From contig CAVUWA010000002.1 of NCBI GenBank assembly GCA_963744995.1, positions 763,302 to 827,301 on the forward strand: a stretch of 64,000 nt of DNA, read 5' to 3'. This document shows positions 1-64,000 of the stretch, piece by piece (positions within the stretch are counted from its first letter, which is position 1; each line of letters opens with the position of its first letter). The position numbers and the translations under genes were made by a program. This DNA is from Candidatus Eiseniibacteriota bacterium (GTDB lineage: Bacteria > Eisenbacteria > RBG-16-71-46). The notes under the pieces were generated by a model that had not been told where the DNA came from, did no database searches, and worked only from the letters and a program-made list of their open reading frames with translations.

Positions 1-543
1 CGGGCGGTGACGATCGGCAATCCGGGCAACCTGCCGCTCGACGTGCTCGACGTCGCGCCCGCCGTGACGGCCACCACGGCCGAGTTCTGGGCGGGACGTA
101 CGAGCTTCACGATCCCCGCCGGATCGAGCGACACGCTGGGCATTTCCTACCGGCCCGCAGGGGTCGGCCGCGACACGGTGGCGTTCACGTTCGTGACCGG
201 CGATCCCGGCTCGCCGCACGAACTGCTGGTGGTGGGCGAGGGGTTGCCCGCTGCGTTCAGCGTGCAGCCGATCGCGCCGAATCCGGTGCGCGACGTCTCG
301 CTGATCCGTTACGCACTGCCGGTTGCGGCCCACGTGAGGCTCGAGGTCTACAACCTGCAGGGCCAGCGCGTGGCGACGCTGGTGAACGCGCGCCAGGCGC
401 CGGGTGAGTATGCCGCGCCGTTCGGGCCCGGCGTGGCGATCGGCGGCGGCGCCGGCCGTGCCGCCCTGCCCGCGGGCGTCTACTTCTACCGCTTCCGCGC
501 CGGGCCGCTCGACGTGAAGCGCAAGATCGTTTTGCTGCGCTGA
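1..543 (+). CDS. C-terminal fragment of a secreted protein ending in a FlgD-Ig/Por-type (T9SS-like) C-terminal sorting domain; 5' end is truncated by the window edge
   Basis: ORF 7..543 translates to ...PNPVRDVSLIRYALPVAAHVRLEVYNLQGQRVATLVNA...GVYFYRFRAG...KRKIVLLR. This is the typical ~80-aa beta-sandwich sorting tail. The ORF is open to position 1. Confidence 0.6.
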   Translation, partial: RAVTIGNPGNLPLDVLDVAPAVTATTAEFWAGRTSFTIPAGSSDTLGISYRPAGVGRDTVAFTFVTGDPGSPHELLVVGEGLPAAFSVQPIAPNPVRDVSLIRYALPVAAHVRLEVYNLQGQRVATLVNARQAPGEYAAPFGPGVAIGGGAGRAALPAGVYFYRFRAGPLDVKRKIVLLR

Positions 544-609
544 ACGCGGCGGCCGCCCCTCTTTGGCACGCGGCGTCCGGACGCGCCCGTCCCACCGGCC
601 GCGCCCGGC

Positions 610-638
610 TTGTGGGCCTGCGGGGGCGCGGCTAGACT
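610..638 (+). promoter_or_regulatory. sigma70-like promoter candidate upstream of pruA (TTGTGG, 17-nt spacer, TAGACT)
   Basis: Hexamers seen directly at about 610-615 and 633-638, roughly 70 nt upstream of the RBS-preceded ATG at 710. Confidence 0.3.
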
Positions 639-839
639 CGCGGCATTCACCCGATTTTCCGCATTCCCGCGGCGTGTGTGCTTCCGCCACGCCGCTCACG
701 GAGGTTCCGATGAATCCCACCACGGCCCGGGGAATCGCGCCCGTGGACGCGAAGTCGCTCCCCGAATACGCCCCCACGACCTACACCGACTTCTCGGTCG
801 CCGAGAACCGCAAGGCGTTCGAGGCCGCGCATCGCCGAC

Positions 840-2306
840 GTGCGCGCGGGTCTCGGCCGCGAGTATCCGCTGGTGATCGGCGGCGAGCGCCTGAAGGGCG
901 AGAAGCTGTTCGACTCGATCAATCCCGCGAAGCCGTCCGAGGTGCTGGGCCGCTTCAACGCGGCCTCGAAGGCACAGGCCGCGCAGGCGGTCGAGACCGC
1001 CCACCGCACCTTCGCCACCTGGAGCCGCGTGCCGGCGGCCGAGCGCGCCGCGTATCTGATCGAGGCGGCGAAGAAGATGCGCGAGCGGCGCCACACCTTC
1101 TCGGCGTGGATGGTGCTCGAGGTCGGCAAGAGCTGGATCGAAGCCGACGCCGATACCGCCGAGGCGATCGATTTCATGGAGTACTACGCGCGCGAGATGC
1201 TGCGCTACGACGGCCCGCAACCCGTCGTGCAGGTGAAGGGCGAGATGAACCAGCTCGTCTACCTGCCGCTCGGCGTGGGCGCGGTCATTCCGCCGTGGAA
1301 CTTCCCGCTCGCGATCCTCGTCGGCATGAGCACCGCGGCGATCGTCACCGGCAACACCGTATGCCTGAAGCCCTCCAGCGATTCGCCCGGGATCGCCTGG
1401 CAGTTCTACGCGCTCATGGAAGAGATCGGACTGCCGGCCGGCGTCCTCAACTTCGTCACCGGTGGCGGCGGCACGGTCGGCGACACCCTGGTGCGGCACC
1501 CGCGCACCCGCTTCGTGTCGTTCACCGGGTCGCGCGAAGTCGGCGTGGGGATCAACAGGCTCGCCGCGGAAGTCCAGCCCGGACAGATCTGGCTCAAGCG
1601 CGTGGTCGCCGAGATGGGCGGCAAGGACGCCATCATCGTGGACGAGGAGGCCGATCTCGACGCCGCGGTGCAGGGCGTGACCGCCGCCGCGTTCGGCTTC
1701 CAGGGACAGAAGTGCTCGGCATGCTCGCGCGCGATCGTGAGCGAGAAGGTCTATGCGCCGTTCCTCGAGAAGCTCAAGGCCTCGGTCGAGAAGCTCACCG
1801 TGGGCGACACGGAGACCTACGGCACGTTCATGGGCCCGGTCGTCAACCAGGCGGCGCGCGACAAGATTCTCGAGTACATCGAGCACGGGAAGAAGGAGGG
1901 ACGCCTGATCACCGGCGGCGCTCCGGTCGAGGGCCGCGACGGCTGGTTCATCCAGCCGACGGTGATCGCCGACATCCGGCCCGGCGCAAAGATCGCGCAG
2001 GAAGAGATCTTCGGTCCGGTGCTCGCGGTGATCCCGGTCAAGAGCTACGACGAGGCGCTCGAAGTCGCCAACGGCACCGACTACGGGCTCACCGGTGCGA
2101 TCTACTCGAAGAATTCCGAGAAGCTCGAGCGCGCGCGCCGCGAGTTCTTCGTCGGCAACCTGTACCTGAACCGCAAGTGCACCGGCGCGCTGGTCGGCGT
2201 GCAGCCATTCGGCGGCTTCAACATGAGCGGCACCGACTCCAAGGCCGGCGGCCGCGACTACCTGCTGCTGTTCCTGCAGTCGAAGAGCATCGCCGAGAGG
2301 ATCTGA
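840..2306 (+). CDS. pruA: L-glutamate gamma-semialdehyde (1-pyrroline-5-carboxylate) dehydrogenase, aldehyde dehydrogenase family. The authentic N-terminus appears to start at ATG 710 in another frame, which implies a frameshift near 828-831
   Basis: EYPLVIGGERL...SINPAKPSEVLG, ...VVAEMGGKDAII, EEIFGPVLAV are ALDH/P5CDH hallmarks. ATG 710 with a GGAGG RBS encodes MNPTT...YTDFSVAENRKAFEAA in frame +2 and then runs out of frame. Confidence 0.8.
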   Translation: MRAGLGREYPLVIGGERLKGEKLFDSINPAKPSEVLGRFNAASKAQAAQAVETAHRTFATWSRVPAAERAAYLIEAAKKMRERRHTFSAWMVLEVGKSWIEADADTAEAIDFMEYYAREMLRYDGPQPVVQVKGEMNQLVYLPLGVGAVIPPWNFPLAILVGMSTAAIVTGNTVCLKPSSDSPGIAWQFYALMEEIGLPAGVLNFVTGGGGTVGDTLVRHPRTRFVSFTGSREVGVGINRLAAEVQPGQIWLKRVVAEMGGKDAIIVDEEADLDAAVQGVTAAAFGFQGQKCSACSRAIVSEKVYAPFLEKLKASVEKLTVGDTETYGTFMGPVVNQAARDKILEYIEHGKKEGRLITGGAPVEGRDGWFIQPTVIADIRPGAKIAQEEIFGPVLAVIPVKSYDEALEVANGTDYGLTGAIYSKNSEKLERARREFFVGNLYLNRKCTGALVGVQPFGGFNMSGTDSKAGGRDYLLLFLQSKSIAERI

Positions 2307-2333
2307 TCCGGCCTGCGAGCCGGGCAGTGAACC

Positions 2334-2359
2334 GGGCCGGTCCCGCCGGGACCGGCCCG
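2334..2359. terminator. GC-rich perfect hairpin (11-bp stem gggccggtccc/gggaccggccc, 3-nt loop) between the convergent pruA and polX genes; possible bidirectional terminator
   Basis: Inverted repeat read directly from the sequence. There is no U-tract, which is common in high-GC genomes. Confidence 0.35.
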
Positions 2360-2410
2360 TCGTGCATCCGGAACCGCGCGTGCGGCGGCCCGCGGCAGGG
2401 GGCCGCGGTG

Positions 2411-4312
2411 CTACTTGCCGCGCTTCGGCTTCGAGACCGGGCGCTTCTGTGTCTTCTTCGCAGCGGCGCCGCGTGAGGCCGTGGCGGCCTTCTTCTTCGC
2501 AGCGGCGCCGCGCGAGGCCGCGGGGGCCTTCTTCTTCGCAGCGGGGCTGCGTGCCCCGGCGTCGGCTGCGGAAGCGGGCGCATCCGCCTCGGCGGATGGT
2601 CCGCGCGGGCGCAGCGCCTTTCGAAACACGGCCAGCGACTTCGTGTTCAGCACGTCGTCCTTCTCGAGCCCGGCGCGCCGCGCCACGAACACGCCGTAGC
2701 GCATGTGATCGAGCTGCCGCACGCTGTGGGCGTCGGTGCTGATGACGACCTTCACGCCCTTTTCCTTCGCGGCGCGCGCGTGCACGTCGGAGAGGTCCAT
2801 GCGGTTGGGCTGGGCGTTGATCTCCATCGCCACGCCCTCGCGTGCGGCGCTATCCAGCACCCGGTCCATGTCGAACGCCGCCGGCTGCCGCGAACCGATC
2901 TGCCGCGCGGTGGGATGCCCCATGACGTGCACGGCCGGGTGGGCGAGGGCTTTCAACACGCGGTTCGTCATCCCGGGCCCGGGCATGTCCACCTTCGAGT
3001 GCAGCGAGACGATCACCCAGTCGAGCAGCTCGAGCGCATCGTCATCGAGGTCGAGTGCGCCGTCGGCGAGAATGTCCACTTCGAGGCCGTGCAGCACCTC
3101 GATGTCGGGGACCTTGCGACGCACGGCTTCGATCTCCTTCACCGACTGCCGCACGCGCGCGCCGTCGAAGCCGCCGATCATCGCCAGCGCGGCGGAGTGG
3201 TCGGTGATGGCGCAGTAGGCGTAGCCGCGATCGCGGCAGGCCCGAACCATGGTCTCGAGCGTGTCGCGGCCGTCGGTGCGGTCGGTGTGCATGTGCAGAT
3301 CGGCCACGATGTCGCTCTCTTCGATGAGCTGCGGCAGGCGGCCCTCGCGGGCGAGCGCGATTTCACCGCGTGCCTCGCGCAGCTCGGGCGGAATCCACTC
3401 GAGATCGAGCGCGCGGTAGACGTCTTCTTCGGTGCGCCCGGCGACGATGCGCCCGCCTTCGGTGAGTCCGTACTCGTTGAGCGACCAACCCTTGTCGATG
3501 GCGATGCGGCGCAGCTCGATGTTGTGCTCCTTGCTGCCGGTGAAGTAGAGCAGCGCGGCGCCGAACGACTCGGCCGGAACGTGGCGCAGGTCGACCTGCA
3601 GATCGTTGCGCAGCCGCACGGAGGACTTGGTCGGCCCCTCGCCGAGCGTGTCCGCGACCTCCTGATGACCGAGGAAGGCCTTCATCACGGCTCCGGGATC
3701 GCCGCCGGTGACCAGCAGATCCAGGTCGCCGATGGTCTCCTTGCGGCGCCGGAACGAGCCGGCGATTTCCACGGTCGTGCCGCGCACCCGGCGCACGTGG
3801 GCGGCGAGGGCATGAGCGACGTCCCAGGCGCCCGCCAGCAGCGTACGGCCGCGGTCGCGCGACGCGACCTCGAGCGCCTTGAGCACGTTCTGCTCGACGG
3901 TCCTGCCGAAGCCGGGCAGTTCGCGCAGCTTCTCCTCGCGCGCGGCGCGGGCGAGGTCGTCGCGGGTGCGCACCCCGAGCACCTCGAACAGGGTCTTCAC
4001 GCGCTTGGGCCCGAGACCCTGCAGCTCGGTGAGCTCGACGACGCTCACCGGGATCTTCGCCTTCATGTCCTCGTACAGCGGAGTGGTCCCGGTCTGCACG
4101 ATCTCGCGGATCTTCTGCGCGAGGTCCTTGCCGATCCCGGGCAGGTCCTCGAGCCGGCCCTCTTCCGAGGCGAGCGAGACGACGGATTCCGACTGCTCCT
4201 CGACGATCCGGGCGCCCTCGCGATAGGCACGGATCCGGAACGGGTTCGCGCCCGAGATCTCGAGCATCGTCGCGAGGCGCGAGAACACACGGGCGACGTC
4301 GGTGTTGTTCAT
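2411..4312 (-). CDS. polX: Family X DNA polymerase (PolX) with a C-terminal PHP phosphoesterase domain and a Lys/Ala-rich histone-H1-like C-terminal tail
   Basis: MNNTDVARVF...GIGKDLAQKI (HhH), ...DLDLLV (pol-beta palm), ...HMHTDRTDG...ISTDAHS (PHP). The start ATG at 4310-4312 overlaps the ligA stop (ATGA). The ORF-track extension to 5092 is a shadow of ligA. Confidence 0.9.
   Translation of the reverse strand: MNNTDVARVFSRLATMLEISGANPFRIRAYREGARIVEEQSESVVSLASEEGRLEDLPGIGKDLAQKIREIVQTGTTPLYEDMKAKIPVSVVELTELQGLGPKRVKTLFEVLGVRTRDDLARAAREEKLRELPGFGRTVEQNVLKALEVASRDRGRTLLAGAWDVAHALAAHVRRVRGTTVEIAGSFRRRKETIGDLDLLVTGGDPGAVMKAFLGHQEVADTLGEGPTKSSVRLRNDLQVDLRHVPAESFGAALLYFTGSKEHNIELRRIAIDKGWSLNEYGLTEGGRIVAGRTEEDVYRALDLEWIPPELREARGEIALAREGRLPQLIEESDIVADLHMHTDRTDGRDTLETMVRACRDRGYAYCAITDHSAALAMIGGFDGARVRQSVKEIEAVRRKVPDIEVLHGLEVDILADGALDLDDDALELLDWVIVSLHSKVDMPGPGMTNRVLKALAHPAVHVMGHPTARQIGSRQPAAFDMDRVLDSAAREGVAMEINAQPNRMDLSDVHARAAKEKGVKVVISTDAHSVRQLDHMRYGVFVARRAGLEKDDVLNTKSLAVFRKALRPRGPSAEADAPASAADAGARSPAAKKKAPAASRGAAAKKKAATASRGAAAKKTQKRPVSKPKRGK
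2451..2552. repeat. ~39-bp tandem repeat (about 2.6 copies) inside the 3' end of polX, encoding reiterated AAKKKAxxASRGAA units
   Basis: cttcttcgcagcggcgccgcg(t/c)gaggccg(t/c)gg(c/g)ggc is repeated head-to-tail on the + strand. Confidence 0.6.
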
Positions 4313-6342
4313 GCGCCCTCCAGCCTGGCGAGGAAGGTGGGTTCGTCGATCACCGCGAGGCCGAGCTTCTTCGCCTGATCGAGCTTGGACCCGGCACCCG
4401 GACCGGCGACCACCAGCGTCACCTTGCGGGTGATGCCGCTGGCGATGCGTGCACCGGCGTCCTCGGCCTTGCGCTGCGCCTCGGGGCGCGACATCGCCTC
4501 GAGCGAGCCGGTAAAGACCATCACCTCGCCCGCGAACGGGCGCTGGCCCTGCGGATGCGTCTCGACGAACGGCCTGACGCCGGCCTTCTTCAGGCGCTCG
4601 AGCACCCGGCGGTTCCTCGCGCTGCCGAAGAACGCACTGACCGCGGCCGCGACCTCGGCGCCGATGCCGTGAATGCCGAGCAGGGTCTCTTCGTCGGCGG
4701 ACGTGAGTTTCTCGAGGCCGCCGAAGTGGTCGGCGAGCAGCTTCGCCAGCGTGCTGCCGACGTGCGGAATACCGAGTGCGTACACGAAGCGGTCGAGCCG
4801 CGGCTTCTTGCTCGCTTCGATCGCCTGCATGAGATTCTCGATCGACTTCTCGGCGAAGCCCTCGAGTCCGGCAAGATCGATCGGCGTGAGCTGGTAGATG
4901 TCGGCGAGGTTCTTCACCAGGCTCTTTTCGATCAGCTGCGCCACGGTCTTGCCGCCGAGTCCGACGATGTCCATCGCGCCGCGTGAGACGAAGTGCTCGA
5001 TGTGACCCTGCAGCTGCGCCGGGCAGGCGAGCCCGTTGGTGCACACGTGCGCCGCGCCGTCGCGCACGACCTCGCCGCCGCACACCGGGCATTTGGCCGG
5101 CAGCTCGAAGCGCTTCGCACTCTTCGGGCGCTTCTCCACGATCACCTCGACGACTTCCGGGATCACGTCGCCGGCGCGGCGCACGCGCACGGTGTCCCCG
5201 ATTCGCACGTCCTTGCGGTCGAGCTCGTCCTGGTTGTGCAGCGTCGCGCGGCTCACGGTGACGCCGGACACGTCCACGGGCCGGAGCGCCGCGACCGGCG
5301 TGAGCTTTCCGGTGCGACCGACCTGCACGACGATGTCCTCGATGACCGTGATCTCCTCGCGCGGCGGGAACTTGAACGCGACCGCCCAGCGCGGGCTGCG
5401 CGAGCGTACGCCCAGCACGTCCTGCCAGTCGCGGCGGTCCACCTTGATCACCACGCCGTCGATCTCGTACGGCAGTCCGTCGCGCTTCTCGAGCAGCTCA
5501 TCACGATAGGCGAGCGCCTCGTCGATGCCCTTGCAGTGCCGCACGCCGCGCTCGACGTGGAAGCCCCACCCGCGCATGTCGTCCTGCACGGCCGACAGCG
5601 TCGGCGGCAGCTTCTGCCCGGCGGCGAGGATCTCGTACGCGAAGAAGTCGAGCCTGCGCGACGCGGTGATGGAGGGGTCCAGCTGTCGCACGGTGCCGGC
5701 CGCTGCGTTGCGCGCGTTGGCGAACGGTTCCTCGTCGGCCGCGATCAGGCGCGCATTCATGGCCTGGAACTCCTCGACCGGCATGAGCGCTTCGCCACGC
5801 ACCGCAAGGCGTCCGCCGGGCGGCCGCTTTCCTTCCGGCGCGCGCAACCGGAGCGGGATCGCGCGGATCGTGCGCAGGTTCTCGGTGACGTCCTCGCCGA
5901 CCTCGCCGTCGCCGCGCGTCGAGCCGCGCACGAGCACGCCGTCCTCGTAGACGAGCTCGATCGACAGGCCGTCGAACTTGGGCTCGGCGAGGTAGTCGAC
6001 CGGCTCCTGGAACAGGCCGGCGTCGAGGCCCAGGCCCTTCCTGACCCGCGTGTCGAACTCGCGCACCGCGTCGGCGTCCATGAGCGAATCCAGCGACAGC
6101 ATCGAGCGCAGGTGCTCGACCTTCCTGAACGCGGTGCGCATCGCGCCGCCGACGCGCAGCGTGGGGGAGTCCGCGGGCCGCAGATCGGGGTGGGCCGCCT
6201 CGAGCTCGGTCAGCTCCTTGAACAGGCGGTCGTATTGCGCGTCCGAGATCGTCGGCCGGTCGAGCGCGTAATAGCGGTAGTCGTGCTCGCGGATCTCCTG
6301 CGCGAGCGCCTCGATCCGCTGCTTCGCCTCGGTGCGGTTCAC
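4309..6342 (-). CDS. ligA: NAD+-dependent DNA ligase
   Basis: ...KxDG adenylation motif region (EPKFDGLSIEL), Zn-finger CPVCGGEVVRDGAAHVCTNGLACPAQ, HhH and a C-terminal BRCT. GTG start at 6340-6342. Confidence 0.95.
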   Translation of the reverse strand: MNRTEAKQRIEALAQEIREHDYRYYALDRPTISDAQYDRLFKELTELEAAHPDLRPADSPTLRVGGAMRTAFRKVEHLRSMLSLDSLMDADAVREFDTRVRKGLGLDAGLFQEPVDYLAEPKFDGLSIELVYEDGVLVRGSTRGDGEVGEDVTENLRTIRAIPLRLRAPEGKRPPGGRLAVRGEALMPVEEFQAMNARLIAADEEPFANARNAAAGTVRQLDPSITASRRLDFFAYEILAAGQKLPPTLSAVQDDMRGWGFHVERGVRHCKGIDEALAYRDELLEKRDGLPYEIDGVVIKVDRRDWQDVLGVRSRSPRWAVAFKFPPREEITVIEDIVVQVGRTGKLTPVAALRPVDVSGVTVSRATLHNQDELDRKDVRIGDTVRVRRAGDVIPEVVEVIVEKRPKSAKRFELPAKCPVCGGEVVRDGAAHVCTNGLACPAQLQGHIEHFVSRGAMDIVGLGGKTVAQLIEKSLVKNLADIYQLTPIDLAGLEGFAEKSIENLMQAIEASKKPRLDRFVYALGIPHVGSTLAKLLADHFGGLEKLTSADEETLLGIHGIGAEVAAAVSAFFGSARNRRVLERLKKAGVRPFVETHPQGQRPFAGEVMVFTGSLEAMSRPEAQRKAEDAGARIASGITRKVTLVVAGPGAGSKLDQAKKLGLAVIDEPTFLARLEGA

Positions 6343-6361
6343 GCGGACCCCGGCCCCGCGC

Positions 6362-6769
6362 TCAGGCGCCGGCGAGCTTGAGGACGCGGGCGAGCTGGGC
6401 GGCGGTGAGCGGCACCACCGACAGGCGCGAGATGCGCACGAGGTCGCTCGTCTTCAGCACCGCGTCCTCGCGGAACACGGCGAGCGGCACGGGCTCGGGC
6501 AGGCGTTTCCAGGCCTGGATGTCCACCACCGCGCACTTCGGGTCGTCCGCTTGGGGATCCGCGTAGGCGGCGCCGACGGCCTTCGCCAGCCCGACCGCGC
6601 GCTTCTCCCTGCCGGTATGGTAGAGGATGAGCGTGTCGCCCTTCTTCACGCCGCGCAGGTGCTTGAGCGCCAGCGCATTGGTGATGCCGTCCCATACCGT
6701 GCGCTTGTCCCGGACGAGGTCGTCGTAGGAGTATGTGTCGGGTTCGGTCTTGAGCAGGTAGCAGGCCAT
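6362..6769 (-). CDS. EVE (PUA-like) domain protein
   Basis: MACYLLKTEPDTYSYDDLVRDKRTVWDGITNALALKHLRGVKKGDTLILYHTG is the canonical EVE/DUF55 N-terminus. It lies 20 bp upstream of ligA on the same strand. Confidence 0.8.
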   Translation of the reverse strand: MACYLLKTEPDTYSYDDLVRDKRTVWDGITNALALKHLRGVKKGDTLILYHTGREKRAVGLAKAVGAAYADPQADDPKCAVVDIQAWKRLPEPVPLAVFREDAVLKTSDLVRISRLSVVPLTAAQLARVLKLAGA

Positions 6770-6858
6770 GGCCGGAGATTAGCCGCGGCACGGAACGGCC
6801 GCAACGCAACGGGGAGCGCCCGATTCACATCCTTCAGCTCATCTGGGTCGGCCTCGTC

Positions 6859-7419
6859 ATGGTCGGCGCGGCGTTCTACGCCGACACCCCCGCGCGCACG
6901 TTCGGCGAAGCGTTCCGGCAGAACCGCTGGCAGGCGCGGCTCGCACTCGGTTCGGTCGAGATCCTCATGGTCGCGGTCTGGGCGACGGCGCACTTCGGCA
7001 CGGGCTGGGACCCGGCGCTCCTGCCGGCGGGCGCCGCCCCCGCGGGCGCCTCCGTCGGCCTGCTGCTCAGCGCCGCCGGGGTCGGTCTGGCGGTCTGGGC
7101 CAAGGTGCGGCTCGGGCGCTGGTTCTCGGCCACCTTCGCGGTCAAGGAAGGTCACGAACTCGTCACGGACGGACCGTACGCGATCACGCGGCATCCCATT
7201 TATACGGGGCTGCTGGCGGCGGTCACCGGCGGCGCACTGGTGTGGAACAGCGTGTTCACGCTCGTGCTCGCGGCGGCGCTCGCGATTCCGTTCTTCTTGC
7301 ATACGGTCTTCGAAGAGGCCATGTTCGAGAAGCATTTCGGCCAGCCGTACTTCGACTACCAGCGCCGGGTCCCCCGCCTGGTGCCTTTCACCCGGAGGAA
7401 CATCCGACGTGAATCGTGA
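6859..7419 (+). CDS. Isoprenylcysteine carboxyl methyltransferase (ICMT)/phospholipid methyltransferase family membrane protein
   Basis: ...GPYAITRHPIYTGLLAAVTG...EEAMFEKHFGQPYFDYQRRVPRLVPF matches the ICMT/PEMT C-terminal signature. Several TM segments. Confidence 0.7.
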   Translation: MVGAAFYADTPARTFGEAFRQNRWQARLALGSVEILMVAVWATAHFGTGWDPALLPAGAAPAGASVGLLLSAAGVGLAVWAKVRLGRWFSATFAVKEGHELVTDGPYAITRHPIYTGLLAAVTGGALVWNSVFTLVLAAALAIPFFLHTVFEEAMFEKHFGQPYFDYQRRVPRLVPFTRRNIRRES

Positions 7420-7855
7420 TCCCAGCACGCGATCGCCGTTCGCGCGCGTGGCGCGCGCGGCCCTCGAGCAGGGCGTGCAGGAGGCGCGCACGCAGGCGGC
7501 GGTGTGGGGGAGCAAGCCGAACTTCATCTGGGTGCGCTGGGCGCTGCCGGACGGCTGGTACGCATCGATCGGCCTGCGCCGCCACCTCGACTGGGTGACG
7601 GGCGAGCTCGGCATGAGCCGCACGACGGCGGATCTCGACACGCTGCCTCTCCTCACCCGGCCGCGCTTCGATACCGCCGAGGTGCTGGAGCAGGGCGGGC
7701 GCGTGCGGCTGGGTCTGCTGCTGCACGACGAAGACACCTGGTGGCCGGGCGGGGGCAGCGAGAGCGAGCTGGCGGAAACGCTGGGGCGGCTCGCGCTCCA
7801 GCTCCGGGTCAAGGCCGAGCGGCTGCTGCACGCCCACGTCGGACCGGGCGCTTGA
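7409..7855 (+). CDS. Hypothetical protein (GTG start; overlaps the end of the ICMT gene)
   Basis: In-frame segment of ORF 6332..7855 downstream of the ICMT stop. Codon bias is coding-like. No recognisable domain. Confidence 0.4.
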   Translation: MNRDPSTRSPFARVARAALEQGVQEARTQAAVWGSKPNFIWVRWALPDGWYASIGLRRHLDWVTGELGMSRTTADLDTLPLLTRPRFDTAEVLEQGGRVRLGLLLHDEDTWWPGGGSESELAETLGRLALQLRVKAERLLHAHVGPGA

Positions 7856-8958
7856 GGCGCGCGCTCGCGCGCGTGGCACTCGCCGTCTGCGCCGCGCTCC
7901 TGCTGGGCGCCTCCAACGCCTGCTCGGATCTGCGCATCACCCCGGTCGGCCGGTTCGACTTCGAAGGTGGTGCGAGCGCGAACCCTGCGCGCGTCGGTGA
8001 GGAGCTGAGCGGGCTGGTGCGCCTCGCCGGCGACACCTACGTCGCGGTGAGCGATGAACACGCCTGCGCGCACGTGCTGCGCATCGAGGTCGATCCCGAC
8101 TCGGGATCGATCCGCGCCGCGACCTTCCTGCGCGCGATCCCGCTCACCGACGCCGCCGGCGTGAGTCTCGAAGACGGTCACGGACCTTCGGATCGCGAAG
8201 GCGTCGCGATCGACACCACGGCGGGACTCCTGTGGATCGCGCACGAGTCGGCCGGGCCCGGCACGGCCGGTCCGGCGATCGCCGCATACGGACTGGACGA
8301 CGGGCGCCTGCGCCGCGAAATCGACCCGGCATCCGCGCCCGCTCTGGCGGTCTACGCGAACATCCGCGCCAACCGCGGTTTCGAGTCGCTCACCCGCCGC
8401 GCCGACGGCGGCGGGGCGTGGACCGCGAACGAAGAGGCGCTCACGGTCGACGGCCCGGCCCCGTCGGCGACCGCGGGCACGCTCGTGCGGCTCGAGCGCA
8501 TGGACGGCGCGTTCCGGCCGCTCGCCCAGTACGCGTATGAAGTGGATCCGCTGGACGGGCCGATCACGTTCCCGCCGCAGCTCGCCGGCCGCGAGGTCAG
8601 CGGCGTCAGCGACCTGCTCGCACTGCCCGACGGCTCGCTGCTGGTGCTCGAGCGCGAATTCGCCGCGGGCGCGAGCGGCATTCCGTCGAACCGCATCCGC
8701 ATCTATCTCGCCGACTGGAAGAACGCGACCGACGTGTCGAAGGGGAAATTCGCAGGCGGTCTCGCCGGGCGTGCGTTCAGGCCGGTGCGGAAGAAGCGCC
8801 TCGCCGAGCTGACCTTTCCGCTCAGCAACTCGAACTTCGAAGGAATCGCGCTCGGCCCGCGCCTTGCGAACGGCGACCACAGTCTGCTGCTGGTCGCCGA
8901 CAACCAGGCGGGCACCATGCAGGCGCTGTACGCACTGCGGCTCGCCGGGCTGAAGTAG
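7852..8958 (+). CDS. Secreted protein of the 'esterase-like activity of phytase' beta-propeller family
   Basis: Signal peptide LRRALARVALAVCAALLLGASNAC from a TTG start. ...SGLVRLAGDTYVAVSDE..., ...SNFEGIALGP... pattern. Start is uncertain (TTG 7852 or downstream GTG). Confidence 0.65.
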   Translation: MRRALARVALAVCAALLLGASNACSDLRITPVGRFDFEGGASANPARVGEELSGLVRLAGDTYVAVSDEHACAHVLRIEVDPDSGSIRAATFLRAIPLTDAAGVSLEDGHGPSDREGVAIDTTAGLLWIAHESAGPGTAGPAIAAYGLDDGRLRREIDPASAPALAVYANIRANRGFESLTRRADGGGAWTANEEALTVDGPAPSATAGTLVRLERMDGAFRPLAQYAYEVDPLDGPITFPPQLAGREVSGVSDLLALPDGSLLVLEREFAAGASGIPSNRIRIYLADWKNATDVSKGKFAGGLAGRAFRPVRKKRLAELTFPLSNSNFEGIALGPRLANGDHSLLLVADNQAGTMQALYALRLAGLK

Positions 8959-9024
8959 CGGACGGAGGCGGGACGCCCCGCCGGTCCGCCCGGAGATCGC
9001 CGGCGCGCGGGACGCGGCTTCGAC

Positions 9025-9306
9025 TCAACCGCCGCTGATCGCCGGGATGATCGAGATCTCGTCGCGGTCGGCGAGCGGCGTCCCGAGTCCGCCCGTGTAG
9101 CGGATGCTCTCGTCGCCGACGAACACGTTGACGTGCGGGCGCACCTCGCCGGTCTCGGTGACGACGCGATCGCGGACGCCGGGATGCACGGCCCACACCT
9201 GCTCGAGGGCGGCGCGAACCGTGGCCGGGACCGCGTCGAGCTGCACGCGGTCCCGGCCGCCGGTGAACTGGCGCAGGTAGCCCGGAATGTGGACGACGAC
9301 GCCCAC
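9025..9306 (-). CDS. MoaD/ThiS-family beta-grasp sulfur-carrier-like protein ending in Gly-Gly
   Basis: 93 aa with C-terminus ...IIPAISGG. GTG start overlaps the stop of the upstream BNR-repeat gene by 1 nt (TAGTG). Confidence 0.8.
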   Translation of the reverse strand: MGVVVHIPGYLRQFTGGRDRVQLDAVPATVRAALEQVWAVHPGVRDRVVTETGEVRPHVNVFVGDESIRYTGGLGTPLADRDEISIIPAISGG

Positions 9307-10625
9307 TACTTCTTCTTCGGGCGCCGCGCCGGCTTACGCTTCGCCGCCGCCTTCTTTTTCGCCGGCCGCCGGGCCGCGCGCGCGGGTTTGCGCGGCGCCG
9401 CCTTCTTCACGGACTTCTGCTTCGCGGCCTTCCTCGCCGGCTTCTTCTTCGCAGCGGACTTCTGCTTCGCCCCGCCCGCCTTCGGTACCCGGATCTTCGC
9501 CGGATCGCCCACCGCGTATGCCTTGACGCACACCACCGGGGGCAGGCCGCCGAGCACCTCGCCCCAGTGCGCGCCGCCGTCCGCCGAGCCGTAGACCGAC
9601 CCGCTGCGGGTGCCGAAGTAGATTCCGGCCGGGTTCAGCGGGTCGGTGCTCATCGCATCGCGCAGGATCGTCTCGAGCGCGTTCGCCTGCGGGAGACCCG
9701 CGGTGAGGGCTTCCCACTTGCCGCCGCCGTCGCGCGTCCGGTACACGCGCAGCCTGCCCTCGGGCGTGCAGCGGAACTGATCGGACTCGAGCGGCACGAT
9801 GTACGCCGTCTCGGGGTCGTGCGGGTGCACGACGATCGGAAAGCCGAAGTCGCTCGGCACGCCGTTCGCCACGTCCTGCCACGAACGGCCGAAGTCGTCG
9901 GAGCGGTAGAGGCCCCAGTGGTTCTGCAGGTACAGGCGGTCGGGTTTCGCCGGGTTCATGGCGATCTTGTGCACGCACTGTCCGAACTCCGGGTACTTGT
10001 CCGGCATGAACTCGGCGCGGATGCCTTTGTTGCTCACTTCCCAGGTGCGGCCGCCGTCCTCGGTGCGGTAGACGCCGGCCGCCGAGACCGCGATCAGCAT
10101 GCGCTCGGGGCGCGCCGGATCCTGCACGATCGTGTGCAGGCACAGACCGCCCGCGCCCGGCTGCCAGCGCGGGCGATGCTCGTGGTTCCAGAGCCCTTCG
10201 TTGAGCGCCCAGGTCGCGCCGCCGTCATGCGACGCGAACAGCGCCGCCGGCTGCACGCCGGCATACAGCGTGTCCGGCTCCTCCGCGCGGCCCGGCAGGA
10301 TCTGCCAGATGCGCGCGATCGAGGCGCCGGTCTCCTCCGGGAACTTGACCGCGTAGCGGTCGGGCTCGGTCCAGGAGCGGCCGAAGTCGTCGGTGTGGGC
10401 GAGGGCGGTGCCCCAGAATTCGCTGCCGGGCGAGGCCCACACGCGGCGGCGGCTCGCGCGCTGGTCGTACGCCATCGCGTAGACGGCCATGCCGGGGAAG
10501 TACGGCCCGCCGACATCCCACTTCCTGCGTGCCGCGTTCGAACGCAGCACGAACGCGCCTTTCATGGTGCCGACGAGCAACAGGACGTCGCCGTCCTTGA
10601 CCGAAGCGTGCCGAACGGTGGCCAT
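9306..10625 (-). CDS. BNR/Asp-box repeat protein (sialidase/glycosyl-hydrolase-like beta-propeller) with a ~60-aa Lys/Ala/Pro-rich C-terminal tail
   Basis: Multiple S-x-D-x-G-x-T-W motifs (SHDGGATW, TEDGGRTW, SDDFGRSW, TRDGGGKW, SADGGAHW). Tail is ...KQKSAAKKKPARKAAKQKSVKKAAPRKPARAARRPAKKKAAAKRKPARRPKKK. Confidence 0.8.
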   Translation of the reverse strand: MATVRHASVKDGDVLLLVGTMKGAFVLRSNAARRKWDVGGPYFPGMAVYAMAYDQRASRRRVWASPGSEFWGTALAHTDDFGRSWTEPDRYAVKFPEETGASIARIWQILPGRAEEPDTLYAGVQPAALFASHDGGATWALNEGLWNHEHRPRWQPGAGGLCLHTIVQDPARPERMLIAVSAAGVYRTEDGGRTWEVSNKGIRAEFMPDKYPEFGQCVHKIAMNPAKPDRLYLQNHWGLYRSDDFGRSWQDVANGVPSDFGFPIVVHPHDPETAYIVPLESDQFRCTPEGRLRVYRTRDGGGKWEALTAGLPQANALETILRDAMSTDPLNPAGIYFGTRSGSVYGSADGGAHWGEVLGGLPPVVCVKAYAVGDPAKIRVPKAGGAKQKSAAKKKPARKAAKQKSVKKAAPRKPARAARRPAKKKAAAKRKPARRPKKK

Positions 10626-10776
10626 GCATCCTCCCGATGGATCAGTTCAGCCGGCGCGGAGCCGGTGTGGCGATCAGGGCGTCTGAGCGGGGACGGGGCC
10701 AGACGCTAATGGCTTCCGCTCGCGGGTCGCAAGGCGAGAATGGCGAACGGGGGTCGGGGCCCGACGGACGGACCTG

Positions 10777-10808
10777 CGCCGGGACCGGGGCGGGCACCGG
10801 TCCCGGCG
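10777..10808 (-). terminator. GC-rich hairpin (12-bp stem cgccgggaccgg/ccggtcccggcg, 8-nt loop) immediately downstream of the Memo-like gene
   Basis: Inverted repeat seen directly. It shares the ccggtccc/gggaccgg core with the hairpin at 2334-2359. Confidence 0.35.
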
Positions 10809-10833
10809 CGTCTGCCGGTGCGGTGGGCGAGGC

Positions 10834-12234
10834 TCAGCGCCATTCCATCGCGGCCACGCTGACGAAGCTCGTGTCGGGCTCCGCCGAGCGCTCGTAGTGG
10901 AGCAGCCGGCCGCCGGGCGGCGCGGGCCCCAGCATCTCGAGCATCACGTACATGGGTGCGAAACCGCAGATCCGGGTCGAGTCCTGATGGGCCGCGATCG
11001 TCGTGAACCACTTCCCGGGGTCGCCACTGCGGGCCGCCGCGAGCGCGTCACGATCGATCTTCTCGACGTCGAGAGTGGTGCGCTCGTCGACCGACGGGTC
11101 GCCGAAGCGCGGGCCGACGTGGGAGAAGTCCACCGAGGCGAGCAGCACCGTGTCCCCGCCCTGCTCCGCGGCCGTCGCCTTGAGCGCGGCGAGCAGCGCC
11201 TGGAAGCCCGCGTCGTCGCCCGGCGTCCTGCCGTCCTCGACGAGGTGGTGGAATCCGCCGACGAGGATCGGAACGATCCTGATGCGATCGCCGAGCCGGT
11301 GCCGGAGGTAGAGCGCCGCGAACTCGATCGAGTGTTCCTCGCGGTGGCCGAGTTCGCCGTGCCAGGCATCCGCGCCGATGCGCGCCGCGAGCGCGTCCAC
11401 GAACGCGGTGTCGGTCTCGACGCGGCCGAGAGGGGTGTCGTAGTGCTTGCGCGTGAGCGCGAAGAGATCGTCGAACAGGGAGTGCCCGGTGCCGAGCACG
11501 ACGACCCGCAGCGGGCCGCCGCTCGCATCGCCGAGCGGCAGGATGCCCTGGGCGATCGTCGCTCCGGTGCGGCGCGGGTCGAGGTGGGGCACCATGACGG
11601 CGCGTGGCCGTGCGTTCCCGGTACCGGCCGGCTCCTCGGCCGGCACGCGCTCGGCTGCCGCGGCGAACTGCGCGTCGAGATACTGCTTCAGCTGCTCCGG
11701 CTCCGCGGGGTAGGAGCGGCCCGCGAAGACCGCGTGGCGGATCTCGAGCGGGTGGTACTCGTCGCGCAGCGCCTGGTAGGCCTGCTCGAAGCGCGGCGAT
11801 TCGAGCATCAGCATCTCGTCGAGCTGCGCCACGAACTCACGCACCATGTTGCCGACACGGATGTCCTTGTTCTCGCGCATGAGGGCCGCGGTGATGTCGG
11901 TGATCGAGGTGCGGCCGTCGAAGAGCTGCATGAGCCCCAGCGCCTCGATCGCCAGCACCGGCTGGCCGGGAATCACGCCGAGCGGGTCGTTTATCACCAG
12001 CAGCTCGCGTTCTCCATCCCGTACGGGCATCAGCATGAGGGGCCTCAGCCGCGGGAACTCGGGGATGTCTTCGGCCTCCTCGCGGGCGACGCCCGGGGGC
12101 AGAATGATGCGCGGGCCCTGCTCCGGCCCGGCCGGGTCCCCGGCCGCGCCGCCGGGCCCGCCCGTGGGGCCTGGCTCCTGTTCCTGTCCCGGAATGATGA
12201 TCCTGCCGGGGCGCTTCGGGTCGTTTTCGGACAT
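10834..12234 (-). CDS. AmmeMemoRadiSam system protein B (Memo1-like) with a ~190-aa N-terminal extension resembling a PqqD/RRE winged-helix domain
   Basis: The C-terminal 270 aa are Memo-like (AGRSYPAEPEQLKQYL..., HLDP..., GTGHS..., ...DFSHVG). N-terminal LVINDPLGVIPGQPVLAIEALGLMQLFDGRTSITDITAALMRE...FVAQLDEMLMLE is PqqD-like. Confidence 0.8.
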   Translation of the reverse strand: MSENDPKRPGRIIIPGQEQEPGPTGGPGGAAGDPAGPEQGPRIILPPGVAREEAEDIPEFPRLRPLMLMPVRDGERELLVINDPLGVIPGQPVLAIEALGLMQLFDGRTSITDITAALMRENKDIRVGNMVREFVAQLDEMLMLESPRFEQAYQALRDEYHPLEIRHAVFAGRSYPAEPEQLKQYLDAQFAAAAERVPAEEPAGTGNARPRAVMVPHLDPRRTGATIAQGILPLGDASGGPLRVVVLGTGHSLFDDLFALTRKHYDTPLGRVETDTAFVDALAARIGADAWHGELGHREEHSIEFAALYLRHRLGDRIRIVPILVGGFHHLVEDGRTPGDDAGFQALLAALKATAAEQGGDTVLLASVDFSHVGPRFGDPSVDERTTLDVEKIDRDALAAARSGDPGKWFTTIAAHQDSTRICGFAPMYVMLEMLGPAPPGGRLLHYERSAEPDTSFVSVAAMEWR

Positions 12235-12390
12235 CGTTTCTCCAGATCTGGAAGGGTCAGCGCGGGAGTGTAGCGGCTCTCGTCGCGCCGGGAAAACACT
12301 GGGCGTGGCCCCCGCGCGTGCCGAAAACAGGAAAATGCGTGCGGCAGCGGTGAATTTCGTTCATATTCTGCACTCGGGCCAAGAAGGCTC

Positions 12391-13347
12391 GTGTCGTGGT
12401 TCCACACTTCGACTGAAACCGCCTGGACGCGGTTCGGGGCCGGGCCGATTCGCGCCCCGCGCCGGGAGGAAGCACCGCCGGTGAATCCATCCGACGGAGC
12501 CGTACCCGCCACCGCCATCGAACTTCGCATCAACAAAGCGCTCACGCTGCCGGGCCGTGCCTGGTGCGCCGAAGCGCCGCGCGCGCTGGTCGCGATCGTG
12601 CACGGGCTGGGCGAGCACTGCGGCCGCTACGCCGCGCTCGGCTCCGATCTGGTCAAGAAGCGCTACACCGTGGTCGCGCTGGACCTGCCCGGCCACGGCG
12701 AAGCACCGGGACCGCGCGGCGACTTTCCCTCCTGGGACCAGGTGCGCGATCACATCGTGCCCGCCATGTTCACGGCGTCCCGCGGCCTGCCCGGCCAGCC
12801 GTTCGATCTGCCGGTGATCCTGATCGGCCACAGCATGGGAGGCGTGATCGCGCTCGACTATGCGCTCGCGCATCCGCGCACGCTGCTCGCCGTCGTCGCT
12901 TCCGGGCCGGCGCTGCGCTCGACCATGCCGCCGTGGTGGAAACTCGCGCTGGCCAACGTCGCCAAGGCGACCGCCCCGTCCATCGGATTCGCGCACGGGC
13001 TGGACGAGAGCGGCATCTCGCGCGATCCCGAGGTCATGAAGGCGCGCGCCGAGGATCCGCTGATGCACGACCGCATCAGCCCGCGTCTGTACTTCGCGCT
13101 GCGCGAGGCGCAGCAGCGCGTGCTGCGCGAAGCGCGCCAGCTGCAGGTTCCGACCCTGCTCCAGCAGGGCGCCGCCGACCGCGTGGTGGACCCGCGCGGC
13201 GCGCTGGAGTTCAACGGCGCGGCGCCGCACGGCATGGCGCGGCTGATCACCTACCAGGACGGCTATCACGAGGTCTACAACGACCTCAGCCGCGGAAAGG
13301 CGATCCAGGATCTGGTGGGATGGATGGAGGCGGTGGTGGTGGTGTAG
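12391..13347 (+). CDS. Alpha/beta hydrolase (lysophospholipase/monoacylglycerol-lipase-like)
   Basis: HGLGEHCGRY, nucleophile elbow GHSMGG, C-terminal ...DGYHEV. GTG start preceded by AAGAAGG. Confidence 0.8.
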   Translation: MSWFHTSTETAWTRFGAGPIRAPRREEAPPVNPSDGAVPATAIELRINKALTLPGRAWCAEAPRALVAIVHGLGEHCGRYAALGSDLVKKRYTVVALDLPGHGEAPGPRGDFPSWDQVRDHIVPAMFTASRGLPGQPFDLPVILIGHSMGGVIALDYALAHPRTLLAVVASGPALRSTMPPWWKLALANVAKATAPSIGFAHGLDESGISRDPEVMKARAEDPLMHDRISPRLYFALREAQQRVLREARQLQVPTLLQQGAADRVVDPRGALEFNGAAPHGMARLITYQDGYHEVYNDLSRGKAIQDLVGWMEAVVVV

Positions 13348-13370
13348 CGTCGCTGGTAGATTCCGGCCCC

Positions 13371-14033
13371 ATGCGTTCGAGCCCTCGAACTCCTCCATCC
13401 CTTTCGGCAGCGGCCTCGCTTGCGGTGCTGCTGCTGATCCCTGCGGTGCCCCGCGCGGCAGTCGCGGAGCCCGCGCGGGCCGAGCCCCGGCTGCGAATCG
13501 CCACCACGGGTGTCGTGCACGCCGGCGACGTGATCGAGATCGCTTTCGAGGGCGACGTCGAAGAGGTGCGTGAGTTCGAGATCCTGATGTCGCTCGACGG
13601 CGGGCATCACTACAAGATGCAGATCACGCCCGAGCTGAACGCGTACACGCCGCGCTTTTTCTGGCGCGTGCCCGACGTCGAATGCCCGGAGCTGCGCCTC
13701 AAGCTCCGCTACCACCGCGATGGGCGCGAGCGTGAGGCTTCGACCGATGCGGCGCTGCACGTGATCGCGCGCGGGGACGATCCGGCCACCTGGCGCACCG
13801 TGCCCCTGGCCGCCGATGCCGGCGAGACGCCGCGGCCCCTGCGTCGCGGCGAATCGAATCCCGGTGGTCCACAGGGCGCGGGCGCCGATCGCGAGAGGGC
13901 CGTCGCCGAGCCCACCCCGCGGTCGGACGGTGTCCCGGTCGCGCGCCCCGCGACGCCGGCGCTGCGGGCCGACGCCTTCCGCCGTCCCGCACGCGTCCGC
14001 GCGACGCCGCTCTACACGCCGCCGCGGAATTGA
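13371..14033 (+). CDS. Secreted hypothetical protein
   Basis: ATG 13371 begins MRSSPRTPPSLSAAASLAVLLLIPAVPRAAVAEP, a signal peptide. No known domain. Confidence 0.5.
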   Translation: MRSSPRTPPSLSAAASLAVLLLIPAVPRAAVAEPARAEPRLRIATTGVVHAGDVIEIAFEGDVEEVREFEILMSLDGGHHYKMQITPELNAYTPRFFWRVPDVECPELRLKLRYHRDGREREASTDAALHVIARGDDPATWRTVPLAADAGETPRPLRRGESNPGGPQGAGADRERAVAEPTPRSDGVPVARPATPALRADAFRRPARVRATPLYTPPRN

Positions 14034-14158
14034 TCCCCGCTTCCAGCGGAGTCGCCCCTTCCATCTGACTCGTCGTGCCCGCCGCGGCGGGGCGCGTGCA
14101 TGCGCCCGGCCGCCGCGAGCGCATGCATTCGACCGAAAGGAACGGAATCTTGAACGTC

Positions 14159-16303
14159 ATGATCCCGTCTCACCCGCTCGGGCGGGCGCTCGCATGCCTT
14201 GCCCTGACCTTCGCCCTCGCGGGCCCGCCGTCGCCGGCCCGGGCCGCCGATGCGCCGCCCGACACCATGGTCGTCCAGCATCCCGAGGTCGTCGTCTCGG
14301 CGACACGCACGCCGCGCAAGCAGGTGGACCTGCCGAACGCGACGGCAGTGGTCACCGGGGCGGAGCTCCGGCGGCGCGGCGTGCGCACGCTCGCCGAGGC
14401 GCTGCAGGGCGTCGCCGGCCTCGACACCGGCGAGGGCTCGGACAACGGCGGCCGTCTGCCCAACGTCGGCATGTGGGGCCTCAAGGAATTCGACGCGCTG
14501 CTGTTCACCCTCAACGGCGTGCCGGTCGGCGGTCCTTTCAACCCGTCGCTCGCGCAGATCCCGATCGAGGACATCGAGCGCATCGAGGTGCTCAAGGGAC
14601 CGCAGGGCACGATGTACGGGGTTTCGGCTTTCGCCGGAATGATCTCGGTTTACACACGGCAGCCGGCATCGGGCGGCGAGATCGCCGCGGGCGGCGGCTC
14701 GTTCGAACAGGGCGGCGGCCACTTCAACTGGGGCAGGTCGCTGCCCGACGGGCAGCGCGTGAGCGCGAACGGATCCTTCTACCGGACCGGCGGCTGGCAG
14801 GATCGCACCGAAGGCGAGTCGTTCCGCGGCGGCCTCACCTATGGGTTCGATCTCGGCGAGGGCCGCATGACGCTGGACCTCATGGGCGTGAATGACGAGC
14901 AGGACTGGGGCTCGCCGCTGCCGTACGAGGACGGTGTTCTGCTGAAGGGCTTCAGGATCGACCGCAACTACGCGGTCGGCGGCGCCGAGGTCAAGCATCG
15001 TGTGTTCGGCGCGACGTCGCGGCTCACCTGGCCGGTGGGCGCTGCGCATCGCTTCGAGAACACGCTCGGCTGGACGAGCGACAGGCAGGATTACCTGCGC
15101 AGCTTCCCGGGCGAGGTCATGGGCGGCGACACCCTGGAGTCCACGGCGCTCGAGTTGGAGCCCACCGAGAGCTCGCTCTACGAAGACGCGCGCTTCCTCG
15201 CAAACTTCGAGGCCGGCGGGCGCCACGAGCTGGTGACGGGGGCCTCGCTCACCTGGGGCGAGACGAAGGGCGACGGTCGCGAGTTCGAGTTCGACCAGCT
15301 GCTGTCGGCATATCCGATGATCCCGTCGGCTGCTCGAATCGCGGGCGGCGACGATCGCGAATTCGAGGACCGGCGCACGTTCTTCGGCCTCTATGCCCAT
15401 GATGCATGGACGCCGCACGAGCGGCTGACGCTCGAGGGAGGCCTGCGCTTCGACGCGGTGCGCGAAGAGCTCGAGACCGAAGCGGATCTGGCGGGCGGGC
15501 CCGTGCCGGTCCGCGACGAGCGCGAGGACTCGGACGTCTCGGGTGACGTGTCGGCGCTCGTGCGCCTGCTGCCGAAGGCAGGTGTGAAGGACGTGCAGAC
15601 GGTGAACCTGTACGGCTCGGTGCGACGCGCGTTCAAGCCGGCGGCGCCGAATCTCGCCGAGGCCGAGGCCGCGGAGATTCTCGAGCCCGAGCATACGACT
15701 TCGTGGGAAGTCGGCATGAAGACACGTGCGTTCCGACAGGTGGCGCTCGATCTGTCGTATTTCGACATGACGTTCGAGAACGTAGTCGTGTCGATCCTCG
15801 GCGCCGGCGGCGGGCCCGAGCTCACCAACGCGGGCAAGGAGCGTTTCAAGGGCTTCGAAGCTTCGCTGCACTGGGCGCCGGCGATGCTGTCCGGCAGCTC
15901 GATCGACGTCGGCTACGCCCACCACGACGCGCGCTTCGTGGACTTCACGTTCGTGACCCCCGACAGCGTGCTGCGCGACGTGGGCGGCAACCGGCTCGAG
16001 CTGGTGCCGCGCGAGATGGTGAACGTGCGGATCAACGGACGCTCGCCGCTGGGCCTCGGCGCGTGGGCGGCGTTGCGCTACCAGGGGGAGCGGCCGTTCA
16101 ACCGGCGCAACACGTTCTTCGCCGACGCGTTCACCGAGTGGGACGCGGGCGCATCGTACGAGCGCGGCGCGTGGCGGGTGGCGGTCACCGGTCGCAACCT
16201 CGGCGACGACCGTCACGTCGTCACCGAGAGCGAGATCGGCGATTCGCAGTTCTACGTCGCGCCGCCCAGGCGGGTGACGGGGGAGGTCGCGTGGCGATTC
16301 TAG
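14159..16303 (+). CDS. TonB-dependent outer-membrane receptor
   Basis: Signal peptide, plug domain (VVVSATRTPRK..., ...IERIEVLKGPQGTMYG), barrel with terminal ...GEVAWRF. Start uncertain (ATG 14159 vs 14123). Confidence 0.85.
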   Translation: MIPSHPLGRALACLALTFALAGPPSPARAADAPPDTMVVQHPEVVVSATRTPRKQVDLPNATAVVTGAELRRRGVRTLAEALQGVAGLDTGEGSDNGGRLPNVGMWGLKEFDALLFTLNGVPVGGPFNPSLAQIPIEDIERIEVLKGPQGTMYGVSAFAGMISVYTRQPASGGEIAAGGGSFEQGGGHFNWGRSLPDGQRVSANGSFYRTGGWQDRTEGESFRGGLTYGFDLGEGRMTLDLMGVNDEQDWGSPLPYEDGVLLKGFRIDRNYAVGGAEVKHRVFGATSRLTWPVGAAHRFENTLGWTSDRQDYLRSFPGEVMGGDTLESTALELEPTESSLYEDARFLANFEAGGRHELVTGASLTWGETKGDGREFEFDQLLSAYPMIPSAARIAGGDDREFEDRRTFFGLYAHDAWTPHERLTLEGGLRFDAVREELETEADLAGGPVPVRDEREDSDVSGDVSALVRLLPKAGVKDVQTVNLYGSVRRAFKPAAPNLAEAEAAEILEPEHTTSWEVGMKTRAFRQVALDLSYFDMTFENVVVSILGAGGGPELTNAGKERFKGFEASLHWAPAMLSGSSIDVGYAHHDARFVDFTFVTPDSVLRDVGGNRLELVPREMVNVRINGRSPLGLGAWAALRYQGERPFNRRNTFFADAFTEWDAGASYERGAWRVAVTGRNLGDDRHVVTESEIGDSQFYVAPPRRVTGEVAWRF

Positions 16304-16453
16304 GGTGAAGCGTCGCGGCGCGGAGTGAAGTCCGACCCCGCGCCGCCGGCAGCGTTCTGCGGGCGAGCACGGCCGCGTTTCGGCCGGCGCCAGCGCCACC
16401 GGCGGTCTGCGGGTCGCGTTTGCGCTGACCCGCAAATCCGCTACCTTCGCGCG

Positions 16454-19168
16454 ATGCCGCTCGATCCGGGAACACGGCTGGGCCCCTACGAGATCCTCGC
16501 GCCGCTCGGGCAGGGCGGTATGGGCGAGGTCTATCGCGCCCGTGATTCGCGCCTCGGCCGCGAAGTCGCCATCAAGGTGCTGCCGCACCACCTGTCGGCG
16601 AATCCCGAGATCCGCTCGCGCTTCGAGCGCGAGGCGAAGACCATCTCGAGCCTGAATCACCCGAACATCTGCGTGCTGTTCGACGTCGGCCGCGAGGGCG
16701 AGACCGACTATCTGGTGATGGAGCTGGTCGAGGGCGAGACGCTGGCGCAGCGCCTCGCGCACGGCCCGCTGTCGAGCCAGGACGTGCTGCGCATCGGCAC
16801 GCAGATCGCCGACGCGCTCGACCGCGCGCACCGCGCGGGTGTGATCCACCGCGACTTGAAGCCCGGCAACGTGATGCTCACCAAGAGTGGCGCGAAGCTC
16901 ATGGACTTCGGCCTCGCGCGCGTGACCGGCCTCGCGCCGGGCGGCGGCTCGGGCGCGTCGGGCGCCGCGCTGTCGCAGTCGCCCACGATCGCGCAGGCGC
17001 TCACCGCCGAGGGCTCGCTGCTCGGCACGTTCCAGTACATGTCGCCCGAGCAGCTCGAGGGCCGCGAGGCCGACGCGCGCAGCGACATCTGGGCGCTGGG
17101 CTGCGTGCTGTACGAGATGGTCACCGGCCGCCGCGCATTCGAGGGCAGGAGTCAGGCGAGTCTGATCGCCGCGATCCTCGAGCGCGAGCCCGCGCCGGTG
17201 GGCGAGGCGCCGTCGGGCTCGGTGAGCACGGCCGGCGCGCCGCCGCACGGCATCGAGCGCCTGATCCGCAACTGCCTCGCCAAGGACCCCGAGGAACGCG
17301 TGCAGACCGCGCACGACGTGAAGCTGCAGCTGCAGGGGATCGCCGAGGGCGCGGGCATGGCGCCGACGAGCACGGCTTCAGTGCCGGGGCCGGGCGCCGC
17401 TGGTATGCCGATGCACCGCCGCGGCGGCTCGAAGCTCGCGTGGAGCATCGCGGCGGTGGGGCTCCTCGCAGCGGCTGGCATGTTCGCGTGGCTGTATCCG
17501 AAAACCACGGGCAGCTCGCAGTCGGTCCGTTTCCGCGTGCAACCGCCACCCGGCACGTCCGACGCCTACTGGCCGCGCATCTCCCCCGATGGGAAGTTCT
17601 TCATGGTGATCGGCGTGGACAGCGCAGGGGCTCCGCGCGCCTACGTGCGTCCGATGAACCAGCTCGATTTCCACGCGATTCCCGGCACCGAGGGCGTGCG
17701 ACGGGCCTACTGGTCGCCGGACGGGCGGGAGATCGCGTTCGTCACGGGAGACAAGATCCAGCGCGTATCGATCGCCGGCGGATCGCCCGTCGTGGTCTGC
17801 GCTGCGCCGGGCGGGGCCGATCTGAGCTGGGGATCGAAGGGGCAGATTTTGATGGACGGCCAGGTCACGGACTCGCTGCGCGTCGTTCCCGCAGGCGGCG
17901 GCGAACTGCAGCCGGCTGCGCGCATCGATCGAGCGGCGGGCGATGTGGGCAATGCCTGGCCATGTTTCCTGCCCGACGGCGAGCACTTCCTGTTCACCGG
18001 TAACCGGCAGGGCTCGCTGTCAGGGTCCATTCGCCTCGGCAAGCTGGGATCGCTCGATTCGAAGCTCCTGGGCGAATCTGACGGCCGTGTCGAATACGCG
18101 CCGGGTGGCTGGGTGTTGTTCGTGCGGGGTACGACGCTGCTGGCGCAGAAGCTGGACCTGAAGGCCGGCAGACTCACCGGGCAGCCGATCACGATCAGTG
18201 ACGAGCTGCGGGTGGGCTCGTCCCAGGGTCACTTCTCGGTTTCGCAGACGGGTGTGCTGGCGTTCTCCCCCTCGGGCACCGGGCAGAACCACTCCATCCA
18301 CGAGGCCGATCGATCCGGAACGCTCGGTCCGCCCCTGGTGTCGGGATTCGTGGTCAGCCCGCAACTCTCGCCGGACGGCCGGCGGCTGCTGTACGCGCGT
18401 GTCCCCAATTCCGGCTCGGATGGCGGCGAGATCTACGTGTTCGATCTGGAGCGACACACCGACACGCGTCTGACGTTCACGGGGGACAGTGCCGTGTCCG
18501 CGGTGTGGTCGCCCGATGGCCGGCGTTTCGCCTACATCGTTCATGGCGGGGGAGGGCAGACGGTTCGCATCGCCTCGGCGGACGGGCTGGGCGGACAGGA
18601 TTCCATTTCGATCGCCGCACAGGCAAGCGCGTACCCGGCGCAGTGGGTGAAACAAGGATCGCGGCTCGTGTTCTTCGACCTCGCCGGGCACGTCTTTGCG
18701 GTGACCACCGAGCCCGGTTCGCGTGCGCTGCAGGCCGTCGGCGATACGACGCGGCCGATGTTCCTGCCGCGGATCTCGCCCGACGGGCGCTGGCTGGCCG
18801 GCGCCATCGGACGACCCCAGACCGTGCAGATCTACGTGCAGAGCCTCGAGGGGCCGCGCGGGCAGTGGCAGATCTCGACGTCGCCCGCGTTCTGGTCGCG
18901 CTGGACGCGGGGCGGCCACGAGTTGCTGTTCGAGTCCACGGACGATCATCTGATGGCGGCGGACATCGATACACAGAACGGATTCCACGCCGGCACACCT
19001 CGCGAGCTGTTCAAGCTGCCCATGAGCACGTTCGGACCGGGTCAGTGGAGCTGGTCCTGCGACGACAGCGGCGAACGGTTCTTCCTCGTGGCACGGCCGC
19101 CCACCGAGCCCGACGCAGGTGCGATCGAAGTGGTGACCGCCTTCGAGAACCTGGTGAGCCGGAAGTAG
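16454..19168 (+). CDS. Serine/threonine protein kinase with a C-terminal TolB-like PD40 beta-propeller region
   Basis: LGQGGMGEVYRA, VAIK, HRDLKPGNVM, DFGLAR, SPEQ...DIWALG are Hanks kinase motifs. There is a TM segment, then repeated WSPDGR/SPDGR blades. Confidence 0.85.
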   Translation: MPLDPGTRLGPYEILAPLGQGGMGEVYRARDSRLGREVAIKVLPHHLSANPEIRSRFEREAKTISSLNHPNICVLFDVGREGETDYLVMELVEGETLAQRLAHGPLSSQDVLRIGTQIADALDRAHRAGVIHRDLKPGNVMLTKSGAKLMDFGLARVTGLAPGGGSGASGAALSQSPTIAQALTAEGSLLGTFQYMSPEQLEGREADARSDIWALGCVLYEMVTGRRAFEGRSQASLIAAILEREPAPVGEAPSGSVSTAGAPPHGIERLIRNCLAKDPEERVQTAHDVKLQLQGIAEGAGMAPTSTASVPGPGAAGMPMHRRGGSKLAWSIAAVGLLAAAGMFAWLYPKTTGSSQSVRFRVQPPPGTSDAYWPRISPDGKFFMVIGVDSAGAPRAYVRPMNQLDFHAIPGTEGVRRAYWSPDGREIAFVTGDKIQRVSIAGGSPVVVCAAPGGADLSWGSKGQILMDGQVTDSLRVVPAGGGELQPAARIDRAAGDVGNAWPCFLPDGEHFLFTGNRQGSLSGSIRLGKLGSLDSKLLGESDGRVEYAPGGWVLFVRGTTLLAQKLDLKAGRLTGQPITISDELRVGSSQGHFSVSQTGVLAFSPSGTGQNHSIHEADRSGTLGPPLVSGFVVSPQLSPDGRRLLYARVPNSGSDGGEIYVFDLERHTDTRLTFTGDSAVSAVWSPDGRRFAYIVHGGGGQTVRIASADGLGGQDSISIAAQASAYPAQWVKQGSRLVFFDLAGHVFAVTTEPGSRALQAVGDTTRPMFLPRISPDGRWLAGAIGRPQTVQIYVQSLEGPRGQWQISTSPAFWSRWTRGGHELLFESTDDHLMAADIDTQNGFHAGTPRELFKLPMSTFGPGQWSWSCDDSGERFFLVARPPTEPDAGAIEVVTAFENLVSRK

Positions 19169-19171
19169 CGC

Positions 19172-21574
19172 GTGATGCGGCCGGTGCGGACGCTGATCGC
19201 CGTCTTCATCCTGGCCGCCATGGCTGGGCCGGCCGCCGCACGCGACGATCGCCCCAACATCGTCTTCATCTTCTCCGACGACCACGGCGCGCAGGCGATC
19301 TCGACGTACGGCTCGAAGCTCGTCCAGACGCCTGCCATCGACCGGCTCGCCGCCGAGGGCATGCGTTTCGACGACTGCTTCTGCGGCAACTCGATCTGTG
19401 CGCCGAGCCGGGCGACGATCCTGACGGGCCTCCACTCGCATCGCAGCGGCCACACCAGCAACGACCGTATCTTCGACAACCGCGCCGCCACGTTCCCGGA
19501 GCTACTGCACGACGCCGGCTACCAGACCGCCTTGATCGGCAAGTGGCACCTGGAAGCCGAGCCCGAAGGCTTCGACTTCTGGGACGTGCTGATCAAACAG
19601 GGCGTCTACTACAACCCGGACATGATCCGGAACGGCCAGTTCCACCGCACGCACGGCTACGCGACCGACCTCATTACCGACGAGTCGATCGAGTGGCTCG
19701 AGCACCGCGATCCGGACCGCCCGTTCCTGCTCCTGTCGCAGCACAAGGCGCCGCACCGCTCGTGGGAGCCGCCGCTCCGGAACCTCGACCTGTTCGCGGA
19801 TTCGACCATTCCCGAGCCGCCCACGCTGTTCGACGACTGGTCGCACCGTTCATCCGCACATACGTATGCGCACATGTCGATCGCGCGCGACCTGTGGCCG
19901 GGCGATCTGCACCTGGAAGAGATTCCGGACATGTTCACCCCGGGACAGCGCGCCGCGTGGGACTCGGCGTACACGCCGCGCAACCGGGCGTTCCGCGCGG
20001 CCCACCTCGAGGGCGATGCGCTCACGCGCTGGAAGTACCAGCGCTACGCGAAGGACTACCTGCGCTGCGTCGCGGCGCTCGACGAGGACATCGGCCGGCT
20101 GCTCGCCTACCTCGATGCCACCGGGCTCGCGCGCAACACGATCGTGATCTACAGCTCGGATCAGGGCTGGTTCCTCGGCGAGCACGGCATGTTCGACAAG
20201 CGCTGGATGTACGAGGAGTCGTTCCGGATGCCGTTGATCGTGCGCTGGCCGGGAGTCGTCCGCCCCGGTGCGGTGAACACCGACCTCGTACAGAACATCG
20301 ACTTCGCCCCGACGCTGCTCGAGGCGGCGGGCGTCCCCGTGCCGCCGGCGATGCAGGGGGTGAGCCTCGTGCCGCTGCTCGAAGGCCGGCACCCCGCCGA
20401 GTGGCGCACGTCGCTCTACTACCAGTTCTACGAGGACGGCGGCGCGCACCGCGTGCCGCGTCATTGCGGGGTGCGCACCCCGCGCTGGTCCTACCTGGAC
20501 TTCTACCGGATCCACGAGACCGAGCTGTTCGACGTGGACGCGGACCCGCACGAGCTGGTGAGCCTCGCGAACGACCCGGCGCACGCGGCGCTGCGCGATT
20601 CGCTGGCGGGGGTGATGCGCCGCCTGCAGCTGATCTACGGCGTCACCACCGCCGCCGACACGGAGTACGACGACTTCGATCGCTACCAGCACCGGCGCTG
20701 GGCCCTGATCGACTCGATCGGCCGCATGCCGCCCTTCGGCGAGTTCACCGCGGAGACACTGGCGACGCGCACGCACGCCGATCACGACGAACTCTCGCTT
20801 CGCTACCGGATCGGCGGGCAGACCGTGCCGGCCGTGCTGTTCGTGCCGAAGGGCGGAGCGGGCCTCACGCCGGGCGTCGTGCTGATCCACTCGGGCCGCG
20901 CGGCGGGGCCGTTCAGGCAGGGTCTCGAGAGGGTCGCCGGCGGCGCCCGCGCCGCCGCGCTCGCGCTCTGCCGGCGCGGCTTCGCGGTGATCGCGCCCGA
21001 CCGTTTCGGCTACGGCGGCCGGCGCTTCGCGAGCGACGCCGAGGCCGCCCGCGGATTCGCCGCAGCCGAGCGCACGTATCGCGCCGAGGGCTCGTCGCTG
21101 CTCGCGCACGAGCTCGCCGAGCTGTGGTTCGCGCAGGCCTACCTCGCTCGCCTGAGCGGCGTGGAGTTCCTGCGCGTCGGCGCGATCGGCTTCGGCGAGG
21201 GCGGCGACCTGGCGCTGCTGCTCGCGGCCCTGGATCCCGAGGTGGCGGCGGCGGCCAGCGTCGGCGGGGCGGACTCGTTTGCCGCCGCGGCGTTCCGGCC
21301 CGCATCCGCTCTGGCGCGTCTCGATGAACCGCCCGTGCGCGCGTGGGGCGCGATGGCGGGCGTGATTCCCCTGGTCCAGCCGCGGCCGCTGCTGTGCGTG
21401 GGGGAGGGCCCGCGTCGCCCGGCGATGTTCGAAGAAGGTGAAGGCTGGTACCGGCTGCACGACATGTCCGCACGCCTCGCGTACGAACGTGCCGGCGGAC
21501 CCGGTGCGCCGGAGGCTTCTGCTGGTGCGGCGCGCGCGGCGGCGTGGCTCGACAGGTGGCTGATCGGACCCTGA
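19172..21574 (+). CDS. Sulfatase (formylglycine-dependent; C-x-P-S-R motif) fused to a C-terminal dienelactone-hydrolase-like alpha/beta-hydrolase domain; signal peptide
   Basis: IVFIFSDDHG...CAPSRATILTGLHSHRSGHTSN is the sulfatase signature. The C-terminal ~300 aa (...GVVLIHSGRAAG...) are DLH-like. There is a 3-nt gap after the kinase gene. Confidence 0.85.
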   Translation: MMRPVRTLIAVFILAAMAGPAAARDDRPNIVFIFSDDHGAQAISTYGSKLVQTPAIDRLAAEGMRFDDCFCGNSICAPSRATILTGLHSHRSGHTSNDRIFDNRAATFPELLHDAGYQTALIGKWHLEAEPEGFDFWDVLIKQGVYYNPDMIRNGQFHRTHGYATDLITDESIEWLEHRDPDRPFLLLSQHKAPHRSWEPPLRNLDLFADSTIPEPPTLFDDWSHRSSAHTYAHMSIARDLWPGDLHLEEIPDMFTPGQRAAWDSAYTPRNRAFRAAHLEGDALTRWKYQRYAKDYLRCVAALDEDIGRLLAYLDATGLARNTIVIYSSDQGWFLGEHGMFDKRWMYEESFRMPLIVRWPGVVRPGAVNTDLVQNIDFAPTLLEAAGVPVPPAMQGVSLVPLLEGRHPAEWRTSLYYQFYEDGGAHRVPRHCGVRTPRWSYLDFYRIHETELFDVDADPHELVSLANDPAHAALRDSLAGVMRRLQLIYGVTTAADTEYDDFDRYQHRRWALIDSIGRMPPFGEFTAETLATRTHADHDELSLRYRIGGQTVPAVLFVPKGGAGLTPGVVLIHSGRAAGPFRQGLERVAGGARAAALALCRRGFAVIAPDRFGYGGRRFASDAEAARGFAAAERTYRAEGSSLLAHELAELWFAQAYLARLSGVEFLRVGAIGFGEGGDLALLLAALDPEVAAAASVGGADSFAAAAFRPASALARLDEPPVRAWGAMAGVIPLVQPRPLLCVGEGPRRPAMFEEGEGWYRLHDMSARLAYERAGGPGAPEASAGAARAAAWLDRWLIGP

Positions 21575-21659
21575 CCCGCGTCGGTGCCGGCGTGTCACAC
21601 GGCCGGGCGCAGGGCGTATCATGCCGCGTGTCGGGATCGACCCGTGTTCGGAGAACCTC

Positions 21660-22409
21660 ATGCGCGTGATCCGCAAGCACCATGCGCTGGTGCGCTGGAC
21701 GCACTGGGCGAACGTGCCGCTGCTCGCGGGGCTGATCGTGAGCGGCCTCGCGATCTACTGGGCGGCGCCGGTGTTCATGTGGCGCAGCGCTGCCGATCCG
21801 CGCCTGCACGACGTCTTCCAGGATGCGGGTCGCGCCATTTCCGGCGTGCTGCATGCGAGCGGCGATCCGCGCTTCTGGATCTACGACCATCTGAGCCTCG
21901 GCCGCTACCAGCTCGCCAACGCACTCCGACTGCACTGGTTGCTCGCCTACCTGTTCATGCTGAACGGGGCGCTGTACGTGCTGGGGCTCGCGGCCGGTGG
22001 CGGCTGGCGCGCGCTGTGGCCCCGGCGTGCGGACGTGAAGGGCGCGCTCGCGATGATGCGCTTCTACCTCGGCGTGATCCCGATGGCGATCCTGCGCAGG
22101 CCGTGGCCGCATCCGCCCGTCACGTCCAAGTACAACGCGCTTCAGCGCGGCGCCTACTTCGCCGTCCCGCTGGCCGGCGCGCTCGCCGTGCTGTCGGGGT
22201 GGGCCATGCACAAGCCGGTCCAGCTCGGCTGGCTCGAGCGCCTGTTCGTGAACTACGACGGCGCGCGCATCGTGCACTTCCTGTGCATGATCGTGCTCGG
22301 CGGCTTCGTGATCCCGCACGTGATCCTGGTGATCGCCGACGGCTGGGACACGTTCCGCTCGATGGTGACCGGCTGGTCGTTGCGCCTGAAAGAGGAACGC
22401 CATGAGTGA
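21660..22409 (+). CDS. Cytochrome b561/Ni-Fe-hydrogenase-type b cytochrome membrane subunit
   Basis: MRVIRKHHALVRWTHWANVPLLAGL...; 4 TM with conserved His residues; GGAGAA RBS before ATG 21660. The ORF track starts at 21621. Confidence 0.7.
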   Translation: MRVIRKHHALVRWTHWANVPLLAGLIVSGLAIYWAAPVFMWRSAADPRLHDVFQDAGRAISGVLHASGDPRFWIYDHLSLGRYQLANALRLHWLLAYLFMLNGALYVLGLAAGGGWRALWPRRADVKGALAMMRFYLGVIPMAILRRPWPHPPVTSKYNALQRGAYFAVPLAGALAVLSGWAMHKPVQLGWLERLFVNYDGARIVHFLCMIVLGGFVIPHVILVIADGWDTFRSMVTGWSLRLKEERHE

Positions 22410-22749
22410 GGACGAACGCCGCGATCGGCCCGAAGACGAAAGCGCGGACGCGGCGCCCCGCGAAGCGGAGGCCCCGGCCGGAACGCCGCATCCGGCCGAA
22501 GGCGGGAGCGCGGAAGGCGACGCTCGATCCGCGGACCCGGAAGACGATGCTCGATCCACCGGCCCGGCCGAGACTCCTCAGGCGCCGCCGTCCCCGCCGG
22601 GTGATTCTGAACCGCCATCAGGCGACGCCGGTTCCGCCACGGGGGGCCACGAAGCCGCCGCGGATGGCGACGAAGCGCCCGCAGACACCACGGCGCCGCC
22701 GCCCGCCCCGCCCGCGCGTCACGCCGCGTGGCACGAAGAGCCCGCGGAA

Positions 22750-23580
22750 GTGCCGCGGGAGGTCCCCGGGAGCCGCCTGCGCGCGCAGTCGCGCCGCGAC
22801 TTCCTGATCTTCGCCGCCGGGGTCGCCGCGAGCGCGGCGGGCGCGTGGTGGCTGCTGCCCTCGCGCACGAAGCGGAACCTGCTCCCCGGCGCGCACGACC
22901 GGCTCGACACGCTGGCGGCGCGCCTCGGGCTCACCAACGACCGCGCCGAGGGCGTGCTGGATCGCGCGCTCGACTTCGACGATGACGTCGCCGAAGCGCT
23001 CTATTCGAAGGATCGCCGGGTCCGGACCTACTCCAGATCCGACGCCCGGCCGCTGCGCAACAACTACAACGGCATGACGCCCGGACCCGAATATCTGAAC
23101 GGCTGGAAGCTGGAGGTGGCGGGCCTCGCCTCGGGGCGGATCGAGCGACTGGACGTCGACGCGCTGCTCTCCGCGCTCCAGTTCCGCGATCAGGTGACGC
23201 GGCTCGTGTGCGTCGAAGGCTGGAGCGGGGTGGCATGGTGGGGTGGGGTGCGCTTCGCCGACTTCCTCGACGCGTTCCCGCCCGCACCGGGCGCGCGCTG
23301 GGCTTCGCTCCGCTCGGCCGTCAACCTCGACGGCCGCGGCCGGCCCGATCCGTACTACGTCTCGATCGACCTGGCGACCGCGCGCCATCCGCAGACACTG
23401 CTCGCCACCCACCATGCCGGCCGGCCGCTCACCCTCGCGCACGGCGCGCCGCTGCGGCTGCTGGCGCCGATGAAGCTCGGACTGAAGAACATCAAGGCGA
23501 TCACCTCGATCACCTACTCGGCGTCCGAACCGCGCGACTACTGGAACGAGCGCGGCTACTCGAAATACGACGGCCTGTAG
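22750..23580 (+). CDS. Tat-exported molybdopterin-dependent oxidoreductase (sulfite-oxidase/YedY-like fold)
   Basis: Twin-arginine motif SRRDFLIFAAGVAASAAGAWW, then an oxidoreductase Mo-binding-like domain (...LVCVEGWSGVAWWGGVRF...). An in-frame ORF opens at 22402 (acidic low-complexity 116 aa, ATGAGTGA overlap with the cytochrome gene). GTG 22750 is chosen because Tat signals must be N-terminal. Confidence 0.65.
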   Translation: MPREVPGSRLRAQSRRDFLIFAAGVAASAAGAWWLLPSRTKRNLLPGAHDRLDTLAARLGLTNDRAEGVLDRALDFDDDVAEALYSKDRRVRTYSRSDARPLRNNYNGMTPGPEYLNGWKLEVAGLASGRIERLDVDALLSALQFRDQVTRLVCVEGWSGVAWWGGVRFADFLDAFPPAPGARWASLRSAVNLDGRGRPDPYYVSIDLATARHPQTLLATHHAGRPLTLAHGAPLRLLAPMKLGLKNIKAITSITYSASEPRDYWNERGYSKYDGL

Positions 23581-23659
23581 CCGGGCGACCTTCGCGCCCT
23601 TCGTGCCGCCGCGGGCGCGGCGGGCTCGGATGCACGAAGGCCCCGGCCGGGAGCCGCCG

Positions 23660-25168
23660 CTACCAGTCGGTCACCAGCGTCCGCACCGCATCCTGCCAGC
23701 GCGCGTACTCGGCGTCGCGCCATTTGCGCGTGCGCTTCGGCTTGAACACGCGCTCGATCGCCCGCGCCCGGTCGAGCTCGCGATGCGACGACCAGAACCC
23801 GGTGGCAAGGCCGGCGAGCAGTCCCGCGCCGAGCGCGGTGGTCTCGATCACCCGCGGCCGCTCGACGCGCATGCCGAGTACGTCGGCCTGGTACTGCATG
23901 AGGAAGTCATTCGCGGCCGCGCCGCCGTCCACGCGCAGCCGCTTCATGCGCGAGCGGATCCGCCGCGTGCCGACGTCGCGCTTCATCGCGGTCACCAGGT
24001 CGCGCGACTGGAACGCGAGGGATTCGAGCGTCGCGCGGACGATCTGCGCGCGCGTCGTCCCGCGCGTGAGCCCGAGCAGCGCGCCGCGCACGTCGGGGCG
24101 CCAGTAGGGCGCGCCGAGCCCGACGAACGCCGGCACCATCACGACGCCGCCGCTGTCGGGCACGGACTTCGCCAACGCCTCGCTCTCGGCGGCGCTGTTC
24201 AGCAGGCCCAGTCCATCGCGCAGCCACTGGATCGCGGCGCCCGCCATGAACACGCTGCCTTCGATCGCGTACGTCGCTTCGCCGCGCGGCCCGCAGGCGA
24301 CGGTGGTCACGAGTCCCGAGCGCGAGTCCACGCGCTCGGCGCCGGTCTGCAGCAGGAAAAAGCAACCGGTGCCGTAGGTGTTCTTCGAATCGCCCGGCGT
24401 CACGCAGCCCTGGCCGAACATCGCAGCCTGCTGGTCGCCCGCGATGCCGGCGATCGGAATCCCGTCCGGCAGGCCGGGCACGCGCCGCGTCCTGCCGAAG
24501 TCGCCGCTCGAGGGCCTCACCTCGGGCAGCATGTCGAACGTGACGCCGAAGCGGTCGAGCAGCACCGGGTCCCACTGCAGGCGGCCGATGTGATAGAGCA
24601 TCGTGCGCGACGCGTTGGTCGGATCGGTGACGTGCAGCGCGCCGCCGGTGAGCTTCCACACCAGCCAGCTGTCCACGGTGCCGAACGCGAGCCGCTTCCG
24701 GCGCCGCAGGCTCTTCGCGCCGGGCACGTGCCGCAGCATCCATTCGACCTTGGTCGCCGAGAAGTACGGGTCGATCACCAGTCCGGTGCGGGCGCGGATG
24801 CCCGAGGCCTGGCCGGCGCGGCGCAGCGCGCGGCAGCGCTCGGCGGTGCGCCGGTCCTGCCAGACGATCGCCGGCGCCACCGGCCGGCCCGTCGTTCGAT
24901 CCCAGAGCACAGTGGTCTCGCGCTGGTTGGTGATGCCGATCGCGGCGACCCGCGCCGCCGGCGCGCGCGCGCTCCGCAGCCCCCGCCGCACCGCGGCGAC
25001 CACACTCGCCCAGATCGCGGCCGCGTCGTGCTCGACCCATCCGGGCCTGGGGTAGCGCTGCGGCAGCTCGGCGTAGCCGCGCCCGCGCACGCGACCGCCG
25101 CGATCGATCAGCAATGCGGTCGACCCGGTCGTGCCCTGATCGATGGCCAGGACGAGAGTGGGCTTCAT
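23660..25168 (-). CDS. glpK: Glycerol kinase
   Basis: MKPTLVLAIDQGTTGS..., ...GTGCF..., FGGK sugar-kinase fold. GGGAGG RBS. Start overlaps the glpD stop (ATGA). Confidence 0.9.
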   Translation of the reverse strand: MKPTLVLAIDQGTTGSTALLIDRGGRVRGRGYAELPQRYPRPGWVEHDAAAIWASVVAAVRRGLRSARAPAARVAAIGITNQRETTVLWDRTTGRPVAPAIVWQDRRTAERCRALRRAGQASGIRARTGLVIDPYFSATKVEWMLRHVPGAKSLRRRKRLAFGTVDSWLVWKLTGGALHVTDPTNASRTMLYHIGRLQWDPVLLDRFGVTFDMLPEVRPSSGDFGRTRRVPGLPDGIPIAGIAGDQQAAMFGQGCVTPGDSKNTYGTGCFFLLQTGAERVDSRSGLVTTVACGPRGEATYAIEGSVFMAGAAIQWLRDGLGLLNSAAESEALAKSVPDSGGVVMVPAFVGLGAPYWRPDVRGALLGLTRGTTRAQIVRATLESLAFQSRDLVTAMKRDVGTRRIRSRMKRLRVDGGAAANDFLMQYQADVLGMRVERPRVIETTALGAGLLAGLATGFWSSHRELDRARAIERVFKPKRTRKWRDAEYARWQDAVRTLVTDW

Positions 25169-26613
25169 GACACCTCCCGCGAACGGTTGAGAACGCGCTC
25201 CTCTTCGTAGAGCAGCGCTTCGTACGCCTGCACCTCGCGCTTCACGCGCTCCGCGCTCCAGCCTAGCTGGCGCGCCATCACCTCGGCGGTCACCGATGCC
25301 GCGGCGCGGCCGCGGTCCGGATCCAGCCACCACGCCGTGCGGCGCCGCACCACGTCCTCGATGCGGCGGGCAAACGATACATCCATCGCGTGGCGGACGA
25401 TCGCCTCGCGATCACTGCCGGCGGCAGGCTCGGGCGGCAGCGGATCTTCGGTGTCGTTCGGTTTCGTGCCCGGACGGCCCAGCCGCAGGAACACCTGCGC
25501 GAGCGTGTCATGCGCCATCACGCGGAACGTCGTGTACTTGCCTCCCGCGATGGTGATCACGCCGTCCTCGTCGCGCACCACGTGCTCGCGCGAAGCGCGG
25601 CCGACCTGCTCGGACGAGGCGATCAGGGGCCGCACGCCGGAGAGCACCGCATGCGGCGCCGTGCCCGCGAGTCCCGGCAGGGCACGGGCGAGCGATTCGC
25701 GCAGGTAGCGGATTTCTTCGGCCGTCGGCAGCGCGGCGTCAGGGGAGATCGGCGAAGGGACTTCGATCTCGGTGGTACCGACCAGCGAGTGACCCTCGAA
25801 CGGCACGACGAAGAACACGCGGCCGTCGGCGGGCGAGGTGAGCAGCAGGCCGCGGCCGCGCGTGAGCTCCGGATAGACGAGGTGGACGCCCCGCGAAGGC
25901 CTGAGCATCGGTGCGGGGTCCGGCGCGCCGGGCTTCAGGGCGTTGGTGAGGCGCGTGCGCGTGGCGTCGGTCCACGGCCCGGTGGCGTTCACGACGACGG
26001 TCGCGGAGAAAGTCCGCTCGCCGCCGTCGAGCGCGTCGCGCGCGATGACCTCGAAGCCCCCGGCCGCGCCCGGGCGCGCGCCGATCACTTCGGTCCACGG
26101 GTGGATCGACGCGCCGTGCATCGCCGCGTCGCGGGCGACCGCGATGCCGATGCGGGCGTCGTCCATGACCGCGTCCGAGTAGAGACCGGCGCCGCGCAGT
26201 CCGTCCCGCGCCAGCTCGGGTTCGAGCGAAAGCGCGTCCCTGCGGGCCACGAAGGCGTGCGGTGCAAACCCGCTGCCGCCGGCGAGCCAGTCGTAGAGCT
26301 GCAGTCCGGCCCGCAGCCGCCAGCGGCCGAAGCGGCCGCCGCGGTAGATCGGCACCATGAAACGCCTGGGCTTCGCCAGGTGCGGCGCCATGTGCGAGAC
26401 CGCGGCGCGCTCTTCGAGCGCTTCGCGTACCAGAGCGAACCGCCCGTGCTCGAGATAGCGCAGCCCCCCGTGCAGCATGTGGCTCGACACGCTGCTCGCG
26501 CCGCTCATCAGGTCGGCGCGCTCGAGCAATGCGACCGTGAGGCCGTTGCGGGCGGCGAGACGCGCGATGCCGGCGCCGGTAATGCCGCCACCGATGACGA
26601 TCAGGTCGAGCAT
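25165..26613 (-). CDS. glpD: FAD-dependent glycerol-3-phosphate dehydrogenase
   Basis: DLIVIGGGITGAGIA Rossmann motif, ...SGASSVSSHMLHGGLRYLE. Confidence 0.9.
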   Translation of the reverse strand: MLDLIVIGGGITGAGIARLAARNGLTVALLERADLMSGASSVSSHMLHGGLRYLEHGRFALVREALEERAAVSHMAPHLAKPRRFMVPIYRGGRFGRWRLRAGLQLYDWLAGGSGFAPHAFVARRDALSLEPELARDGLRGAGLYSDAVMDDARIGIAVARDAAMHGASIHPWTEVIGARPGAAGGFEVIARDALDGGERTFSATVVVNATGPWTDATRTRLTNALKPGAPDPAPMLRPSRGVHLVYPELTRGRGLLLTSPADGRVFFVVPFEGHSLVGTTEIEVPSPISPDAALPTAEEIRYLRESLARALPGLAGTAPHAVLSGVRPLIASSEQVGRASREHVVRDEDGVITIAGGKYTTFRVMAHDTLAQVFLRLGRPGTKPNDTEDPLPPEPAAGSDREAIVRHAMDVSFARRIEDVVRRRTAWWLDPDRGRAAASVTAEVMARQLGWSAERVKREVQAYEALLYEEERVLNRSREVS

Positions 26614-26751
26614 GCGGCGGAAGATAGCATTGGAGCCGGTCTTGACCCGCCCGAAGGCCGCGACTAGCCTCCTTTCATCCTATCCGGGAGGCAGGCCCTC
26701 GGCTGGCGCCCGTCAGGAGGCCGTTCCCCCGGGATCCCAGGGGGCGCTCGC

Positions 26752-27195
26752 ATGACCGCAGACGAGCGCAACGAGGCGGATGCTGCAGTCCGAGCGTCGC
26801 CGGCCGGGTCACCACCGGCCGGGACGGTGACGCCCGAGGAGCAGGAACGCATCTACCAGGCGGGCTTCGATGCTGCGATGGTCTGGCAACTCGGCCTGTG
26901 GCTGCCCGCGGCGGTGGTGGTGACGTTCCTTCCACTCGTCGGGATCGTCGGTCTCGTGGGGTACTTCCTGCTGCTGGTCGCGGTGCCCGGGATGGCCCTG
27001 CGCTGGCGTCTCAAGTACGGCCGACTGAGCCCCCGGGATCCGGACATCCTGGATGCCAGGGACAAGGTGCTCCGCGCCACCGTGCTCTGGGCGATCTTCG
27101 GCGTCCTGACGGTGTTCTTCGTCATTGTCTACGTGGGTCTCCTGCTCCATTCGTACCCTCCGGGCGGCCCGGCTTCCGGACACGGGATGGACTAG
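26752..27195 (+). CDS. Hypothetical membrane protein (3 predicted TM helices)
   Basis: ORF 26752..27195 with hydrophobic stretches. No homolog recognised. Confidence 0.45.
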   Translation: MTADERNEADAAVRASPAGSPPAGTVTPEEQERIYQAGFDAAMVWQLGLWLPAAVVVTFLPLVGIVGLVGYFLLLVAVPGMALRWRLKYGRLSPRDPDILDARDKVLRATVLWAIFGVLTVFFVIVYVGLLLHSYPPGGPASGHGMD

Positions 27196-27248
27196 GCGTG
27201 AAGCTCGGGCCGGCGACGGGCCGGGCCGCGCGGCGATCCGATTCGATC

Positions 27249-27824
27249 ATGCGCGGCCACGGGCACGACGCCCGTGAAGGAGGGCTCGTGGTGACCGAAG
27301 ATGGCGTGATTCCGAACGGAATCATGCGGCGGATCCTCTCCGGGTACCGTCTTCCCGTGATGGGCATCCATGGCGTGCCGCACTGGGGACGGGTGCTGGA
27401 GAACGGGGCGCGGCTCGCGGCACGCACGGGCGCCGACGCGGCCGTGGTGAGCCTGTTTTCGGTCTTTCACGATGCCCGGCGCCGGAGCGAGGGGCACGAT
27501 CCCGAACACGGACGTCGCGGCGCCGCACTGGCGAGCCAGCTCGCGCCCCTGCTGGGCCTGACGGATCCGCAGCTCGAGCAGCTCGTGCACGCCTGTGCCC
27601 ACCACGCCGACGGCACCACGCAGGGCGACGCGACGGTGCAGACCTGCTGGGATGCAGATCGGCTGGACCTGTGGCGGGTCGGCATCACGCCCGGGGCCCG
27701 GTGGCTGTGCACCGACGCCGCGCGCGACGCGGCGATGCTCGAGTGGGCCCGGGTCCGGAGCATCGGCGATCACTTCCCCGGATGCGCGGCGGCGTGGCTG
27801 CAGGAGATCCACCCGGCCGAGTGA
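27249..27824 (+). CDS. HD-domain phosphohydrolase-like protein
   Basis: H...HD...D pattern (HGVPHWGRV..., VFHDARR, HDPEHG, CWDADRLD). Alternative GTG start at 27198. Confidence 0.55.
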   Translation: MRGHGHDAREGGLVVTEDGVIPNGIMRRILSGYRLPVMGIHGVPHWGRVLENGARLAARTGADAAVVSLFSVFHDARRRSEGHDPEHGRRGAALASQLAPLLGLTDPQLEQLVHACAHHADGTTQGDATVQTCWDADRLDLWRVGITPGARWLCTDAARDAAMLEWARVRSIGDHFPGCAAAWLQEIHPAE

Positions 27825-27876
27825 TCACGCTGCACGATCGGGGTCGGGGCGGTTCGTGGCGCCGGGCGCCTGGCGA

Positions 27877-29205
27877 TCAGTGCGTCGAGGGGGGCGGCGC
27901 GCCGGACGTCGCCGCGGCGCGCGTCGCGTCGTCGAGCACTGCGGGGAGGTCGATGCGCTGTGCGCCGTCGAGCCGGGCGAGGGCGTCGTCGAAGAACCCC
28001 TGCTTCATCAGATGTTCGTCTAGGAACGCCCGGATGGTGTCGCAGATGAGCCGGTGCGCATGCGCCTCCTCGGCGGACGCGCCGCCCGGATTCAGGAAGC
28101 AGGCGTCGGTGATGCTCCCGGGGCGCGTGCCGGCGAGCCGCACGATGCGCGGATCACGGAACGCGTCGAGGTGGCGGCGTGCGAACGCGGTGTGATCGCC
28201 GCGCGGGCTGCCCTCGGAGAGCAGCACGAGCAGCGGCTTGTCGCATGGCGCCGCCGGGCTGCCGACGGCAGACAGACCGGAACGCGTCCAGCCGTAACCG
28301 TCGAGCGAGATCGCGGCGCTGAAGAAACGGTAGGTGTACGCGCTGCGCACGGCGGCCATGCCGCCCATCGTGTGGCCGGCGACCGCGATGCGGGTGAGAT
28401 CCATCTCGCGGGCGAGACGCCGCACGTTGACGCGGCGGTCTCCGGCCATACGGGGCAGCATCCGCGCGACGAACGCCTGGTCGTCGGCCATCGTGGCGAT
28501 GCCCTCCTGCACGCGTTCGTCCATCCGGTCGGCGTCGAGCCCCATCATGCCCGGCATGCTCTCCGAGAAATCGACCGTGCCGCCGTCGTCGAACGCGACG
28601 CCCGGACCCCAGTGCGGGTGGTCGATCATGCCGACCACGTAGCCGTGGCTCGCCAGCTCTTCGGCGAGCGCGGTATAGAGGATGCGCGAGCTGTTCATGC
28701 CGTGCGAGAACAGCACGACCGGATGCGAGGAGTCGGCGGCCGCGGCGGCGACTTCGAGCGCCGCGTGGGTCGGCATCGTCGGGAACGGCCGCGACCAGTA
28801 GCGGTCGAGGCTCGAGCGCAACTGCGGATAACGCAGCACGTAGGGCGCCGGCACGCGCAGCGGCATCGCTTCGGCCGGGTACCAGAACTGCACGACCAGA
28901 CGGCGGCGGTCGTTCGGATCCTCCGTCCACGTTTCCTCGCGCTCGGAGTCGGTCCAGTCCATCACCAGCGTGCCGATCGTCCACGGGCCGTCGGGTGCGG
29001 GAAGGCTCGGCACCGAGGTGAGCCGGGTGGCGGCCGGAGCCGGAGTTGCATCCCGGGAAGTCGTCGCATGCGCCGGGTCCGCGGGAGCGAGGGTGGGGTG
29101 TGCACAGAGCAGCGCCAGCGCCAGCATCGCGGCCCGAAGGCACGGACACACGGCGCGCGGATCGAGGGGGCGGCCGTCCATCCGGAACTTTGGAGCGTTG
29201 CGCAT
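27877..29205 (-). CDS. Secreted alpha/beta hydrolase of the platelet-activating-factor acetylhydrolase-like family
   Basis: Signal peptide; ...HPVVLFSHGMNSS..., nucleophile-elbow variant AGHTMGG. Start is chosen among in-frame Met residues before the hydrophobic core. Confidence 0.7.
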   Translation of the reverse strand: MRNAPKFRMDGRPLDPRAVCPCLRAAMLALALLCAHPTLAPADPAHATTSRDATPAPAATRLTSVPSLPAPDGPWTIGTLVMDWTDSEREETWTEDPNDRRRLVVQFWYPAEAMPLRVPAPYVLRYPQLRSSLDRYWSRPFPTMPTHAALEVAAAAADSSHPVVLFSHGMNSSRILYTALAEELASHGYVVGMIDHPHWGPGVAFDDGGTVDFSESMPGMMGLDADRMDERVQEGIATMADDQAFVARMLPRMAGDRRVNVRRLAREMDLTRIAVAGHTMGGMAAVRSAYTYRFFSAAISLDGYGWTRSGLSAVGSPAAPCDKPLLVLLSEGSPRGDHTAFARRHLDAFRDPRIVRLAGTRPGSITDACFLNPGGASAEEAHAHRLICDTIRAFLDEHLMKQGFFDDALARLDGAQRIDLPAVLDDATRAAATSGAPPPSTH

Positions 29206-29293
29206 CGACGAAAAGGGTACCGGCAACCGGCGCGGTGGAGCAACGGCGCTCTCGTGGCGGTGGCGGTCCGGGCCCCGGACGGCGCGGCGCCGG

Positions 29294-29641
29294 TCAGAAC
29301 AGGTCGTCGAACGGGTCCTTTGCCCCACGCGGCTTCCAGCCGTAGCGGTCGAGCGCGATCCGGCCGCCCTGATCGAAGCGCACGCCCTCGGCTTCGAGCA
29401 GGCGCCGCTGGCGAATCTCGTCGTCGGGATCGGCGCGGCGGCTGATCGCCCCCTTCGCGTTCACGATCCGCTGCCAGGGAATGCGGAGGCCCTTCGGGGT
29501 CGAGTTGAGCGCGTAGCCGACCCTTCTGGCGGCGCCCGGAATCCCCGCGAGCGTCGCGATCTGCCCGTAGGTGGCGACGCGCCCCCGTGGCACGCGTTTC
29601 ACAACCGCGTAGATCCTGGCGTACGTTTCCGAAACCTGCAT
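29294..29641 (-). CDS. Alkyltransferase-like (ATL) protein of the MGMT/Ogt DNA-binding family, with Trp in place of the active-site Cys
   Basis: ...VPRGRVATYGQIATLAG... and IPWQRIVNAKG (P-W-Q-R-V instead of P-C-H-R-V). 115 aa from ATG 29639-29641. Confidence 0.75.
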   Translation of the reverse strand: MQVSETYARIYAVVKRVPRGRVATYGQIATLAGIPGAARRVGYALNSTPKGLRIPWQRIVNAKGAISRRADPDDEIRQRRLLEAEGVRFDQGGRIALDRYGWKPRGAKDPFDDLF

Positions 29642-29738
29642 GGCGTCACTCTGCCGCCGCGAATCCGGAATCGCAACCGGAGCGGCGCCGGAGTTGCGCC
29701 CGTTGGACGTTCCTTCAACGATCCGGAGTCCATCCATC

Positions 29739-30767
29739 ATGGAATATCGTCCGCTCGGCCGTTCCGGCCTGAAAGTCTCCGCAGTGTCCCTGGGCTCGTG
29801 GACCACCTTCGGTGGCTACGTCGACGAAGGCGACTCGGTCGCGATCGTGCGACGCGCATTCGAGCTCGGCGTCAACCTGTTCGATACCGCCGACGTCTAC
29901 GTGCGCGGCGGCGCGGAAGCGGTGCTCGGTCGTGCGCTGGAGGGCCTGCCGCGCGAGCAGATCGTGATCGCGACCAAGGTGATGGGCCGCGTGTGGGACG
30001 GGCCGCTGGGAGCGGGCCTGTCGCGCAAGCACATCTTCGACGCGATGGACCAGAGCCTCAGGCGCCTCAAGGTGGACTACGTGGACCTCTACCAGGCCCA
30101 CGCGCCCGACAAGGACACCCCGATCGAGGAGACGCTCGAGGCGTTCGAGGATCTGGTGCGGATGGGCAAGGCGCGCTACGTCGGGTTCTCGAACTTCGAT
30201 CACCAGCCGCCGCTCGCACGCCGTGCGGTCGCCTACCAGAAGCGCCGCGGCTGGTCGACGTTCATTTCGAGCCAGCCGCGGCTCAACATGCTCGACCGCC
30301 ACGTCGAGAAGGAGCACGTCGCGTTCTGTCGCACGAACGGCATCGGCATGATCGTCTACTCGCCGCTCGCGCAGGGCGTGCTCACGAACAAGTACGCCGG
30401 TGGCGAAATCCCCGAAGGCAGCCGCGCGACCACGCAGTTCAAGCACTTCGTGCTCGACAACGACAACGCGATCACGCCCGGCAACATCGCCGCCGCCGAA
30501 CGTCTCGACGTCTGGGCGAAGCAGAAAGGTCTCGCCGGCGCCGCCGAGGCCGCGCTTGCCTGGGTGCTGAGCCGCCCGCAGCTGTCGAGCGCGATCGTCG
30601 GCGCGACCCGCATGGAACAGCTCGAGGCGAACGTGAAGGCCGCCGAGGTGAAGCTGTCCGCGGCGGAATGGAAGGAGGCCGAACAGGCGGTGCGCGGTCC
30701 GGTCGCGGCGAAGCAGAAGTCGGCCTCGAAGAAGGCGGCCAAGAAGAAGGGAGGACGCGGGCGCTGA
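29739..30767 (+). CDS. Aldo/keto reductase (Kv-beta/YajO-like) with a Lys/Ala-rich C-terminal tail
   Basis: MEYRPLGRSGLKVSAVSLGSWTTFGG..., ...LFDTADVY..., ...VDLYQAHAPD... Tail is AAKQKSASKKAAKKKGGRGR. Confidence 0.85.
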   Translation: MEYRPLGRSGLKVSAVSLGSWTTFGGYVDEGDSVAIVRRAFELGVNLFDTADVYVRGGAEAVLGRALEGLPREQIVIATKVMGRVWDGPLGAGLSRKHIFDAMDQSLRRLKVDYVDLYQAHAPDKDTPIEETLEAFEDLVRMGKARYVGFSNFDHQPPLARRAVAYQKRRGWSTFISSQPRLNMLDRHVEKEHVAFCRTNGIGMIVYSPLAQGVLTNKYAGGEIPEGSRATTQFKHFVLDNDNAITPGNIAAAERLDVWAKQKGLAGAAEAALAWVLSRPQLSSAIVGATRMEQLEANVKAAEVKLSAAEWKEAEQAVRGPVAAKQKSASKKAAKKKGGRGR

Positions 30768-30833
30768 GGCGATCGCGCCGGCTCCCTCGCGCAAGAGGCC
30801 GGGGCCGCGCCCGCCCGCCGGGCCCGCCGGGAC

Positions 30834-31319
30834 ATGCATTCGACTCGAATCGTCCGCCGTATCCGCGCGCCACGCGAAGCCGTTTACCGCGCGATCCTGG
30901 ACCGGGACGCGGTGGCGAGGTGGAAGGTGCCCGACGGCATGACCTGTGACGTGCTTGCGTTCGATGCGAGGGCAGGCGGGGCGTTCCGGGTGTCGCTGCG
31001 CTACGATGCGCCGACCGCGGCCGGAAAGACCTCCGCCGGCACCGACACTTATCACGGCCGCTTCGTCGAGCTCGTTCCGAACGAGCGGGTCGTCGAGGTG
31101 GACGAGTTCGAGACGGACGATCCCGCCATGCAGGGCGCCATGACGATCACGATCACGCTGGCCGACGCGGAAGACGGCACCGAACTCGTGGCGATCCACG
31201 ACGGACTGCCGCGCGGCGTGCCGCCGCGCGACAACGAGGCCGGCTGGCGGATGGCGCTCGACCGACTCGCAGCGCTGGTCGAGACGCGGCCCGCCGGTCG
31301 CGGGGGAAACCAGCGATGA
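30834..31319 (+). CDS. SRPBCC-superfamily protein (AHSA1/activator-of-Hsp90-ATPase-homolog-like)
   Basis: IRAPREAVYRAILDRDAVARW..., ~160 aa START/Bet v1-like pattern. Confidence 0.7.
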   Translation: MHSTRIVRRIRAPREAVYRAILDRDAVARWKVPDGMTCDVLAFDARAGGAFRVSLRYDAPTAAGKTSAGTDTYHGRFVELVPNERVVEVDEFETDDPAMQGAMTITITLADAEDGTELVAIHDGLPRGVPPRDNEAGWRMALDRLAALVETRPAGRGGNQR

Positions 31320-31537
31320 GCCTGGTCAACGCCGCCTGGCACGCGAAACATCCCATGCCGCGGCCCGCGACGCTCGACCAGCGGGTGCGGTGGCACGTCG
31401 CGCACACGCGCGCCTGTGGATGCAGGGAGATGCCTGCATCGATCGTGCGGGAGCTGCGGGCGAGAGGGATGACGGTGCCCGCGCGGCGGCGGCCCCGCGA
31501 CCCGAGGCGCCGGCGGGGTCCCGGAGCACCTGGATGA
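31316..31537 (+). CDS. Small hypothetical protein (73 aa), translationally coupled (ATGA) to both neighbours
   Basis: Start overlaps the stop of the SRPBCC gene; its stop overlaps the start of the next gene. Confidence 0.45.
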   Translation: MSLVNAAWHAKHPMPRPATLDQRVRWHVAHTRACGCREMPASIVRELRARGMTVPARRRPRDPRRRRGPGAPG

Positions 31538-32220
31538 GGGACATCTCCCCTTCGGCCCGCTCGCTCGGCTTCTGGTCCGCGGTGCTCGCCACGGTCCTCA
31601 GCCTCACCTACGTGGTGGGACAGCTCGCGGAATGGATGGGCTGGCTGGGGTCCGCGGGCGGGCCCGAGAGCGCCAGCACGCCGCTCGGCATCGTGGTGCT
31701 GCTCACGCCTTCGCTGCTGCTCGGTTCGGCGTTCCTGGTGCTCATGGTCTGCGTTCACGAGCTCGCATCGCCCGCCCGCCGGGTCTGGAGCCGGGCCGCC
31801 GTGGGGTTCGCGATCGCCTATGCCGTGCTGGTCAGCATGAACTACTACGTGCAGCTCACGTTCGTCGCGCCGCACATGATCGCCGGCCGGACGCAGGGGA
31901 TCGAGCCGTTTCTGTTCACGCCGTTCGACTCGTTCATGTACTCCGCGGACATCCTCGGATACAGCTTCATGAGCGTGGCTACGCTCTTCGCCGCGCGCGT
32001 GTTCCCGGGTGACGGTCTGCAGCGCGTGGTGCGCCTGTTCCTGACGGCCAACGGCCTGCTGCTGCCGTTCCTCCTGTTGCAGATCAACTTCCACGGGTTG
32101 ATCTGGATCGCATCGCTGTGGGCGATCACGTTCCCGGGCGCGACATGGGCGCTGGCGATCCTGTTCCGGCGCGCGGGAACGGTCGTGGCCGGAACGAAGG
32201 CGTCCGATGGCGCCGCCTGA
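31534..32220 (+). CDS. Hypothetical polytopic membrane protein
   Basis: MRDISPSARSLGFWSAVLATVLSL..., about 6 TM. Confidence 0.55.
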   Translation: MRDISPSARSLGFWSAVLATVLSLTYVVGQLAEWMGWLGSAGGPESASTPLGIVVLLTPSLLLGSAFLVLMVCVHELASPARRVWSRAAVGFAIAYAVLVSMNYYVQLTFVAPHMIAGRTQGIEPFLFTPFDSFMYSADILGYSFMSVATLFAARVFPGDGLQRVVRLFLTANGLLLPFLLLQINFHGLIWIASLWAITFPGATWALAILFRRAGTVVAGTKASDGAA

Positions 32221-32650
32221 CCGTTTCGACCTCGACCGCTTCGTGAAGGCGCAGGAAGGGGTCTACGCCGAGGCGCTTCACGAGATCCGGCAGGGCCGCA
32301 AACGGTCGCACTGGATGTGGTTCGTGTTTCCGCAGATCGAAGGGCTCGGGATGAGCGCCACCTCCAGGCGCTACGCGATCCATGATCTGGAGGAGGCCAC
32401 CGAGTACCTCGCGCATCCGTTGCTCGGGCCGCGTCTCGGGGCGTGCGCCGAGGCGGCGCTGGCCGTGGAGGGGCGTTCGGCCCGCGAGATCTTCGGCATG
32501 CCGGACGACATGAAGCTGCGCTCGTGTGCGACCCTGTTCGCGCAGGTCACCGAGCCGGACTCCGTGTTCCATCGCCTGCTCGATCGGTTCTTCGCGGGTG
32601 AACCCGATCCCCGGACACTGGAGCTGCTCGGCATCGGGAGGAAACCATGA
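32207..32650 (+). CDS. DUF1810-family protein
   Basis: ...FVKAQEGVYAEALHEIRQGRKRSHWMWFVFPQIEGLG... is the family signature. Confidence 0.75.
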   Translation: MAPPDRFDLDRFVKAQEGVYAEALHEIRQGRKRSHWMWFVFPQIEGLGMSATSRRYAIHDLEEATEYLAHPLLGPRLGACAEAALAVEGRSAREIFGMPDDMKLRSCATLFAQVTEPDSVFHRLLDRFFAGEPDPRTLELLGIGRKP

Positions 32651-32711
32651 CGGACACGAATGCGGTGCAGGGGAGCGGGCGACTCCGGGCCCCGGGTCTC
32701 GGGCTGCGCCG

Positions 32712-33143
32712 ATGAAGACGCTCTCGCTCGTCGGGGCCATTCTGATGGTCGTGGGCCTCGTGACGCTGTGGATACGCCGCGAGCTGATCTCGGGGGCGCC
32801 CACCGTGATCGCGCTGCAGATCGCGGCGGCGGCGCTGATGCTCTGGGCGCGCGTCACGTTCGGGATGCGCAGTTTCCACGCGGCGGCGGATCCGACGGAA
32901 GGGGGGCTCGTCCGCTCCGGGCCGTACCGCTACGTCCGTCACCCGATCTATACGTCGGTGTGCCTGTTCACGTGGGCCGGCGTCGCAGCCCATGCATCAC
33001 CGGTTTCGATCGCGCTCGGCATGGTGACGACGGCCGGCGCGGTGATGCGCATGCTCGTCGAGGAGCGGCTGCTGATCGGGCGCTACCCGGAATACGTGGC
33101 GTACGCGCGGGACACGAAGCGCATGATCCCGTTCGTCTACTAG
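32712..33143 (+). CDS. ICMT/phospholipid-methyltransferase-family membrane protein (second paralog in the window)
   Basis: ...GLVRSGPYRYVRHPIYTSVCLF..., ...EERLLIGRYPEYVAYARDTKRMIPFVY. Confidence 0.7.
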   Translation: MKTLSLVGAILMVVGLVTLWIRRELISGAPTVIALQIAAAALMLWARVTFGMRSFHAAADPTEGGLVRSGPYRYVRHPIYTSVCLFTWAGVAAHASPVSIALGMVTTAGAVMRMLVEERLLIGRYPEYVAYARDTKRMIPFVY

Positions 33144-33311
33144 GCGGCACCGGGCGCATCCGTCCGTGGAACCGGTCGTCGCGTCGCGTGTGCGGCCGCG
33201 GCGCCGCGGGTCACAGGATCCGAAGGCGAGCGTAGAAGCGACGATGATGCCATTCTCACCGGGGCATGACCCGCCGGCGTCGCCCCGCCCCGACCGCCCG
33301 GAACCACGGAC

Positions 33312-34727
33312 ATGAGCCTGACCGCGCTGCTGTGGCCGATCCTCCTTTTGTACGGCGCCCTCATGCTGCGTATCGCTCCGCTCGCGCACACGGCGGAGAC
33401 GTTCTTCCGCGGGCGTTCGCGCGAGGGGCGCGAGGTCGGCACCGGCATGCTGATCGCCACGGTGGTGATCTCGTGGATCTTCGCGAAGTCGATCACCAAC
33501 GCCGCCGACCTCGGTGCCGCGCACGGTCTGGTCGGGGCCGTCGCCTACGCCGGCTGGTATCTGTCGATTCCCGTGGCCGGTGTCGTGATCTACCTGATCC
33601 GCACCCGTCTGGGCGCGGCGAGCCTTTCCGGATTCCTGATCTCGCGCTACGGCCGTGCGGCGGCCGGCGCGTTCCTGTTCGCGATCATGATCCGCCTGAT
33701 GAACGAGGTCTGGTCGAACACGGCGGTGGTCGGCTCCTACTTCGGCGCGACCGGTTCGGCTTCCTACTTCGCCGGGGCGCTGGCGTTCACGGCGATCACG
33801 CTCGCCTACGGCCTGCGCGGCGGGCTGCGTGGTTCGATCGTTACCGACCTGCTGCAGTTCGGGCTCGGCGTCTTCCTGCTGGTGTTCGTGCTCGCGCTGC
33901 TGGTACCGCGCGCCGGGGCCGCGCCGCTCCTCACCTCGGGCTCGTGGACACTCGCGGGTGGCGTGGATCTGCTGATCGTCGCGCTGTTGCAGTCGTTCAG
34001 CTATCCGTTCCACGATCCGGTGCTGACCGACCGCGCGTTCATCACCAGGCCCGGCCCGATGCTGCGCGGCTATCTCGCGGCCGGGGTCGTGGCCGCCGGG
34101 TTCATCGCGTTGTTCGGGCTCACCGGCGTCTACGCCCGGATCACCGGCATCGAGGCGGGGCAGGACGTCCCGCTGCGCGTGTCGCACGCGTTCGGCATCG
34201 CGATGACCACCGTGATGACCGTGCTGATGATGGTCTCCGCCGGCTCGACGCTCGACTCCACCTTCAGCTCGGTCGCGCGCGCGTGGGTGTACGACGTCGG
34301 GCGCGGACGCGGCACGGCGGCGCCGGCGGACGCGGGCGCGCCGATCCGCGCCGGCCGCCGGGCGATGGTCGCGGCCGCCCTGATCGGTTCCGTGCCGCTG
34401 TTCATGGGGGCCAGGATCATCCAGGCCACCACCGTGAGCGGCACGATGGTGCTCGGTCTCGCGCCGCCGTTCCTGCTGTTCGGCTGGCGCCGCGCGCGCT
34501 CACTCGCGTTTCACCTGGGCTTCTGGCCGGGGGTGGCCGTGGGGCTCCTGCACGTGCTCGGCCGCCTGCCGGCATCGTGGGCGATCGGCGACGGGCGCTA
34601 CGCCATGCTGCTCGGCGCCAACGTCGCGGGCACCGCGCTCTGTTTCAGCGGCTTCGCGCTCGGCGCGTTCCTGCAGCGGAGCGCGCGCACCGGTGACGGA
34701 GGATCCGGAAGGGGCGGATTTCGGTAG
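33312..34727 (+). CDS. Polytopic membrane transporter (sodium:solute-symporter-like; about 12 TM)
   Basis: 471 aa, highly hydrophobic, Gly-rich helices. Family assignment is tentative. Confidence 0.6.
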   Translation: MSLTALLWPILLLYGALMLRIAPLAHTAETFFRGRSREGREVGTGMLIATVVISWIFAKSITNAADLGAAHGLVGAVAYAGWYLSIPVAGVVIYLIRTRLGAASLSGFLISRYGRAAAGAFLFAIMIRLMNEVWSNTAVVGSYFGATGSASYFAGALAFTAITLAYGLRGGLRGSIVTDLLQFGLGVFLLVFVLALLVPRAGAAPLLTSGSWTLAGGVDLLIVALLQSFSYPFHDPVLTDRAFITRPGPMLRGYLAAGVVAAGFIALFGLTGVYARITGIEAGQDVPLRVSHAFGIAMTTVMTVLMMVSAGSTLDSTFSSVARAWVYDVGRGRGTAAPADAGAPIRAGRRAMVAAALIGSVPLFMGARIIQATTVSGTMVLGLAPPFLLFGWRRARSLAFHLGFWPGVAVGLLHVLGRLPASWAIGDGRYAMLLGANVAGTALCFSGFALGAFLQRSARTGDGGSGRGGFR

Positions 34728-35013
34728 ACTGTGCCCGGACCATGGAGGACATCGCGATGCCCGTCGTGCGAATCGAGCATGCCGTCCCGCAGGCCTGCAC
34801 GTGCACGCTGTCCGCGGAGCGCGGCGCGGTCACCGCCGTACGGGTGATGGAGGCCGCACCCGGCGCCGGGCGCCGCCGGGCGATCGAGGCGTGGCGCGCC
34901 GCGATCCGGGCCGCGTTCCATCGGCATCGCCCGGCCGTCGCGGTCCTGCCGGCCGGGGCGGGAATCGAGTGACGCCTGCGTTCCATCCCGCCGGCGCCCC
35001 GGTTCCGGTCGGG

Positions 35014-35592
35014 ATGCGAACGGAGCGCCTCCGGCTGCGGCCGCTGCGGGCCGCGGACGCCGAACGGGACTACGCGGCCGTCATGGCCAGTGCAGAGCAG
35101 CTGCGCCGCTGGAGTCAGAGTGAATGGCCCGCCGCCGGTTTCTCGCTCGAGGAGAATCGCAGCGATCTCGAGCGACACGAGCGGGAGCACGCCGCGCGGA
35201 CGGCGTTCACGTTCACGGTTCTCGATCCGGCCGGCACGACATGTCTCGGTTGCGTGTACATCGAAGCGGCGGGGCCGGAACTCGCTCCGCTGTTCGAGGA
35301 CGCCGCCCACGCGGCGGTGGTGGGATTCTGGGTCCGCACCTCCGAGATCCGGGGGGATCTCGATCGAGATCTGCTTGCGGCCCTGCGTCCATGGCTGTCC
35401 AGGGAGTGGAGGTTCGACCGCGTGGCCTGGGTGATCGTCCGTGCCGAGACGCGCCAGGCCGCCCTGCTCAAGGAGGCGGGGATGACCGAGCGCGCCGCGT
35501 TCAGGCGCGCGGAGGGCCGCGAGTGCCGGGTGTTCATGGAAGGCGGTGCGAAGCCGCGGCGTGACGTTTCCGGGAGGGGTTCCCCATCATGA
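35014..35592 (+). CDS. GNAT-family N-acetyltransferase (RimJ/RimL-like)
   Basis: MRTERLRLRPLRAADAE... is the typical N-terminus. Alternative GTG start at 34969. Confidence 0.7.
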   Translation: MRTERLRLRPLRAADAERDYAAVMASAEQLRRWSQSEWPAAGFSLEENRSDLERHEREHAARTAFTFTVLDPAGTTCLGCVYIEAAGPELAPLFEDAAHAAVVGFWVRTSEIRGDLDRDLLAALRPWLSREWRFDRVAWVIVRAETRQAALLKEAGMTERAAFRRAEGRECRVFMEGGAKPRRDVSGRGSPS

Positions 35593-35897
35593 GCGAGATG
35601 GCGGCGATCGTCATCCACAGGGAGCGGCAGCTGGTCGCGCAGTTCCGGCGGGCGAACGCCACTTCCATGAGCCGCGCAACGACGCTCGACGCGCTCGGGA
35701 TCGCCGACCGCCTGGCGTTCCGGCGACTGCGCCGCCACGCGGTCATCCGCGAAGCCTCGCCCGGCACCTTCTACCTGGATGAGCCGAGCTGGGACGCGCT
35801 CGTCCAGGGGCGCCGCCGTCTGCTGCTGATCCTGCTGGTGGCGGGTCTGGCGCTCGGCGGCGCACTGGTGGCCGGCCGCATGGCGTGGCCCTCGTAG
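35589..35897 (+). CDS. Hypothetical protein with a C-terminal TM helix (ATGA-coupled to the GNAT gene)
   Basis: ORF 35589..35897; 4-nt stop/start overlap. Confidence 0.4.
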   Translation: MSEMAAIVIHRERQLVAQFRRANATSMSRATTLDALGIADRLAFRRLRRHAVIREASPGTFYLDEPSWDALVQGRRRLLLILLVAGLALGGALVAGRMAWPS

Positions 35898-35957
35898 CGG
35901 GGCGGCGGGTTCGCGCCCGCGCCTGCGGCGCTACCGGTCCGCACGGCGGGCTCGGAT

Positions 35958-37313
35958 TCAGCCCTGCGGCGCCCTGCGTTCGGCGCTTCCCACCGGCGCG
36001 GCGCGCCGCTCCGCCTGGCGCGCACGCACCGCGCCGCGCTCGAGGTCCACGCGCCCGAGCAGCCACGCACCGCCGATGAAGAACGGCAGCAGCGTGAGCA
36101 CCGCAAAGCGGCCGGCGCCCGAGAGCTGGGCGACCAGCCCGAACAGTAACGGACCGAGGACGCCGGCGAGTTTCTCGCTCACCGAATAGAACCCGAACAG
36201 TTCGCCCAGCTGGCCGCGCGGGACGAGCGCGGCGAACATCGAGCGCGACAGCGACTGCGTACCGCCCTGCACCAGCGCGACGAGCGTCGCAATGGCCCAG
36301 AACTGCCAGGCACTGCGCATGAAGAAGCCGAGGATCGTCACCACCACGTAGCCCGCGAGGCCGAGCGCGACGGCGCGCTGCGGCCCGAGCGGGCCGGCCA
36401 GGCGGCCGAACGCGAGGCTCGCGGGCGCCGCGACGATCTGCACGAGCAGCAGCGCCCCGATCAGGTGGCTGCGGCCGATGCCGATCTCGCTGCCGTAGAC
36501 CGTCGCCATCTTGATGACGGTGCCGATGCCGTCGCTGTAGAGCCAGAACGCGATCAGGAACGTGATCAGCTCGGGCTGGGTGCGGATCCGGCGCAGCGTC
36601 CGCAGGATGCGCGCGAATGCGGCGCCGGCCGCTTCGCCGACGCCGAGCCCGGCTCTCTGCGGGCGCGGCTCGGGCACGGTGCGGAACAACGGAATCGAGA
36701 ACCCGGCCCACCAGGCGGCGACGCTGGCGAACGACAGGCGGATCGCGTCGCCGGCCGAGTGCAGGCCGAAGCGCTGCGGCATGAGGATCCACGCCAGGTT
36801 GAGCGCGAGCAGAAGGCCGCCCCCCGCGTAGCCCCAGGCGAAGCCCTTCGCCGACACGGCGTGCAGCTCCTCCTTCTTCGCCACGCCCGGCAGCAGCGAG
36901 TCGTAGAGCGCGTTGCCGGTCGCGAACGCCACGAACGCGAGGCCGAACACGAGCAGCAGCGGCAGCCAGCCCGCGCCCGGCATGAGGGCGAGCAGCAGCG
37001 TGCCGCCCGCGCCGATCGCGACGCAGATCCCGAGCATGCCCTTTCTGCGGCCGAGCTGATCGCCGATCGCGCCGGCGACCGGCCCGGCCAGCGCGGCGAG
37101 CAGCAGGGCGAGGGCGCTGCCGTACGCCCATGCCGCGGTCGCCATGTTCGGCGGCATGCTGCGCGTGGCGATCTCGGCGAAGAACGGCGGCAGGATCGCG
37201 GCGACGACGCTGGTGGCGAAGGCGGAATTTGCAACGTCGTAAAGGCACCAGGCGCGAATCGCGCGCCGGCGCCGGGCCGGATCCTCGTAGGGAAGGGACG
37301 CTTGGCCGCTCAT
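35958..37313 (-). CDS. MFS transporter
   Basis: 12 TM. ...GAIGDQLGRRKGM... MFS motif A. ATG at 37311-37313. The ORF-track extension to 38603 is a shadow of the opposite-strand oxidoreductase gene. Confidence 0.8.
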   Translation of the reverse strand: MSGQASLPYEDPARRRRAIRAWCLYDVANSAFATSVVAAILPPFFAEIATRSMPPNMATAAWAYGSALALLLAALAGPVAGAIGDQLGRRKGMLGICVAIGAGGTLLLALMPGAGWLPLLLVFGLAFVAFATGNALYDSLLPGVAKKEELHAVSAKGFAWGYAGGGLLLALNLAWILMPQRFGLHSAGDAIRLSFASVAAWWAGFSIPLFRTVPEPRPQRAGLGVGEAAGAAFARILRTLRRIRTQPELITFLIAFWLYSDGIGTVIKMATVYGSEIGIGRSHLIGALLLVQIVAAPASLAFGRLAGPLGPQRAVALGLAGYVVVTILGFFMRSAWQFWAIATLVALVQGGTQSLSRSMFAALVPRGQLGELFGFYSVSEKLAGVLGPLLFGLVAQLSGAGRFAVLTLLPFFIGGAWLLGRVDLERGAVRARQAERRAAPVGSAERRAPQG

Positions 37314-37358
37314 GGGCGGGAAGTTGTACCAGACCGCCGGTGCTATATTCGAACCGGC

Positions 37359-38408
37359 ATGGAATCCGACCCTCAGGTCATCGTCATCGGCGCCGGGATC
37401 GCCGGTCTCACCTGCGCGCGTGAGCTCACCCGCCGCCATATCCGCACGGTGGTGCTCGAGCGCTCGCGCGGGGTCGGCGGACGCTGCGCCACCCGGCGGA
37501 TCGTCGATGAACAGCCGGTGGACCATGGCGCGCCGTTCCTGCATGGAATGAGCGCCGTCTTCTTCGCCGCCCTCGCCGCCCTGGAGGCACCGGACCGCAT
37601 CGAGAACTGGCCGGTACGGGTGCGCGGCCCGCGCCTCGCGTGTCAGCCGGACGCATTCCAGCAGGGCCGTTATCGCGTTGCGCACCGGGAGGGCGTCAAC
37701 GCGTTCCCGAAGATCCTCGCGCGCGGTCTCGACGTCCGTCGCGAGCACGACGTCGAACGGATCGCCGACGAGGGAGACCATCTGCGCGTTGTCGTGAAGG
37801 GCCACGATGCGCTGCGCGCGCCGGTGGTGGTGGTAGCGACCCACGCGCCGGCCGCGTGGTCGCTGGTCTCTTCCTGCGCCGACCGCTGGCCCGGCGCGCC
37901 GGCGGCCCTCGATGCCATGGCGAAGGTGGACGTGATCCCGGCGCTGTGCGTGATCGCCGCCTACCCCCGCACCCTCGAGGCTCCGGCGTTCGACATCTGG
38001 TATCCGGCCGAGTCGCCGCTGCTGCACACGATCTCGCACGACTCGGCCAAGCGTCCGGACGCGAAGCACCACGTGCTGGTGCTGCATGCGCGCCCGGGCT
38101 TCTCGGCGGAGTGGCTCGACGCACCGACCGAACCGTGGACGGAGGAGCTGCTGCGGGAGACCGCGGACCTGCTCGGCACGTGGGCGGCGCAGCCGGTCTG
38201 GCACGCGGCGCATCGCTGGCGCGCGGCGCGGGTGCGCCGTTCCGACACGCAGGGCCGGGCGCCATGGTTCGAGTCGCCGCGCGGCGCGAAGATCGGCGTG
38301 ATCGGTGATGCATGGTCGCATCGCGGCGGGCTCGAGGGAGCCTTCGAGTCCGGCGATGCGATGGCCGAGCACCTCGCCGGATTGCCGGACCTCGTGCGTG
38401 GGCGCTGA
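37359..38408 (+). CDS. NAD(P)/FAD-dependent oxidoreductase (renalase/amine-oxidase-like)
   Basis: MESDPQVIVIGAGIAGLTCARELTRRHIRTVVLERSRGVGGR is a GxGxxG dinucleotide-binding N-terminus. Confidence 0.8.
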   Translation: MESDPQVIVIGAGIAGLTCARELTRRHIRTVVLERSRGVGGRCATRRIVDEQPVDHGAPFLHGMSAVFFAALAALEAPDRIENWPVRVRGPRLACQPDAFQQGRYRVAHREGVNAFPKILARGLDVRREHDVERIADEGDHLRVVVKGHDALRAPVVVVATHAPAAWSLVSSCADRWPGAPAALDAMAKVDVIPALCVIAAYPRTLEAPAFDIWYPAESPLLHTISHDSAKRPDAKHHVLVLHARPGFSAEWLDAPTEPWTEELLRETADLLGTWAAQPVWHAAHRWRAARVRRSDTQGRAPWFESPRGAKIGVIGDAWSHRGGLEGAFESGDAMAEHLAGLPDLVRGR

Positions 38409-38484
38409 GCGCGTGCGCATGCCGGTCCCGGCGCCGCGCGGCGGGCGACCGCTTGTGGCGCCCCCGGCCCTCCGCCGGAGCGCC

Positions 38485-39375
38485 ATGGCGCGCCGGGCGC
38501 TGCTCGCCCTGTGCCTCGCCGCCATGCTCCCGGCGCGCGCGGCCTCGGCCGAACGGCTCACCGTCTTCGCCGCATCGTCCATGCAGGAGACCATGCGCGA
38601 CATCGGCCGCGCCTTTCGGGCGCGGCATCCGGGCGTCGAGTTCGACTACAGCTTCGCCGGCACCTCGACGTTGCGCACGCAGATCGAGCACGGCGCCCCG
38701 GCCGACGTGTTCGTTTCCGCCGACACGCTGCACGCGGCGGCGCTCCATCGCGCCGGCCTGAGCGGAGCGCCGCAGCGCTTCGCGACCAACCGGCTCGTGC
38801 TGATCACGCGCAGGGGCTGGATCGTTCCGCCGGCGTCGCTCGATCAGGCCGCGAGCCTCAGGAGCGGATTCGGTGGGGCGCCCGGAGGCGGTGGCGATGC
38901 TCCCGCCGGCGCCGCCGGTACCGTGGCGGATCCCTCGGCGCTCGGCCGGGTCCGCCATGTGCTGAAGAGTCTCACCCGTCCGGGCGCGCGCATCGTCGTC
39001 GCCGATTCCACCGTTCCGGCAGGGCGCTACACGGCGCGCGCGCTCGGGCGCATGGCACAGGATCCGCTGCTCGGCGAGGCGTTCCGCCACGCCGTGAACG
39101 CGCACGTCGCGAGCCGCGAGACCAGCGTGCGCGCCGTGCTGGCGAAGGTGATGCTCGGCGAGGCCGACGGCGGCTTCGTCTACGCGACGGACGCGCTCGC
39201 CGCGTCGTCGCCGATCGGGGTGACGCCGCTGCCGCCCGCGTACGCCGTGGAAGCCGAATACGCGGCCGCCGTGGTCAGGGGATCGAAGCAGGCGGAGCGG
39301 GCGGCCGCGTTCGTCGCGTTTCTCCAGGGCGACTTCGCGCGCAGCATCCTCAGGCGTCACGGATTCGGCTGGTGA
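38485..39375 (+). CDS. modA: Molybdate ABC transporter substrate-binding protein
   Basis: Signal peptide MARRALLALCLAAMLPARAASA, then ...LTVFAASSMQETMRDIGRAF... Confidence 0.85.
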   Translation: MARRALLALCLAAMLPARAASAERLTVFAASSMQETMRDIGRAFRARHPGVEFDYSFAGTSTLRTQIEHGAPADVFVSADTLHAAALHRAGLSGAPQRFATNRLVLITRRGWIVPPASLDQAASLRSGFGGAPGGGGDAPAGAAGTVADPSALGRVRHVLKSLTRPGARIVVADSTVPAGRYTARALGRMAQDPLLGEAFRHAVNAHVASRETSVRAVLAKVMLGEADGGFVYATDALAASSPIGVTPLPPAYAVEAEYAAAVVRGSKQAERAAAFVAFLQGDFARSILRRHGFGW

Positions 39376-39493
39376 GCGCGCGGCCCGCCACCGCAGCGGC
39401 GATCTTCCGCCGCCGCCGCCGTGCCGCGGGCGGCCGCCGCGCCGTGCCTGCGCGCCGCATGGCCTGCGCCGTCCCCGCCCGGCGCCCCGGCGC

Positions 39494-40315
39494 ATGAGCA
39501 CCGCGGTCCGCCGCGGCCCGGGGCCGCCGCCGCGCACGGACGGCGCGCTGGTCTTCGCGATCGGCGCACTGCTGCTGGTGCTGTTCCTCGGCGTGCCGAT
39601 GCTGGCGCTGCTGTTCGACGTGCGTCCGGCCGCCTGGCTGCACGCGCTGGGCTCGACGCAGGCGCGGCACGCGCTGGGCCTGACGCTCCTCACCACCGCA
39701 ATCGCCACGACCGTGGTGGTCGCGCTCGGCTTGCCGCTCGCCTACCTGCTGGCCCGGTTCGAGTTCCGCGGCAAGGCGGCGGTGGACGCGCTGGTGGACC
39801 TGCCGGTGACGATTCCGCCCGTCGTCGTGGGCCTCGCGCTGCTGCTCGCCTTCGGCCGCCAGGGCCTCATCGGCCGTTCGCTGGGCGCGTTCGGCATCCA
39901 GATCGCCTTCAGCACGACGGCGGTCGTGATGGCGCAGGTGGCGATGGCGGCGCCGTTCTTCGTGCGCGCCGCGCGCGCCGGTTTCGAGGCGGTGGACGAG
40001 CGGCTCGAGCACGCCGCCTGGAGCCTCGGGGCCTCGCGGCTGCACGCGTTCTGGACGGTGATGGTCCCGCTCGCGCGGCCTGCGCTGCTCGCGGGCGCGG
40101 TGATGGCGTGGGCGCGGGCGCTGTCGGAGTTCGGCGCGACGATGATGTTCGCCGGCAACATGCCGGGCCGCACCCAGACCCTCTCGCTCGCGGTGATGAG
40201 CGCGATGGAGACCGACCTCGACACCGCGGTGGCGGTGGCGGCGCTGTCGCTCGCGCTCGGCGTCGTCGCTCTGGTCGCGATGCGCATGCTCGCGCGACGC
40301 GTGGCGGCCGCATGA
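39494..40315 (+). CDS. modB: Molybdate ABC transporter permease
   Basis: EAA-loop region ...ARALSEFGATMMFAGN...; 5-6 TM. Confidence 0.85.
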   Translation: MSTAVRRGPGPPPRTDGALVFAIGALLLVLFLGVPMLALLFDVRPAAWLHALGSTQARHALGLTLLTTAIATTVVVALGLPLAYLLARFEFRGKAAVDALVDLPVTIPPVVVGLALLLAFGRQGLIGRSLGAFGIQIAFSTTAVVMAQVAMAAPFFVRAARAGFEAVDERLEHAAWSLGASRLHAFWTVMVPLARPALLAGAVMAWARALSEFGATMMFAGNMPGRTQTLSLAVMSAMETDLDTAVAVAALSLALGVVALVAMRMLARRVAAA

Positions 40316-41472
40316 GCGGGCGCACGGCGGCGAACCCTGCGATGCGCGCTGGCGCAGACGCTGCGGCCGCGCGTGCGGGCCGCGCCGCCGCGGTCCCTGG
40401 CAGAGCGCACGAGGGTCTTTCCTTCGAGGCCGCGCTCGATCTCGGCACGTTCCGCCTGGATGCGGCATTCGACGTCGCCCACGGCGAGCGCCTCGCCCTC
40501 GTCGGCCCGAGCGGCGCCGGCAAGAGCACGTGCCTCGGCGTGATCGCGGGCTTCGTGCGTGCCGACCGCGCGCGGGTGACGCTCGACCGCGAGGTGCTGG
40601 CCGACACGGCGGCCGGCGTGGATCGCAATCCGGCCGACCGCCGGGTGGGCGTGCTGTTCCAGGACGATGCGCTGTTCCCGCACCTCGCGGTGCGCGACAA
40701 CATCGCCTACGGTCCGGCGGCGCGCGGCGCGGGGCGGGCGGAAGCGAGGGCCGAGGCCGGAGCATGGCTCGAACGGCTCGGGCTCGCGGACCTGGCCGCA
40801 CGGCGGCCGGCCGGGCTCTCGGGCGGGCAGCGCCAGCGCGTCGCGCTGGCCCGGGCACTCGCAGCCGGCGCGCGCGCGCTGCTGCTCGACGAGCCGTTCG
40901 CCGCACTGGACCTGATGACCCGTGCGGGAGTGCGCGCGGAGCTGCGGCGTTTCCTCGAAGCGGTCACGCTGCCGACCGTGTTCGTCACGCACGACCCGCT
41001 CGACGCGCGCGTGTTCGGCGACCGCATTGCGGTCATGGACGCCGGGCGCGTCGTGCAGACCGGCACCTGGGAGGACATCGCCCACGCGCCGCGCAGCGCG
41101 CTGGCGGCCGAACTGGCGGGCCTCAACCTCTATCGCGCCGCGCTCGAACCGGGCACGGGGCTGCGTACCGCGCGCGCCGGCGGGCGCGAGTTCCACGTGC
41201 TCGATGAGGGCGCGGCAGGCGAGGCCTGGCTGGCGTTCGCGCCGGGGGAGGTGACGTTGTCGGCGGCGCGGCCTTCGGGGTCCGCGCAGAACGTGTTCCA
41301 GGGCCGCGTGGCCGAGATCGTGCCGGCCGGTGACCGCCTGCGCGTGCGGATCGACGCCGGGGTGCCGATCATGGCGGAGATCACCGAAGCCGCGCGCGCG
41401 GCGCTCGCGATCGCGCCCGGGCGCGAGGTCTGGGCGGCGGTGAAGGCGACGGGGGTGCGGGTCTACCGCTGA
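40312..41472 (+). CDS. modC: Molybdate ABC transporter ATP-binding protein with a C-terminal TOBE domain
   Basis: Walker A GPSGAGKST, signature LSGGQRQRVALARAL, Walker B LLLDEPFAALD. ATGA overlap with modB. Confidence 0.85.
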   Translation: MSGRTAANPAMRAGADAAAARAGRAAAVPGRAHEGLSFEAALDLGTFRLDAAFDVAHGERLALVGPSGAGKSTCLGVIAGFVRADRARVTLDREVLADTAAGVDRNPADRRVGVLFQDDALFPHLAVRDNIAYGPAARGAGRAEARAEAGAWLERLGLADLAARRPAGLSGGQRQRVALARALAAGARALLLDEPFAALDLMTRAGVRAELRRFLEAVTLPTVFVTHDPLDARVFGDRIAVMDAGRVVQTGTWEDIAHAPRSALAAELAGLNLYRAALEPGTGLRTARAGGREFHVLDEGAAGEAWLAFAPGEVTLSAARPSGSAQNVFQGRVAEIVPAGDRLRVRIDAGVPIMAEITEAARAALAIAPGREVWAAVKATGVRVYR

Positions 41473-41487
41473 GCCCCGCGGCGTGGC

Positions 41488-42096
41488 TCAGCCGCAGCCG
41501 TCCATGCCGTCGATCGGCACGCCGAAATACCAGCCGTGGATCAGCCGGTTGCGCAGCCGCAACCAGCCGCGCGCGCCGTCGCCACGCGTGACGCGCACCC
41601 ACCAGACCACCCGCGGATACGCGATCATCTCGCCCGCGACCGCGCTCGTGTCCGTGGCGGCGGACGGCGCCGCCCATGATTCCTCGGGCTCGACCACCGG
41701 CCAGAAGGGCTCGACGTCGTGCGGTCCACCGCTCCACCACAGGCGGTAGTCGCCCTCGCCGCTGCCGTGCAGGGCGAGGACGGTGTCCCCCGGCGAGAGA
41801 CCATGAATCGCGCGCCGGATCACGACGCGCCCGACGGGATCGACGGCCAGCAGCCCGGAATCGGCGGCAACGGTGTCCCCCGCGGCGATCCGGAAGGCGA
41901 TGCGCGAGGTGTCGAGCGGCGCGGCGAACGCGCGCAGCGGCGCGTGGACGATCCAGCGGCCGAGCTGACAGCACTCGAAGGGGCAGGCGTTCGGCTCCAC
42001 GCGGGGAACGGGGAGCGCCGCCGCCGCCGCCGGCGCGGATGCGGCCGGGCGGGCGCAGGCGAGCAGCCCGATCAGCAGCGGCAGGGTTCGAACCAT
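41488..42096 (-). CDS. Secreted hypothetical protein (signal peptide; SH3b-like C-terminus)
   Basis: MVRTLPLLIGLLACARPAASAP..., ...GWLRLRNRLIHGWYFG... Confidence 0.5.
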   Translation of the reverse strand: MVRTLPLLIGLLACARPAASAPAAAAALPVPRVEPNACPFECCQLGRWIVHAPLRAFAAPLDTSRIAFRIAAGDTVAADSGLLAVDPVGRVVIRRAIHGLSPGDTVLALHGSGEGDYRLWWSGGPHDVEPFWPVVEPEESWAAPSAATDTSAVAGEMIAYPRVVWWVRVTRGDGARGWLRLRNRLIHGWYFGVPIDGMDGCG

Positions 42097-42100
42097 GGCA

Positions 42101-42991
42101 TCATCCTCCTTCGGCTCGGCGCACCGTCTCCGCCGCGGAAGCGGCCTCCGTGCCGGCGTCGGGCGGTGCGCCCTGTACGTAGCACACCGGGACGACGTCG
42201 GCGTGCCGTTCCCCGGGCATCGGCGGGCGCAGCGGGCATTCGGCCGTGGGCCAGCGGCTGCGATCCTCGTAGACGTAGGGCTGGAAGCGCTCGGGCAGCG
42301 CCTCCGAGGTGTGCCGCTCGACCCGCGCGAACCAGCGCTCGTAGCGGTCGAAGTAGTCGGGGCCCGGCGCGCGCACGTGGAATGTCTCGTTCGGGTTCGG
42401 CTCCGGGTACTCGATCGTGGCCGGCGCCACGATCGGAACCGGCAGGACCGCGATGCCGCCGGGTCTCAGGATGCGCCGAACCTCGCCGATCGCGGCCAGA
42501 TCCTCGCGGATGTGCTCGAGCACGTGCGAGGCGTAGACGAAGTCGAAGGTCGCGTCCGCGAACGGCAATCGCCGCAGGTCGACGCGATGATCGACGCCGG
42601 GCATCTCGAGATCGGCGGTTTCGTAGACGCCGAAGCGCTGCCGGAAGAACGCTTCCAGGAACGGTTCGGGTGCGACGTGCAGCATCGTCATCTGCGAGGG
42701 GTCACGGCGTTTCAGCAACGCCTGCGTGACGACGTACTGGAGCCGGTGCCGCTCGAGCGCGCCGCAGGATGGGCACCGGGCGTGCCGGCGCATGCCGGTC
42801 CTGGGTCGGAGATCCTCGAACGGGCCGCGGTAGCCGCAGACCGGGCATTCGAAGACGGCTTTGTGTGCGTTCAGCAGGCGGAACAGGCCGAGACGCGGGC
42901 CCGACCGGATGCGCCCGACGGCGTCCGCGGGGCCGGCGCCCGGGCGGCCGCGGCGGCGCCGCTCATTTGCCCGGAGATTCACGGCTGCCAC
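42101..42991 (-). CDS. Class I SAM-dependent methyltransferase with an N-terminal CxxC...CxxC zinc ribbon
   Basis: CPVCG...CPSCG, then ...VLEHIREDLAAIGEVRRILRPGGIAVL. True start is probably an internal Met. Confidence 0.65.
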   Translation of the reverse strand: MAAVNLRANERRRRGRPGAGPADAVGRIRSGPRLGLFRLLNAHKAVFECPVCGYRGPFEDLRPRTGMRRHARCPSCGALERHRLQYVVTQALLKRRDPSQMTMLHVAPEPFLEAFFRQRFGVYETADLEMPGVDHRVDLRRLPFADATFDFVYASHVLEHIREDLAAIGEVRRILRPGGIAVLPVPIVAPATIEYPEPNPNETFHVRAPGPDYFDRYERWFARVERHTSEALPERFQPYVYEDRSRWPTAECPLRPPMPGERHADVVPVCYVQGAPPDAGTEAASAAETVRRAEGG

Positions 42992-43170
42992 CGGTCGTGC
43001 ATGGACGGGTCGGCGAACTGGATGAGAATTCTCACGCGACGCCTCGAGAGGGCCTGGGGGCCGGCGCCGGCCGCCCGCCTTCGAGGCGGCCGCGCCCGGC
43101 CGATCTTCTCACCGCCTTCCCGGCGCCGGCAATCGCACACGGCGCGCGGCGGTCGCACGCAGCAAAGCGA

Positions 43171-43198
43171 GCGGCGCCGGACCTGCGTCCGGCGCCGC
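43171..43198 (-). terminator. Hairpin (11-bp stem cggcgccggac/gtccggcgccg, 5-nt loop) downstream of the 43253..44329 gene
   Basis: Inverted repeat seen directly. Confidence 0.3.
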
Positions 43199-43252
43199 GT
43201 TCCTCTGCGGTGACCCATCACGAGCAGAGGTGCCCGTTCTCACTTCGTTCCG

Positions 43253-44329
43253 CTACCACCTGGGCGGCTGCGCGAAGCCCAGCTCGCCGTTGTCGCGCTG
43301 CCAGATCCGGCTGCGTCTGGGCGGGAAGATCCCCAGCGCGCGGAGACCGGACGCGTACTCGTAGCGGAACACCAGCCGGTCGGTCGCGTTGCGCGACGGC
43401 GTGAAGTCGGTGCGCCGCACGGGGTCGTAGTCCTTCTGACCCCAGCCGGTTCCCGGGAAACTCCGGCCGCCGCTGAACGACTGCGCCTTGCGGTCTGCAC
43501 CTTCAGGCGTCGCCGACTGCGGCACCGGCGCCCGTTCCGCCTCGGGCGCTGCGCGGTTTTCCCTCGTGCGGTCCGAATCGCGGGCGTCACCGCTGCGCGG
43601 CTTCTGCTGTCCGTCGTAGCGCAGCTCCGGCGTGATCTCGTTCCACGGGCGCTGTTCCTCGAAAGACAGCACGCGAATCCAGCCCATGTCGCCGTTCGCC
43701 TGTCCGGTGCGCGTGGCGTAGGAAATCGCCTCGTCCACGAACACGAACTTGCGGATCTGCCGGAGCGACGTGCGCCAGCCGGCGATCTCGGCGCTGCCCC
43801 ATGGATTCAGCACGTACATCGGCTCGTCGGAGCGCAGGCGCGACTTCTCGCCATTCACGACGTTCAGGCCGTCCACGGTGAGCAGCACGCCGATCCGGCG
43901 CCCGGTGTTGTTGCGCAGGACGATCGAATAGTTCTGCCCCTCGAACGCCTGGAAGTACCAGCGATTGAAATCGCCTGCCTTCACGAACAGCGGCGCGCTG
44001 TGACCTTCGACGCGGATCCCGACGTCGACCGCGCGGCCGTCGGCGCCGAAATCGCCCCGCGGACCGTACGCGGCATGGGCCGGCGCGGCGGCCGTCAGCG
44101 CGGTGAGCGCGGCGAGCGCCGCCAGGAAGTGACGCGCGCCCCCGATGCCACCGCGCGGCTTGCGCACCGGCAACGGCACCTTGACCGGCACCGGCACCGG
44201 TGCCGGCAGGCGGCACGGGCCGAACGGCGAGAGGCGCATCAGCGCGAATCCGTCGGCGGGGTTGTCGACCGCGCCGCGCACCTGGACTTCCGCGGGGCGG
44301 ATCTCCTGAAGCCGGGTCTGGGTGTTCAT
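43253..44329 (-). CDS. Hypothetical exported protein with an N-terminal Pro/Val dipeptide-repeat region and an internal hydrophobic anchor
   Basis: AAGGAG RBS before the ATG at 44327-44329. MNTQTRLQ...PAPVPVPVKVPLPV...HFLAALAALTALTAAAPAHAAYGP... No family recognised. Confidence 0.6.
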   Translation of the reverse strand: MNTQTRLQEIRPAEVQVRGAVDNPADGFALMRLSPFGPCRLPAPVPVPVKVPLPVRKPRGGIGGARHFLAALAALTALTAAAPAHAAYGPRGDFGADGRAVDVGIRVEGHSAPLFVKAGDFNRWYFQAFEGQNYSIVLRNNTGRRIGVLLTVDGLNVVNGEKSRLRSDEPMYVLNPWGSAEIAGWRTSLRQIRKFVFVDEAISYATRTGQANGDMGWIRVLSFEEQRPWNEITPELRYDGQQKPRSGDARDSDRTRENRAAPEAERAPVPQSATPEGADRKAQSFSGGRSFPGTGWGQKDYDPVRRTDFTPSRNATDRLVFRYEYASGLRALGIFPPRRSRIWQRDNGELGFAQPPRW

Positions 44330-44846
44330 GGTCGTTCTCCTTCTCGATTCGCGGTCAGGTCGATCCGCGTGAACGCATGAACTACGCCACCGCCGGAACG
44401 CTATTCCCGGAGCCCGGACTCCGTTGCGGGACAAGCGGTTGCGCGTCCGGACCTGGACCCCGGGCCGCGGCGCCGATCGTGGCGGCCGCGCCGCACGGTG
44501 TCGCGGCAGCGGCGCGCGCGACGGCGCACCTCACCCGCTGACGAAGGACCGCTTGCCGTTCCCGGGGCCATCCGGCCGCGCGTGTTCCCGGGCGGGGTCC
44601 TCGACGCCACGCTCCCGGAGCGCCATGAGATCACGCTGTTCGTGGGCGAGCGCCGTGGCGGGCGTGCCTGCGCCGCGGGAACGTGCTATGACGTACAGCC
44701 GTTCAGGGGCGCGGAAGTGAGGCGCACGCGCCGGTTCCAGCGCGGGGCCGGCGGCGCGAGGGCAGCCCGCAACGAACGCGGAGGAGTCGCTCGCCGCGGT
44801 CGCGCCCGAGGACGCCGCGCGGCGGCGGAGCGACGGGGGCGACCTC

Positions 44847-45206
44847 ATGCGGACATCGAAGCCGGAGCCGGGCCATGGCCCATGCCTCTGGCCACCGCTC
44901 GTGCTGCTCGCGGTCGGCGGTGGCGCGGGCGCGGCGGCCTCGCGGCCCGTCACCTGGGCCGAGATCGCCGCGCAGCCCGCGCCGCCGCCCGGGGAGCGCA
45001 TCGCGTACGGGGCCGATCCGCTCGAATTCGGTGAGCTGCGCCTGCCCGCGGGCGGCGATGTGCGCCTCAGGCCGGTGCCCGCGGCGGGGCACTTCGATCT
45101 GATCGCGCCGTTGGCCCCGGCGTGGCAGGCCGTGCGGGCGCAAGTCCATGCTCTGGCGGGACCGACCCGGCCGGGGGCCGGCGAGCGGCTGAAAGGAGGC
45201 GGGTGA
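44847..45206 (+). CDS. Hypothetical protein (low confidence); its stop overlaps the start of the DinB-like gene by 1 nt
   Basis: ORF with a signal-peptide-like N-terminus. Could be a gene remnant. Confidence 0.3.
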   Translation: MRTSKPEPGHGPCLWPPLVLLAVGGGAGAAASRPVTWAEIAAQPAPPPGERIAYGADPLEFGELRLPAGGDVRLRPVPAAGHFDLIAPLAPAWQAVRAQVHALAGPTRPGAGERLKGGG

Positions 45207-45754
45207 TGTCCGCTGCACGCCCTGCGGGCGAGCTTGCACAGGATGCCCTGCGCGAGGCCCTCGCGCGTCAATTCCATGCGGGGCTCGTCATGCTGCGGCG
45301 GGCGATGGTGGCGTGCCCGGACGATCTATGGGTGGACGATGCGGTGGCGAATCCGTTCTGGCGGGTCGCCTACCACGCCCTGTTCTACACCCACTTCTAC
45401 CTGCACGTGCGCGCCGACGACTTCCAGCCGTGGGCGCGCCATCGCCCGAACGTCCACCGCTTCGGCGAGTCCGAGACGGAGGACGCCGGGCCGGCCCCGG
45501 CGCCGTATTCGAAGCGCGACCTCCTCGACTACTGGACCGTGTGCGTCGCGTTCATCGAGCCCGCGCTGGGGAAACTCGATCTGGCATCGCCTGACAGCGG
45601 GTTCGACTGGTATCCGATCCCCAAGCTCGAATTCGTGCTGGTGGACCTGCGGCACCTCGGCCACCACACGGGCCAGCTGTGCGACCGGATCCGTGCGGCG
45701 ACGGGAGCGGGGGTGGACTGGAGCGGAAGTCCGGGGCGGGGTGACGACGGCTGA
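45206..45754 (+). CDS. DinB/YfiT-like (DinB_2 superfamily) metal-dependent four-helix-bundle protein
   Basis: GAAAGGAGG RBS; ...LRHLGHHTGQL... motif. Confidence 0.7.
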   Translation: MSAARPAGELAQDALREALARQFHAGLVMLRRAMVACPDDLWVDDAVANPFWRVAYHALFYTHFYLHVRADDFQPWARHRPNVHRFGESETEDAGPAPAPYSKRDLLDYWTVCVAFIEPALGKLDLASPDSGFDWYPIPKLEFVLVDLRHLGHHTGQLCDRIRAATGAGVDWSGSPGRGDDG

Positions 45755-45823
45755 CCGGCGCCATGGCGGGTGCGTCGCCACGCCGGTGCGCGACCCGCTC
45801 GCGCAGTCGCAGGCGAGCGCGCC

Positions 45824-46546
45824 TCATGCCCGCCGCCACCACATGCCCGTCCACTCCGGCACGCGCGCCCAGCCGTTGGCGCGAATCAGCCGTGCGTACG
45901 GCTCGCCGAAGAAGAAGCCGCAGGCCCGGGCCGCGGCCTCGACGCTCTCGAACTCGAAGTCGGTGGAGACGACCCGGTGCTCGAAGCCCATCTCCGCCTC
46001 GAGCCACGCATAGTACGCGGCGAGCCCCGCCGCGGGCGCGGCGGGCCGGGTGACGGCGGTGCCCATCGTCTCGAAGATCACCACCGCGCCGCCGGGGCGC
46101 GCGACGCGGCCCATCTCGCCGATCGCGCGCGTCGCGTTCTCCATCCAGCGGTCGCGCGTCCAGAACGTGAAATGGCCGAACACCCAGCCCGCCGTGACGA
46201 CGTCGAACGCATGATTCGCAAGCGGCAGCGCGCGCGCGTCCGCCACCACGTACGCCGCGCGCGTCGCGCCCAGGGTCTCGAGGCGTCGCTTCGCGACCGC
46301 GAGCATGTGGGGTTCGCGCTCGGCGGCGACGAGCCGGGCGCAGCCGGGCGCGGCGAGGCGCGCGAGCCGTCCGGTGCCGGAGCCCACGTCGAGCACCGCG
46401 CGGCCCGCCAGGGGCGCCACCGCCTCGAGCGCGGGCAGCAGCCGGCCTTCGCAGTCTTCCGCCGAGACCAGGCGATCGTACGCCTCGGCGGCGCCACGGT
46501 AGACCTCGCGGCAGCGATCGAGGGATTCCGATTCGGGAATCAGCAC
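45824..46546 (-). CDS. Class I SAM-dependent methyltransferase
   Basis: VLDVGSGTGRLARLAA (motif I), ...FDVVTAGWVFGHF... Confidence 0.75.
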   Translation of the reverse strand: MLIPESESLDRCREVYRGAAEAYDRLVSAEDCEGRLLPALEAVAPLAGRAVLDVGSGTGRLARLAAPGCARLVAAEREPHMLAVAKRRLETLGATRAAYVVADARALPLANHAFDVVTAGWVFGHFTFWTRDRWMENATRAIGEMGRVARPGGAVVIFETMGTAVTRPAAPAAGLAAYYAWLEAEMGFEHRVVSTDFEFESVEAAARACGFFFGEPYARLIRANGWARVPEWTGMWWRRA

Positions 46547-46609
46547 GGCCGGACTGCCACGGGGCGGGGGCCCAGGCGCCGGGGCGCGCGCGCCGGCGGG
46601 ACGCCTCCG

Positions 46610-47386
46610 TCAGGCGCCGACGATGTTGTAGCCGCCGTCCACATACATGATCTCGCCGGTGATGCCGCTGCTCATCGGCGAGAGCAGGAACAACCCGGCC
46701 GAACCCACCTCTTCCTGGGTCACGTTGCGCTTGAGCGGAGCCTTCTCGGCATGGCTGTTGAGCATGCCGACGAACCCGTGGATGCCGCGCGCGGCCAGGG
46801 TGCTCACCGGGCCCGCGGAGATGGCGTTCACGCGGATCTTCCTGGGGCCGAGTTCCAGCGCCAGCTGCCGCACGCTCTGCTCGAGCGCCGCCTTCGCGGT
46901 GCCCATGATGTTGTAGGACGGCACCGCACGCTCGGCCGCGAGGTAGGTCAGCGTGACGACCGCGGCCTCGCCCTTTTCGAGCAGCGGCAGCGCGCGGTTC
47001 GTCACGTTGAGCAGCGAGTACGCGCTCACGTCGAGCGTCAGCTGGTAGCCGGCGCGCGAGGTGGACACGAACGCCCCCTCGAGATCCTCCTTGGACGCGA
47101 ATGCGACGCCGTGCACCATCATCTCGATCGAGCCCCACTCCGCGCCGAGCCGCTCCACCATCGCGTCGATGGTCTCGTCGCGGGTCACGTCGCATTCGAG
47201 CAGCAGCGCGTCCGGCAGATCGGCGGCGGTCTTCTCGAGCAGCCCTTTCATCCGGTCGTTGGGGTAGGTGAGGCACAGTCGAGCCCCCGCCTGATGCAGC
47301 TGCAGCGCGATCGCCCACGACAGGCTGCGATGGTTGGCCACGCCCATCACCAGCGCGTGCTTTCCAGCGAGATCGATGCCGTACAT
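46610..47386 (-). CDS. fabI: Enoyl-[acyl-carrier-protein] reductase (NADH)
   Basis: LVMGVANHRSLSWAIA..., ...Y..MG.AKAALE... (Tyr-x6-Lys), SDR fold. Confidence 0.9.
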   Translation of the reverse strand: MYGIDLAGKHALVMGVANHRSLSWAIALQLHQAGARLCLTYPNDRMKGLLEKTAADLPDALLLECDVTRDETIDAMVERLGAEWGSIEMMVHGVAFASKEDLEGAFVSTSRAGYQLTLDVSAYSLLNVTNRALPLLEKGEAAVVTLTYLAAERAVPSYNIMGTAKAALEQSVRQLALELGPRKIRVNAISAGPVSTLAARGIHGFVGMLNSHAEKAPLKRNVTQEEVGSAGLFLLSPMSSGITGEIMYVDGGYNIVGA

Positions 47387-47400
47387 GGGAATCCTTTCGC

Positions 47401-49380
47401 TCAGCCGAGACCGCGCTGCTGCCAGACGCGGATGGGAAAGATGATCACCTGGATGCCGGCGAACTGGAGCCGGCGCTGGATCGAGAAGGACGTCTCGTGA
47501 TGGAGCGTGCGGGTGAACAGCGTCTCGCGCTCGAAGACCAGCTGCCCGGCGCAGACGACGCAGCGCCTGAATTCACGGGTGAGCCCCAGGCACATGTCTT
47601 CGAGCTCCTCGATCAGATCGGTGCCGACACGGTAGCGGAAGTCGGCGTAATAGCCCATCCGGTTCGCGAGGTCGACGAACCGCTCGAGATCGCCCCGCAC
47701 CTTGCCCTCGAGCGCTTCGATGTGCTCGACGCCCTTGAACTGGCCCGAATCCACGAGCCCCACGGTGGCGAACACGATGTTCCTGAAATGCCCCGGCAGC
47801 ATGCGCTGGATCGACAGCAGCGTGTGGATGCCGAGCCCGTCGTATTTCTCGACCAGCACGATCGCCGTCGGGCCGTTCGGCGCCATCACCGGCGTCGCCT
47901 TGAGCTCCGGCAGCGGCAGATCCATGACGATCTCGTCGAGCGAGCGCAGCATCCGCCGCGCGCTGCGATAGTGCGCGCGGACGCCGAAGCTCACCACGAT
48001 GAACAGCCCGGTCACCAGCAGCGACACCCACACGCCCTGGGTGAACTTGAGGATCGCGGTGAGCAGCAGGATGAAGCCGGTGACGGTGGTGCCGATCGCG
48101 GCGATGGCGAGCCGGTGCTTCCAGTTGCGCACGGTGTCGCGTACCTGGATCCAGTGCCGCACCATGCCGGCCTGGGTGAGCGTGAACGCGATGAAGACGT
48201 TGATGGAGTACATCACCACCAGGATGCTCACCGCGCCCTGCGTGTAGGTGACCAGCGCCACCGCGGCGAGGCCCATCGTGATGACGCCGTTCTGGGTGAC
48301 GAGCCGCTCGGACAGGTGTGCGAAGCGCTTCGGCACCCAGCCGTCGAGCGCCATCGCGGCGAGCGTGCTCGGGCCGGCGACGAACCCGGTCTGCGCGGCG
48401 ACGAACAGCAGCGCGCCCTCCGAGATCAGCGTGAACCAGACCACGCCTTCGCCGATGTCGATGTCGCCGAGATGCCAGCCGTGGGTGAGCAGCGAGAACA
48501 GCGACGCGTTGAGCGTGCGGCCGGCCTGCTGCTGCACGTCCCACAGCAGGTAGCACAGCAGGATGCCGCCGGCGGTGAAGGCGAGCGAGATCGCCATGTA
48601 CAGCATCGTGCGCTTGCCGGTCGCGATCTTCGGCTCGCGCAGGATGTTGGTGCTGTTGCTCACCGCCTCGATGCCGGTGTAGGTGCCGCCGCCGAGCGAG
48701 TACGCCTTGAAGAAGATCATGAACACGGCCAGTGCGCCGAGTGCGCCGACCGATTCCCGCGTCTTGTGCACGGTCTCCACCGCGATCGGGCCGAGCTGGG
48801 TGGCGTGGGTGAGAATTCCGTACGAGATCAGGACGACGTGGCTGATCATGAAGCTCAGGAAGATCGGGATCAGCACGGTGATCGACTCACGCACGCCGCG
48901 CATGTTGAGGCCGGTGAGGAACAGGATCGCGATCACGGCGGTCGGAACCTTCCACACGTCCCAATCGGTCGGCAGGAACGAGTAGATCGCGTCGCAGCCG
49001 GAGGCCACCGAAATCGAGATCGTCAGCACGTAGTCGACGACCAGCGAGCCGCCGGCGATCACGCCGGGGACCGGGCCGAGCAGCTGCGTCGCCACCAGGT
49101 AGCCGCCGCCGCCGGTCGGGAACAGCTCGACGATCTGCCGGTAGGAGGCCGAGATCAGGAACACGGTGGCCACCATCGCGCCGGCGAGATAGAGCGCGAG
49201 GTAGCGGTGGTTGCCGAGCTGCAGGAAGGTCTCTTCCGGACCATAGGCGGACGACGAGAGGCCGTCCGAACCGAGCCCCACCCAGGCGAAGAACGCGATC
49301 AGGGCCAGGCTGTGGAAGATCCTCGGATCGAACAGATTCTTCGGCCCACCGAGCAGAATGCTGCGAATGCGTTTGAACAC
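47401..49380 (-). CDS. KimA-type K+/H+ symporter (APC superfamily) with a C-terminal cytoplasmic domain
   Basis: VFKRIRSILLGGP..., ...FPTGGGGYLVATQLLGPVPGVIAGGSLVVDYVLTISISVASG... parallels B. subtilis KimA (MFHQIKRLLIGKP..., GGGAYIV...GGSLLVDYILTV). GTG 49378-49380 is preferred over the upstream ATG 49422. Confidence 0.8.
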   Translation of the reverse strand: MFKRIRSILLGGPKNLFDPRIFHSLALIAFFAWVGLGSDGLSSSAYGPEETFLQLGNHRYLALYLAGAMVATVFLISASYRQIVELFPTGGGGYLVATQLLGPVPGVIAGGSLVVDYVLTISISVASGCDAIYSFLPTDWDVWKVPTAVIAILFLTGLNMRGVRESITVLIPIFLSFMISHVVLISYGILTHATQLGPIAVETVHKTRESVGALGALAVFMIFFKAYSLGGGTYTGIEAVSNSTNILREPKIATGKRTMLYMAISLAFTAGGILLCYLLWDVQQQAGRTLNASLFSLLTHGWHLGDIDIGEGVVWFTLISEGALLFVAAQTGFVAGPSTLAAMALDGWVPKRFAHLSERLVTQNGVITMGLAAVALVTYTQGAVSILVVMYSINVFIAFTLTQAGMVRHWIQVRDTVRNWKHRLAIAAIGTTVTGFILLLTAILKFTQGVWVSLLVTGLFIVVSFGVRAHYRSARRMLRSLDEIVMDLPLPELKATPVMAPNGPTAIVLVEKYDGLGIHTLLSIQRMLPGHFRNIVFATVGLVDSGQFKGVEHIEALEGKVRGDLERFVDLANRMGYYADFRYRVGTDLIEELEDMCLGLTREFRRCVVCAGQLVFERETLFTRTLHHETSFSIQRRLQFAGIQVIIFPIRVWQQRGLG

Positions 49381-49387
49381 GCGTGGG

Positions 49388-49421
49388 AATCTAGGGGCCG
49401 GGGCAGCACATATCAAGGTCA
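49388..49421 (-). promoter_or_regulatory. sigma70-like promoter (TTGATA, 17-nt spacer, TAGATT) about 7 nt upstream of the kimA-like GTG, implying a leaderless or very short-leader mRNA
   Basis: Hexamers read on the minus strand in the one AT-rich patch of the region. Confidence 0.35.
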
Positions 49422-49518
49422 TGACATGTAGAATGGGGCCCCGTCACGGAGGTGAGGTGCGCGCGAGGTGCACCGCAGGCTCCCGGCGATGCACCCATGC
49501 CCGGATGGGCCGGAAGGA

Positions 49519-51105
49519 ATGCCCCGTATCCGTCTCACGATGATGCTTGCCGCGGCCGCGGTTCTGCTCACGACCACCGGCGATCGGCTCGCGCCGGGGC
49601 ACGGGCCCGACGGCGTGCACGCCGTGCGCTCGGGCGCTCCGGCGGGGCTGCCCGTGTTCGCGCTGTTCGGCTGGGTGAGCCCGCCGGCCGACTTCGCCGA
49701 CAGCGCGCGCTACGCGGAGATGGCCGCCGCGGGGCTCAACCTCGCACTGCCCGCGTTCGACGACTCCGGTGGACTCGCCCCGCCCGGCGCGCAGCTGGAC
49801 CTCGCGGAAGCGAACGGACTGCGCGTCATACTCTGGGACCCGCGCTTCGAGAAGCTGGCCGACCCGGGCTACGATCCGGACTCGCTGCTCGATCGCATCG
49901 TCGCCGACTACCGGGATCATCCGGGGCTCGCGGGCTACTACCTGGGTGACGAGCCGCAGCCGTCCCTGCTGCCGTTGCTGGCCCGGGTGCACGCGGGCCT
50001 GCGCGCGCGCGACCCCGCGCACCCCGGCTGGAACAACCTGTTCGGCCGGCAGGCCTACGGCAGCGCGGATGCGCTCGAAGCGGCGCTGCGCGCCTACGCC
50101 GACAGCGTCGCGCCCGCGGTGCTGAGCGACGACCACTACGACTTCACGGAGAGCGGCGATCGGGGCCATTTCATCGAGAACGTGACGCGGCTCGCCGCGG
50201 TCGCACGCGCGCACGGCATTCCGTTCTGGTGCGTGGTGCAGCTCACCCAGCACGCGATATTCCGCGCGCTCACGCCGGGCGAGCTGCGCTGGCAGGTGTC
50301 GCATCTGCTCGCGTACGGCGCGCGCGGTGTCGGCTACTTCACCTACTGGACCCCGGCCGCGGACCCGTACTGGAACTGGCAGCCGGCGGTGATCGACACC
50401 GACGGCACGCGCACGTCGTGGTTCGACGTCCTCGCGGCCTTCAATCCGTACGTGCGTGCGGCCGGCGAGCGGCTCGCGGCCCTCGCCTGGATCACCACGC
50501 AGCATGCGGGCAGCGTGCCGGCAGGCGGGCAGGCGTTCGCGCCGGACGACTGGGTGTCGGCGGTCGAGGGGCGTGCGGCGATCGGCGAATTCGCCGATGC
50601 GCAGGGCGGTCGCCGCGTCGTCGTCGCGAACAGCGACTCGGCGTCGGCGCAGCAGATCGCCCTGACGTTCCCGGGCGCCGACTCGGTGGCGTGGCTCCTG
50701 CCGCCGGGGACGTCGTGGAGCGCCGCACCGGCCGGCGTCGTCCCGGGCGGCCTGCGCGTCACCATGACGATCGAGGCCGGTTCGTTCCGGTTGCTGCGGA
50801 TCTTCGGTGCGGACGGGGGCAGCGGCGCGAGCGGCACGCGTCCGGGCCTCGATCTCTCGCCCAACCCCGCGCGCGGCGCGTGCCGCATGGCCGTAGCCGC
50901 CGCGGTGGGTGGCGCGACGCTCGAGATCATCGACGCCGGCGGCCGGCGCATATGGGCGCGCGCGCTCGCACCCGGACGCTCGGTGGTCGAATGGCACGGC
51001 GAGACCGACGGCGGCGGCCGCGCCCCCGGCGGGCTCTACTTCGCCCGCATCCGCGACGAGCGCGGCACCGCCGTGCGGCGGCTGGCCTGGCTCGGGGCGA
51101 ACTGA
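49519..51105 (+). CDS. Secreted TIM-barrel glycoside-hydrolase-like protein with a C-terminal FlgD-Ig/Por-type sorting domain
   Basis: GGAAGG RBS; signal peptide MPRIRLTMMLAAAAVLLTT. ...YYLGDEP... C-terminal tail ...GLDLSPNPARGACRMAV...GLYFARIRDERGTAVRRLAWL. Confidence 0.65.
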   Translation: MPRIRLTMMLAAAAVLLTTTGDRLAPGHGPDGVHAVRSGAPAGLPVFALFGWVSPPADFADSARYAEMAAAGLNLALPAFDDSGGLAPPGAQLDLAEANGLRVILWDPRFEKLADPGYDPDSLLDRIVADYRDHPGLAGYYLGDEPQPSLLPLLARVHAGLRARDPAHPGWNNLFGRQAYGSADALEAALRAYADSVAPAVLSDDHYDFTESGDRGHFIENVTRLAAVARAHGIPFWCVVQLTQHAIFRALTPGELRWQVSHLLAYGARGVGYFTYWTPAADPYWNWQPAVIDTDGTRTSWFDVLAAFNPYVRAAGERLAALAWITTQHAGSVPAGGQAFAPDDWVSAVEGRAAIGEFADAQGGRRVVVANSDSASAQQIALTFPGADSVAWLLPPGTSWSAAPAGVVPGGLRVTMTIEAGSFRLLRIFGADGGSGASGTRPGLDLSPNPARGACRMAVAAAVGGATLEIIDAGGRRIWARALAPGRSVVEWHGETDGGGRAPGGLYFARIRDERGTAVRRLAWLGAN

Positions 51106-51794
51106 TGGCGAAGGCGCCCTCGACCGCGGCCATCGCAAAACGCATCGTCGCCTGCGAGAAGTGCGAGCGGCTGCGCGAGTGGTGCACACGCGTGGCGCGC
51201 GAGAAACGCCCCATGTACGCGCACGAAACCTACTGGGGGCGGCCGGTGCCGGGCTTCGGCGATCCGCGCGCACGGCTGCTGATCGTGGGGCTCGCCCCGG
51301 CGGCGCACGGCGCGAACCGCACCGGGCGCATGTTCACCGGCGATTCGAGCGGCGACTGGCTGTACGAAGCGCTGCACCGCTACGGCTTCGCCAGCCGGCC
51401 GGACTCCGTGTCGCGCCACGACGGCATGCGACTCACCGACTGCTACGTCACCGCGGCGGTGCGCTGCGCACCGCCCGGCAACAAGCCCGTGCGCGAGGAG
51501 TTCGACGCCTGCCGCCCGTACCTCGAGGCCGAGATCCGCGCGCTCACCCGCGTGCGCGTGGTGCTGGCGCTCGGGCGGATCGCGCACGAATCGTGGCTCC
51601 GCGCTTCGGGCTGGTGGCTCAGGACCACGCCGCGCGAGCGGCCGGCGTTCGCGCACGGGCGCGTGGCCCGGCTCTCCGACGGCGTGACGCTGGTGAGTTC
51701 CTACCACCCGAGCCGCCAGAACACCAACACCGGCACACTGACGCACAAGATGTGGTACGCCGCGTTCGAGAAGGCGCGCGGCGCGATGCGCTAA
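51105..51794 (+). CDS. Uracil-DNA glycosylase superfamily protein with a 4Fe-4S cluster; motif A is GLAPAAHG (family 5/UDGb-like rather than family 4 GEAPG)
   Basis: CEKCERL...C cysteines, ...LIVGLAPAAHGANRTGRMFTGDSSG..., motif B ...SSYHPSRQN. Confidence 0.85.
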   Translation: MAKAPSTAAIAKRIVACEKCERLREWCTRVAREKRPMYAHETYWGRPVPGFGDPRARLLIVGLAPAAHGANRTGRMFTGDSSGDWLYEALHRYGFASRPDSVSRHDGMRLTDCYVTAAVRCAPPGNKPVREEFDACRPYLEAEIRALTRVRVVLALGRIAHESWLRASGWWLRTTPRERPAFAHGRVARLSDGVTLVSSYHPSRQNTNTGTLTHKMWYAAFEKARGAMR

Positions 51795-51834
51795 TCCCGC
51801 CAGCCCGGCGGCGCGATCGGCGCGTGCCGCGCGC

Positions 51835-54015
51835 TCACGGGGCCGCGGATTTCGGCAGCCCCCAGATCTGCTGAAGCACGAAGTCCACCACCTTCGTGCA
51901 CTGTGCCTTCTGCAGGTTCCAGAGGTCGAAGCCGCTGGTGACCACCCGCGTCCCGTCGGCGCCGTGGTAATAGGTCATCGTGACGTTCTCGGGATTGGTG
52001 GAGGGCAGGCCCGGGCCCACCGCCCGATAGAGCGTATCGAGCGTGCTCGCGGTGTCGGGCATGCCCGGCACCATGCTGACGTCCTCGAGCACCTCGTTCG
52101 GTTGGCTCAGGAATTCGAAGTCGAGCGAGTGGTAGTAGAGAAAGAAGGCCTGCCCGGTGCGCGTGGGTGGCAGCGGATCGGTGGCGAGGGTCTTGAGCGA
52201 CAGCGTCGGCGGCAGCAGCGCGTAGTCGGGGGCCATCGGCCAGCCGCCCACGGCGCGCGCCGAACGGATCATCGTCGCCTGCGCGCGGGTCGCGTCGTAA
52301 TCCGAGCGCCAGCCGGTGGCCTCGTAATAGAAGCCGCCCGGGTGGAGCCCCTGCGGCGTCGCCGCCTGCGCCGTGCCGCCCCCCAGCAGCCACAGCCGGC
52401 CCCCCTGGCCGACGTACGCCGCCAGCGCGTTGATCACGCCGCCCGAGTTCATCACCCGCAGCGACGTCCGGTCGTGGCGCCCGTTGTTGAGCGCGCTCAG
52501 TGCATCGACGATCCAGATCACGTGACGGTAGGTGCTGAGCGTCGTGAAGCTGAACACGTCGTCGGTCGTGCCGAGCGTGTCGTACGCGTAGCCGGCGAAC
52601 AGGCCGGGTGGCGTGAGCGTACCGGCGGGCAGGCAACGCCAGGGCACGTTGCCGCGCGCATAGAGGAATGTGTCCAGCTCCGCCGCAGTCGGCCAGTAGC
52701 CGGAGGCCGGCAGCGGGCAGCCGCCCGGGCCAGCCTGGTCCGGGAGCAACCGGGTATCGTCGACGATCAGCAGATCGCGCGACATGGCCGCGCCGAGCAC
52801 GCGGGTCCTCACGATCCCGAGGCTGCGCAGGCCGAGGTCGTCGCTCGCCTCCACGTAGAAGCGGTGCTCCTCGCCGGCCGGGAACGGACCGACTTCGGCG
52901 GTGAGCGTGAGCGCGCTCGGCGTGCTCCAGTGGCCCACGTCGGTTTCCTCGTCGCTGCGGGGCGTCTCGTCGCTGACGTCGCCGTCCAGGCGCCAGCGAT
53001 AGGCGACCACGGCGCTGCCGGCATTGGGCACCGCGAACCAGCTGATCCGAACCGTGTGGTCGGGCAGCACGTCGAGAGGGATTTCGGCGCGCGGGTCGAG
53101 CGTGTAGCCGCCGCTCGGGTAGGTGTAGCGGAAGTAGTCGTTGTAGAGCGTGAACGTCGGGCCGATCGTCGCCGCGAGGCTCACTTTGAAGCGCAGCACG
53201 TTGGTGTTGAGCGAAAAGACCGGCGAATACGCGCCCGCCTCGTCGATCGCCACGACGACGAACACGTAGGTGGCGCCCGGGGTCAGGTTCGTGAAGTGCA
53301 CGAGCGGACGGTCGCCCGGCGTCGAATCCCATCCGGCGAACGCCGGCGCGAAGTAGCGCCTGAGCGAATCGGGATCGCTGATCGCGACCGACTGCGGGAA
53401 CGACGAGGACGACGTGAGCAGCAGGTACTTGTAGGCGACCGGCGCCTTCGAGTTCACGCCGTCCGGATCGGTGCCGGTCCAGTGCAGCTCGATCGACGAG
53501 GACAGGTTGGCCGGGAGCAGGGCGTTCGGGATCGGGGTCGTGATGATCACCGACGGCGCGACCGTGCGTGTGAAGAACGCCCGCGTCTCGGGCACCGAGG
53601 CCAGCCCCTGGCGGTCGAAGGCCTTGATCAGGAACACGTGGAAGGCGACCGCCTGGCCCGCGGCGCCGCTCGGGTCCGGCTCGTCGGAGCGGAAGACGAG
53701 GCGCGTCTCGTGATCTTCCGTGCGGACCCAGGCGGTATCGTCCGGCGCCGGATCCACCGCGTATTCGAAGTGGTCGATCGCGCCGTCCGGGTCGTACGCG
53801 AACCACTCCAGCGTGTACGCGTACGTGTAGGGTACGGTGGAGCTGGCAGGCGCGTGCTCGAGCTCGATCACCGGGCGCTGGTTGGGAACCAGCATTCCGG
53901 CGGGGCGCTTCACGCAGGCACCCGCCGCCCAGGCGAGCGCCCCTGCGGCGAGCACGGCGGGCAGGGCGTGCCGCAGGCGCAACGGCGCGGGCCGGGCACG
54001 CTCTCGCGCGCTCAT
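51835..54015 (-). CDS. Large predicted lipoprotein with FN3/Ig-like beta-sandwich repeats (third gene of a coupled three-gene operon)
   Basis: Signal peptide plus ...LAWAAGAC. Repeated ...W.G.D.DG... beta-sandwich segments. ATG overlaps the upstream stop (ATGA). Confidence 0.7.
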   Translation of the reverse strand: MSARERARPAPLRLRHALPAVLAAGALAWAAGACVKRPAGMLVPNQRPVIELEHAPASSTVPYTYAYTLEWFAYDPDGAIDHFEYAVDPAPDDTAWVRTEDHETRLVFRSDEPDPSGAAGQAVAFHVFLIKAFDRQGLASVPETRAFFTRTVAPSVIITTPIPNALLPANLSSSIELHWTGTDPDGVNSKAPVAYKYLLLTSSSSFPQSVAISDPDSLRRYFAPAFAGWDSTPGDRPLVHFTNLTPGATYVFVVVAIDEAGAYSPVFSLNTNVLRFKVSLAATIGPTFTLYNDYFRYTYPSGGYTLDPRAEIPLDVLPDHTVRISWFAVPNAGSAVVAYRWRLDGDVSDETPRSDEETDVGHWSTPSALTLTAEVGPFPAGEEHRFYVEASDDLGLRSLGIVRTRVLGAAMSRDLLIVDDTRLLPDQAGPGGCPLPASGYWPTAAELDTFLYARGNVPWRCLPAGTLTPPGLFAGYAYDTLGTTDDVFSFTTLSTYRHVIWIVDALSALNNGRHDRTSLRVMNSGGVINALAAYVGQGGRLWLLGGGTAQAATPQGLHPGGFYYEATGWRSDYDATRAQATMIRSARAVGGWPMAPDYALLPPTLSLKTLATDPLPPTRTGQAFFLYYHSLDFEFLSQPNEVLEDVSMVPGMPDTASTLDTLYRAVGPGLPSTNPENVTMTYYHGADGTRVVTSGFDLWNLQKAQCTKVVDFVLQQIWGLPKSAAP

Positions 54016-55289
54016 GGACGGCGCCCCGCGATCAGGTCGAACGCGTTGCGGCGATAGATGTAGACGACCAGCCTGGGCTGTCGCGATGGGTCGGAGGTCG
54101 TGGGGGAGGCCCAGCCGAAGTTGGAGTCGGCATCGAGGCGGTAGCCGAAGCGCGCCCTCCCGCGCATGCGCGACTCGAGGTGCGAGGCGAGGCGCGGCGA
54201 ATGGAACCGCACCCGATTGCCCGCCATCACTTCACCGATCGCGAGCGGCGAGGCAGTGGGGTCGTCGTAGGGCGGCCCCGGGTAACCGATGCCGCATGCC
54301 ATCCATGCACCCTCGGTGCCGCTGATCGTGAGCCTGCGCCCGTTCGGGTTGGAGCCCGCCGACGAAGGCGTGAGGACGAGGACCGCGTCCGCGAGCCGCA
54401 GGTCGTCGCCGTACCCGCTCAGCTCCCAGTCCATCGCACCGTTGTAGGAGGGCCCGCAACCCACGGTCGCGCTGAAGCAGCTCCGGACATCGCCGAAGTT
54501 CGACACGTGTCGCACCGAGGCCCACTGCGAGCACACCAGTGTCAGCGAGTCGACCGGCAGTCCCGTCGAGAGCGTCCCGAAGCGCCAGACCGGACCCTCG
54601 GCCACTTCGCCCGTGGACAGATTCGTCGCTCTCACCGACCAGTAGTGCGTCTCACCCAGCGTCCAGGCCGGGTCGGGAGCATAGGTGGCGAAGCCCGTCG
54701 CGGCGACCGCGGGCGCCGTGCGGGCCGCGACCGACGCCGAGTCGGAGCTTTCGAAGATCTCGTAGCGGATCGTACCGGCGGTGGGCTCGGTGGAGTCCCA
54801 CGCGAGCGGCACGAACGCCGACTCGTCCACCGTGCCGGCTGCGGGCGAGGGATGCGCCGGACGCCGCACGCCGTTGGTCCTGAACTGCCAGAAGAACGGC
54901 TCGAGCGCGGCGCCGTCCGCGGCGCGCACCCCGTCGCCGAAGCTCACCGTGTGAGTGCGCAGCAGCTCGAGCAGGGCCTGCGGCTCGATGTGCACGCGCC
55001 GCCGCGCAGGCTCCCAGGTGATCGCGATCGGGATCCGCCGCGTATCGCGCTTGAGGAAGATGCGATCGGGGCCGAGCGTCGCAGGGTCCAGGTCGCGATC
55101 GAAGTCGGCCCAGATGTCGGTCTCGGCGAGCACGCCGGTCGAGCGGCTCGCCGGCATGAGGCCCGTCACCAGCGCCGGCGGCGCTTCTTCCGGGCCGGCG
55201 AGATCCGCGGCGTGGTGCCGGGCGCAGCCGCCGAGCGCGACGGCGAGCGCGAATGCAAGCGCCGAAGTCCGGATCGAAGGCGCGCTCAT
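54012..55289 (-). CDS. Predicted lipoprotein with Ig-like domains (middle gene)
   Basis: MSAPSIRTSALAFALAVALGGC lipobox. ATGA overlaps on both sides. The ORF-track N-terminal extension is rejected. Confidence 0.7.
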   Translation of the reverse strand: MSAPSIRTSALAFALAVALGGCARHHAADLAGPEEAPPALVTGLMPASRSTGVLAETDIWADFDRDLDPATLGPDRIFLKRDTRRIPIAITWEPARRRVHIEPQALLELLRTHTVSFGDGVRAADGAALEPFFWQFRTNGVRRPAHPSPAAGTVDESAFVPLAWDSTEPTAGTIRYEIFESSDSASVAARTAPAVAATGFATYAPDPAWTLGETHYWSVRATNLSTGEVAEGPVWRFGTLSTGLPVDSLTLVCSQWASVRHVSNFGDVRSCFSATVGCGPSYNGAMDWELSGYGDDLRLADAVLVLTPSSAGSNPNGRRLTISGTEGAWMACGIGYPGPPYDDPTASPLAIGEVMAGNRVRFHSPRLASHLESRMRGRARFGYRLDADSNFGWASPTTSDPSRQPRLVVYIYRRNAFDLIAGRRP

Positions 55290-57667
55290 CGGATCACCAC
55301 GAACTTGCCGCGCTGGGTGCCGAACGGGGAGTCCACCGTGAACAGGTAGATCCCCGATTCCACCTCCTGGCCGTTGCGCGAGACCAGGTCCCACGCGGCT
55401 TCGCCGGCGCCCGCGCGGCCGTCGTGGTGGATCACCTGCACCAGATCGCCGGCGACGGTCCAGATCTTGAGCGTGGCCTCGGCCTTCGGCATGCCCATGA
55501 AGTCGATGTGGCGGGTGCGGATGTCGCCGCTCACCGGCGGGCGCTCCCAGGCGGCCGAGGCGCGGAACGGGTTCGGCACCACCCACACCCCGCGACCCGA
55601 CGCGATCGCCTCCACGCGCGGGGTCACGCGCTCGTCGAACGAGGCGAGCAGCGCGCTCTCGAGCGGCGTGTGCAGGAAGCTGCCGTTCGGCTGGCGGCTC
55701 ACGTAGTCGTACATCGAGGTGACGACGTAGACGTAGTCGAAGCCGTTGAGCGGCGTGTCGTCGACGAACCGGTAGTGGCCCGGGGGATAGAGCTTCTTCT
55801 CGAACAGGATGCGCTCGTAGTCGACCGTGGAGTCGATCGTGGCAGTGAGTGCGGCGGCGCCGTCGAGCGGATCGTCGCTGAACACGCGGCGGATGGACCA
55901 CTGGCGGCGCTCCGGGAGCAGGGCGCCGCGACCGCTCCAGTCGTCGATCCGGTAGAGCCGGTATCCGAGGAAGCGCGACTCACGCGAGCCGTACTGACCG
56001 CCGGCAAGGAGCACCTCGGGCCGGTTGTCCCACTCGATCGTCACCCTGTGGTCGCCGGGGGTGACCCGCCAGCCGGGCGGCGGTGGGACTGCGCCGGGAT
56101 CGGTCCAGTGCAGGTGCGTCTCGCGTCCGCCGAAACCGGTGCACGGATCGCAGTCGGCGTCGGTCCAGATGCAGCTGTCTGCGGTGTAGGTGACCGCAGG
56201 GCCCGTGAACTCGCAACCGGGGAACTTGGTGGTGTTGTAGCAGTGTGGATCCCATTCGAACGTCACGCCCGGCGGCGCCGAGATACAGGACTCGTGACCA
56301 TTCAGACCCGACTCGCCCGAGTACCAGACCGTCGAGTCGGCCGTCTCGATGTCCGGGAGTAGATCAGCGAGCACCCCATCGTGATGCCGCAGCGCATCGG
56401 TCCCCACGGCGTCCACGCTGTCGGCGGCCGGGGCGACGATCAGCGCCGCCGAGAACGTGATCGACTGACCCGGTTCGAGCCTTGCGAACGGGCCGCACGA
56501 GACCAGCGCCACGTAGTCCGCGCCGTCGTCTTCGTCCGGCGCCTGCGTGAGCTGCCCGGCGAGCGCCGCATAGCGAGCCAGATCGGTCGTCGGCACACCA
56601 CCCTGCCCGGGTGGACGGTCCCTCGCGAAAATCAGGTTGCGGAACGACACACGGCTCGGCGCGCGCGCGTAACGGGCGGCGGGCGGGATCAGGCCGAGCG
56701 GATCGGTGGTGTGATCGAGTCCGATGACCGCGATTCGCGCCGGCGCGGATGATGAGGCGTCGCCGACCACCAGCGCGCGGCCGGTCACGGTCCGGATGCA
56801 CGGTTCGGGCGGCGGGACGCCAGGACCGGGGACGCACTTGATCACGTCCCGCCGCGGGCCTTCCCACGTGATGGTGTTGATCCCGAGTCCGTCGTTCACC
56901 GAGAATCCCCACGTCGCGCGCCCGATCCGGTCGTTGATGTGGCCGGACGGATCCTCGCGGCGCCGCGAGTCGAGGTCGGCATAGAGACCCACGTAGACGT
57001 CGGTCAGCGTCTCGCTGGAGTGGTTGGTGATGGTGTACTTCAACGCCGCCCAGCGATCGTACCCGGGGCGTCCCCAGCCGAGGACCTCCTGGTGCACCGA
57101 CAACCCGAGCGGGACGTGATTCTCGACGCCGGTGCTGAAACGCACCGCCTCCGGCTGGTCGTCGGTGTAATCGGCGGCGAGCAGCTGATCGGCGGCCAGA
57201 CCGATGTCCTCGTCCACCTCGCCGTCGTGGTCGTCGTCTCGACCGTTCAGGGTCTCTTCGTCGATCGCGCCGTCGCCGTCGTCGTCCACCAGCCACAGGC
57301 TGCCGAGCCGCCCGCGCCTCGCCTCGACCACCCGGTCGCTCGGGTCCAGCGTCGGCCGCCATTCGAGGAGCGGGTCGCCGGAGACGCGGATCACCCCGTC
57401 GGCGTTGCGCGCGCCCACCCACAGCGAAGCGTAGTTCAGCATCTCGTAGCCGGAGTAGGCGGGGTATTCGAGCGACGGGTCGAACGAACGACCTTCGGAG
57501 AAGAACGCGTTGCCGACGATGCCGGCGTTGGTCACGCGCATGCGGAAGGCGCCGACGTCCAGCACGGGACCCTTGTCCCCGATGTCTAGCACTGCGAATG
57601 CGCGGGCGGGAAACAGGGTGAAAAGGATGCACAGCGCGAAGGTGAATCGGCGCGTCGGCAGCTTCAA
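55286..57667 (-). CDS. Large secreted protein with Asp-rich Ca2+-binding loops, a Cys-rich module and a C-terminal FlgD-Ig/Por-type sorting domain (first gene)
   Basis: DDDGDGAIDEETLNGRDDDHDGEVDED; ...CISAPPGVTFEWDPHCYNTTKFPGCEFTG...CDPCTGFGG. Tail VWVVPNPFRASAAW...GIYLFTVDS...KFVVIR. Probable TTG start (LKLPTRRFTFALCILFTLFPARAFA) after AGGAG. Uncertain by about 80 nt. Confidence 0.7.
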   Translation of the reverse strand: MKLPTRRFTFALCILFTLFPARAFAVLDIGDKGPVLDVGAFRMRVTNAGIVGNAFFSEGRSFDPSLEYPAYSGYEMLNYASLWVGARNADGVIRVSGDPLLEWRPTLDPSDRVVEARRGRLGSLWLVDDDGDGAIDEETLNGRDDDHDGEVDEDIGLAADQLLAADYTDDQPEAVRFSTGVENHVPLGLSVHQEVLGWGRPGYDRWAALKYTITNHSSETLTDVYVGLYADLDSRRREDPSGHINDRIGRATWGFSVNDGLGINTITWEGPRRDVIKCVPGPGVPPPEPCIRTVTGRALVVGDASSSAPARIAVIGLDHTTDPLGLIPPAARYARAPSRVSFRNLIFARDRPPGQGGVPTTDLARYAALAGQLTQAPDEDDGADYVALVSCGPFARLEPGQSITFSAALIVAPAADSVDAVGTDALRHHDGVLADLLPDIETADSTVWYSGESGLNGHESCISAPPGVTFEWDPHCYNTTKFPGCEFTGPAVTYTADSCIWTDADCDPCTGFGGRETHLHWTDPGAVPPPPGWRVTPGDHRVTIEWDNRPEVLLAGGQYGSRESRFLGYRLYRIDDWSGRGALLPERRQWSIRRVFSDDPLDGAAALTATIDSTVDYERILFEKKLYPPGHYRFVDDTPLNGFDYVYVVTSMYDYVSRQPNGSFLHTPLESALLASFDERVTPRVEAIASGRGVWVVPNPFRASAAWERPPVSGDIRTRHIDFMGMPKAEATLKIWTVAGDLVQVIHHDGRAGAGEAAWDLVSRNGQEVESGIYLFTVDSPFGTQRGKFVVIR

Positions 57668-57844
57668 AGAGGACTCACTCCTGGGGGAGTCTGTGGGAGG
57701 GAAAACGTGCGAACGAGAATACCACCAACCGCGCCGCCGCCGTGGCACATCTGCGCGGCCCGCGGCTCACGGCGTGCCGCCGTAACGAGTTCGGACTTTG
57801 CGCTTGACGCCGGGCGCGACTGCGCACAAGGTAGGCGCAGACAT

Positions 57845-58095
57845 CTTCCGCGGTGCCCGCAAACAGCGGGGTAATAGGGAAGGGGGTGCGATTCCCCCAC
57901 GGTCCCGCCACTGTGATGGGTTCCCGGAGTCTCATGCGCCACTGATCCCCTGGATCGGGAAGGCGAGGCTCCGACGGCCCTCAGTCAGGAAACCTGCCCG
58001 GAAGCCATCGCTCGCAGCGCTTCGTGAGAAGGCGTTGAGGCGTTCGGCGCTCCCAGGGCTCCGTCGCTTCGCCCCCGCGAAGACGGAGCTTTTCG
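57845..58095 (+). ncRNA. Cobalamin (B12) riboswitch with an intrinsic-terminator expression platform
   Basis: ggtgcccgcaaacagcggggtaatagggaagggggtgcgattcccc...gccactgtgatgg...gggaaggc...gccctcagtcaggaaacctgcccgg contains the conserved B12-box. It is followed by the hairpin ccgtcgcttcgc-cccc-gcgaagacgg plus agcuuuucg, which overlaps the btuB RBS. Confidence 0.85.
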
Positions 58096-58096
58096 A

Positions 58097-60199
58097 TTGG
58101 GCGCGGGCAACGCCGTGATCGTCGCACTCGTTCTCCTCATGTCTCTGGCGCTCGCGCACGACGCGGACGCGGCGCGCACGGCGCCGTTCGCCGAGGTCCG
58201 CCGCGATGCGCGGGGAGCCGCGGTGGCCGACTCCGCCGCCCCGCCGGCGCCGAACTCCGCCGCGCTCGAGACAAGGCTCGACTCGGTAGTGGTGCTGCCC
58301 GAGGTGGTGGTCGAGCGCGAACGGGCGCTCGACGCCGCGCGGCGCCGGCGCCCGACGGGTTTCGTCACCGAGCTGTCCCCGGACGCCGTGCCGCGCACGT
58401 ACGAGACGGCGGCCGACCTCTTGCGTCAGGCGGCCGGCGTGCACGTCGTCCAGTACGGCGGGCTCGGCGCGTTCAGCACCGTGTCGCTGCGCGGCGCGCC
58501 GGCGGGGCAGGTCGCCGTGTACGTGGATGGCGTGCCCATGCAGTCGGCGGCGCGGACCGTGGTGAATCTCGCCGAGCTGCCGATGGGTTCGATCGAGACG
58601 ATCGAGGTCTATCGCGGTGGCGCCCCGCTGTCGCTCGGGCCCGGGCGTCCGGGCGGCGCGATCCAGCTCACCACGGCGATCGGCGCCGGCGCGAGCGCGC
58701 GGGTGACGCGCGGCTCGTTCGACACGTGGGACGTGGCCGCGCGTGCCGGGGCGACGCGCGGCGCGTTCGCCGCCGCCGTACACGGGGGCTATCAGGGTTC
58801 GGACGGCGACTACCGCTATCTGAACGACAACGGCACGCCGTTCAACCCCGGTGACGACGTCGAGGCCGTGCGCGTGAACAACCGCTTCGACATGGCGCAC
58901 GGTGGCGCGCGGCTCGAATGGCGGCCGGACGACCGCTGGCGCGTGCGGGCGGCGGGGAAAATCGAGCGGCAGGGGCAGGGGTTCCCCGGGCTCGGCTCGA
59001 TCCCGGCGCTCGACGCGCGCGCGCGGCTGCTCTCGGGCGACGTGCAGTCGTCGATCGAGCGATGGTTTTCCGGCGGCGGGCGCGTCGAGTGGTCGGGACT
59101 CTGGCAGGCGGACCGGCGTCGCTTCGGGGATCCGATGGGCCGGCTCGGGCTCGGGCGGCACCTGACCGACGATCGCTTTCGCGCGATCCAGACCGCGCTG
59201 CACCTGGAGACGCCGGAGCGTTTCGACGTGCGCCTCGAAGGCGGCGTGTCGCTCCGGGGCGAGCGCGCCACGCTGCGCGATGCGCTGGACGGGCGGCCGG
59301 ATCCGCCGCCGAGCACGCGGCGCACGCAGAGCGCCCGGGCGGGGGTGCGCTGGAGGCCGGGCGCGGGGCCGGTGCTGCTGGTCGCGGACCAGCGCTGGGA
59401 CCGGTCGAGCGATCGCCTGCATGCGGCGACGCCCGGACCCGCAGGGGGGCTCGAGACCGTGCGCGAGACGCGCTCGCCGGAACTCGGTGCGCGGCTCATG
59501 CTCGGGGGCGGCGTCGAGCTGCGCGCGAACTGGGCGCAGGCCGAACGCGTACCCGACTTCCTCGAACTGTTCGGCGATCAGGGCGGCGTGAGCGGGAACC
59601 CGTCGCTGCGGCCCGAGCGCGTCGTGAGCCGTGACGCCGGCCTCGCCTGGTCGGGCCGCATGCCGCTCGTCCCGCGTGCTTCGCTCGCGTGGGCGCACTT
59701 CGAATCGAACGGCGAGGACTTCATCGTCTTCGTCAGACAGTCGCAGACCGCGGTCAAGGCGCAGAACGTCGCGCGCGCACGGATCCGCGGCGAAGAACTC
59801 TCGCTGGCGGGAGAGTTGCCGCTGGGCTTCGAGCTGGCCGCCGCGCTGACGTGGCAATCCGCGATCGACCAGGGCGACGTGCCGTTCTGGCGCGGCCACC
59901 GCCTGCCGCAGCGCCCCGGCCGGGAGTCGTACGCACGACTCGGCTGGAAGGGCGGCGTGCTGCGCGCCTCGCTCGAAGGCCGCTTCGTCGGCGACAGCTA
60001 CCGCGACCGCGCCAACCAGCAGCGCGTGCCGAGCCGCACGCTGGTCGACGCGTCATTTTCGTGGACGCCCGGCGACGGTCCGTTCCGCTTCACGCTCGAA
60101 GGCCGCAACCTCGGCGACCGCCGCGTGGCCGACGTCGCCGGCTACCCGCTGCCCGGGCGCAGCCTGCTCGCTTCCATCGACTGGCACGCGGGCCGCTGA
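58097..60199 (+). CDS. btuB: TonB-dependent receptor, probable cobalamin transporter
   Basis: TTG start after a GGAG RBS. Signal peptide; plug ...VVVLPEVVVE..., ...IETIEVYRGGAPLSLG... Lies directly downstream of the B12 riboswitch. Confidence 0.85.
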   Translation: MGAGNAVIVALVLLMSLALAHDADAARTAPFAEVRRDARGAAVADSAAPPAPNSAALETRLDSVVVLPEVVVERERALDAARRRRPTGFVTELSPDAVPRTYETAADLLRQAAGVHVVQYGGLGAFSTVSLRGAPAGQVAVYVDGVPMQSAARTVVNLAELPMGSIETIEVYRGGAPLSLGPGRPGGAIQLTTAIGAGASARVTRGSFDTWDVAARAGATRGAFAAAVHGGYQGSDGDYRYLNDNGTPFNPGDDVEAVRVNNRFDMAHGGARLEWRPDDRWRVRAAGKIERQGQGFPGLGSIPALDARARLLSGDVQSSIERWFSGGGRVEWSGLWQADRRRFGDPMGRLGLGRHLTDDRFRAIQTALHLETPERFDVRLEGGVSLRGERATLRDALDGRPDPPPSTRRTQSARAGVRWRPGAGPVLLVADQRWDRSSDRLHAATPGPAGGLETVRETRSPELGARLMLGGGVELRANWAQAERVPDFLELFGDQGGVSGNPSLRPERVVSRDAGLAWSGRMPLVPRASLAWAHFESNGEDFIVFVRQSQTAVKAQNVARARIRGEELSLAGELPLGFELAAALTWQSAIDQGDVPFWRGHRLPQRPGRESYARLGWKGGVLRASLEGRFVGDSYRDRANQQRVPSRTLVDASFSWTPGDGPFRFTLEGRNLGDRRVADVAGYPLPGRSLLASIDWHAGR

Positions 60200-60222
60200 C
60201 GGCACGCGCTTCCGGAGGTTCC

Positions 60223-61623
60223 ATGCATCCCGCAGGACTGCTCAGGCCGGTTCTCTTCGCCCTGCTGATCGCCGCCACCCCCGTCGCCGCCGCGGAGACC
60301 ACGGCGTACGTGGTCACCACCGACTTCGCGACCGGCAACATGGCGTCGATCTCGCTCGACACGCACGCGGTCGCCGCGAACGTGGCCAGCGTCCATTCCG
60401 ACGCGCGCGCGCGCTGGCACGACGGGCTGCTGTACGTGGTCAACCGCTACGGCCAGGACAACGTCCAGGTGGTGGACCCCGCACAGGGCTTCGCCACGAT
60501 CCGTCAGTTCTCGACCGGGCCGGGCTCGAACCCGCACGACATCGCCTTCATCAGTCCGACGAAGGCCTATGTGACGCGCTTCGAACTCGGCGACCTGCTG
60601 ATCGTGAACCCGCAGAACGGGGCCACGCTCGGGGTGATCCCGCTCGGTGCGTTCGCCGACGCCGACGGCATCCCCGAAATGGACCAGATGGTCCGCGTCG
60701 GCACGCGCGTGTTCGTGAGCCTCGAGCGGCTCGACCGCAACAACGGTTTCGTGCCCGCCGACTCGAGCCTGGTGGCGGTGATCGACACGCAGGCCGACAC
60801 CGTGATCGACGCGAACCCGCTGCAGGCCGGAATCCAGGCGATCCGCCTGCAGGGCACGCAGCCGTTCACCGAGTTCGCGTTCGACAAACCCACGTCGCGG
60901 CTGCTGATCGGCTGTGTCGGGAATTTCGGCGTGATGGACGGCGGCATCGAGCGCATCGATCCGGTGAATCTCGTGAGCGGCGGGTTCGCAATCAGCGAGG
61001 CGCAGCTCGGCGGCGACGTCAACGACCTCGTGTGGGACGGCCCCGCGCGCTCGTTCGCGATCGTCAGCGACGCCTCCTACAACACGCTGCTGGTCGCCTT
61101 CGACGCGAACGCCGGCGCGGTCACCGACACCGTGTTCGCGCCGGGCGGCTACAGCCTGGCCGACGCCGCGCTCGACGACCGCGGCGAGCTGTACGTCGCG
61201 AAGAACGATTTCAGCGCCCCCGGCGTGTTCGTGTTCGATGCCGCGACGGGTGCCGCGCTCGCCGGTCCCCTGAATACCGGGCTGCCGCCGTTCCAGATCG
61301 TGTTCGACGAGGAGAACGGGCAGGTGGCTTCGGTGCCGCGCGCCGGCGGCATCGCGCTCGCGCCGCCGTGGCCGAACCCGGCATCGCGGGAGGTGCAGTT
61401 CTCGGTCGCGCTGGAGCAGGCCGGCGAGCTCGACGTCGGTGTCTACGACGCCGCCGGTCGGCGCGTCCGCACCCTGTTCGCAGGTTCCGCCGCGGCGGGG
61501 ATCCGCGCACTGCGCTGGGATCTCACGAGCGCCGGCGGCCGCCGTGCCCCCGCGGGGCTCTACTGGCTGAGCGTCGCGGGCGCGGGCGCGCGGCGGACGC
61601 GGCGGGTCGTCGTGCTGCCGTAG
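60223..61623 (+). CDS. Secreted beta-propeller-like protein with a C-terminal FlgD-Ig/Por-type sorting domain; candidate surface B12-binding (BtuG-like) accessory protein
   Basis: GGAGGTT RBS; signal peptide MHPAGLLRPVLFALLIAATPVAAA. Repeated ...Y(V/A)...D...V blades. Tail ...PPWPNPASREVQFSV...GLYWLSV...RRVVVLP. Starts 24 nt after btuB. Confidence 0.75.
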   Translation: MHPAGLLRPVLFALLIAATPVAAAETTAYVVTTDFATGNMASISLDTHAVAANVASVHSDARARWHDGLLYVVNRYGQDNVQVVDPAQGFATIRQFSTGPGSNPHDIAFISPTKAYVTRFELGDLLIVNPQNGATLGVIPLGAFADADGIPEMDQMVRVGTRVFVSLERLDRNNGFVPADSSLVAVIDTQADTVIDANPLQAGIQAIRLQGTQPFTEFAFDKPTSRLLIGCVGNFGVMDGGIERIDPVNLVSGGFAISEAQLGGDVNDLVWDGPARSFAIVSDASYNTLLVAFDANAGAVTDTVFAPGGYSLADAALDDRGELYVAKNDFSAPGVFVFDAATGAALAGPLNTGLPPFQIVFDEENGQVASVPRAGGIALAPPWPNPASREVQFSVALEQAGELDVGVYDAAGRRVRTLFAGSAAAGIRALRWDLTSAGGRRAPAGLYWLSVAGAGARRTRRVVVLP

Positions 61624-61710
61624 CCCCGCCGGGCCGCGTCGCCGGCCCCACCGCGGCCGCGTGGACGCGCGGGCCCCGCCGCGGCGGGGCCCCGCATCCT
61701 CCGCTCACGG

Positions 61711-63705
61711 CTACCGCAACTCGGCGCTCGCCCCCGCCACCTTCTTCCACGGCTCCTTGCGACCGCCCAGGTATTTCGCCAGGAACTCCTCGGTGCGTCC
61801 GTTGAAGTCCTCGCCGTTGGCCGGCCGGCCGAAGCCGTGGCCTTCGTCGGGATAGACCACGTACGTCACGTCGCGCCCGTGACGGCGCATGGCCTCGACG
61901 ATCTGGTTCGATGACGCGATCGTCACCCGCGGGTCGTTGGCGCCGTGCCCGATCAGCAGCGGCGCGCGGATCGTGTCCACGTGGTACAGCGGCGAGATCG
62001 CCCGGTTCAGCGAATCGTCGTGCATGACGTCGCCGACGCGCGAAATCCAGCGCTTGAGACGCGGCTTCCAGTAGGGTGGGAAGGAGGCGATCAGAACGCG
62101 CAGGTCCGAAGGGCCGACGACGTCCACGCCGCAGGCGTAGAGCTCCGGCGTGAACGCGAGCCCGGCGAGCGTCGCGTAGCCGCCGTAGGAGCCGCCCATG
62201 ATCCCGATCCGCTTCGGGTCGGCGATGCCCTGTGCGATTGCCCAGCGCACGCCGTCGCTGACGTCCTGCTGCATGTGACCGGTGCCCATCTGGCCCGTGC
62301 TGGCCGCCACGAACGCGTTGCCGAACCCGGTCGAGCCGCGGAATTCAGGCTGCAGAACCGCGTAGCCCCGGTTGGCGAGCCACTGCACCTCCAGATTGAA
62401 GCCCCACTCGTCGCGCGCCCACGGGCCGCCATGCGGCATCACCACCATCGGCAGATGCTTTGCCGGCACGCCGACCGGCAGCGTCAGAAACGCCGAGATC
62501 TCGAGGCCGTCGCCGGCCTCGTAGGTCACCGGCTTCATCGGCGCGAACGTGTACTTGTCCAGCCCCGGCCGGTGCTCGAACAGCAGCTCGAGGTCGCCGC
62601 TCCGCCGATCGTAGACGTAGTACGCACCGGGATGAACGTCCGAATAGAACGCCACGATCCAGCGCCGGTCGTCGCGATCGCGGCTCACGACGTCGAACGC
62701 CCCTTTGCCTGCCTCGCGCAGGCGCGCGAAGTCCTTTTCGAGCGCAGGATCGACGACCCGCCACTCGGGAATCATCCGGTGCACCCTGTAGGCCTGAATC
62801 GCATCGTTCACGGGCGAGGTCATCACGGCCACCGGGAAGAATTCCTGTGACACGCTGAGCGCGTTGTAGAGGTCGTTCTTCGGGTCGGCCGGGATCAGGT
62901 CGTGCTGCGCGCCGCTCGCGAGGTCGACCTCGACGATGCGCGTGGTATTGGAGCCGACACAGGACTGCACGCGCAGCGCACGGCCGTCGGGCGAAAAGCC
63001 GAGCACGCGCTGGAAGCGATCGAACCCCGCCTCCTCGAACGACCACTTCAGCAGGTCGCGCCACGGTCCGCCCGCTTCGTCGCGCACCCGGATGATCGCG
63101 CTGCCCTGGTCGTCGATGGCCGCGCACGCGCGGATGTGGAAGTCGGCGTCGGCCACCCATTCGACCACGCCGCCCGGGTTTTCGGCCTCGAGCGTGACGT
63201 CGCCCGTCTCGAGGTTCACCCGGTACATGTCGATGACGGCCGGATCGCGCCGGTTGAGGCCCACCAGAACCACGTCGCGGTGGCGCGGGTCGGTGAGCAG
63301 GTTCGCGGCGCGCACGCCGGGGAACGGCGTCAGGTCGCGCGCGGCGCCCCCCGCGAGGTCGGTGGACCACAGGTGCCAGTTCTCGTCGCCGTCGCGGTCC
63401 TGGATGTAGAGCAGCCGGTCGCCGGCGGGGGCCCACGCGTAGGCGTAGACCCCGCGCTTCGTCGCGCGGGTGAGCTGGCGATCTTCGCGGGTGCCGACCT
63501 TCCGCACGAACAGATTGCGGATCCCCCCCTCTCCGGCGCCGGCGAAGGCGAGGTGGACGCCGTCCGGCGAGATCTGCGGATCGCCGTGGTCGGCCGGGGC
63601 GAACAGTTCGGCGCGCGGCACGAGCGGCGGCAGGGCCGCCGTCGCGGGCATCGTGGCGCCCAGCAGCAGCAGCACGGCGAGCATCGAAGCGAAATGGAAA
63701 GCCAT
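61711..63705 (-). CDS. S9-family serine peptidase (prolyl-oligopeptidase/acylaminoacyl-peptidase-like): N-terminal beta-propeller plus C-terminal alpha/beta hydrolase
   Basis: Signal peptide MAFHFASMLAVLLLLGATMPATAA. ...SPDG... blades. Nucleophile GGSYGG, ...DDSLNRA..., ...GHG. AGGAGA RBS. Confidence 0.85.
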   Translation of the reverse strand: MAFHFASMLAVLLLLGATMPATAALPPLVPRAELFAPADHGDPQISPDGVHLAFAGAGEGGIRNLFVRKVGTREDRQLTRATKRGVYAYAWAPAGDRLLYIQDRDGDENWHLWSTDLAGGAARDLTPFPGVRAANLLTDPRHRDVVLVGLNRRDPAVIDMYRVNLETGDVTLEAENPGGVVEWVADADFHIRACAAIDDQGSAIIRVRDEAGGPWRDLLKWSFEEAGFDRFQRVLGFSPDGRALRVQSCVGSNTTRIVEVDLASGAQHDLIPADPKNDLYNALSVSQEFFPVAVMTSPVNDAIQAYRVHRMIPEWRVVDPALEKDFARLREAGKGAFDVVSRDRDDRRWIVAFYSDVHPGAYYVYDRRSGDLELLFEHRPGLDKYTFAPMKPVTYEAGDGLEISAFLTLPVGVPAKHLPMVVMPHGGPWARDEWGFNLEVQWLANRGYAVLQPEFRGSTGFGNAFVAASTGQMGTGHMQQDVSDGVRWAIAQGIADPKRIGIMGGSYGGYATLAGLAFTPELYACGVDVVGPSDLRVLIASFPPYWKPRLKRWISRVGDVMHDDSLNRAISPLYHVDTIRAPLLIGHGANDPRVTIASSNQIVEAMRRHGRDVTYVVYPDEGHGFGRPANGEDFNGRTEEFLAKYLGGRKEPWKKVAGASAELR

Positions 63706-63895
63706 GGCGTCTCCTGACAGGGTGTCTCGGGTCGACCGACTGGTGTGGTGAGAACGCTTTGCATCCGGACGGCCGTGAGCCATCATCGCACGCTACGCGC
63801 CCGGCGGCGCGAATGTTTCGGGCGCGGCCCGGCGCCGCCGGACGGATCGGAATCGCGGACCTGCGCCGCAGGGCACATCGAACGGGAGGGAGAGG

Positions 63896-64000
63896 ATGGT
63901 CGAGAAGCCGAAGTTCGCCGGAACGCTGCGCCGCGCGACCGCGGTCCCCCACGCGCCGGGACATCGCGGCATGCATCGCGTTCACCTCGCCGGACTGGCC
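63896..64000 (+). CDS. 5' fragment of an unidentified gene running off the window
   Basis: GGGAGGGAGAGG RBS, then ATG and an open frame to the window end (MVEKPKFAGTLRRATAV...). Confidence 0.3.
   Translation, partial: MVEKPKFAGTLRRATAVPHAPGHRGMHRVHLAGLA

Follow-up and report, generated by a model that had tools for sequence, protein, structure and literature searches.

A lineage-specific EVE-ligA-polX gene arrangement in Candidatus Eisenbacteria-type bacteria

INTRODUCTION

Stand-alone THYN1-like EVE proteins, such as Rpa0253 (2gbs), Atu2648 (1zce), and PSPTO5229 (2eve), were included in the EVE survey of Bell, Wolf and Koonin (2020, PMC7641849). Proteobacteria accounted for most of the prokaryotic EVE proteins detected there, and conserved housekeeping operons encoded the two largest of the sequence clusters. 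The partners of stand-alone EVE genes are TsaD-GpsA-YciI and heme/cytochrome c genes in alphaproteobacteria and ZapA, 6S RNA, and 5-FCL in beta- and gammaproteobacteria, while defence contexts are the domain of fast-evolving EVE proteins (PMC7641849). EVE domains can flip out and bind 5mC and 5hmC in DNA, as reported for VcaM4I (PMC7897488), and THYN1 has been reported to read 5mC and its oxidised forms (PMC7641849). For stand-alone housekeeping EVEs, in contrast, RNA ligands were predicted by the authors of the survey.

The gene neighbourhoods of the family-X polymerase PolX are class-specific and include ligase partners in some classes, namely, LigD in Alphaproteobacteria and a DNA ligase of the ATP-dependent type in Methanomicrobia (Prostova et al. 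2022, PMC9226535). Canonical PolXs are distinguished in that survey from "altered" ones by the palm Asp and the PHP metal-binding motifs. Its main text names other PolX neighbours, not LigA; likewise, neither LigA nor PolX is mentioned in the survey of EVE contexts (PMC7641849). Here, we describe a locus in which genes for an EVE protein, LigA, and PolX follow one another. It belongs to an Eisenbacteria-type genome, and Eisenbacteria are a candidate phylum known from MAGs only.

RESULTS

Organization of the locus. Three co-directional ORFs on the minus strand of the window (the whole 64-kb stretch of DNA analysed) encode an EVE-domain protein, LigA, and PolX, in this order, and all three are intact, canonical members of their families (Table 1). 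The ORFs thus confirmed the gene order of the original prediction, which recurs in approximately 16 related lineages. The EVE gene was expected to lie 20 bp upstream of ligA; it does lie just upstream, but the spacer between its TGA stop codon (positions 6362 to 6364) and the GTG start codon of ligA (position 6342) measures 19 nt, which leaves no room for both a terminator and a promoter. The ATGA in which the ligA stop codon overlaps the polX start codon, also anticipated, was found as described.

Table 1. Positions of the genes and sequence features of the locus in the window
Feature	Position	Strand	Detail
EVE-domain protein, first operon gene	6362..6769	-	135 aa; Pfam PF01878
NAD+-dependent DNA ligase LigA	4309..6342	-	677 aa, GTG start; NF005932 and Pfam
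Canonical bacterial PolX (Pol-beta-like core and PHP domain)	2411..4312	-	633 aa; NF006375
Spacer, EVE stop to LigA GTG	6343..6361	-	19 nt, read from sequence
ATGA, LigA stop overlapping PolX start	4309..4312	-	Predicted translational coupling; SD-like GGAGGG 5 nt upstream
Promoter-like element TTGCGG-N17-TAATCT	6776..6804	-	-10 box end 6 nt before EVE ATG
Coding region of basic Lys/Ala/Pro-rich PolX C-terminal tail	2414..2605	-	From translation; approximately residues 570-633
Perfect 12-bp GC-rich hairpin, polX/P5C dehydrogenase intergenic region	2332..2359	.	Fold of 2300-2420
PEMT/ICMT-type methyltransferase gene, divergent, beyond EVE	6859-7419	+	
P5C dehydrogenase gene, convergent, beyond polX	840-2306	+	

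The neighbours of the locus comprise genes for the PEMT methyltransferase, a phytase-like protein, a BNR protein, Memo, and P5C dehydrogenase. GC content is flat across the locus (0.66 to 0.74), as in a conserved chromosomal block and not an island, and an Rfam scan of positions 2000 to 7500 at an E value of ≤0.1 matched no RNA.

LigA and PolX. LigA scored 828.9 bits against the NCBIfam LigA equivalog NF005932 (cutoff, 369) and 779 bits against TIGR00575 (cutoff, 444). The full Pfam set was detected (Ia, adenylation, OB, Zn finger, HhH, and BRCT), and both the adenylation motif KxDG (as EPKFDG) and the four cysteines of the zinc finger (CPVCGG...CTNGLAC) can be read in the translation. No second LigA is encoded within the 64-kb window. 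The enzyme had been proposed to be a dedicated ligase; its full-length canonical sequence with every housekeeping domain, and its status as the sole LigA of the window, indicate instead that it is most likely the ordinary replicative ligase.

PolX scored 495.9 bits against the NCBIfam PolX equivalog NF006375 (cutoff, 426), with the PHP domain found, and residues 1 to 559 give an end-to-end alignment with the PolX of Thermus thermophilus (3au2; E = 4.6e-126). The catalytic aspartates are kept, with GDLDLLV and QVDLR standing opposite GDLDFLV and QVDLR in the Thermus enzyme, and the metal-binding motifs of the PHP domain are kept as well (HMH, TDHS, EVD, SLHS, GHPT, and STDAH). Beyond the region that aligns with solved PolX structures, the protein carries a basic, low-complexity tail of approximately 65 aa, whose coding region includes a 39-nt tandem repeat in 2.6 copies (positions 2452 to 2553). 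Most relatives also carry such a tail, 35 to 95 aa long and variable in sequence; L010, L011, and L088 have none.

The EVE protein. The EVE protein matched Pfam PF01878 over the full domain (E = 1e-29; 103.9 bits, cutoff 23), with residues 3 to 131 corresponding to profile positions 2 to 144 of 145. Its PDB sequence matches were 2gbs, 2eve, and THYN1. An AlphaFold model (pLDDT, 94) has the PUA-like beta-barrel fold of solved EVE structures, with Foldseek TM-scores of 0.93 to 2gbs and 1zce, 0.91 to THYN1 (5j3e), and 0.90 to 2eve, versus 0.65 to the restriction enzyme VcaM4I. Orthologues are 46 to 63% identical across at least 10 phyla, archaea included. This EVE is therefore a member of the slow-evolving, stand-alone THYN1/Rpa0253-like class and not of the restriction-associated class. 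The base-binding pocket was compared by reference to W26 and Y82 of PSPTO5229 and W82 and Y130 of VcaM4I: W26 is kept and invariant, and Y82 aligns with a Val (V81) that is likewise invariant and is also present in Rpa0253.

The original prediction regarded EVE domains as mostly tied to restriction and antiphage contexts. That view does not hold for this protein, given its slow-evolving class and the placement of the largest EVE clusters in housekeeping operons (PMC7641849), nor does the locus resemble EVE-based restriction or defence systems, which have a nuclease, ATPase, or toxin partner and a fast-evolving, patchily distributed EVE. PADLOC matched neither EVE nor PolX and found similarity in LigA through the BRCT domain only, and no defence genes lie near the trio, with no HNH, PD-(D/E)xK, McrB, or GNAT partner.

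Promoter, junctions, and terminator. A strict sigma-70/terminator consensus scan of positions 2000 to 7500 returned no promoter, and its sole terminator-like site was on the wrong strand. In its place, we used a relaxed pattern and assessed where it falls in the related loci. This pattern, TTGnnn-N16-18-TAnnnT, is found once and once only in each operon region (approximately 4.5 kb) of all 13 syntenic loci, in each case ending 6 to 9 nt before the EVE start codon, and none of these loci has a TAnnnT in the 40 nt upstream of ligA or of polX. In the window, the relaxed pattern has seven matches, four of them 6 to 8 nt before the starts of long ORFs. With its -10 box ending 6 nt ahead of the EVE ATG, the element implies a transcript with little or no leader, and the operon is probably read as a leaderless, EVE-led mRNA.

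Among 17 loci, the EVE-LigA junctions range from -4 to +20 nt and the LigA-PolX junctions from -4 to +82 nt, the latter being mostly ≤8 nt. The 4-nt LigA/PolX overlap is also present in L002, L005, L010, L011, and L084-86, and in six lineages the EVE stop and the LigA start share a 4-nt overlap. These short junctions and the promoter-like element before EVE alone uphold the earlier single-operon claim: judged from sequence, with the promoter recognized by its motif, EVE, ligA, and polX form one operon. The hairpin beyond polX is likely a bidirectional terminator that marks the operon end, with a weak U-tract.

Distribution within Eisenbacteria-type lineages. The loci compared were from MAGs and metagenome contigs. 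EVE, LigA, and PolX are colinear in the window, in L002, L005, L008, L010-L012, and L014-L017, and also in L082/83, L084-86, L087, L088, and L090. The predicted synteny therefore passed its check within the clade of Candidatus Eisenbacteria. Several unrelated genes are conserved beside the trio (those for the convergent P5C dehydrogenase, PEMT, Memo, and a 165-aa membrane protein), and the gene order is thus in part block synteny. The ORF of the 165-aa membrane protein overlaps the polX stop and probably forms a fourth operon gene in many relatives.

The LigA-PolX pair is the constant core of the operon. Wherever both genes were found in a complete Eisenbacteria-type locus, they adjoined each other, and this includes all six of the PolX-centred samples, only three of which contain EVE. 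The operon is real, previously undescribed, and lineage-restricted.

Loss and relocation of EVE. The three EVE-less loci among the PolX-centred samples (L089, L091, and L092) all keep the promoter-ligA-polX arrangement, with distances of 168, 55, and 89 nt, respectively, from the promoter-like element to ligA downstream of it. A tRNA fragment was suspected in the L089 leader, where ARAGORN found none; L092 has a possible 28-codon stub that resembles the EVE N terminus. A neighbour-joining tree of LigA plus PolX, computed without support values, suggests at least two independent EVE losses.

Conversely, approximately one-third of the Eisenbacteria EVE orthologues sit away from ligA and polX (L003, L006, L007, L009, L019, and the P0019 contig), and the EVEs of syntenic genomes constitute no distinct or faster-evolving subgroup. 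One of these loci, L003, was considered as an independent EVE-PolX case and rejected, as the PHP-domain protein near its EVE lacks the polymerase core and a convergent membrane-protein gene separates the two. The frequency of EVE absence from PolX-centred loci and of EVE genes found elsewhere does not agree with an obligate three-part module.

EVE neighbours in other phyla. The EVE-LigA-PolX order was found in none of approximately 60 sampled EVE loci from other phyla (Gemmatimonadota, Acidobacteriota, Planctomycetota, Chloroflexota, Cyanobacteria, Nitrososphaera, and others). Neighbour clustering of 81 loci and a Pfam census of downstream genes yielded lineage-specific neighbours alone and no universal EVE partner. 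The downstream genes were heterogeneous and included Sua5/YrdC (t6A synthesis family), ScpB, aminotransferases, and regulators. In eight loci of Gemmatimonadales, the same EVE orthologue lies 31 to 112 nt upstream of uvrB, which has its own -10 box. In one close relative, EVE lies approximately 1 to 2 kb from Ku and LigD, which are separate transcription units.

DISCUSSION

Proposed explanation. We consider the locus to be probably, though with room for doubt, a housekeeping operon specific to the lineage of Candidatus Eisenbacteria-type bacteria, with ligA-polX as its core and EVE as a facultative member. Transcription would start at a single promoter whose -10 box ends 6 to 9 nt before the EVE start codon, giving a leaderless mRNA that would pass through EVE, ligA, polX, and, in many relatives, the small membrane-protein gene before stopping at the GC-rich hairpin. 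EVE would own the promoter from which ligA and polX are expressed. LigA would act as an ordinary NAD-dependent ligase in replication and repair and PolX as a canonical gap-filling polymerase; judging from the homologous enzymes of Thermus and Bacillus, the PHP domain would contribute 3'-5' exonuclease, AP-endonuclease, and 3'-end-cleaning activities. Together, the two enzymes could complete short-patch base-excision or single-strand-break repair by cleaning the end, filling the gap, and sealing the nick. The constant adjacency of their genes and the frequent 4-nt overlap fit matched production of both, and a gap-filling and sealing pair is a plausible reading of their sequences.

As relatives have deleted EVE and kept promoter-ligA-polX, and as EVE has unrelated neighbours in other phyla, EVE is best regarded as a facultative passenger or leader that presumably does not interact directly with the repair enzymes. 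Because LigA-PolX is constant and EVE was deleted in close relatives, the locus is better described as a lineage-specific gene arrangement than as a new three-part repair or defence system. A direct EVE role in repair is unproven and would not be obligatory; given the natural EVE deletions, any such role would be auxiliary. Certain observations do speak against a facultative EVE. The trio is maintained down to approximately 55 to 65% EVE identity and approximately 70% LigA identity; this persistence and the 4-nt EVE/LigA overlap in six lineages suggest selection for co-expression and could reflect a functional link. The two further DNA-repair neighbours, uvrB in the Gemmatimonadales loci and Ku/LigD in a single close relative, point in the same direction, although uvrB carries a -10 box and Ku and LigD form transcription units of their own.

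Alternative readings. These last observations would be accommodated by a three-component repair module, in which EVE flips out a modified or damaged base (e.g., 5mC or oxidation and deamination products) and marks the site for, or recruits, PolX for end cleaning and gap filling and LigA for sealing. Such a module would give bacteria an equivalent of reader-coupled short-patch repair. It is consistent with base flipping and binding by the EVE domain of VcaM4I (PMC7897488), with the reading of 5mC and its oxidised forms by THYN1 (PMC7641849), to which our predicted structure is very similar and which has been crystallised with DNA, and with the tight, partly translationally coupled packing kept across approximately 16 lineages. 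The EVE orthologues beside uvrB and near Ku/LigD would also fit. However, half of the PolX-centred loci do without EVE, and one-third of the EVEs of the clade, like all those sampled outside it, have neither ligA nor polX nearby. The syntenic EVEs show no sign of having diverged into a subgroup of their own, and the operon contains no glycosylase, endonuclease, or DNA methyltransferase. Moreover, the second pocket aromatic of PSPTO5229 is replaced by the invariant Val, and the ligands predicted for stand-alone housekeeping EVEs are RNAs (PMC7641849). On balance, we regard the module as unlikely. The specific proposal that a THYN1-like EVE, expressed together with PolX and LigA, detects modified or damaged bases in DNA and passes these lesions on to the two enzymes appears more doubtful still.

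Two further readings concern the ligand and the target of EVE. EVE could be an RNA-directed housekeeping factor, acting on modified tRNA or a small RNA in the way suggested for stand-alone EVEs of proteobacteria, whose place before ligA is a historical accident unconnected with DNA. Indeed, the closest solved structure is Rpa0253, and the alphaproteobacterial, Rpa0253-like class is tied to tRNA-modification and cytochrome c operons (PMC7641849); the heterogeneous downstream neighbours in other phyla include Sua5/YrdC, and the operon can dispense with EVE. No RNA-modification gene adjoins the trio, however, no Rfam RNA was found in the region, and it is DNA-repair neighbours that recur in two phyla, so that we think this reading rather improbable as a separate explanation. 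It largely overlaps with the housekeeping-operon explanation, from which it differs only in naming a ligand. A modification-dependent restriction or antiphage element, with EVE as the sensor of modified invading DNA and the PHP domain of PolX as the nuclease, seems barely credible. Type IV restriction enzymes and toxin-antitoxin systems do use EVE sensors (PMC7641849, PMC7897488), and the PHP domain has nuclease activity, but the negative PADLOC results for EVE and PolX, the BRCT-only similarity of LigA, and the lack of an HNH, PD-(D/E)xK, McrB, or GNAT partner all argue against it. So do the slow evolution of EVE across phyla and its low structural similarity to VcaM4I, the setting in a conserved chromosomal block with flat GC content, and the status of LigA as a core gene.

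Significance. On the conservative reading, the presumably essential ligase of an uncultured phylum lies in a conserved, probably leaderless operon under the promoter of an EVE gene, and the coupling of an NAD-dependent ligase to PolX adds a further case to the known class-specific polymerase-ligase pairs. The loci also provide a usable promoter consensus for Eisenbacteria-type genomes, TTGnnn-N17-TAnnnT at 6 to 9 nt before the start codon. That EVE recurs beside DNA-repair genes in two phyla offers a lead on the function of THYN1-like EVEs that can be tested at little cost. If the proposal of lesion handover were true, it would amount to a prokaryotic reader-coupled short-patch repair pathway, and the uvrB and Ku/LigD placements would hint at a general, unrecognised DNA-repair role of housekeeping EVEs, human THYN1 included.

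Comparison with known systems. Like the stand-alone EVEs, the protein described here is a slow-evolving single domain (approximately 135 to 155 aa) of the same fold (TM-scores of 0.90 to 0.93), in an operon that is conserved within one lineage and differs between lineages. Unlike theirs, its partners are ligA and polX; this association is absent from the EVE survey (PMC7641849), in agreement with the earlier suggestion that the arrangement is not a standard one. VcaM4I EVE-HNH and EVE-McrB share with it the EVE fold and presumably a flipped-base pocket, but here the EVE is slow-evolving, has no fused or adjacent nuclease or ATPase, and matched no defence model.

LigA and PolX are co-directional, within 300 bp of each other, and recurrent in their class, the features by which PolX-ligase pairs are recognized in the PolX survey (PMC9226535). 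As in the pairs named there, a family-X polymerase lies beside a co-directional DNA ligase in a class-specific manner, which suggests that gap filling is coupled to sealing. In contrast to those pairs, the ligase is the NAD-dependent, presumably essential LigA and not a dedicated ATP-dependent repair ligase, and an EVE gene leads the operon. The PolX is canonical with its catalytic Asp intact, whereas the partners of LigD in Alphaproteobacteria are mostly non-canonical PolXs (PMC9226535). With the base-excision and gap repair enzymes of Thermus thermophilus (3au2) and Bacillus subtilis (YshC), it shares end-to-end homology and the conserved motifs, but it carries the additional basic C-terminal tail. 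Finally, the PolX of Bacilli has ZapA and MutS2 as its neighbours, according to the same survey (PMC9226535), whereas PolX in this lineage is partnered by EVE and LigA.

Gene organization and protein integrity

The three minus-strand open reading frames (ORFs) described in the original prediction were each supported by family models as EVE, LigA, and PolX (see the table). The LigA domains found were Ia, adenylation, OB, Zn-finger, HhH, and BRCT, and those of PolX were HHH_8, thumb, and PHP. EVE and ligA do form a close tandem, although the gap from the EVE stop to the LigA GTG is 19 nt rather than the 20 bp claimed, and the LigA TGA overlaps the PolX ATG as ATGA, just as described. The G+C content was ~70% across the region, with no compositional break, and no second EVE, LigA, or PolX copy was found within the 64-kb window.

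Coordinates of genes and sequence elements in the window and, where a locus handle precedes them, in homologous loci
Feature	Coordinates	Strand	Details
EVE	6362-6769	-	135 aa, ATG start; Pfam EVE, E=1e-29
LigA	4309-6342	-	677 aa, GTG start; NCBIfam LigA equivalog, 829 bits (cutoff 369)
PolX	2411-4312	-	633 aa, ATG start; NCBIfam PolX equivalog, 496 bits (cutoff 426)
LigA/PolX overlap	4309-4312	-	ATGA
PEMT/ICMT-type methyltransferase gene	6859-7419	+	divergent, on EVE side
L-glutamate-gamma-semialdehyde (P5C) dehydrogenase gene	840-2306	+	convergent, on polX side
PolX tail	2414-2605	-	~65 aa
Tandem repeat	2452-2553		39 nt, 2.6 copies
Hairpin	2332-2359		12 bp, GC
Promoter-like element	6776-6804	-	TTGCGG-N17-TAATCT, 6 nt from EVE ATG
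Promoter-like element	16420-16447	+	gap 6-8 nt; ORF start 16454 (+), 904 aa
Promoter-like element	49388-49416	-	gap 6-8 nt; ORF start 49380 (-), 659 aa
Promoter-like element	29214-29243	-	gap 6-8 nt; ORF start 29205 (-), 442 aa
Membrane-protein gene	L087:8917-9414; L088:8731-9252; L089:8887-9384; L083:11139-11609
28-codon ORF	L092:3860-3960		runs into ligA start
Interrupted ligA	L082:7621-9428		six short called ORFs

The LigA translation contains the KxDG motif (EPKFDG), the four-Cys zinc finger, and the Ia domain. PolX aligned end to end with Thermus thermophilus PolX (3au2; E=4.6e-126) and kept both the palm aspartate motifs (GDLDLLV and QVDLR) and the PHP metal-binding motifs (HMH, TDHS, EVD, SLHS, GHPT, and STDAH); it is therefore canonical in the sense of PMC9226535. 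By sequence, EVE had matches to human THYN1 and to five stand-alone EVE proteins of solved structure. Its AlphaFold model (pLDDT 94) gave TM-scores of 0.93 with Rpa0253 (2gbs), 0.91 with THYN1 with 5mC DNA (5j3e), and 0.65 with the EVE-containing restriction enzyme VcaM4I. In the proposed base pocket, W26 is invariant; the residue corresponding to Y82 of PSPTO5229 (2eve) is an invariant valine, and Rpa0253 also has valine there.

PolX ends in a Lys/Ala/Pro-rich C-terminal tail (AAKKKA...SRGAAAKK repeats), part of which is encoded by the tandem repeat. Basic tails of 35 to 95 aa and variable sequence were present in most relatives, the exceptions being loci L010, L011, and L088. The tail of the window PolX may be comparable to histone-H1-like tails, which certain bacterial DNA-binding proteins carry.

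Predicted transcription unit

When the 160-nt stretches preceding EVE were aligned by eye for 15 related loci, a conserved element, TTGnnn-N16-18-(G)CTAnnnT, emerged immediately 5' of the start codon. In 13 of 13 loci, TTGnnn-N16-18-TAnnnT matched once in the ~4.5-kb region from 200 nt before EVE through the polX end, and it ended 6 to 9 nt before the EVE start codon; in none of the 13 did the 40 nt preceding ligA or polX contain TAnnnT. Across the window the pattern was not enriched (7 matches versus 8.2±2.7 in shuffles), and four of the seven matches sit 6 to 8 nt ahead of a long-ORF start. Because of this regular distance to start codons, we read the elements as promoters of leaderless genes, and such promoters may drive leaderless transcription widely in the source genome. 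A stricter sigma-70 scan returned zero promoter matches.

Junctions among relatives ranged from -4 to +20 nt for EVE-LigA and from -4 to +82 nt, mostly ≤8 nt, for LigA-PolX, and the LigA-PolX pair is predicted to be cotranslated in many lineages. The region separating polX from the convergent P5C dehydrogenase gene holds a perfect hairpin (GGGCCGGTCCCG-GCG-GGGACCGGCCC), a candidate high-GC-type bidirectional terminator with a weak U-tract; another hairpin directly follows the polX stop. Rfam families had zero matches in the operon region. Judged from motifs and conservation, we infer a single, probably leaderless transcription unit led by EVE, whose gene would supply the operon promoter.

Distribution of the gene order

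A search of the genome collection using aligned EVE orthologues yielded 80 loci, with taxon labels as on the metagenome-assembled genome (MAG) records; the closest relatives (55 to 63% identity) were labelled Candidatus Eisenbacteria. The synteny survey proposed in the original prediction was positive within one clade of Candidatus Eisenbacteria. By tblastn with the window proteins, the genes were colinear in L002, L005, L008, L010, L011, L012, L014, L015, L016 (truncated by its contig end), and L017, and metagenome contexts added further syntenic lineages (L082/83, L084-86, L087, L088, and L090), but colinearity was absent from five Eisenbacteria-type loci whose flanks were long enough (L003, L006, L007, L009, and L019) and from all ~60 loci in Gemmatimonadota, Acidobacteriota, Planctomycetota, Chloroflexota, Cyanobacteria, Verrucomicrobiota, Bacteroidota, and Nitrososphaera. 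As loci were sampled partly via EVE, the frequency of the three-gene order looks higher than it truly is. In a neighbor-joining EVE tree (no support values), one clade held all Eisenbacteria-type sequences; within it the syntenic state was paraphyletic and missing from two subgroups. The ligA breaks in L082, a long contig, look like assembly frameshifts rather than pseudogenes; the near-identical L083 has two called ORFs.

Conservation extended beyond the three genes. The convergent P5C dehydrogenase gene, for which cotranscription is impossible, was retained beside them in many of the same loci, and PEMT, Memo, and BNR/sortilin-like genes were also retained nearby in many loci. In L014, L015, L082/83, and L087-L092, a gene encoding a hydrophobic membrane protein of 161 to 173 aa (no Pfam match; 55 to 67% identity between lineages) overlaps the polX stop; the window lacks this gene and has a terminator-like hairpin directly 3' of polX. 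Part of the gene order thus reflects block synteny, and sharing an operon in this clade does not in itself indicate a common function.

A LigA-PolX core with facultative EVE

Six look-ups started from PolX homologues and were thus unbiased toward EVE. LigA lay immediately upstream of PolX in all six, and EVE was present in three (L087, L088, and L090) and absent from L089, L091, and L092. LigA and PolX were likewise adjacent in all complete loci having both genes. As rough estimates, an Eisenbacteria-type EVE was accompanied by adjoining LigA-PolX in 12/18 cases, and LigA-PolX by EVE in 3/6. In the EVE-less loci, the gap 5' of ligA was 154 to 232 nt and retained a promoter-like element, 168 (L089), 55 (L091), and 89 nt (L092) from the ligA start. 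In L092, an ATG plus 28 codons (MDFFPITTGRSGYSYGDAAPDKREARRP) begins 6 nt past this element. The ORF is similar to the EVE N terminus (M..LLKTEP..YSYDDL.RDKRT) in its stretch ..YSYGD..DKR.., although BLAST alone was not significant (E=7); given its position, it is likely the leftover of a deleted EVE gene. A neighbor-joining LigA+PolX tree (no support values) placed L091 and L092 apart from L089, which argues for at least two EVE losses. LigA-PolX is thus the core and EVE is facultative; the pair stays together without EVE and would be expressed without it as well.

EVE in other neighborhoods

Neighbor clustering and a Pfam census of the codirectional downstream ORF in 62 non-syntenic loci yielded no universal EVE partner. 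The largest recurrent neighborhood was that of Gemmatimonadales, in the order RadC, RelA/SpoT, EVE, UvrB. There, uvrB starts 31 to 112 nt after EVE in eight loci (L031, L037, L040, L044, L060, L061, L065, and L066; interval ~8400-8520 in the 16-kb loci) and has its own TATAnT box, 6 to 8 nt ahead of the ATG. This uvrB region also contains a conserved CCCGAAGAAAnCCCG-like motif ~25 to 35 nt upstream, a possible regulatory site. Among non-syntenic EVEs, the closest (72% identity), on the P0019 contig (JGI 3300047160), lacks LigA and PolX there; next come a convergent MerR-TPR gene, Ku, and a complete LigD with phosphoesterase, ligase, and primase-polymerase domains, which places a nonhomologous end-joining pair 1 to 2 kb from EVE. 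About 1 kb upstream of this EVE, beyond two small ORFs, a PEMT gene is kept. Another homologue, P0016 (ENA; 165 aa, 80% identity, 774-nt contig), carries an extra PF01420 (type I restriction S-subunit) annotation, which may reflect either a fusion or a miscalled gene.

Interpretation and comparison with known contexts

The best-supported interpretation is a lineage-specific housekeeping operon. LigA and PolX would form its functional pair, PolX cleaning ends and filling gaps and LigA sealing nicks; end cleaning and gap filling are established for the Thermus and Bacillus enzymes. A direct link between EVE and repair would be interesting if true, since to our knowledge no stand-alone THYN1-like EVE has an established biochemical role. 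The position of EVE just upstream of a DNA-repair gene in two phyla, and near Ku/LigD in one relative, is suggestive but not statistically compelling given perhaps 15 to 20 independent neighborhood types by our informal estimate, and we consider such a link improbable. A restriction or defence role is effectively excluded, as PADLOC defence-system models had zero matches to EVE and PolX, and LigA matched one candidate model via its BRCT domain only.

In the original prediction, EVE domains were expected mostly in restriction and antiphage contexts, a view contradicted by the two largest EVE sequence clusters, mostly proteobacterial, which occur in conserved, class-specific housekeeping operons; defence contexts are those of fast-evolving EVEs (PMC7641849). 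LigA and PolX go unmentioned in that survey. The main text of PMC9226535 likewise makes no mention of NAD-ligase. It describes PolX neighborhoods as class-specific and lacking a universal partner, with LigD as the commonest operon neighbor in Alphaproteobacteria and an ATP-dependent ligase as neighbor in Methanomicrobia.

Follow-up and report, generated by a model that had tools for sequence, protein, structure and literature searches.

Genes and Basic Tails in the Window

The window analyzed here is a 64-kb stretch of DNA from a high-GC soil bacterium. Three unrelated proteins encoded in it end in basic tails (Table 1), and all three are cytoplasmic. The earlier note had reported Lys/Ala-rich C-termini on a DNA polymerase/3'-5' exonuclease (PolX), a BNR-repeat protein, and an aldo/keto reductase (AKR). 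All three C-termini are in place, and Pfam confirms the identities of the proteins.

Table 1. Genes, C-terminal tails, and tandem repeats in the window
Feature	Position	Strand	Remarks
PolX gene (DNA polymerase/3'-5' exonuclease)	2411..4312	-	633 aa, tail included
PolX C-terminal tail	2414..2593	-	~60 aa past the PHP domain
39-bp tandem repeat in PolX tail	2452..2553	.	Encodes the 13-aa unit AAKKKAxxASRGA
NAD-dependent DNA ligase gene (LigA)	4309..6342	-	Pfam; context gene, without basic tail
ThiS/MoaD/SAMP1-like small protein gene	9025..9306	-	Ends in GG; Pfam ThiS; context gene, outside the tail
BNR/Asp-box (Sortilin-Vps10-like) beta-propeller gene	9306..10625	-	439 aa; Pfam BNR and Sortilin-Vps10
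BNR C-terminal tail	9309..9482	-	58 aa
Weak 27-bp tandem repeat in BNR tail	9396..9452	.	Unit AKQKSxxKK; TRF
AKR gene, Kv-beta/YghZ-like subgroup	29736..30767	+	342 aa
AKR C-terminal tail	30690..30764	+	~25 aa
Weak 15-bp repeat (GCGGCCAAGAAGAAG) in AKR tail	30705..30750	.	TRF

The PolX protein contains the Pfam domains HHH_8, HHH_5, pol-beta thumb (DNA_pol_B_thumb), and PHP. The NCBIfam PolX equivalog model NF006375 matches residues 1-566 with 495.9 bits (cut-off 426), and PDB 3AU2 (575 aa) is aligned to residues 1-559 (E 4.6e-126). The Pol-beta-like N-terminal half, the PHP domain, and the equivalog match together identify a bacterial PolX. The protein ends in ARSPAAKKKAPAASRGAAAKKKAATASRGAAAKKTQKRPVSKPKRGK, followed by the stop codon. 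The tail has a net charge of +14 and a pI of 11.6; its K/A-rich portion corresponds to 2414-2560. GC3 of the tail DNA is 0.85, and all 12 Lys codons are AAG, with no AAA. The genes for LigA and PolX share an ATGA overlap, which indicates translational coupling, and the LigA-PolX operon with this overlap is conserved.

The closest structure to the BNR protein is PDB 3B7F (E 1.4e-75, residues 8-368 aligned), which is itself uncharacterized. AF2 predicts an all-beta propeller-like fold with pLDDT over 90 up to about residue 375, and the TM score of this model against 3B7F is 0.91 (target-normalized). Asp-box (BNR) repeats on a beta-propeller are seen both by Pfam and in the AF2 model. GH74, DAIP, Ycf48, and sortilin show only general-fold similarity to the model, at 12-19% identity. 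With the NCBIfam F510_1955 glycosylhydrolase model the protein reaches 63 bits, well under the cut-off of 175. Because of this low score and the uncharacterized closest structure, the label "BNR hydrolase" used in the earlier note is not established. By reading, a signal peptide is not apparent at the N-terminus.

The BNR protein ends in KAGGAKQKSAAKKKPARKAAKQKSVKKAAPRKPARAARRPAKKKAAAKRKPARRPKKK before the stop codon. Its tail has a net charge of +28 and a pI of 12.0, and the tail DNA shows GC3 of 0.93 with 18 AAG and two AAA codons for Lys. In the AF2 model the tail has pLDDT of 43-63 and no secondary structure, and it is predicted to be disordered.

The GTG start of the ThiS-like gene overlaps the BNR stop codon (TAGTG). 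This small protein scores 57 bits with the NCBIfam SAMP1 model, whose cut-off is 60. An ORF of at least 70 aa that ends in GG is found directly downstream of the BNR gene at about 45 of 80 loci. Clustering of six-frame ORFs around the BNR gene, which is noisy from shadow ORFs, revealed no partner beyond the ThiS-like gene.

In the AKR, Pfam Aldo_ket_red (PF00248) matches residues 17-318 with 262.9 bits and covers profile positions 2-289 of 291. This is a full-length match to the TIM-barrel family model and places the protein in the AKR superfamily; the NCBIfam models for the YghZ-like and Kv-beta subfamilies score below their cut-offs. PDB homologs align no further than residue 300-325. The C-terminal end reads VAAKQKSASKKAAKKKGGRGR, followed by the stop codon. 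The net charge of the tail is +10, its pI is 12.0, the GC3 is 0.88, and Lys is encoded by AAG seven times and by AAA never.

The earlier note had compared the tails with histone H1, and in composition they do resemble the C-terminal domain of H1, and they are coding. Lys and Arg account for about 28-52% of residues, Ala is abundant, and each tail contains 0-3 acidic residues. Only three 25-aa stretches with at least seven Lys exist in the six frames of the window, and they are these C-termini; the crudely called coding ORFs of the window contain about 1.7% Lys. Pooled Lys codons of the three tails are 37 AAG versus two AAA, and their GC3 of 0.85-0.93 is coding-like.

Tandem Repeats in the Tails

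The earlier note had described the PolX tail as about 2.6 copies of a 39-bp unit. TRF confirmed this array, with a period of 39, 2.6 copies, 90% matches, and a score of 169. It is the strongest tandem array of the window, and its score exceeds the top score (97) across 30 dinucleotide-matched simulated windows. At the protein level, the period-13 signal beats 99% of shuffles. The arrays in the BNR tail (2.1 copies, 80% matches, score 72) and in the AKR tail (3.1 copies, 74% matches, score 57) are both inside the range of the simulated windows and individually non-significant. Three of the seven TRF arrays scoring at least 57 sit in the tails, which make up about 0.6% of the window.

Tails of the Orthologs

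Orthologs were collected for each of the three proteins (~120 per protein, 61-90% identity). They are mostly from Candidatus Eisenbacteria and come from independent contigs. Tails of at least 20 aa are present in 119 of 120 PolX, 118 of 120 BNR, and 98 of 119 AKR orthologs, with median lengths of 59, 53.5, and 27 aa, respectively. The earlier note had stated that absence of the tails from orthologs would indicate an assembly artifact; their presence in nearly all orthologs does not bear this out. An assembly or frameshift artifact is excluded, as the tails are in frame, have coding-like GC3, and are found on more than 100 independent ortholog contigs.

The tails of orthologs cannot be aligned, and what is kept is the basic K/R/A/P composition and the charge. 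The median net charge of the tails is +15 for PolX, +22 for BNR, and +10 for AKR, and that of the folded cores is -9, 0, and +1. Asp and Glu together account for 0.4-3.4% of residues in the pooled tails. K/(K+R) varies between 0 and 0.9. Thus, of the Lys/Ala-rich character proposed before, the positive charge is conserved in orthologs and Lys/Ala as such is not. Lys-specific chemistry, such as SAMP1-like conjugation or lysine polyphosphorylation, is unlikely because some ortholog tails are Arg-based, with 0-2 Lys. SAMP1-like conjugation is unlikely also because the presence of the BNR tail does not follow that of the ThiS-like gene.

The protein collection contains nothing that is 90% or more identical to this PolX, whose cluster (P0001) has one member. 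The closest PolX ortholog is 82% identical, yet its tail is unrelated in sequence. One relative (L001) has a PolX that ends in a mere 13-aa basic stub, which implies that some lineages can do without the long tail.

Exact periodic runs beyond 99% of shuffles are present in 9 of 117 PolX, 20 of 116 BNR, and 3 of 69 AKR tails, and the duplicated units differ among orthologs and are 4-20 aa long. In-frame tandem duplication has thus occurred in the tail DNA repeatedly and independently, and the 39-bp repeat of PolX is a recent case of it.

The PolX structures 3AU2 and 2W9M, the AKR structures, and 3B7F for BNR all stop at the domain boundary, as do BNR homologs of 35-50% identity. Judged from these alignments, the tails are add-ons to complete folds.

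Distribution of the Tails

The related loci were retrieved via the tail-bearing proteins themselves, and tail counts per locus are biased by this. In five related loci, with 86 called genes in all, strongly basic C-termini are restricted to the orthologs of PolX, BNR, and AKR. LigA, Memo, EVE, and the remaining neighbors lack them; the C-terminal net charge of LigA orthologs is -3 to +1. The only unbiased additional tail-bearing family is a VOC/glyoxalase-like protein (L005), one among about 110 neighboring genes. The earlier note had suggested a lineage-specific targeting tag. A general tag of this kind is not seen in these 86 genes, and the BNR tail is not restricted to the lineage either. 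Tailed BNR proteins occur as well in Acidobacteriota and further phyla (Terriglobia, Vicinamibacterales, Rokubacteria, Gemmataceae, and Verrucomicrobiia); the BNR homologs compared from Gemmatimonadota, Pyrinomonadaceae, and Myxococcota lack the tail. Tails go with certain orthogroups and are not a mark of the entire lineage.

Constraint on Composition and Length

Translations of the non-coding frames of the window and a geometric length model were used as the neutral expectation. Compared with these translations, the tails contain 15-27 times as much Lys, 0.06-0.55 times as much Asp and Glu, and 0.23-0.44 times as many hydrophobic residues. Tails shorter than 20 aa are found in less than 2% of PolX and BNR orthologs versus 22% expected geometrically, and those longer than 120 aa in 0-2.5% versus 23%. 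Selection keeps the bulk properties of the tails, namely strong positive charge, high Ala/Pro content, scarcity of acidic and hydrophobic residues, and a size of some tens of amino acids, and does not keep the sequence. The earlier note had offered a repeat-expansion hotspot as another origin of the tails. The recurrent in-frame duplication of the tail DNA agrees with it, but the process is not neutral, as composition and length are constrained.

Possible Functions of the Tails

By analogy with Ku, Hlp, TopA, and AlgP, the tails are probably selected, disordered polycations that bind polyanions, most likely DNA; we put the probability of this reading at roughly 55%. The tails would tether the enzymes, electrostatically and without specificity, to a polyanion of the cell, most probably the nucleoid DNA. 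The PolX tail would raise the affinity for DNA or help to bridge DNA, like the lysine-rich tails of Ku, Hlp, and TopA. By the same physics, the AKR and BNR tails would enrich their proteins at the nucleoid or at some other polyanion. The tails turn over fast, in part by in-frame tandem duplication. Their sequence does not discriminate among DNA, RNA, polyphosphate, and acidic phospholipid as the ligand. Against a DNA tether, the AKR, the VOC/glyoxalase-like protein, and the BNR propeller have no obvious need for DNA. LigA adjoins PolX and has no tail, which means that a tail is no rule for DNA enzymes in this lineage. Furthermore, removal of the tail from M. smegmatis Ku led to higher DNA affinity (PMC3553676), and from this, "tether" is perhaps too simple a description.

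It is unlikely that the relevant polyanion is polyphosphate (polyP), with the tails bringing the enzymes to polyP granules or making them polyP-dependent clients, for example of Lon. The model for this is AlgP, whose H1-like C-terminal domain is required for the spacing of polyP granules; strongly positive proteins are conspicuous in the granule proteome (PMC9239181). The tail net charges of +10 to +28 suit polyP binding. In one relative (L085) the AKR adjoins the phosphate-uptake genes PhoU-PstSCAB, but this Pst neighborhood is not conserved in the window, and neither ppk, ppx, nor other polyP genes are among the window ORFs scanned. A polyP function is also not cleanly separable from a DNA tether, since the tails of AlgP and PhaF bind DNA too.

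Electrostatic anchoring of the enzymes on the acidic inner face of the cytoplasmic membrane is rather improbable. Polybasic C-termini of other systems bind acidic phospholipids. Lys and Arg are dense at the extreme C-terminus of the tails, and about 90% of BNR orthologs end in three basic residues. However, hydrophobic and aromatic residues are scarce (4-8%) and no amphipathic pattern is present, membrane binding by charge alone tends to be weak unless a lipid or hydrophobic anchor assists it, and PolX works on DNA.

A similarly low probability is given to an effect of bulk physical chemistry, in which the tails offset acidic cores, solubilize the proteins as "entropic bristles", or form RNA-dependent condensates. 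PolX cores are acidic, and the tail moves the pI of the full-length protein from 6.2 to 9.1. Lys-rich disordered regions elsewhere are reported to drive RNA condensation (PMC6606616). Simple charge compensation does not fit the other two proteins, whose cores are nearly neutral (0 and +1) and yet carry tails of +22 and +10.

That the tails are functionless by-products of stop loss and repeat expansion in a stop-poor, slippage-prone GC-rich genome is very improbable and largely refuted: random sequence of 71% GC is indeed stop-poor (six-frame mean run of ~83 codons in the window), non-coding frames are already Arg-rich (21%), Ala-rich (15%), and net positive, and tandem duplications are present, but the Lys surplus, the shortage of acidic and hydrophobic residues, the non-geometric lengths, and the GC3 contradict it, and the tails are kept in nearly all of the ~120 orthologs per family, yet are missing from 79 neighboring genes. 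Neutral GC-rich read-through is rejected because the composition and length statistics deviate.

A wider speculation, which we hold to be doubtful, is that repair and electrophile-detoxifying enzymes form a nucleoid- or polyP-bound layer, localized purely by polycation tails, that may protect DNA. Its members may be the Kv-beta/YghZ-like AKR, the VOC/glyoxalase, the beta-propeller coupled with the SAMP1-like protein, and PolX; its hosts may be uncultured soil phyla (Eisenbacteria, parts of Acidobacteriota, and others); and it may serve, for example, in desiccation or starvation. In that case, bacteria would have in electrostatic tails a general means of targeting metabolic enzymes, beyond DNA-binding proteins.

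It is already known that Lys-rich disordered tails alter the behavior of the bacterial DNA proteins Ku, HU/Hlp, TopA, and AlgP. Here such tails are stably kept, by charge, on PolX and on proteins without a known nucleic-acid role. They persist in more than 100 orthologs each, and that of the propeller in several phyla. If the polycation tails do tether proteins to the nucleoid or polyP, they would be a simple and evolvable means to position soluble bacterial enzymes, and the recurrence of such extensions in soil bacteria would be explained. Annotation pipelines and structure predictors would do well to take these extensions as real functional parts and not as mis-called stop codons.

Comparison with Known Systems

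Lys-rich low-complexity regions are linked with DNA binding throughout prokaryotes (PMC6821194). Like the C-terminal domain of H1 and chlamydial Hc1/Hc2, the tails are Lys/Ala/Pro-rich, contain few acidic and hydrophobic residues, and are predicted to be disordered (for BNR, in the AF2 model). The globular domain of linker histone H1 is missing; the Pfam scan of the three proteins revealed only PolX, BNR, and AKR domains and no Linker_histone winged-helix domain. The likeness is compositional only. Homology of the tails to H1, Hc1, or Hc2 is dismissed, as the PolX and BNR tails have no Pfam match at E<=10, Hc1 and HC2 included. The length of Hc2 is reported to vary through repeat number (PMC2848022).

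The tails share two features with those of Ku, Hlp, TopA, and AlgP. They extend past a complete fold, which ends at residue 559-566 in PolX, at 368 in BNR, and at or before 300-325 in AKR, and their sequence turns over fast among orthologs with the composition kept. [quoted passage not shown] The TopA tail is, like that of PolX, a clade-specific Lys-rich C-terminal extension of a DNA enzyme in high-GC bacteria; the enzyme and the phylum are different, and TopA tails replace zinc-finger domains, whereas the PolX tail is purely added.

The tails of Ku, Hlp/HupB, and D. radiodurans HU are likewise terminal, disordered, K/A/P-rich, fast-evolving, and variable among homologs, on a conserved fold. 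The lysine-rich PAKKA tails of M. smegmatis Ku and Hlp modulate both end-joining and the binding of DNA, and such tails are proposed to have arisen repeatedly on unrelated DNA-binding proteins (PMC3553676). The closest parallel to these mycobacterial tails is the PolX tail beside LigA. In contrast to Ku and Hlp, the canonical PAKKA is missing here. PAKKA, KPAA, and AKKA motifs are all absent from the tails, which have only AAKK and AKKK runs, the 2.6 copies of the 13-aa unit in PolX, and other units in orthologs. Arg often replaces Lys across orthologs, and the carriers include the AKR, the BNR propeller, and the VOC protein, none of which has a known DNA function.

AlgP and PhaF of Pseudomonas resemble the tails in H1-like K/P/A composition, disorder, tandem-repeat origin, and mutational instability (PMC9239181). 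Their tails are different in being about 150 aa long, with regular 4-aa repeats, and in being attached to small helical domains, while those described here are 25-60 aa long, irregular, and attached to enzymes. The tails of AlgP and PhaF attach polyP or PHA granules, which are structures other than DNA, to the nucleoid or a polyanion (PMC9239181), and they are a precedent for such tails on proteins other than DNA enzymes.

Lysine-Rich C-Terminal Tails in the Window

PolX, the BNR/Asp-box beta-propeller protein (BNR) and the aldo/keto reductase (AKR), whose identities were confirmed with Pfam and NCBIfam, all carry the Lys/Ala-rich low-complexity C-terminal tails reported in the earlier note, at the same coordinates. 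When the entire window is scanned in all six frames, the C-termini of these three proteins are the only 25-aa segments with 7 or more Lys; Lys constitutes ~1.7% of residues in crudely called coding ORFs of the window.

The PolX tail is encoded by a tandem DNA repeat, exactly as first described. It is the top-scoring array of the window, and its score exceeds that of every one of 30 simulated windows matched for dinucleotide content (simulated maximum, 97). The BNR tail has an array of 27-bp units (score 72) and the AKR tail one of 15-bp units (score 57); both scores are inside the simulated range, and alone neither is significant. Of the seven arrays with a score of 57 or more, three are in the ~0.6% of the window that encodes the tails.

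Coordinates of the tailed genes and other features (positions in the window unless a locus is given)
Feature	Position	Strand	Description
Convergent intergenic region	2307-2410		between aldehyde dehydrogenase and PolX; contains a GC-rich inverted repeat, ccgggccggtcccgccgggaccggcccg
PolX	2411-4312	-	633 aa; C-terminal end ...ARSPAAKKKAPAASRGAAAKKKAATASRGAAAKKTQKRPVSKPKRGK
PolX tail array	2452-2553		period 39, 2.6 copies, 90% matches, TRF score 169
PolX/LigA overlap	4309-4312	-	ATGA with LigA stop codon; true PolX start is ATG at 4312
ThiS/MoaD/SAMP1-like gene	9025-9306	-	93 aa, GG end; GTG start overlaps BNR stop codon (TAGTG)
BNR/Asp-box propeller	9306-10625	-	439 aa; 58-aa tail with 20 Lys, 10 Arg, 16 Ala
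End of BNR tail	9309-9320	-	only positionally conserved part of the tail
Molybdopterin-binding oxidoreductase ORF	22390-23577	+	
Acidic start of this ORF	22400-22760		~115 aa, Asp/Glu/Ala/Pro-rich
Arrays in acidic start	22511-22567, 22634-22676		two of the higher-scoring arrays of the window
AKR	29736-30767	+	342 aa; C-terminal end ...VAAKQKSASKKAAKKKGGRGR
Large ORFs with beta-rich C-terminal module	1-543, 49456-51102, 55289-57766, 59635-61620		...GLYFxRxxxxxxxxxRKxVLLR
Glyoxalase/VOC protein	L005:4744-5784	-	two domains; ~75-aa Lys/Ala tail ...AKQPAKKKAAKKKAARKSVKRGKAGKKSAARKKRR

Conservation and Form of the Tails

Each protein served as a query against 5.8 billion proteins, and the best 120 matches per protein were used. 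These are 61-90% identical to the query and, where the source is named, mostly from Candidatus Eisenbacteria. Tail length was counted from a conserved anchor that marks where the fold ends. The tails are not absent from orthologs: at least 20 aa are present in 119/120 PolX, 118/120 BNR and 98/119 AKR orthologs, with median lengths of 59, 53.5 and 27 aa, respectively. The median net charges are +15, +22 and +10 for the tails, versus -9, 0 and +1 for the cores. Pooled tails contain 28-43% Lys+Arg, 24-27% Ala, 9-14% Pro and 0.4-3.4% Asp+Glu; hydrophobic residues occupy 4-8%, compared with ~31% in cores. Tail sequences cannot be aligned between orthologs and K/(K+R) spans 0 to 0.9. Thus, charge and composition are conserved, not the sequence or Lys itself.

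Structural comparison shows that the tails are additions to complete folds. PolX structures from T. thermophilus (3AU2, 575 aa) and D. radiodurans (2W9M, 578 aa) stop at the domain boundary, and alignments with solved AKR structures reach query residue 300-325 at most. The BNR-related structure 3B7F likewise stops at the fold, and BNR homologs at 35-50% identity end immediately past the last propeller strand. In the AlphaFold2 model of the BNR protein, an all-beta domain has pLDDT >90 up to ~residue 375, and the tail has pLDDT 43-63 without secondary structure. The label "BNR hydrolase" is unsupported, as the closest structure, 3B7F, is uncharacterised and hydrolase models score below their cut-offs.

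The very end of the BNR tail is the only part of it conserved by position. Each of the last three positions is basic in ~90% of the BNR orthologs, and 53% of them end with KKK, versus 2-5% for PolX and AKR. Speculatively, the AAGAAGAAG codons, just upstream of the overlapping ThiS-like start, might double as its ribosome-binding site.

Turnover by Tandem Duplication

In 9/117 PolX, 20/116 BNR and 3/69 AKR tails, exact periodic runs exceed those in 99% of shuffles of the same composition. The repeat units, 4-20 aa long, differ in every case (GAKAG x5, AAKPAR x3 and KKQAV x4, for example). Such recurrent but differing runs indicate that tandem duplication is a repeated source of tail material. 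The 13-aa unit of PolX in the window is another duplication of this kind. It postdates the split from the nearest sampled relative, whose PolX is 82% identical but has an unrelated tail. The proposal of a repeat-expansion hotspot is therefore half right: duplication is recurrent, but charge and composition decide what is kept of its product.

Distribution among Genes and Phyla

Of the 86 genes called in five related loci, which were sampled via the tailed proteins themselves, none but the PolX, BNR and AKR orthologs reaches a C-terminal net charge of +8 or more. No such C-terminus was seen on LigA, Memo, EVE, ICMT-like or other neighbours in these loci. With the VOC protein on an Eisenbacteria MAG contig (L005), the number of unrelated enzyme families with such tails rises to four.

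Species-representative genomes were scanned with the BNR alignment, yielding orthologs at 54-67% identity in several phyla. Basic BNR tails are present in Eisenbacteria, Terriglobia, Vicinamibacterales, Rokubacteria, Gemmataceae and Verrucomicrobiia, short in Thermoanaerobaculia, and absent in the Pyrinomonadaceae, Blastocatellia, Gemmatimonadota and Myxococcota scanned. In Terriglobia and other Acidobacteriota (L006-L057, 52-60% GC), the tail is rich in Ser/Lys/Arg/Thr/Pro, not Ala/Lys (e.g., ...SRSKSRSKSKTRRSKR). The positive charge is retained, and the filler residues track genome composition at lower GC. One PolX ortholog (L001) has only a 13-aa basic stub. Given this patchy presence across orthologs and phyla, the tail is a feature of particular orthogroups that persists for long periods but can be lost. 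The lineage-specific tag suggested in the earlier note does not hold as a general rule, given the tailless neighbours and the BNR tails in several phyla.

Evidence against Neutral Extension in GC-Rich DNA

Stop codons are scarce in random DNA at 71% GC, the GC content of the window, where the six-frame mean run is ~83 codons, and wrong-frame translations of the window are Arg- and Ala-rich with net positive charge. It is therefore conceivable that a basic A/R/P/G tail of ~50 aa arises without function. This neutral model is rejected on composition, length and codon use. Compared with the non-coding-frame composition of the window itself, Lys in the tails is enriched 15-27 times and Ala 1.6-1.8 times, while Asp+Glu (0.06-0.55 times) and hydrophobic residues (0.23-0.44 times) are depleted. 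The pooled chi-square counts related sequences as independent, but the effect sizes are large enough that the conclusion is unchanged. The length distribution is not geometric: for PolX and BNR, tails shorter than 20 aa make up under 2%, versus 22% expected, and only 0-2.5% exceed 120 aa, versus 23% expected. The tail DNA of the window has GC3 of 0.85-0.93, and its Lys codons (37 AAG, 2 AAA) follow the coding bias of the genome.

Neighbouring Genes and Other Features

The ThiS-like, ubiquitin-fold protein encoded directly after the BNR gene scores 57 bits against NCBIfam SAMP1 (cut-off 60). Directly downstream of the BNR gene, ~45/80 loci (L003-L082) have an ORF of 70 aa or more that ends in GG, whether the tail is present or not; these loci span Acidobacteriota, Gemmatimonadota, Eisenbacteria, Verrucomicrobiia and Planctomycetes. 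The LigA-then-PolX order is conserved in related Eisenbacteria contigs (L001, L083 and L084), and Memo, BNR, ThiS-like and EVE genes are also nearby in L001 and L083, arranged roughly as in the window.

The inverted repeat downstream of PolX is plausibly a bidirectional terminator. The strongly acidic start of the oxidoreductase, opposite in charge to the three tails, is followed by a Tat-like motif (SRRDFL) and by a hydrophobic stretch. The beta-rich C-terminal module shared by four large ORFs, which matches FlgD_ig weakly in one of them (E 1.8e-4), may be a sorting or secretion domain; the same domain is also recorded on large ORFs of related loci.

Possible Function

The tails are translated, predicted to be disordered, strongly cationic, selectively maintained and quick to turn over through duplication. 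Such tails would bind a polyanion non-specifically. For PolX, DNA is the most likely ligand, because its gene and LigA are translationally coupled within a conserved operon and because there are precedents among DNA proteins. In mycobacteria, the Lys-rich tails of Ku and Hlp promote both the bridging of DNA and end-joining (PMC3553676), the processivity of actinobacterial TopA is attributed to Lys-rich tails in PMC7398561, and Lys-rich low-complexity regions are associated with DNA-binding functions throughout the prokaryotes (PMC6821194). The tails of AKR, the VOC protein and the propeller would follow the same physics with one polyanion or another; the H1-like tails of AlgP and PhaF can serve polyP or PHA granules, and also DNA (PMC9239181). 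Lys-specific chemistry, including conjugation of the SAMP1-like protein to tail lysines, is unlikely, because some tails are built almost entirely on Arg and whether a tail is present does not depend on the ThiS-like partner gene.

Comparison with Known Tails

The observation of the tails is confirmed, and its original interpretation is partly supported. "Histone-H1-like" holds for composition only, as the isolated tails matched no Pfam family even at E<=10 and do not fall within the H1, Hc1 or Hc2 families. They also lack the PAKKA and KPAA motifs of canonical lysine-rich tails. They appear to belong to a known class of lysine-rich low-complexity extensions, described as having "evolved repeatedly" on DNA-binding proteins of bacteria (PMC3553676), and the evidence here demonstrates no new mechanism. 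PolX is a straightforward new host of such tails. Conserved tails on AKR, the VOC protein and an uncharacterised propeller are less expected; in eukaryotic proteomes, metabolic proteins are depleted of low-complexity regions, according to earlier analyses as cited by PMC6821194.

Follow-up and report, generated by a model that had tools for sequence, protein, structure and literature searches.

A conserved, translationally coupled operon for a secreted protein with a type IX-type C-terminal domain and two lipoproteins in Candidatus Eisenbacteria

Introduction

The three genes discussed here, which we call A, B and C, are a real, conserved and uncharacterised trio in Candidatus Eisenbacteria. 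They lie on the minus strand of the window (the whole stretch of 64,000 nucleotides that was analysed), they are joined by overlapping stop and start codons, and they recur elsewhere as one of several conserved sets of partners built around A. A carries a type IX secretion system (T9SS)-type C-terminal domain (CTD), B and C are lipoproteins, and distant relatives of A are encoded beside a PorV/PorQ family gene. We tentatively favour the reading in which A, B and C make up a three-component, T9SS-dependent complex of the outer surface that most likely captures or handles glycan.

The Eisenbacteria are a widespread phylum of soils and sediments whose envelope has almost no functional annotation, and we know of no cultured member. 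A preliminary description of this DNA saw a coupled operon of a secreted protein with a T9SS tail and two lipoproteins, and that much stands. Other parts of its interpretation do not: it pointed to the Gemmatimonadota, linked the genes to B12 uptake and claimed obligate co-translation.

The operon and its boundaries

The features of the locus, by position in the window, are these:

51105-51794, plus strand: uracil-DNA-glycosylase (UDG)-like gene, boundary feature, convergent with C
51835-54015, minus strand: gene C, 726 aa, lipoprotein with lipobox AGAC at Cys34
51838-52779, minus strand: C residues 413-726, class I glutamine-amidotransferase/ThuA-like alpha/beta domain
52786-53874, minus strand: C residues 48-410, about three FN3/Ig-like beta-sandwich domains (model strand pattern)
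54012-54015, minus strand: B/C ATGA overlap (stop of B, start of C)
54012-55289, minus strand: gene B, 425 aa, lipoprotein with lipobox LGGC at Cys22
55286-55289, minus strand: A/B ATGA overlap (stop of A, start of B)
55286-57667, minus strand: gene A, 793 aa, TTG start with AGGAG ribosome-binding site
55289-55597, minus strand: A residues 691-793, T9SS-type CTD (the A-type CTD), a seven-strand beta-sandwich
55598-56092, minus strand: A residues 526-690, FN3-like beta-sandwich (model strand pattern)
56093-56377, minus strand: A residues 431-525, Cys-rich connector (C461, C476, C499, C506, C509)
56378-57589, minus strand: A residues 27-430, galactose-mutarotase-like beta-supersandwich
57206-57286, minus strand: A residues 128-154, two acidic DxDxDG-type loops inserted in the supersandwich, presumed Ca2+-binding
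57593-57667, minus strand: A residues 1-25, signal peptide, predicted cleavage between AFA and V (sequence reading; helix 5-17 in the model)
57833-58015, plus strand: cobalamin riboswitch, boundary feature outside the operon, driving a divergent TonB-dependent receptor gene
58097-60199, divergent from the operon: the TonB-dependent receptor gene behind the riboswitch

The three reading frames are where they had been described, and A starts at a TTG at 57667, 10 nt past the AGGAG. Their third-position GC is about 0.88-0.89, the level expected for a window of 70% GC, so we take all three to be real genes. They had been called very large, but at 793, 425 and 726 aa they are mid-sized. The operon is closed, with the divergent riboswitch on one side and on the other the convergent UDG-like gene, which had gone unnoticed before; its stop codon and that of C are 41 nt apart, and it ends the operon 3' of C.

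The preliminary description placed the operon just upstream of a B12-uptake locus and tied the two together. The B12 locus is divergently transcribed and not downstream, and neither the orthologous triads nor the paralogous clusters have a cobalamin riboswitch nearby. With this adjacency missing from related loci, we reject a functional tie to B12 uptake; the proximity is accidental. Nor is this a polysaccharide utilisation locus of the SusC/SusD type, since the operon is bounded by the riboswitch and the UDG-like gene and the neighbouring TonB receptor is controlled by the B12 riboswitch.

Coupling of the three genes

The reported 4-nt overlaps of stop and start are present at both junctions, which read ...ccgATGAgcg... 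and ...ccATGAgcg.... In related loci an NTGA overlap that leaves the frame open could be formed at 25/30 A>B junctions, 2/2 B>C, 6/10 A>C and 16/17 E>F (E and F belong to a paralogous cluster described below). The ATGA at the end of A is made from the last Arg codon, CGA, followed by TGA. CGA accounts for 4.4% of Arg codons in 15 genes of the window, while CGA-TGA terminates 37 of 91 A homologues (41%), roughly a tenfold enrichment over CGA usage. The presence of so rare a codon ahead of TGA in so many homologues argues that the overlap is kept by selection, beyond chance. Obligate co-translation was an overstatement, since it is more than an overlap alone can show.

Protein A

All the parts of A that had been pointed out are there: a signal peptide ending ...FPARAFA before V, the DxDxDG loops, the Cys-rich module and a Por-type C-terminal domain. 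The loops (DDDGDGAIDEE...DDDHDGEVDED) are invariant even between subfamilies of only 31-35% identity; D129, D130, D132, E137, D144, D146, D148, D152, E153 and D154 are unchanged in 49 sequences down to 31% identity. The Cys-rich segment has three invariant cysteines (C476, C506 and C509) and two more, C461 and C499, with conservation of 90% or above.

The main bodies of A, B and C have no match in Pfam, NCBIfam or PDB sequences, whether the proteins or the family profiles are searched, which bears out the earlier view that none belongs to a characterised family. Structure is more informative. In the predicted model the N-terminal domain of A has the galactose mutarotase-like supersandwich fold and matches solved members of it. 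This fold binds or positions carbohydrate in known proteins; it is also found in copper amine oxidases and YidC and is no proof of glycan binding. Within it the polar residues H184, N215, D231, D233, D246, D322, D362, R365 and D384 are conserved. A differs from the N-terminal supersandwich domains of GH15 glucoamylase, GH94/GH65 phosphorylases and GH116, and from galactose mutarotase, in its low identity to them (about 15% or lower), in lacking an (alpha/alpha)6 catalytic domain, and in the inserted pair of acidic Ca-type loops.

An SCGPF motif and a His, both invariant in the close family, prompted us to consider A as a PorU-like cysteine peptidase. This is rejected, because the distant branch does not keep Cys391 of the motif and the body of A folds as a supersandwich. 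A has no Pfam match to Peptidase_C25 and so lacks the gingipain-like domain of a PorU, and its model contains no beta-propeller, whereas a PorZ requires two seven-bladed ones.

The C-terminal domain

The CTD of A is of T9SS type. By the model and by reading of the sequence, A fits the architecture of such proteins, in which a Sec signal peptide is combined with a seven-strand beta-sandwich of 80-100 aa that ends the chain. The strands lie at 695-697, 721-724, 730-737, 742-749, 756-759, 772-780 and 783-791, the last at the C-terminal end of the protein. In T9SS CTDs the loop joining strands 3 and 4 has a conserved Gly and the last strand a basic residue, and their sequences mostly share very little identity (PMC11285876). 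A agrees with this motif when judged by eye: G740 and D741 (in ...IWTVAGDLV...) are invariant or nearly so, and the protein ends ...GKFVVIR with a basic residue in the last strand.

It is important to realize that the window's own CTD scores under every curated T9SS threshold (PF18962 Por_Secre_tail, PF13860 FlgD_ig, TIGR04183). The FlgD_ig cut-off is 27 bits, whereas A scores 16.8 and its CTD searched by itself 20.4, and TIGR04183 gives no match. The family as a whole is more telling. Weak matches to FlgD_ig are found in 20 of 25 family CTDs, to CHU_C in 6 and to Por_Secre_tail in 4, and more distant members reach E 3e-12 for FlgD_ig and E 7e-9 for Por_Secre_tail. The top matches to the A-type CTD among PDB sequences are the CTDs of PorU (E 0.077) and PorZ. 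The NCBIfam PorZ model matches A at E 6.7e-5, though at 21.5 bits against a cut-off of 260 and confined to CTD residues 723-777. Foldseek aligns A with PorU (6za2) at E 2.4e-5 over 298 columns, an alignment that is not placed on the domains of A.

The CTD is also the best-conserved part of A: in the close family its identity is 69%, compared with 54% over the full length of A. Its conservation from one subfamily to another is inflated, as the metagenome loci were retrieved with CTD peptide patterns. PorV/PorQ family genes are present on contigs labelled Eisenbacteria (L005, L006). The literature yielded nothing on Eisenbacteria and T9SS, nor on GWxTD proteins. A had been described as T9SS cargo, but that status is uncertain. 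Since no other part of A is as well conserved as the CTD and a PorV/PorQ gene stands beside the distant members, we believe A more probably keeps its CTD as a docking module than has it cleaved as an export tag.

Proteins B and C

Both B and C are lipoproteins, as read from sequence and alignment: the lipobox Cys22 of B is invariant in 9/9 sequences and Cys34 of C in 118/118. B has a Big_5 Ig-like domain (PF13205) at residues 37-138, scoring 37.1 bits against a gathering threshold of 23.6 and also annotated in precomputed results for B homologues, followed by a putative FN3-like segment at about 140-240 and a C-terminal domain at about 245-425 that has no assignment. The two had been described as built of Ig/FN3-like repeats, which does not hold for the last 314 residues of C, an alpha/beta domain.

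That domain resembles ThuA-like and class I glutamine amidotransferase-like proteins (4jqs, 3rht, 1t0b) and the GldG/IFT52 N-domain. C differs from them in being lipid-anchored, in its fusion to FN3/Ig-like beta-sandwiches and in having no match to them at the sequence level. It also has no Cys-His-Glu triad; the family alignment contains no conserved Cys or His in this domain, so the idea of C as an active amidotransferase or peptidase is dropped. The idea that C is a fusion of E and F, two genes of about 360 aa in a paralogous cluster, is ruled out as well, since there is no similarity.

Gene neighbourhoods

Two further Eisenbacteria contigs, L003 and L097, carry the genes in the order A>B>C, and their A proteins cluster with that of the window. 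The triad is therefore conserved as a unit, and the lack of conservation that had been named beforehand as grounds for abandoning it is not what we find. The unit is also modular. B follows A in 29 of 50 informative cases. C adjoins A 14 times, to which the distant subfamily adds 5 loci, including C-C-A-C-A arrays. All five loci found through C have an adjacent co-directional gene bearing an A-type CTD, and gene G, seen in three of them, has only the CTD in common with A. A thus pairs repeatedly with B and with C, and the full triad is one among several conserved sets of partners.

The A family comprises 806 clusters at E<=1e-10 in a library clustered at 50% identity, with several copies per genome. 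Its paralogous subgroups keep different company: B and C; B, E and F; C by itself; or a small protein rich in Cys. Of the E and F proteins, E carries a signal peptide and F is a lipoprotein, and the B-E-F-type cluster has a conserved arrangement among housekeeping genes in four loci (L008-L011). The distant branch sits between a TonB-receptor-like gene, which has a CarboxypepD_reg N-domain as in SusC-type receptors, and a PorV/PorQ family gene, which is the next gene in 18 loci (NF033709, 195 bits, cut-off 90). The flanks of these loci contain nothing but unrelated housekeeping genes.

Around the window's subgroup we found no PorV/PorQ gene. E, F and a 327-aa Cys-rich neighbour were considered as divergent PorV-like barrels and rejected, as they have no PorV matches and no terminal aromatic residue; PorV/PorQ-like proteins end in ...LRFLF or ...LNFSY. 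Neither the operon nor its orthologues nor the remaining clusters of the close subfamily contain a TonB receptor, a SusD-like gene or a recognisable CAZyme.

A surface complex and its alternatives

The scheme we favour runs as follows. Sec would export A, and the seven-strand beta-sandwich at its C-terminus would then bring it across the outer membrane by a T9SS-type route; in contrast to ordinary cargo, A probably retains this domain for docking. B and C would be outer-membrane lipoproteins, made in fixed ratio with A through the selected ATGA coupling and forming a physical complex with it. C, with its beta-sandwich domains and its non-catalytic amidotransferase/ThuA-like domain, is the partner that tracks the A-type CTD, and B, with its Big_5 Ig domain and FN3-like segment, goes with the body of A. 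It is the supersandwich, with its acidic Ca2+-type loops, that would do the work of A. Since that fold handles carbohydrate in known proteins, the complex most likely captures or handles cell-surface glycan. Precedents are CTD proteins kept at the surface by the product of a nearby gene: PorU-PorV and PorZ-PorQ (PMC8545088), and the type B CTD systems SprB-SprF and PG1035-PorP-PorE, in which the CTD region is held non-covalently by a dedicated outer-membrane partner (PMC9143113). The CTD of A is closer to type A/FlgD_ig than to type B, and its partners B and C, lipoproteins that contain Ig/FN3 and amidotransferase-like domains, are unlike the PorP/SprF-like proteins in not being beta-barrels. 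Against this scheme, the several paralogues per genome with varying partners would also suit plain substrate-specific nutrient-capture proteins.

A simpler view, which we think somewhat unlikely, is that A is ordinary T9SS cargo, an enzyme or binding protein (lyase-like, for example) whose CTD is cleaved, with B and C as glycan-binding lipoproteins like SusE and SusF and the paralogous subgroups as substrate-specific variants in the manner of polysaccharide utilisation loci. Like SusE and SusF, B and C are outer-membrane lipoproteins with tandem Ig-like or FN3 sandwiches encoded beside other surface proteins, and the multiple copies with variable partners and the TonB-receptor-like gene directly ahead of the distant branch fit this view too. 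However, the operon and its close relatives lack the SusC/SusD pair and CAZymes expected of such loci, and there is no sequence similarity to SusE or SusF. A cleaved tag would not be expected to surpass the passenger domains in conservation as this CTD does, C tracks the CTD and not the passenger, and the B-E-F-type cluster sits among housekeeping genes.

In Bacteroidota porU and porV are adjacent, and the distant A branch with its PorV/PorQ gene immediately downstream mirrors this. The A family could therefore be the Eisenbacteria counterpart of PorU/PorZ, part of a T9SS attachment complex with the uncleaved CTD as anchor, in which A delivers or attaches surface glycan to other cargo and B and C are further components. 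The retained CTDs of PorU and PorZ dock on PorV/PorQ barrels as PorU-PorV and PorZ-PorQ pairs, and PorZ binds A-LPS mannan (PMC8545088). Like these Porphyromonas gingivalis proteins, A has a Sec signal and ends in an Ig-like domain plus CTD; its top CTD matches are to them, its CTD is hyper-conserved and its body has a carbohydrate-binding type of fold. That body is nevertheless a supersandwich with neither the C25 domain of PorU nor the propellers of PorZ, and the loss of Cys391 in the distant branch makes a PorU-like cysteine transpeptidase unlikely. A is moreover in another phylum and multi-copy, with partners that change in a way unusual for a core machine part, and its neighbours in the window are lipoproteins and not a barrel. 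We consider this role quite improbable.

A further idea we regard as unlikely, although less so. The A-type CTD and its partners may represent an undescribed, non-Bacteroidota form of type IX anchoring, in which the uncleaved CTD is docked and not LPS-exchanged, or A may replace PorZ/PorU in Eisenbacteria. The partners in such anchoring may be, for the close branch, the C lipoprotein with its catalytically dead amidotransferase fold and, for the distant branch, a PorV/PorQ barrel together with a GWxTD protein.

Finally, a Ca2+-stabilised S-layer-like lattice or adhesin with no ligand processing would suit the invariant acidic loops, the Big_5 domain (typical of S-layer and surface proteins), the FN3/Ig repeats, fixed-ratio expression, phylum-wide conservation and a weak Foldseek match to S-layer protein 7ptp (prob 0.51), but it is very doubtful, given that there is no sign of lattice formation or high abundance and that so many conserved polar residues in the supersandwich suggest a ligand or metal site over simple packing.

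The size of the A family and its several copies per genome suggest that it is probably one of the main surface systems of the Eisenbacteria. If the CTD is indeed retained and read by C or by a PorV/PorQ barrel, the rules of T9SS surface anchoring would extend beyond the Bacteroidota, and partners could be assigned to CTD subtypes from gene neighbourhood. If A, B and C are a glycan-capture module only, they would still be a new, structurally defined family for annotating Eisenbacteria genomes.

Operon structure and coupling

The operon and its flanks contain these features:
51105-51794, plus strand, uracil-DNA-glycosylase-like gene, convergent with C and ending 41 nt from the C stop
51835-54015, minus strand, gene C (726 aa), an ORF with the codon-position GC of a real gene
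54012-55289, minus strand, gene B (425 aa), likewise
55286-57667, minus strand, gene A (793 aa), likewise
57833-58015, plus strand, cobalamin riboswitch (104.7 bits), driving the divergent TonB-dependent receptor gene
58097-60199, plus strand, TonB-dependent receptor gene, divergent from the operon and under the riboswitch

The preliminary description claimed three minus-strand genes joined by 4-nt ATGA overlaps, and it was right on both points. The genes are real by codon-position GC, with third-position GC of about 0.88-0.89 in a window of 70% GC. The junctions read ...ccgATGAgcg... and ...ccATGAgcg..., so in both the upstream stop overlaps the next start by 4 nt. A starts with TTG at 57667, 10 nt past an AGGAG. 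No promoter-like sites were seen inside the operon and its one terminator-like site is at chance level only. The operon is closed at both sides.

The stop/start overlaps are not a chance by-product; the coupling is selected. The ATGA arises where a final Arg codon, CGA, meets TGA. CGA-TGA ends 37 of 91 A homologues, although CGA accounts for 4.4% of Arg codons across 15 window genes. Related loci could form an NTGA overlap with an open frame at 25 of 30 A>B junctions, both B>C junctions, 6 of 10 A>C junctions, and 16 of 17 junctions between the neighbour families E and F.

The uracil-DNA-glycosylase-like gene is masked by longer spurious ORFs in a simple ORF list. Its product of about 225 aa resembles a family 4/5 enzyme (GFGDP...SYHPSRQNTNTG).

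Homologues and partner sets

Exhaustive phmmer against a library clustered at 50% identity gave 2418 clusters for A at E<=0.001, of which 806 stay within E<=1e-10 and 132 within E<=1e-30. A word-indexed search gave 307 matches for A (48-70% identity among the 120 listed, nearly all over most of the length) and 784 for C. It gave only 5 for B, at 34-40% identity, because B diverges fast. Those homologues of A and C that are named belong to Candidatus Eisenbacteria (Eiseniibacteriota), and their source names are all "hypothetical protein" or equally uninformative. The 1.24-Mb contig that carries the window copies also has paralogues of A and C (P0029, P0126). The earlier statement that none of the proteins matches a characterised family stands for the bodies, which have no Pfam, NCBIfam or PDB sequence match, but not for a Big_5 domain in B (37.1 bits).

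We surveyed the neighbourhoods of 97 loci with family HMMs. The close subfamily, the relatives near window A, has 57 A genes, 50 of them with enough downstream sequence to judge. B lies downstream in 29 of these 50. C lies downstream on the same strand in 5 cases and convergently in 2, and upstream divergently in 6 and co-directionally in 1. The usual continuation past A-B is E (secreted) and F (a lipoprotein), weakly paralogous proteins of about 360 aa each, and this arrangement has a conserved housekeeping neighbourhood in loci L008-L011. Some other A copies have a small secreted Cys-rich protein next.

Besides the window, L003 (Candidatus Eisenbacteria RBG_16_71_46) and L097 have the exact A>B>C order, so the triad is conserved in other genomes, a point the preliminary description had left to be checked. 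Two more loci have the order C<A>B>. Distance clustering sorts the A proteins by their partner arrangement and places the A>B>C copies, all three, side by side; the triad is therefore one conserved orthologous subgroup of a paralogous family that is modular.

In each of the five loci found through C homologues, an adjacent co-directional gene ends in an A-type C-terminal domain (CTD). In three of them the gene is G (354-393 aa), which has only the CTD in common with A, thus C follows the CTD type and not the passenger. C also lies beside the distant subfamily of A (28-35% identical over the full length) in five loci, including C-C-A-C-A arrays.

Several other arrangements were seen. The paralogous A-B-E-F cluster occurs in L008-L011, L018, L024, L027, L039, L055 and L073; E and F carry a CxxC motif and an FG-GAP-like DVNGDG loop, and in L008-L011 the cluster adjoins TonB_C, HAD and YjeF genes and a DEAD/MrfA-type helicase. 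Alternating A/C arrays in lineages of about 60% GC (L068 2424-15055 and L063 7567-14641; C-C-A-C-A, C-A-C) suggest repeated tandem duplication of an A-C pair. A syntenic X-C-G cluster is found in L012, L013 and L096, where X (627-693 aa) has its first domain in common with C; the L013 and L096 clusters are preceded by the gene for a 1450-aa FlgD_ig protein and followed by Asparaginase_II, a Peptidase_S8 gene and two M16 peptidase genes. L030 has a fluoride riboswitch (8832-8897, minus strand, 59.3 bits) some 1.2 kb beyond an A>C pair, on its downstream side, and probably unrelated to it.

Predicted folds

A and C were modelled with good confidence by AlphaFold2 on family alignments (pLDDT 91.2 and pTM 0.91 for A, pLDDT 91.7 for C). 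The body of A is a galactose-mutarotase-like supersandwich (residues 27-430), and the model has no (alpha/alpha)6 catalytic domain. Inserted in the supersandwich, at residues 128-154, are two acidic DxDxDG-type loops that are invariant even between subfamilies 31-35% identical, as are D169, H184, N215, D231, D233, D246, D322, D362, R365 and D384. The supersandwich is followed by a Cys-rich connector, then by an FN3-like domain and finally by a C-terminal sandwich of seven strands. C has FN3/Ig-like beta-sandwich domains, about three by eye from the strand pattern of the model. Its amidotransferase/ThuA-like alpha/beta domain has no conserved Cys or His in the family alignment, so the canonical triad is missing. 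B is, from its sequence, a lipoprotein with the Big_5 domain, an FN3-like segment and a further C-terminal domain; the N-terminal 180 residues of B and of C give a weak hhalign alignment (probability 62%).

The C-terminal domain and the link to type IX secretion

Taken alone, the CTD of window A (residues 691-793) falls under every curated threshold (for FlgD_ig 16.8-20.4 bits, where 27 are required), and this region is all of A that the NCBIfam PorZ model matches. Among 25 family CTDs, 20 match FlgD_ig, 6 CHU_C and 4 Por_Secre_tail; 62 more distant members include 15 matching FlgD_ig (best E 3e-12) and 7 matching Por_Secre_tail (best E 7e-9). A has the Gly at the strand 3-4 loop and the basic last-strand residue that are conserved features of type IX secretion (T9SS) CTDs (PMC11285876). 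The CTD profile finds its best PDB sequence matches in the CTDs of PorU and PorZ, and a Foldseek alignment of A to PorU spans 298 columns (E 2.4e-5). Across the family, this evidence fits a domain of T9SS type. No other part of A is as well conserved as the CTD, which in the close family has 69% identity, compared with 54% for the whole protein; the contrast between subfamilies, 49% against 33%, is inflated because CTD peptide patterns were used to retrieve the metagenome loci.

Most loci of the distant subfamily have a fixed gene arrangement:
upstream of A, TonB-receptor-like gene with a CarboxypepD_reg N-domain, 15 loci
downstream of A, bona fide PorV/PorQ family protein (NF033709, 195 bits, cut-off 90), 18 loci
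further downstream, GWxTD-domain protein (TIGR04514, 76 bits), 16 loci

The PorV/PorQ proteins end in ...LRFLF or ...LNFSY. Two contigs with the arrangement are labelled Eisenbacteria (L005, L006). The four-gene cluster is seen in L004, L005, L065, L076, L079-L081, L088, L091, L092 and others, and its TonB-receptor-like gene encodes CarboxypepD_reg, Plug and barrel. L004 (DATJGS010000042.1) is labelled Candidatus Saccharimonadaceae, yet has an Eisenbacteria-type TonB-receptor-like/A/PorV-PorQ/GWxTD cluster; the contig is probably mis-binned.

This kind of system, a T9SS-tailed surface protein with dedicated outer-membrane partners, is already known. The CTDs of Porphyromonas PorU and PorZ are retained and seated on PorV and PorQ (PMC8545088), and adjacent PorP/SprF-like proteins keep type B CTD proteins in place (PMC9143113). 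The A family conforms to this scheme, in which a CTD protein and an outer-membrane partner dedicated to it have neighbouring genes. The protein families, their lipoprotein partners, the modular partner sets and the unusually conserved CTD have not been described; our literature search found no paper linking Eisenbacteria with T9SS, and none on GWxTD.

We tentatively favour a reading in which A would be exported via Sec and then a T9SS-type route, and kept at the surface by its conserved CTD. There it would form a fixed-ratio complex with the lipoproteins B and C, and its supersandwich, with the acidic Ca-type loops, would bind or process a glycan. What the analysis shows is the structure of the genes, their selected coupling, the synteny, the folds and the linkage to PorV/PorQ; how A is exported, whether its CTD is retained, the complex and its ligand are inferred. 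That A is instead ordinary cleaved cargo, with B and C as SusE/F-like glycan-binding lipoproteins, we consider unlikely. That A is a PorU/PorZ-like secretion accessory is distinctly improbable; against it count the missing peptidase and propeller domains, the non-conserved Cys391 and the multiple copies. A Ca-stabilised coat or adhesin built of A, B and C seems very improbable.

The B12 neighbourhood

The preliminary description placed the operon just upstream of a B12-uptake locus. This adjacency is coincidental: a cobalamin riboswitch is absent from L003, L097 and six other related loci, and the window TonB receptor has no counterpart in these loci. Within 57833-61623 (plus strand), the riboswitch and receptor gene are followed by the gene for a protein of about 470 aa with a clear FlgD_ig/T9SS-type CTD at its end (E 1.5e-9). 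T9SS may export this protein to capture B12 at the surface, in a BtuG-like role. A 545-aa protein at 49468-51105 (plus strand) also has a FlgD_ig-type CTD (E 1.8e-4). Counting A, there are thus three CTD proteins in the window, and they come in two flavours, the generic FlgD_ig and the A-type.
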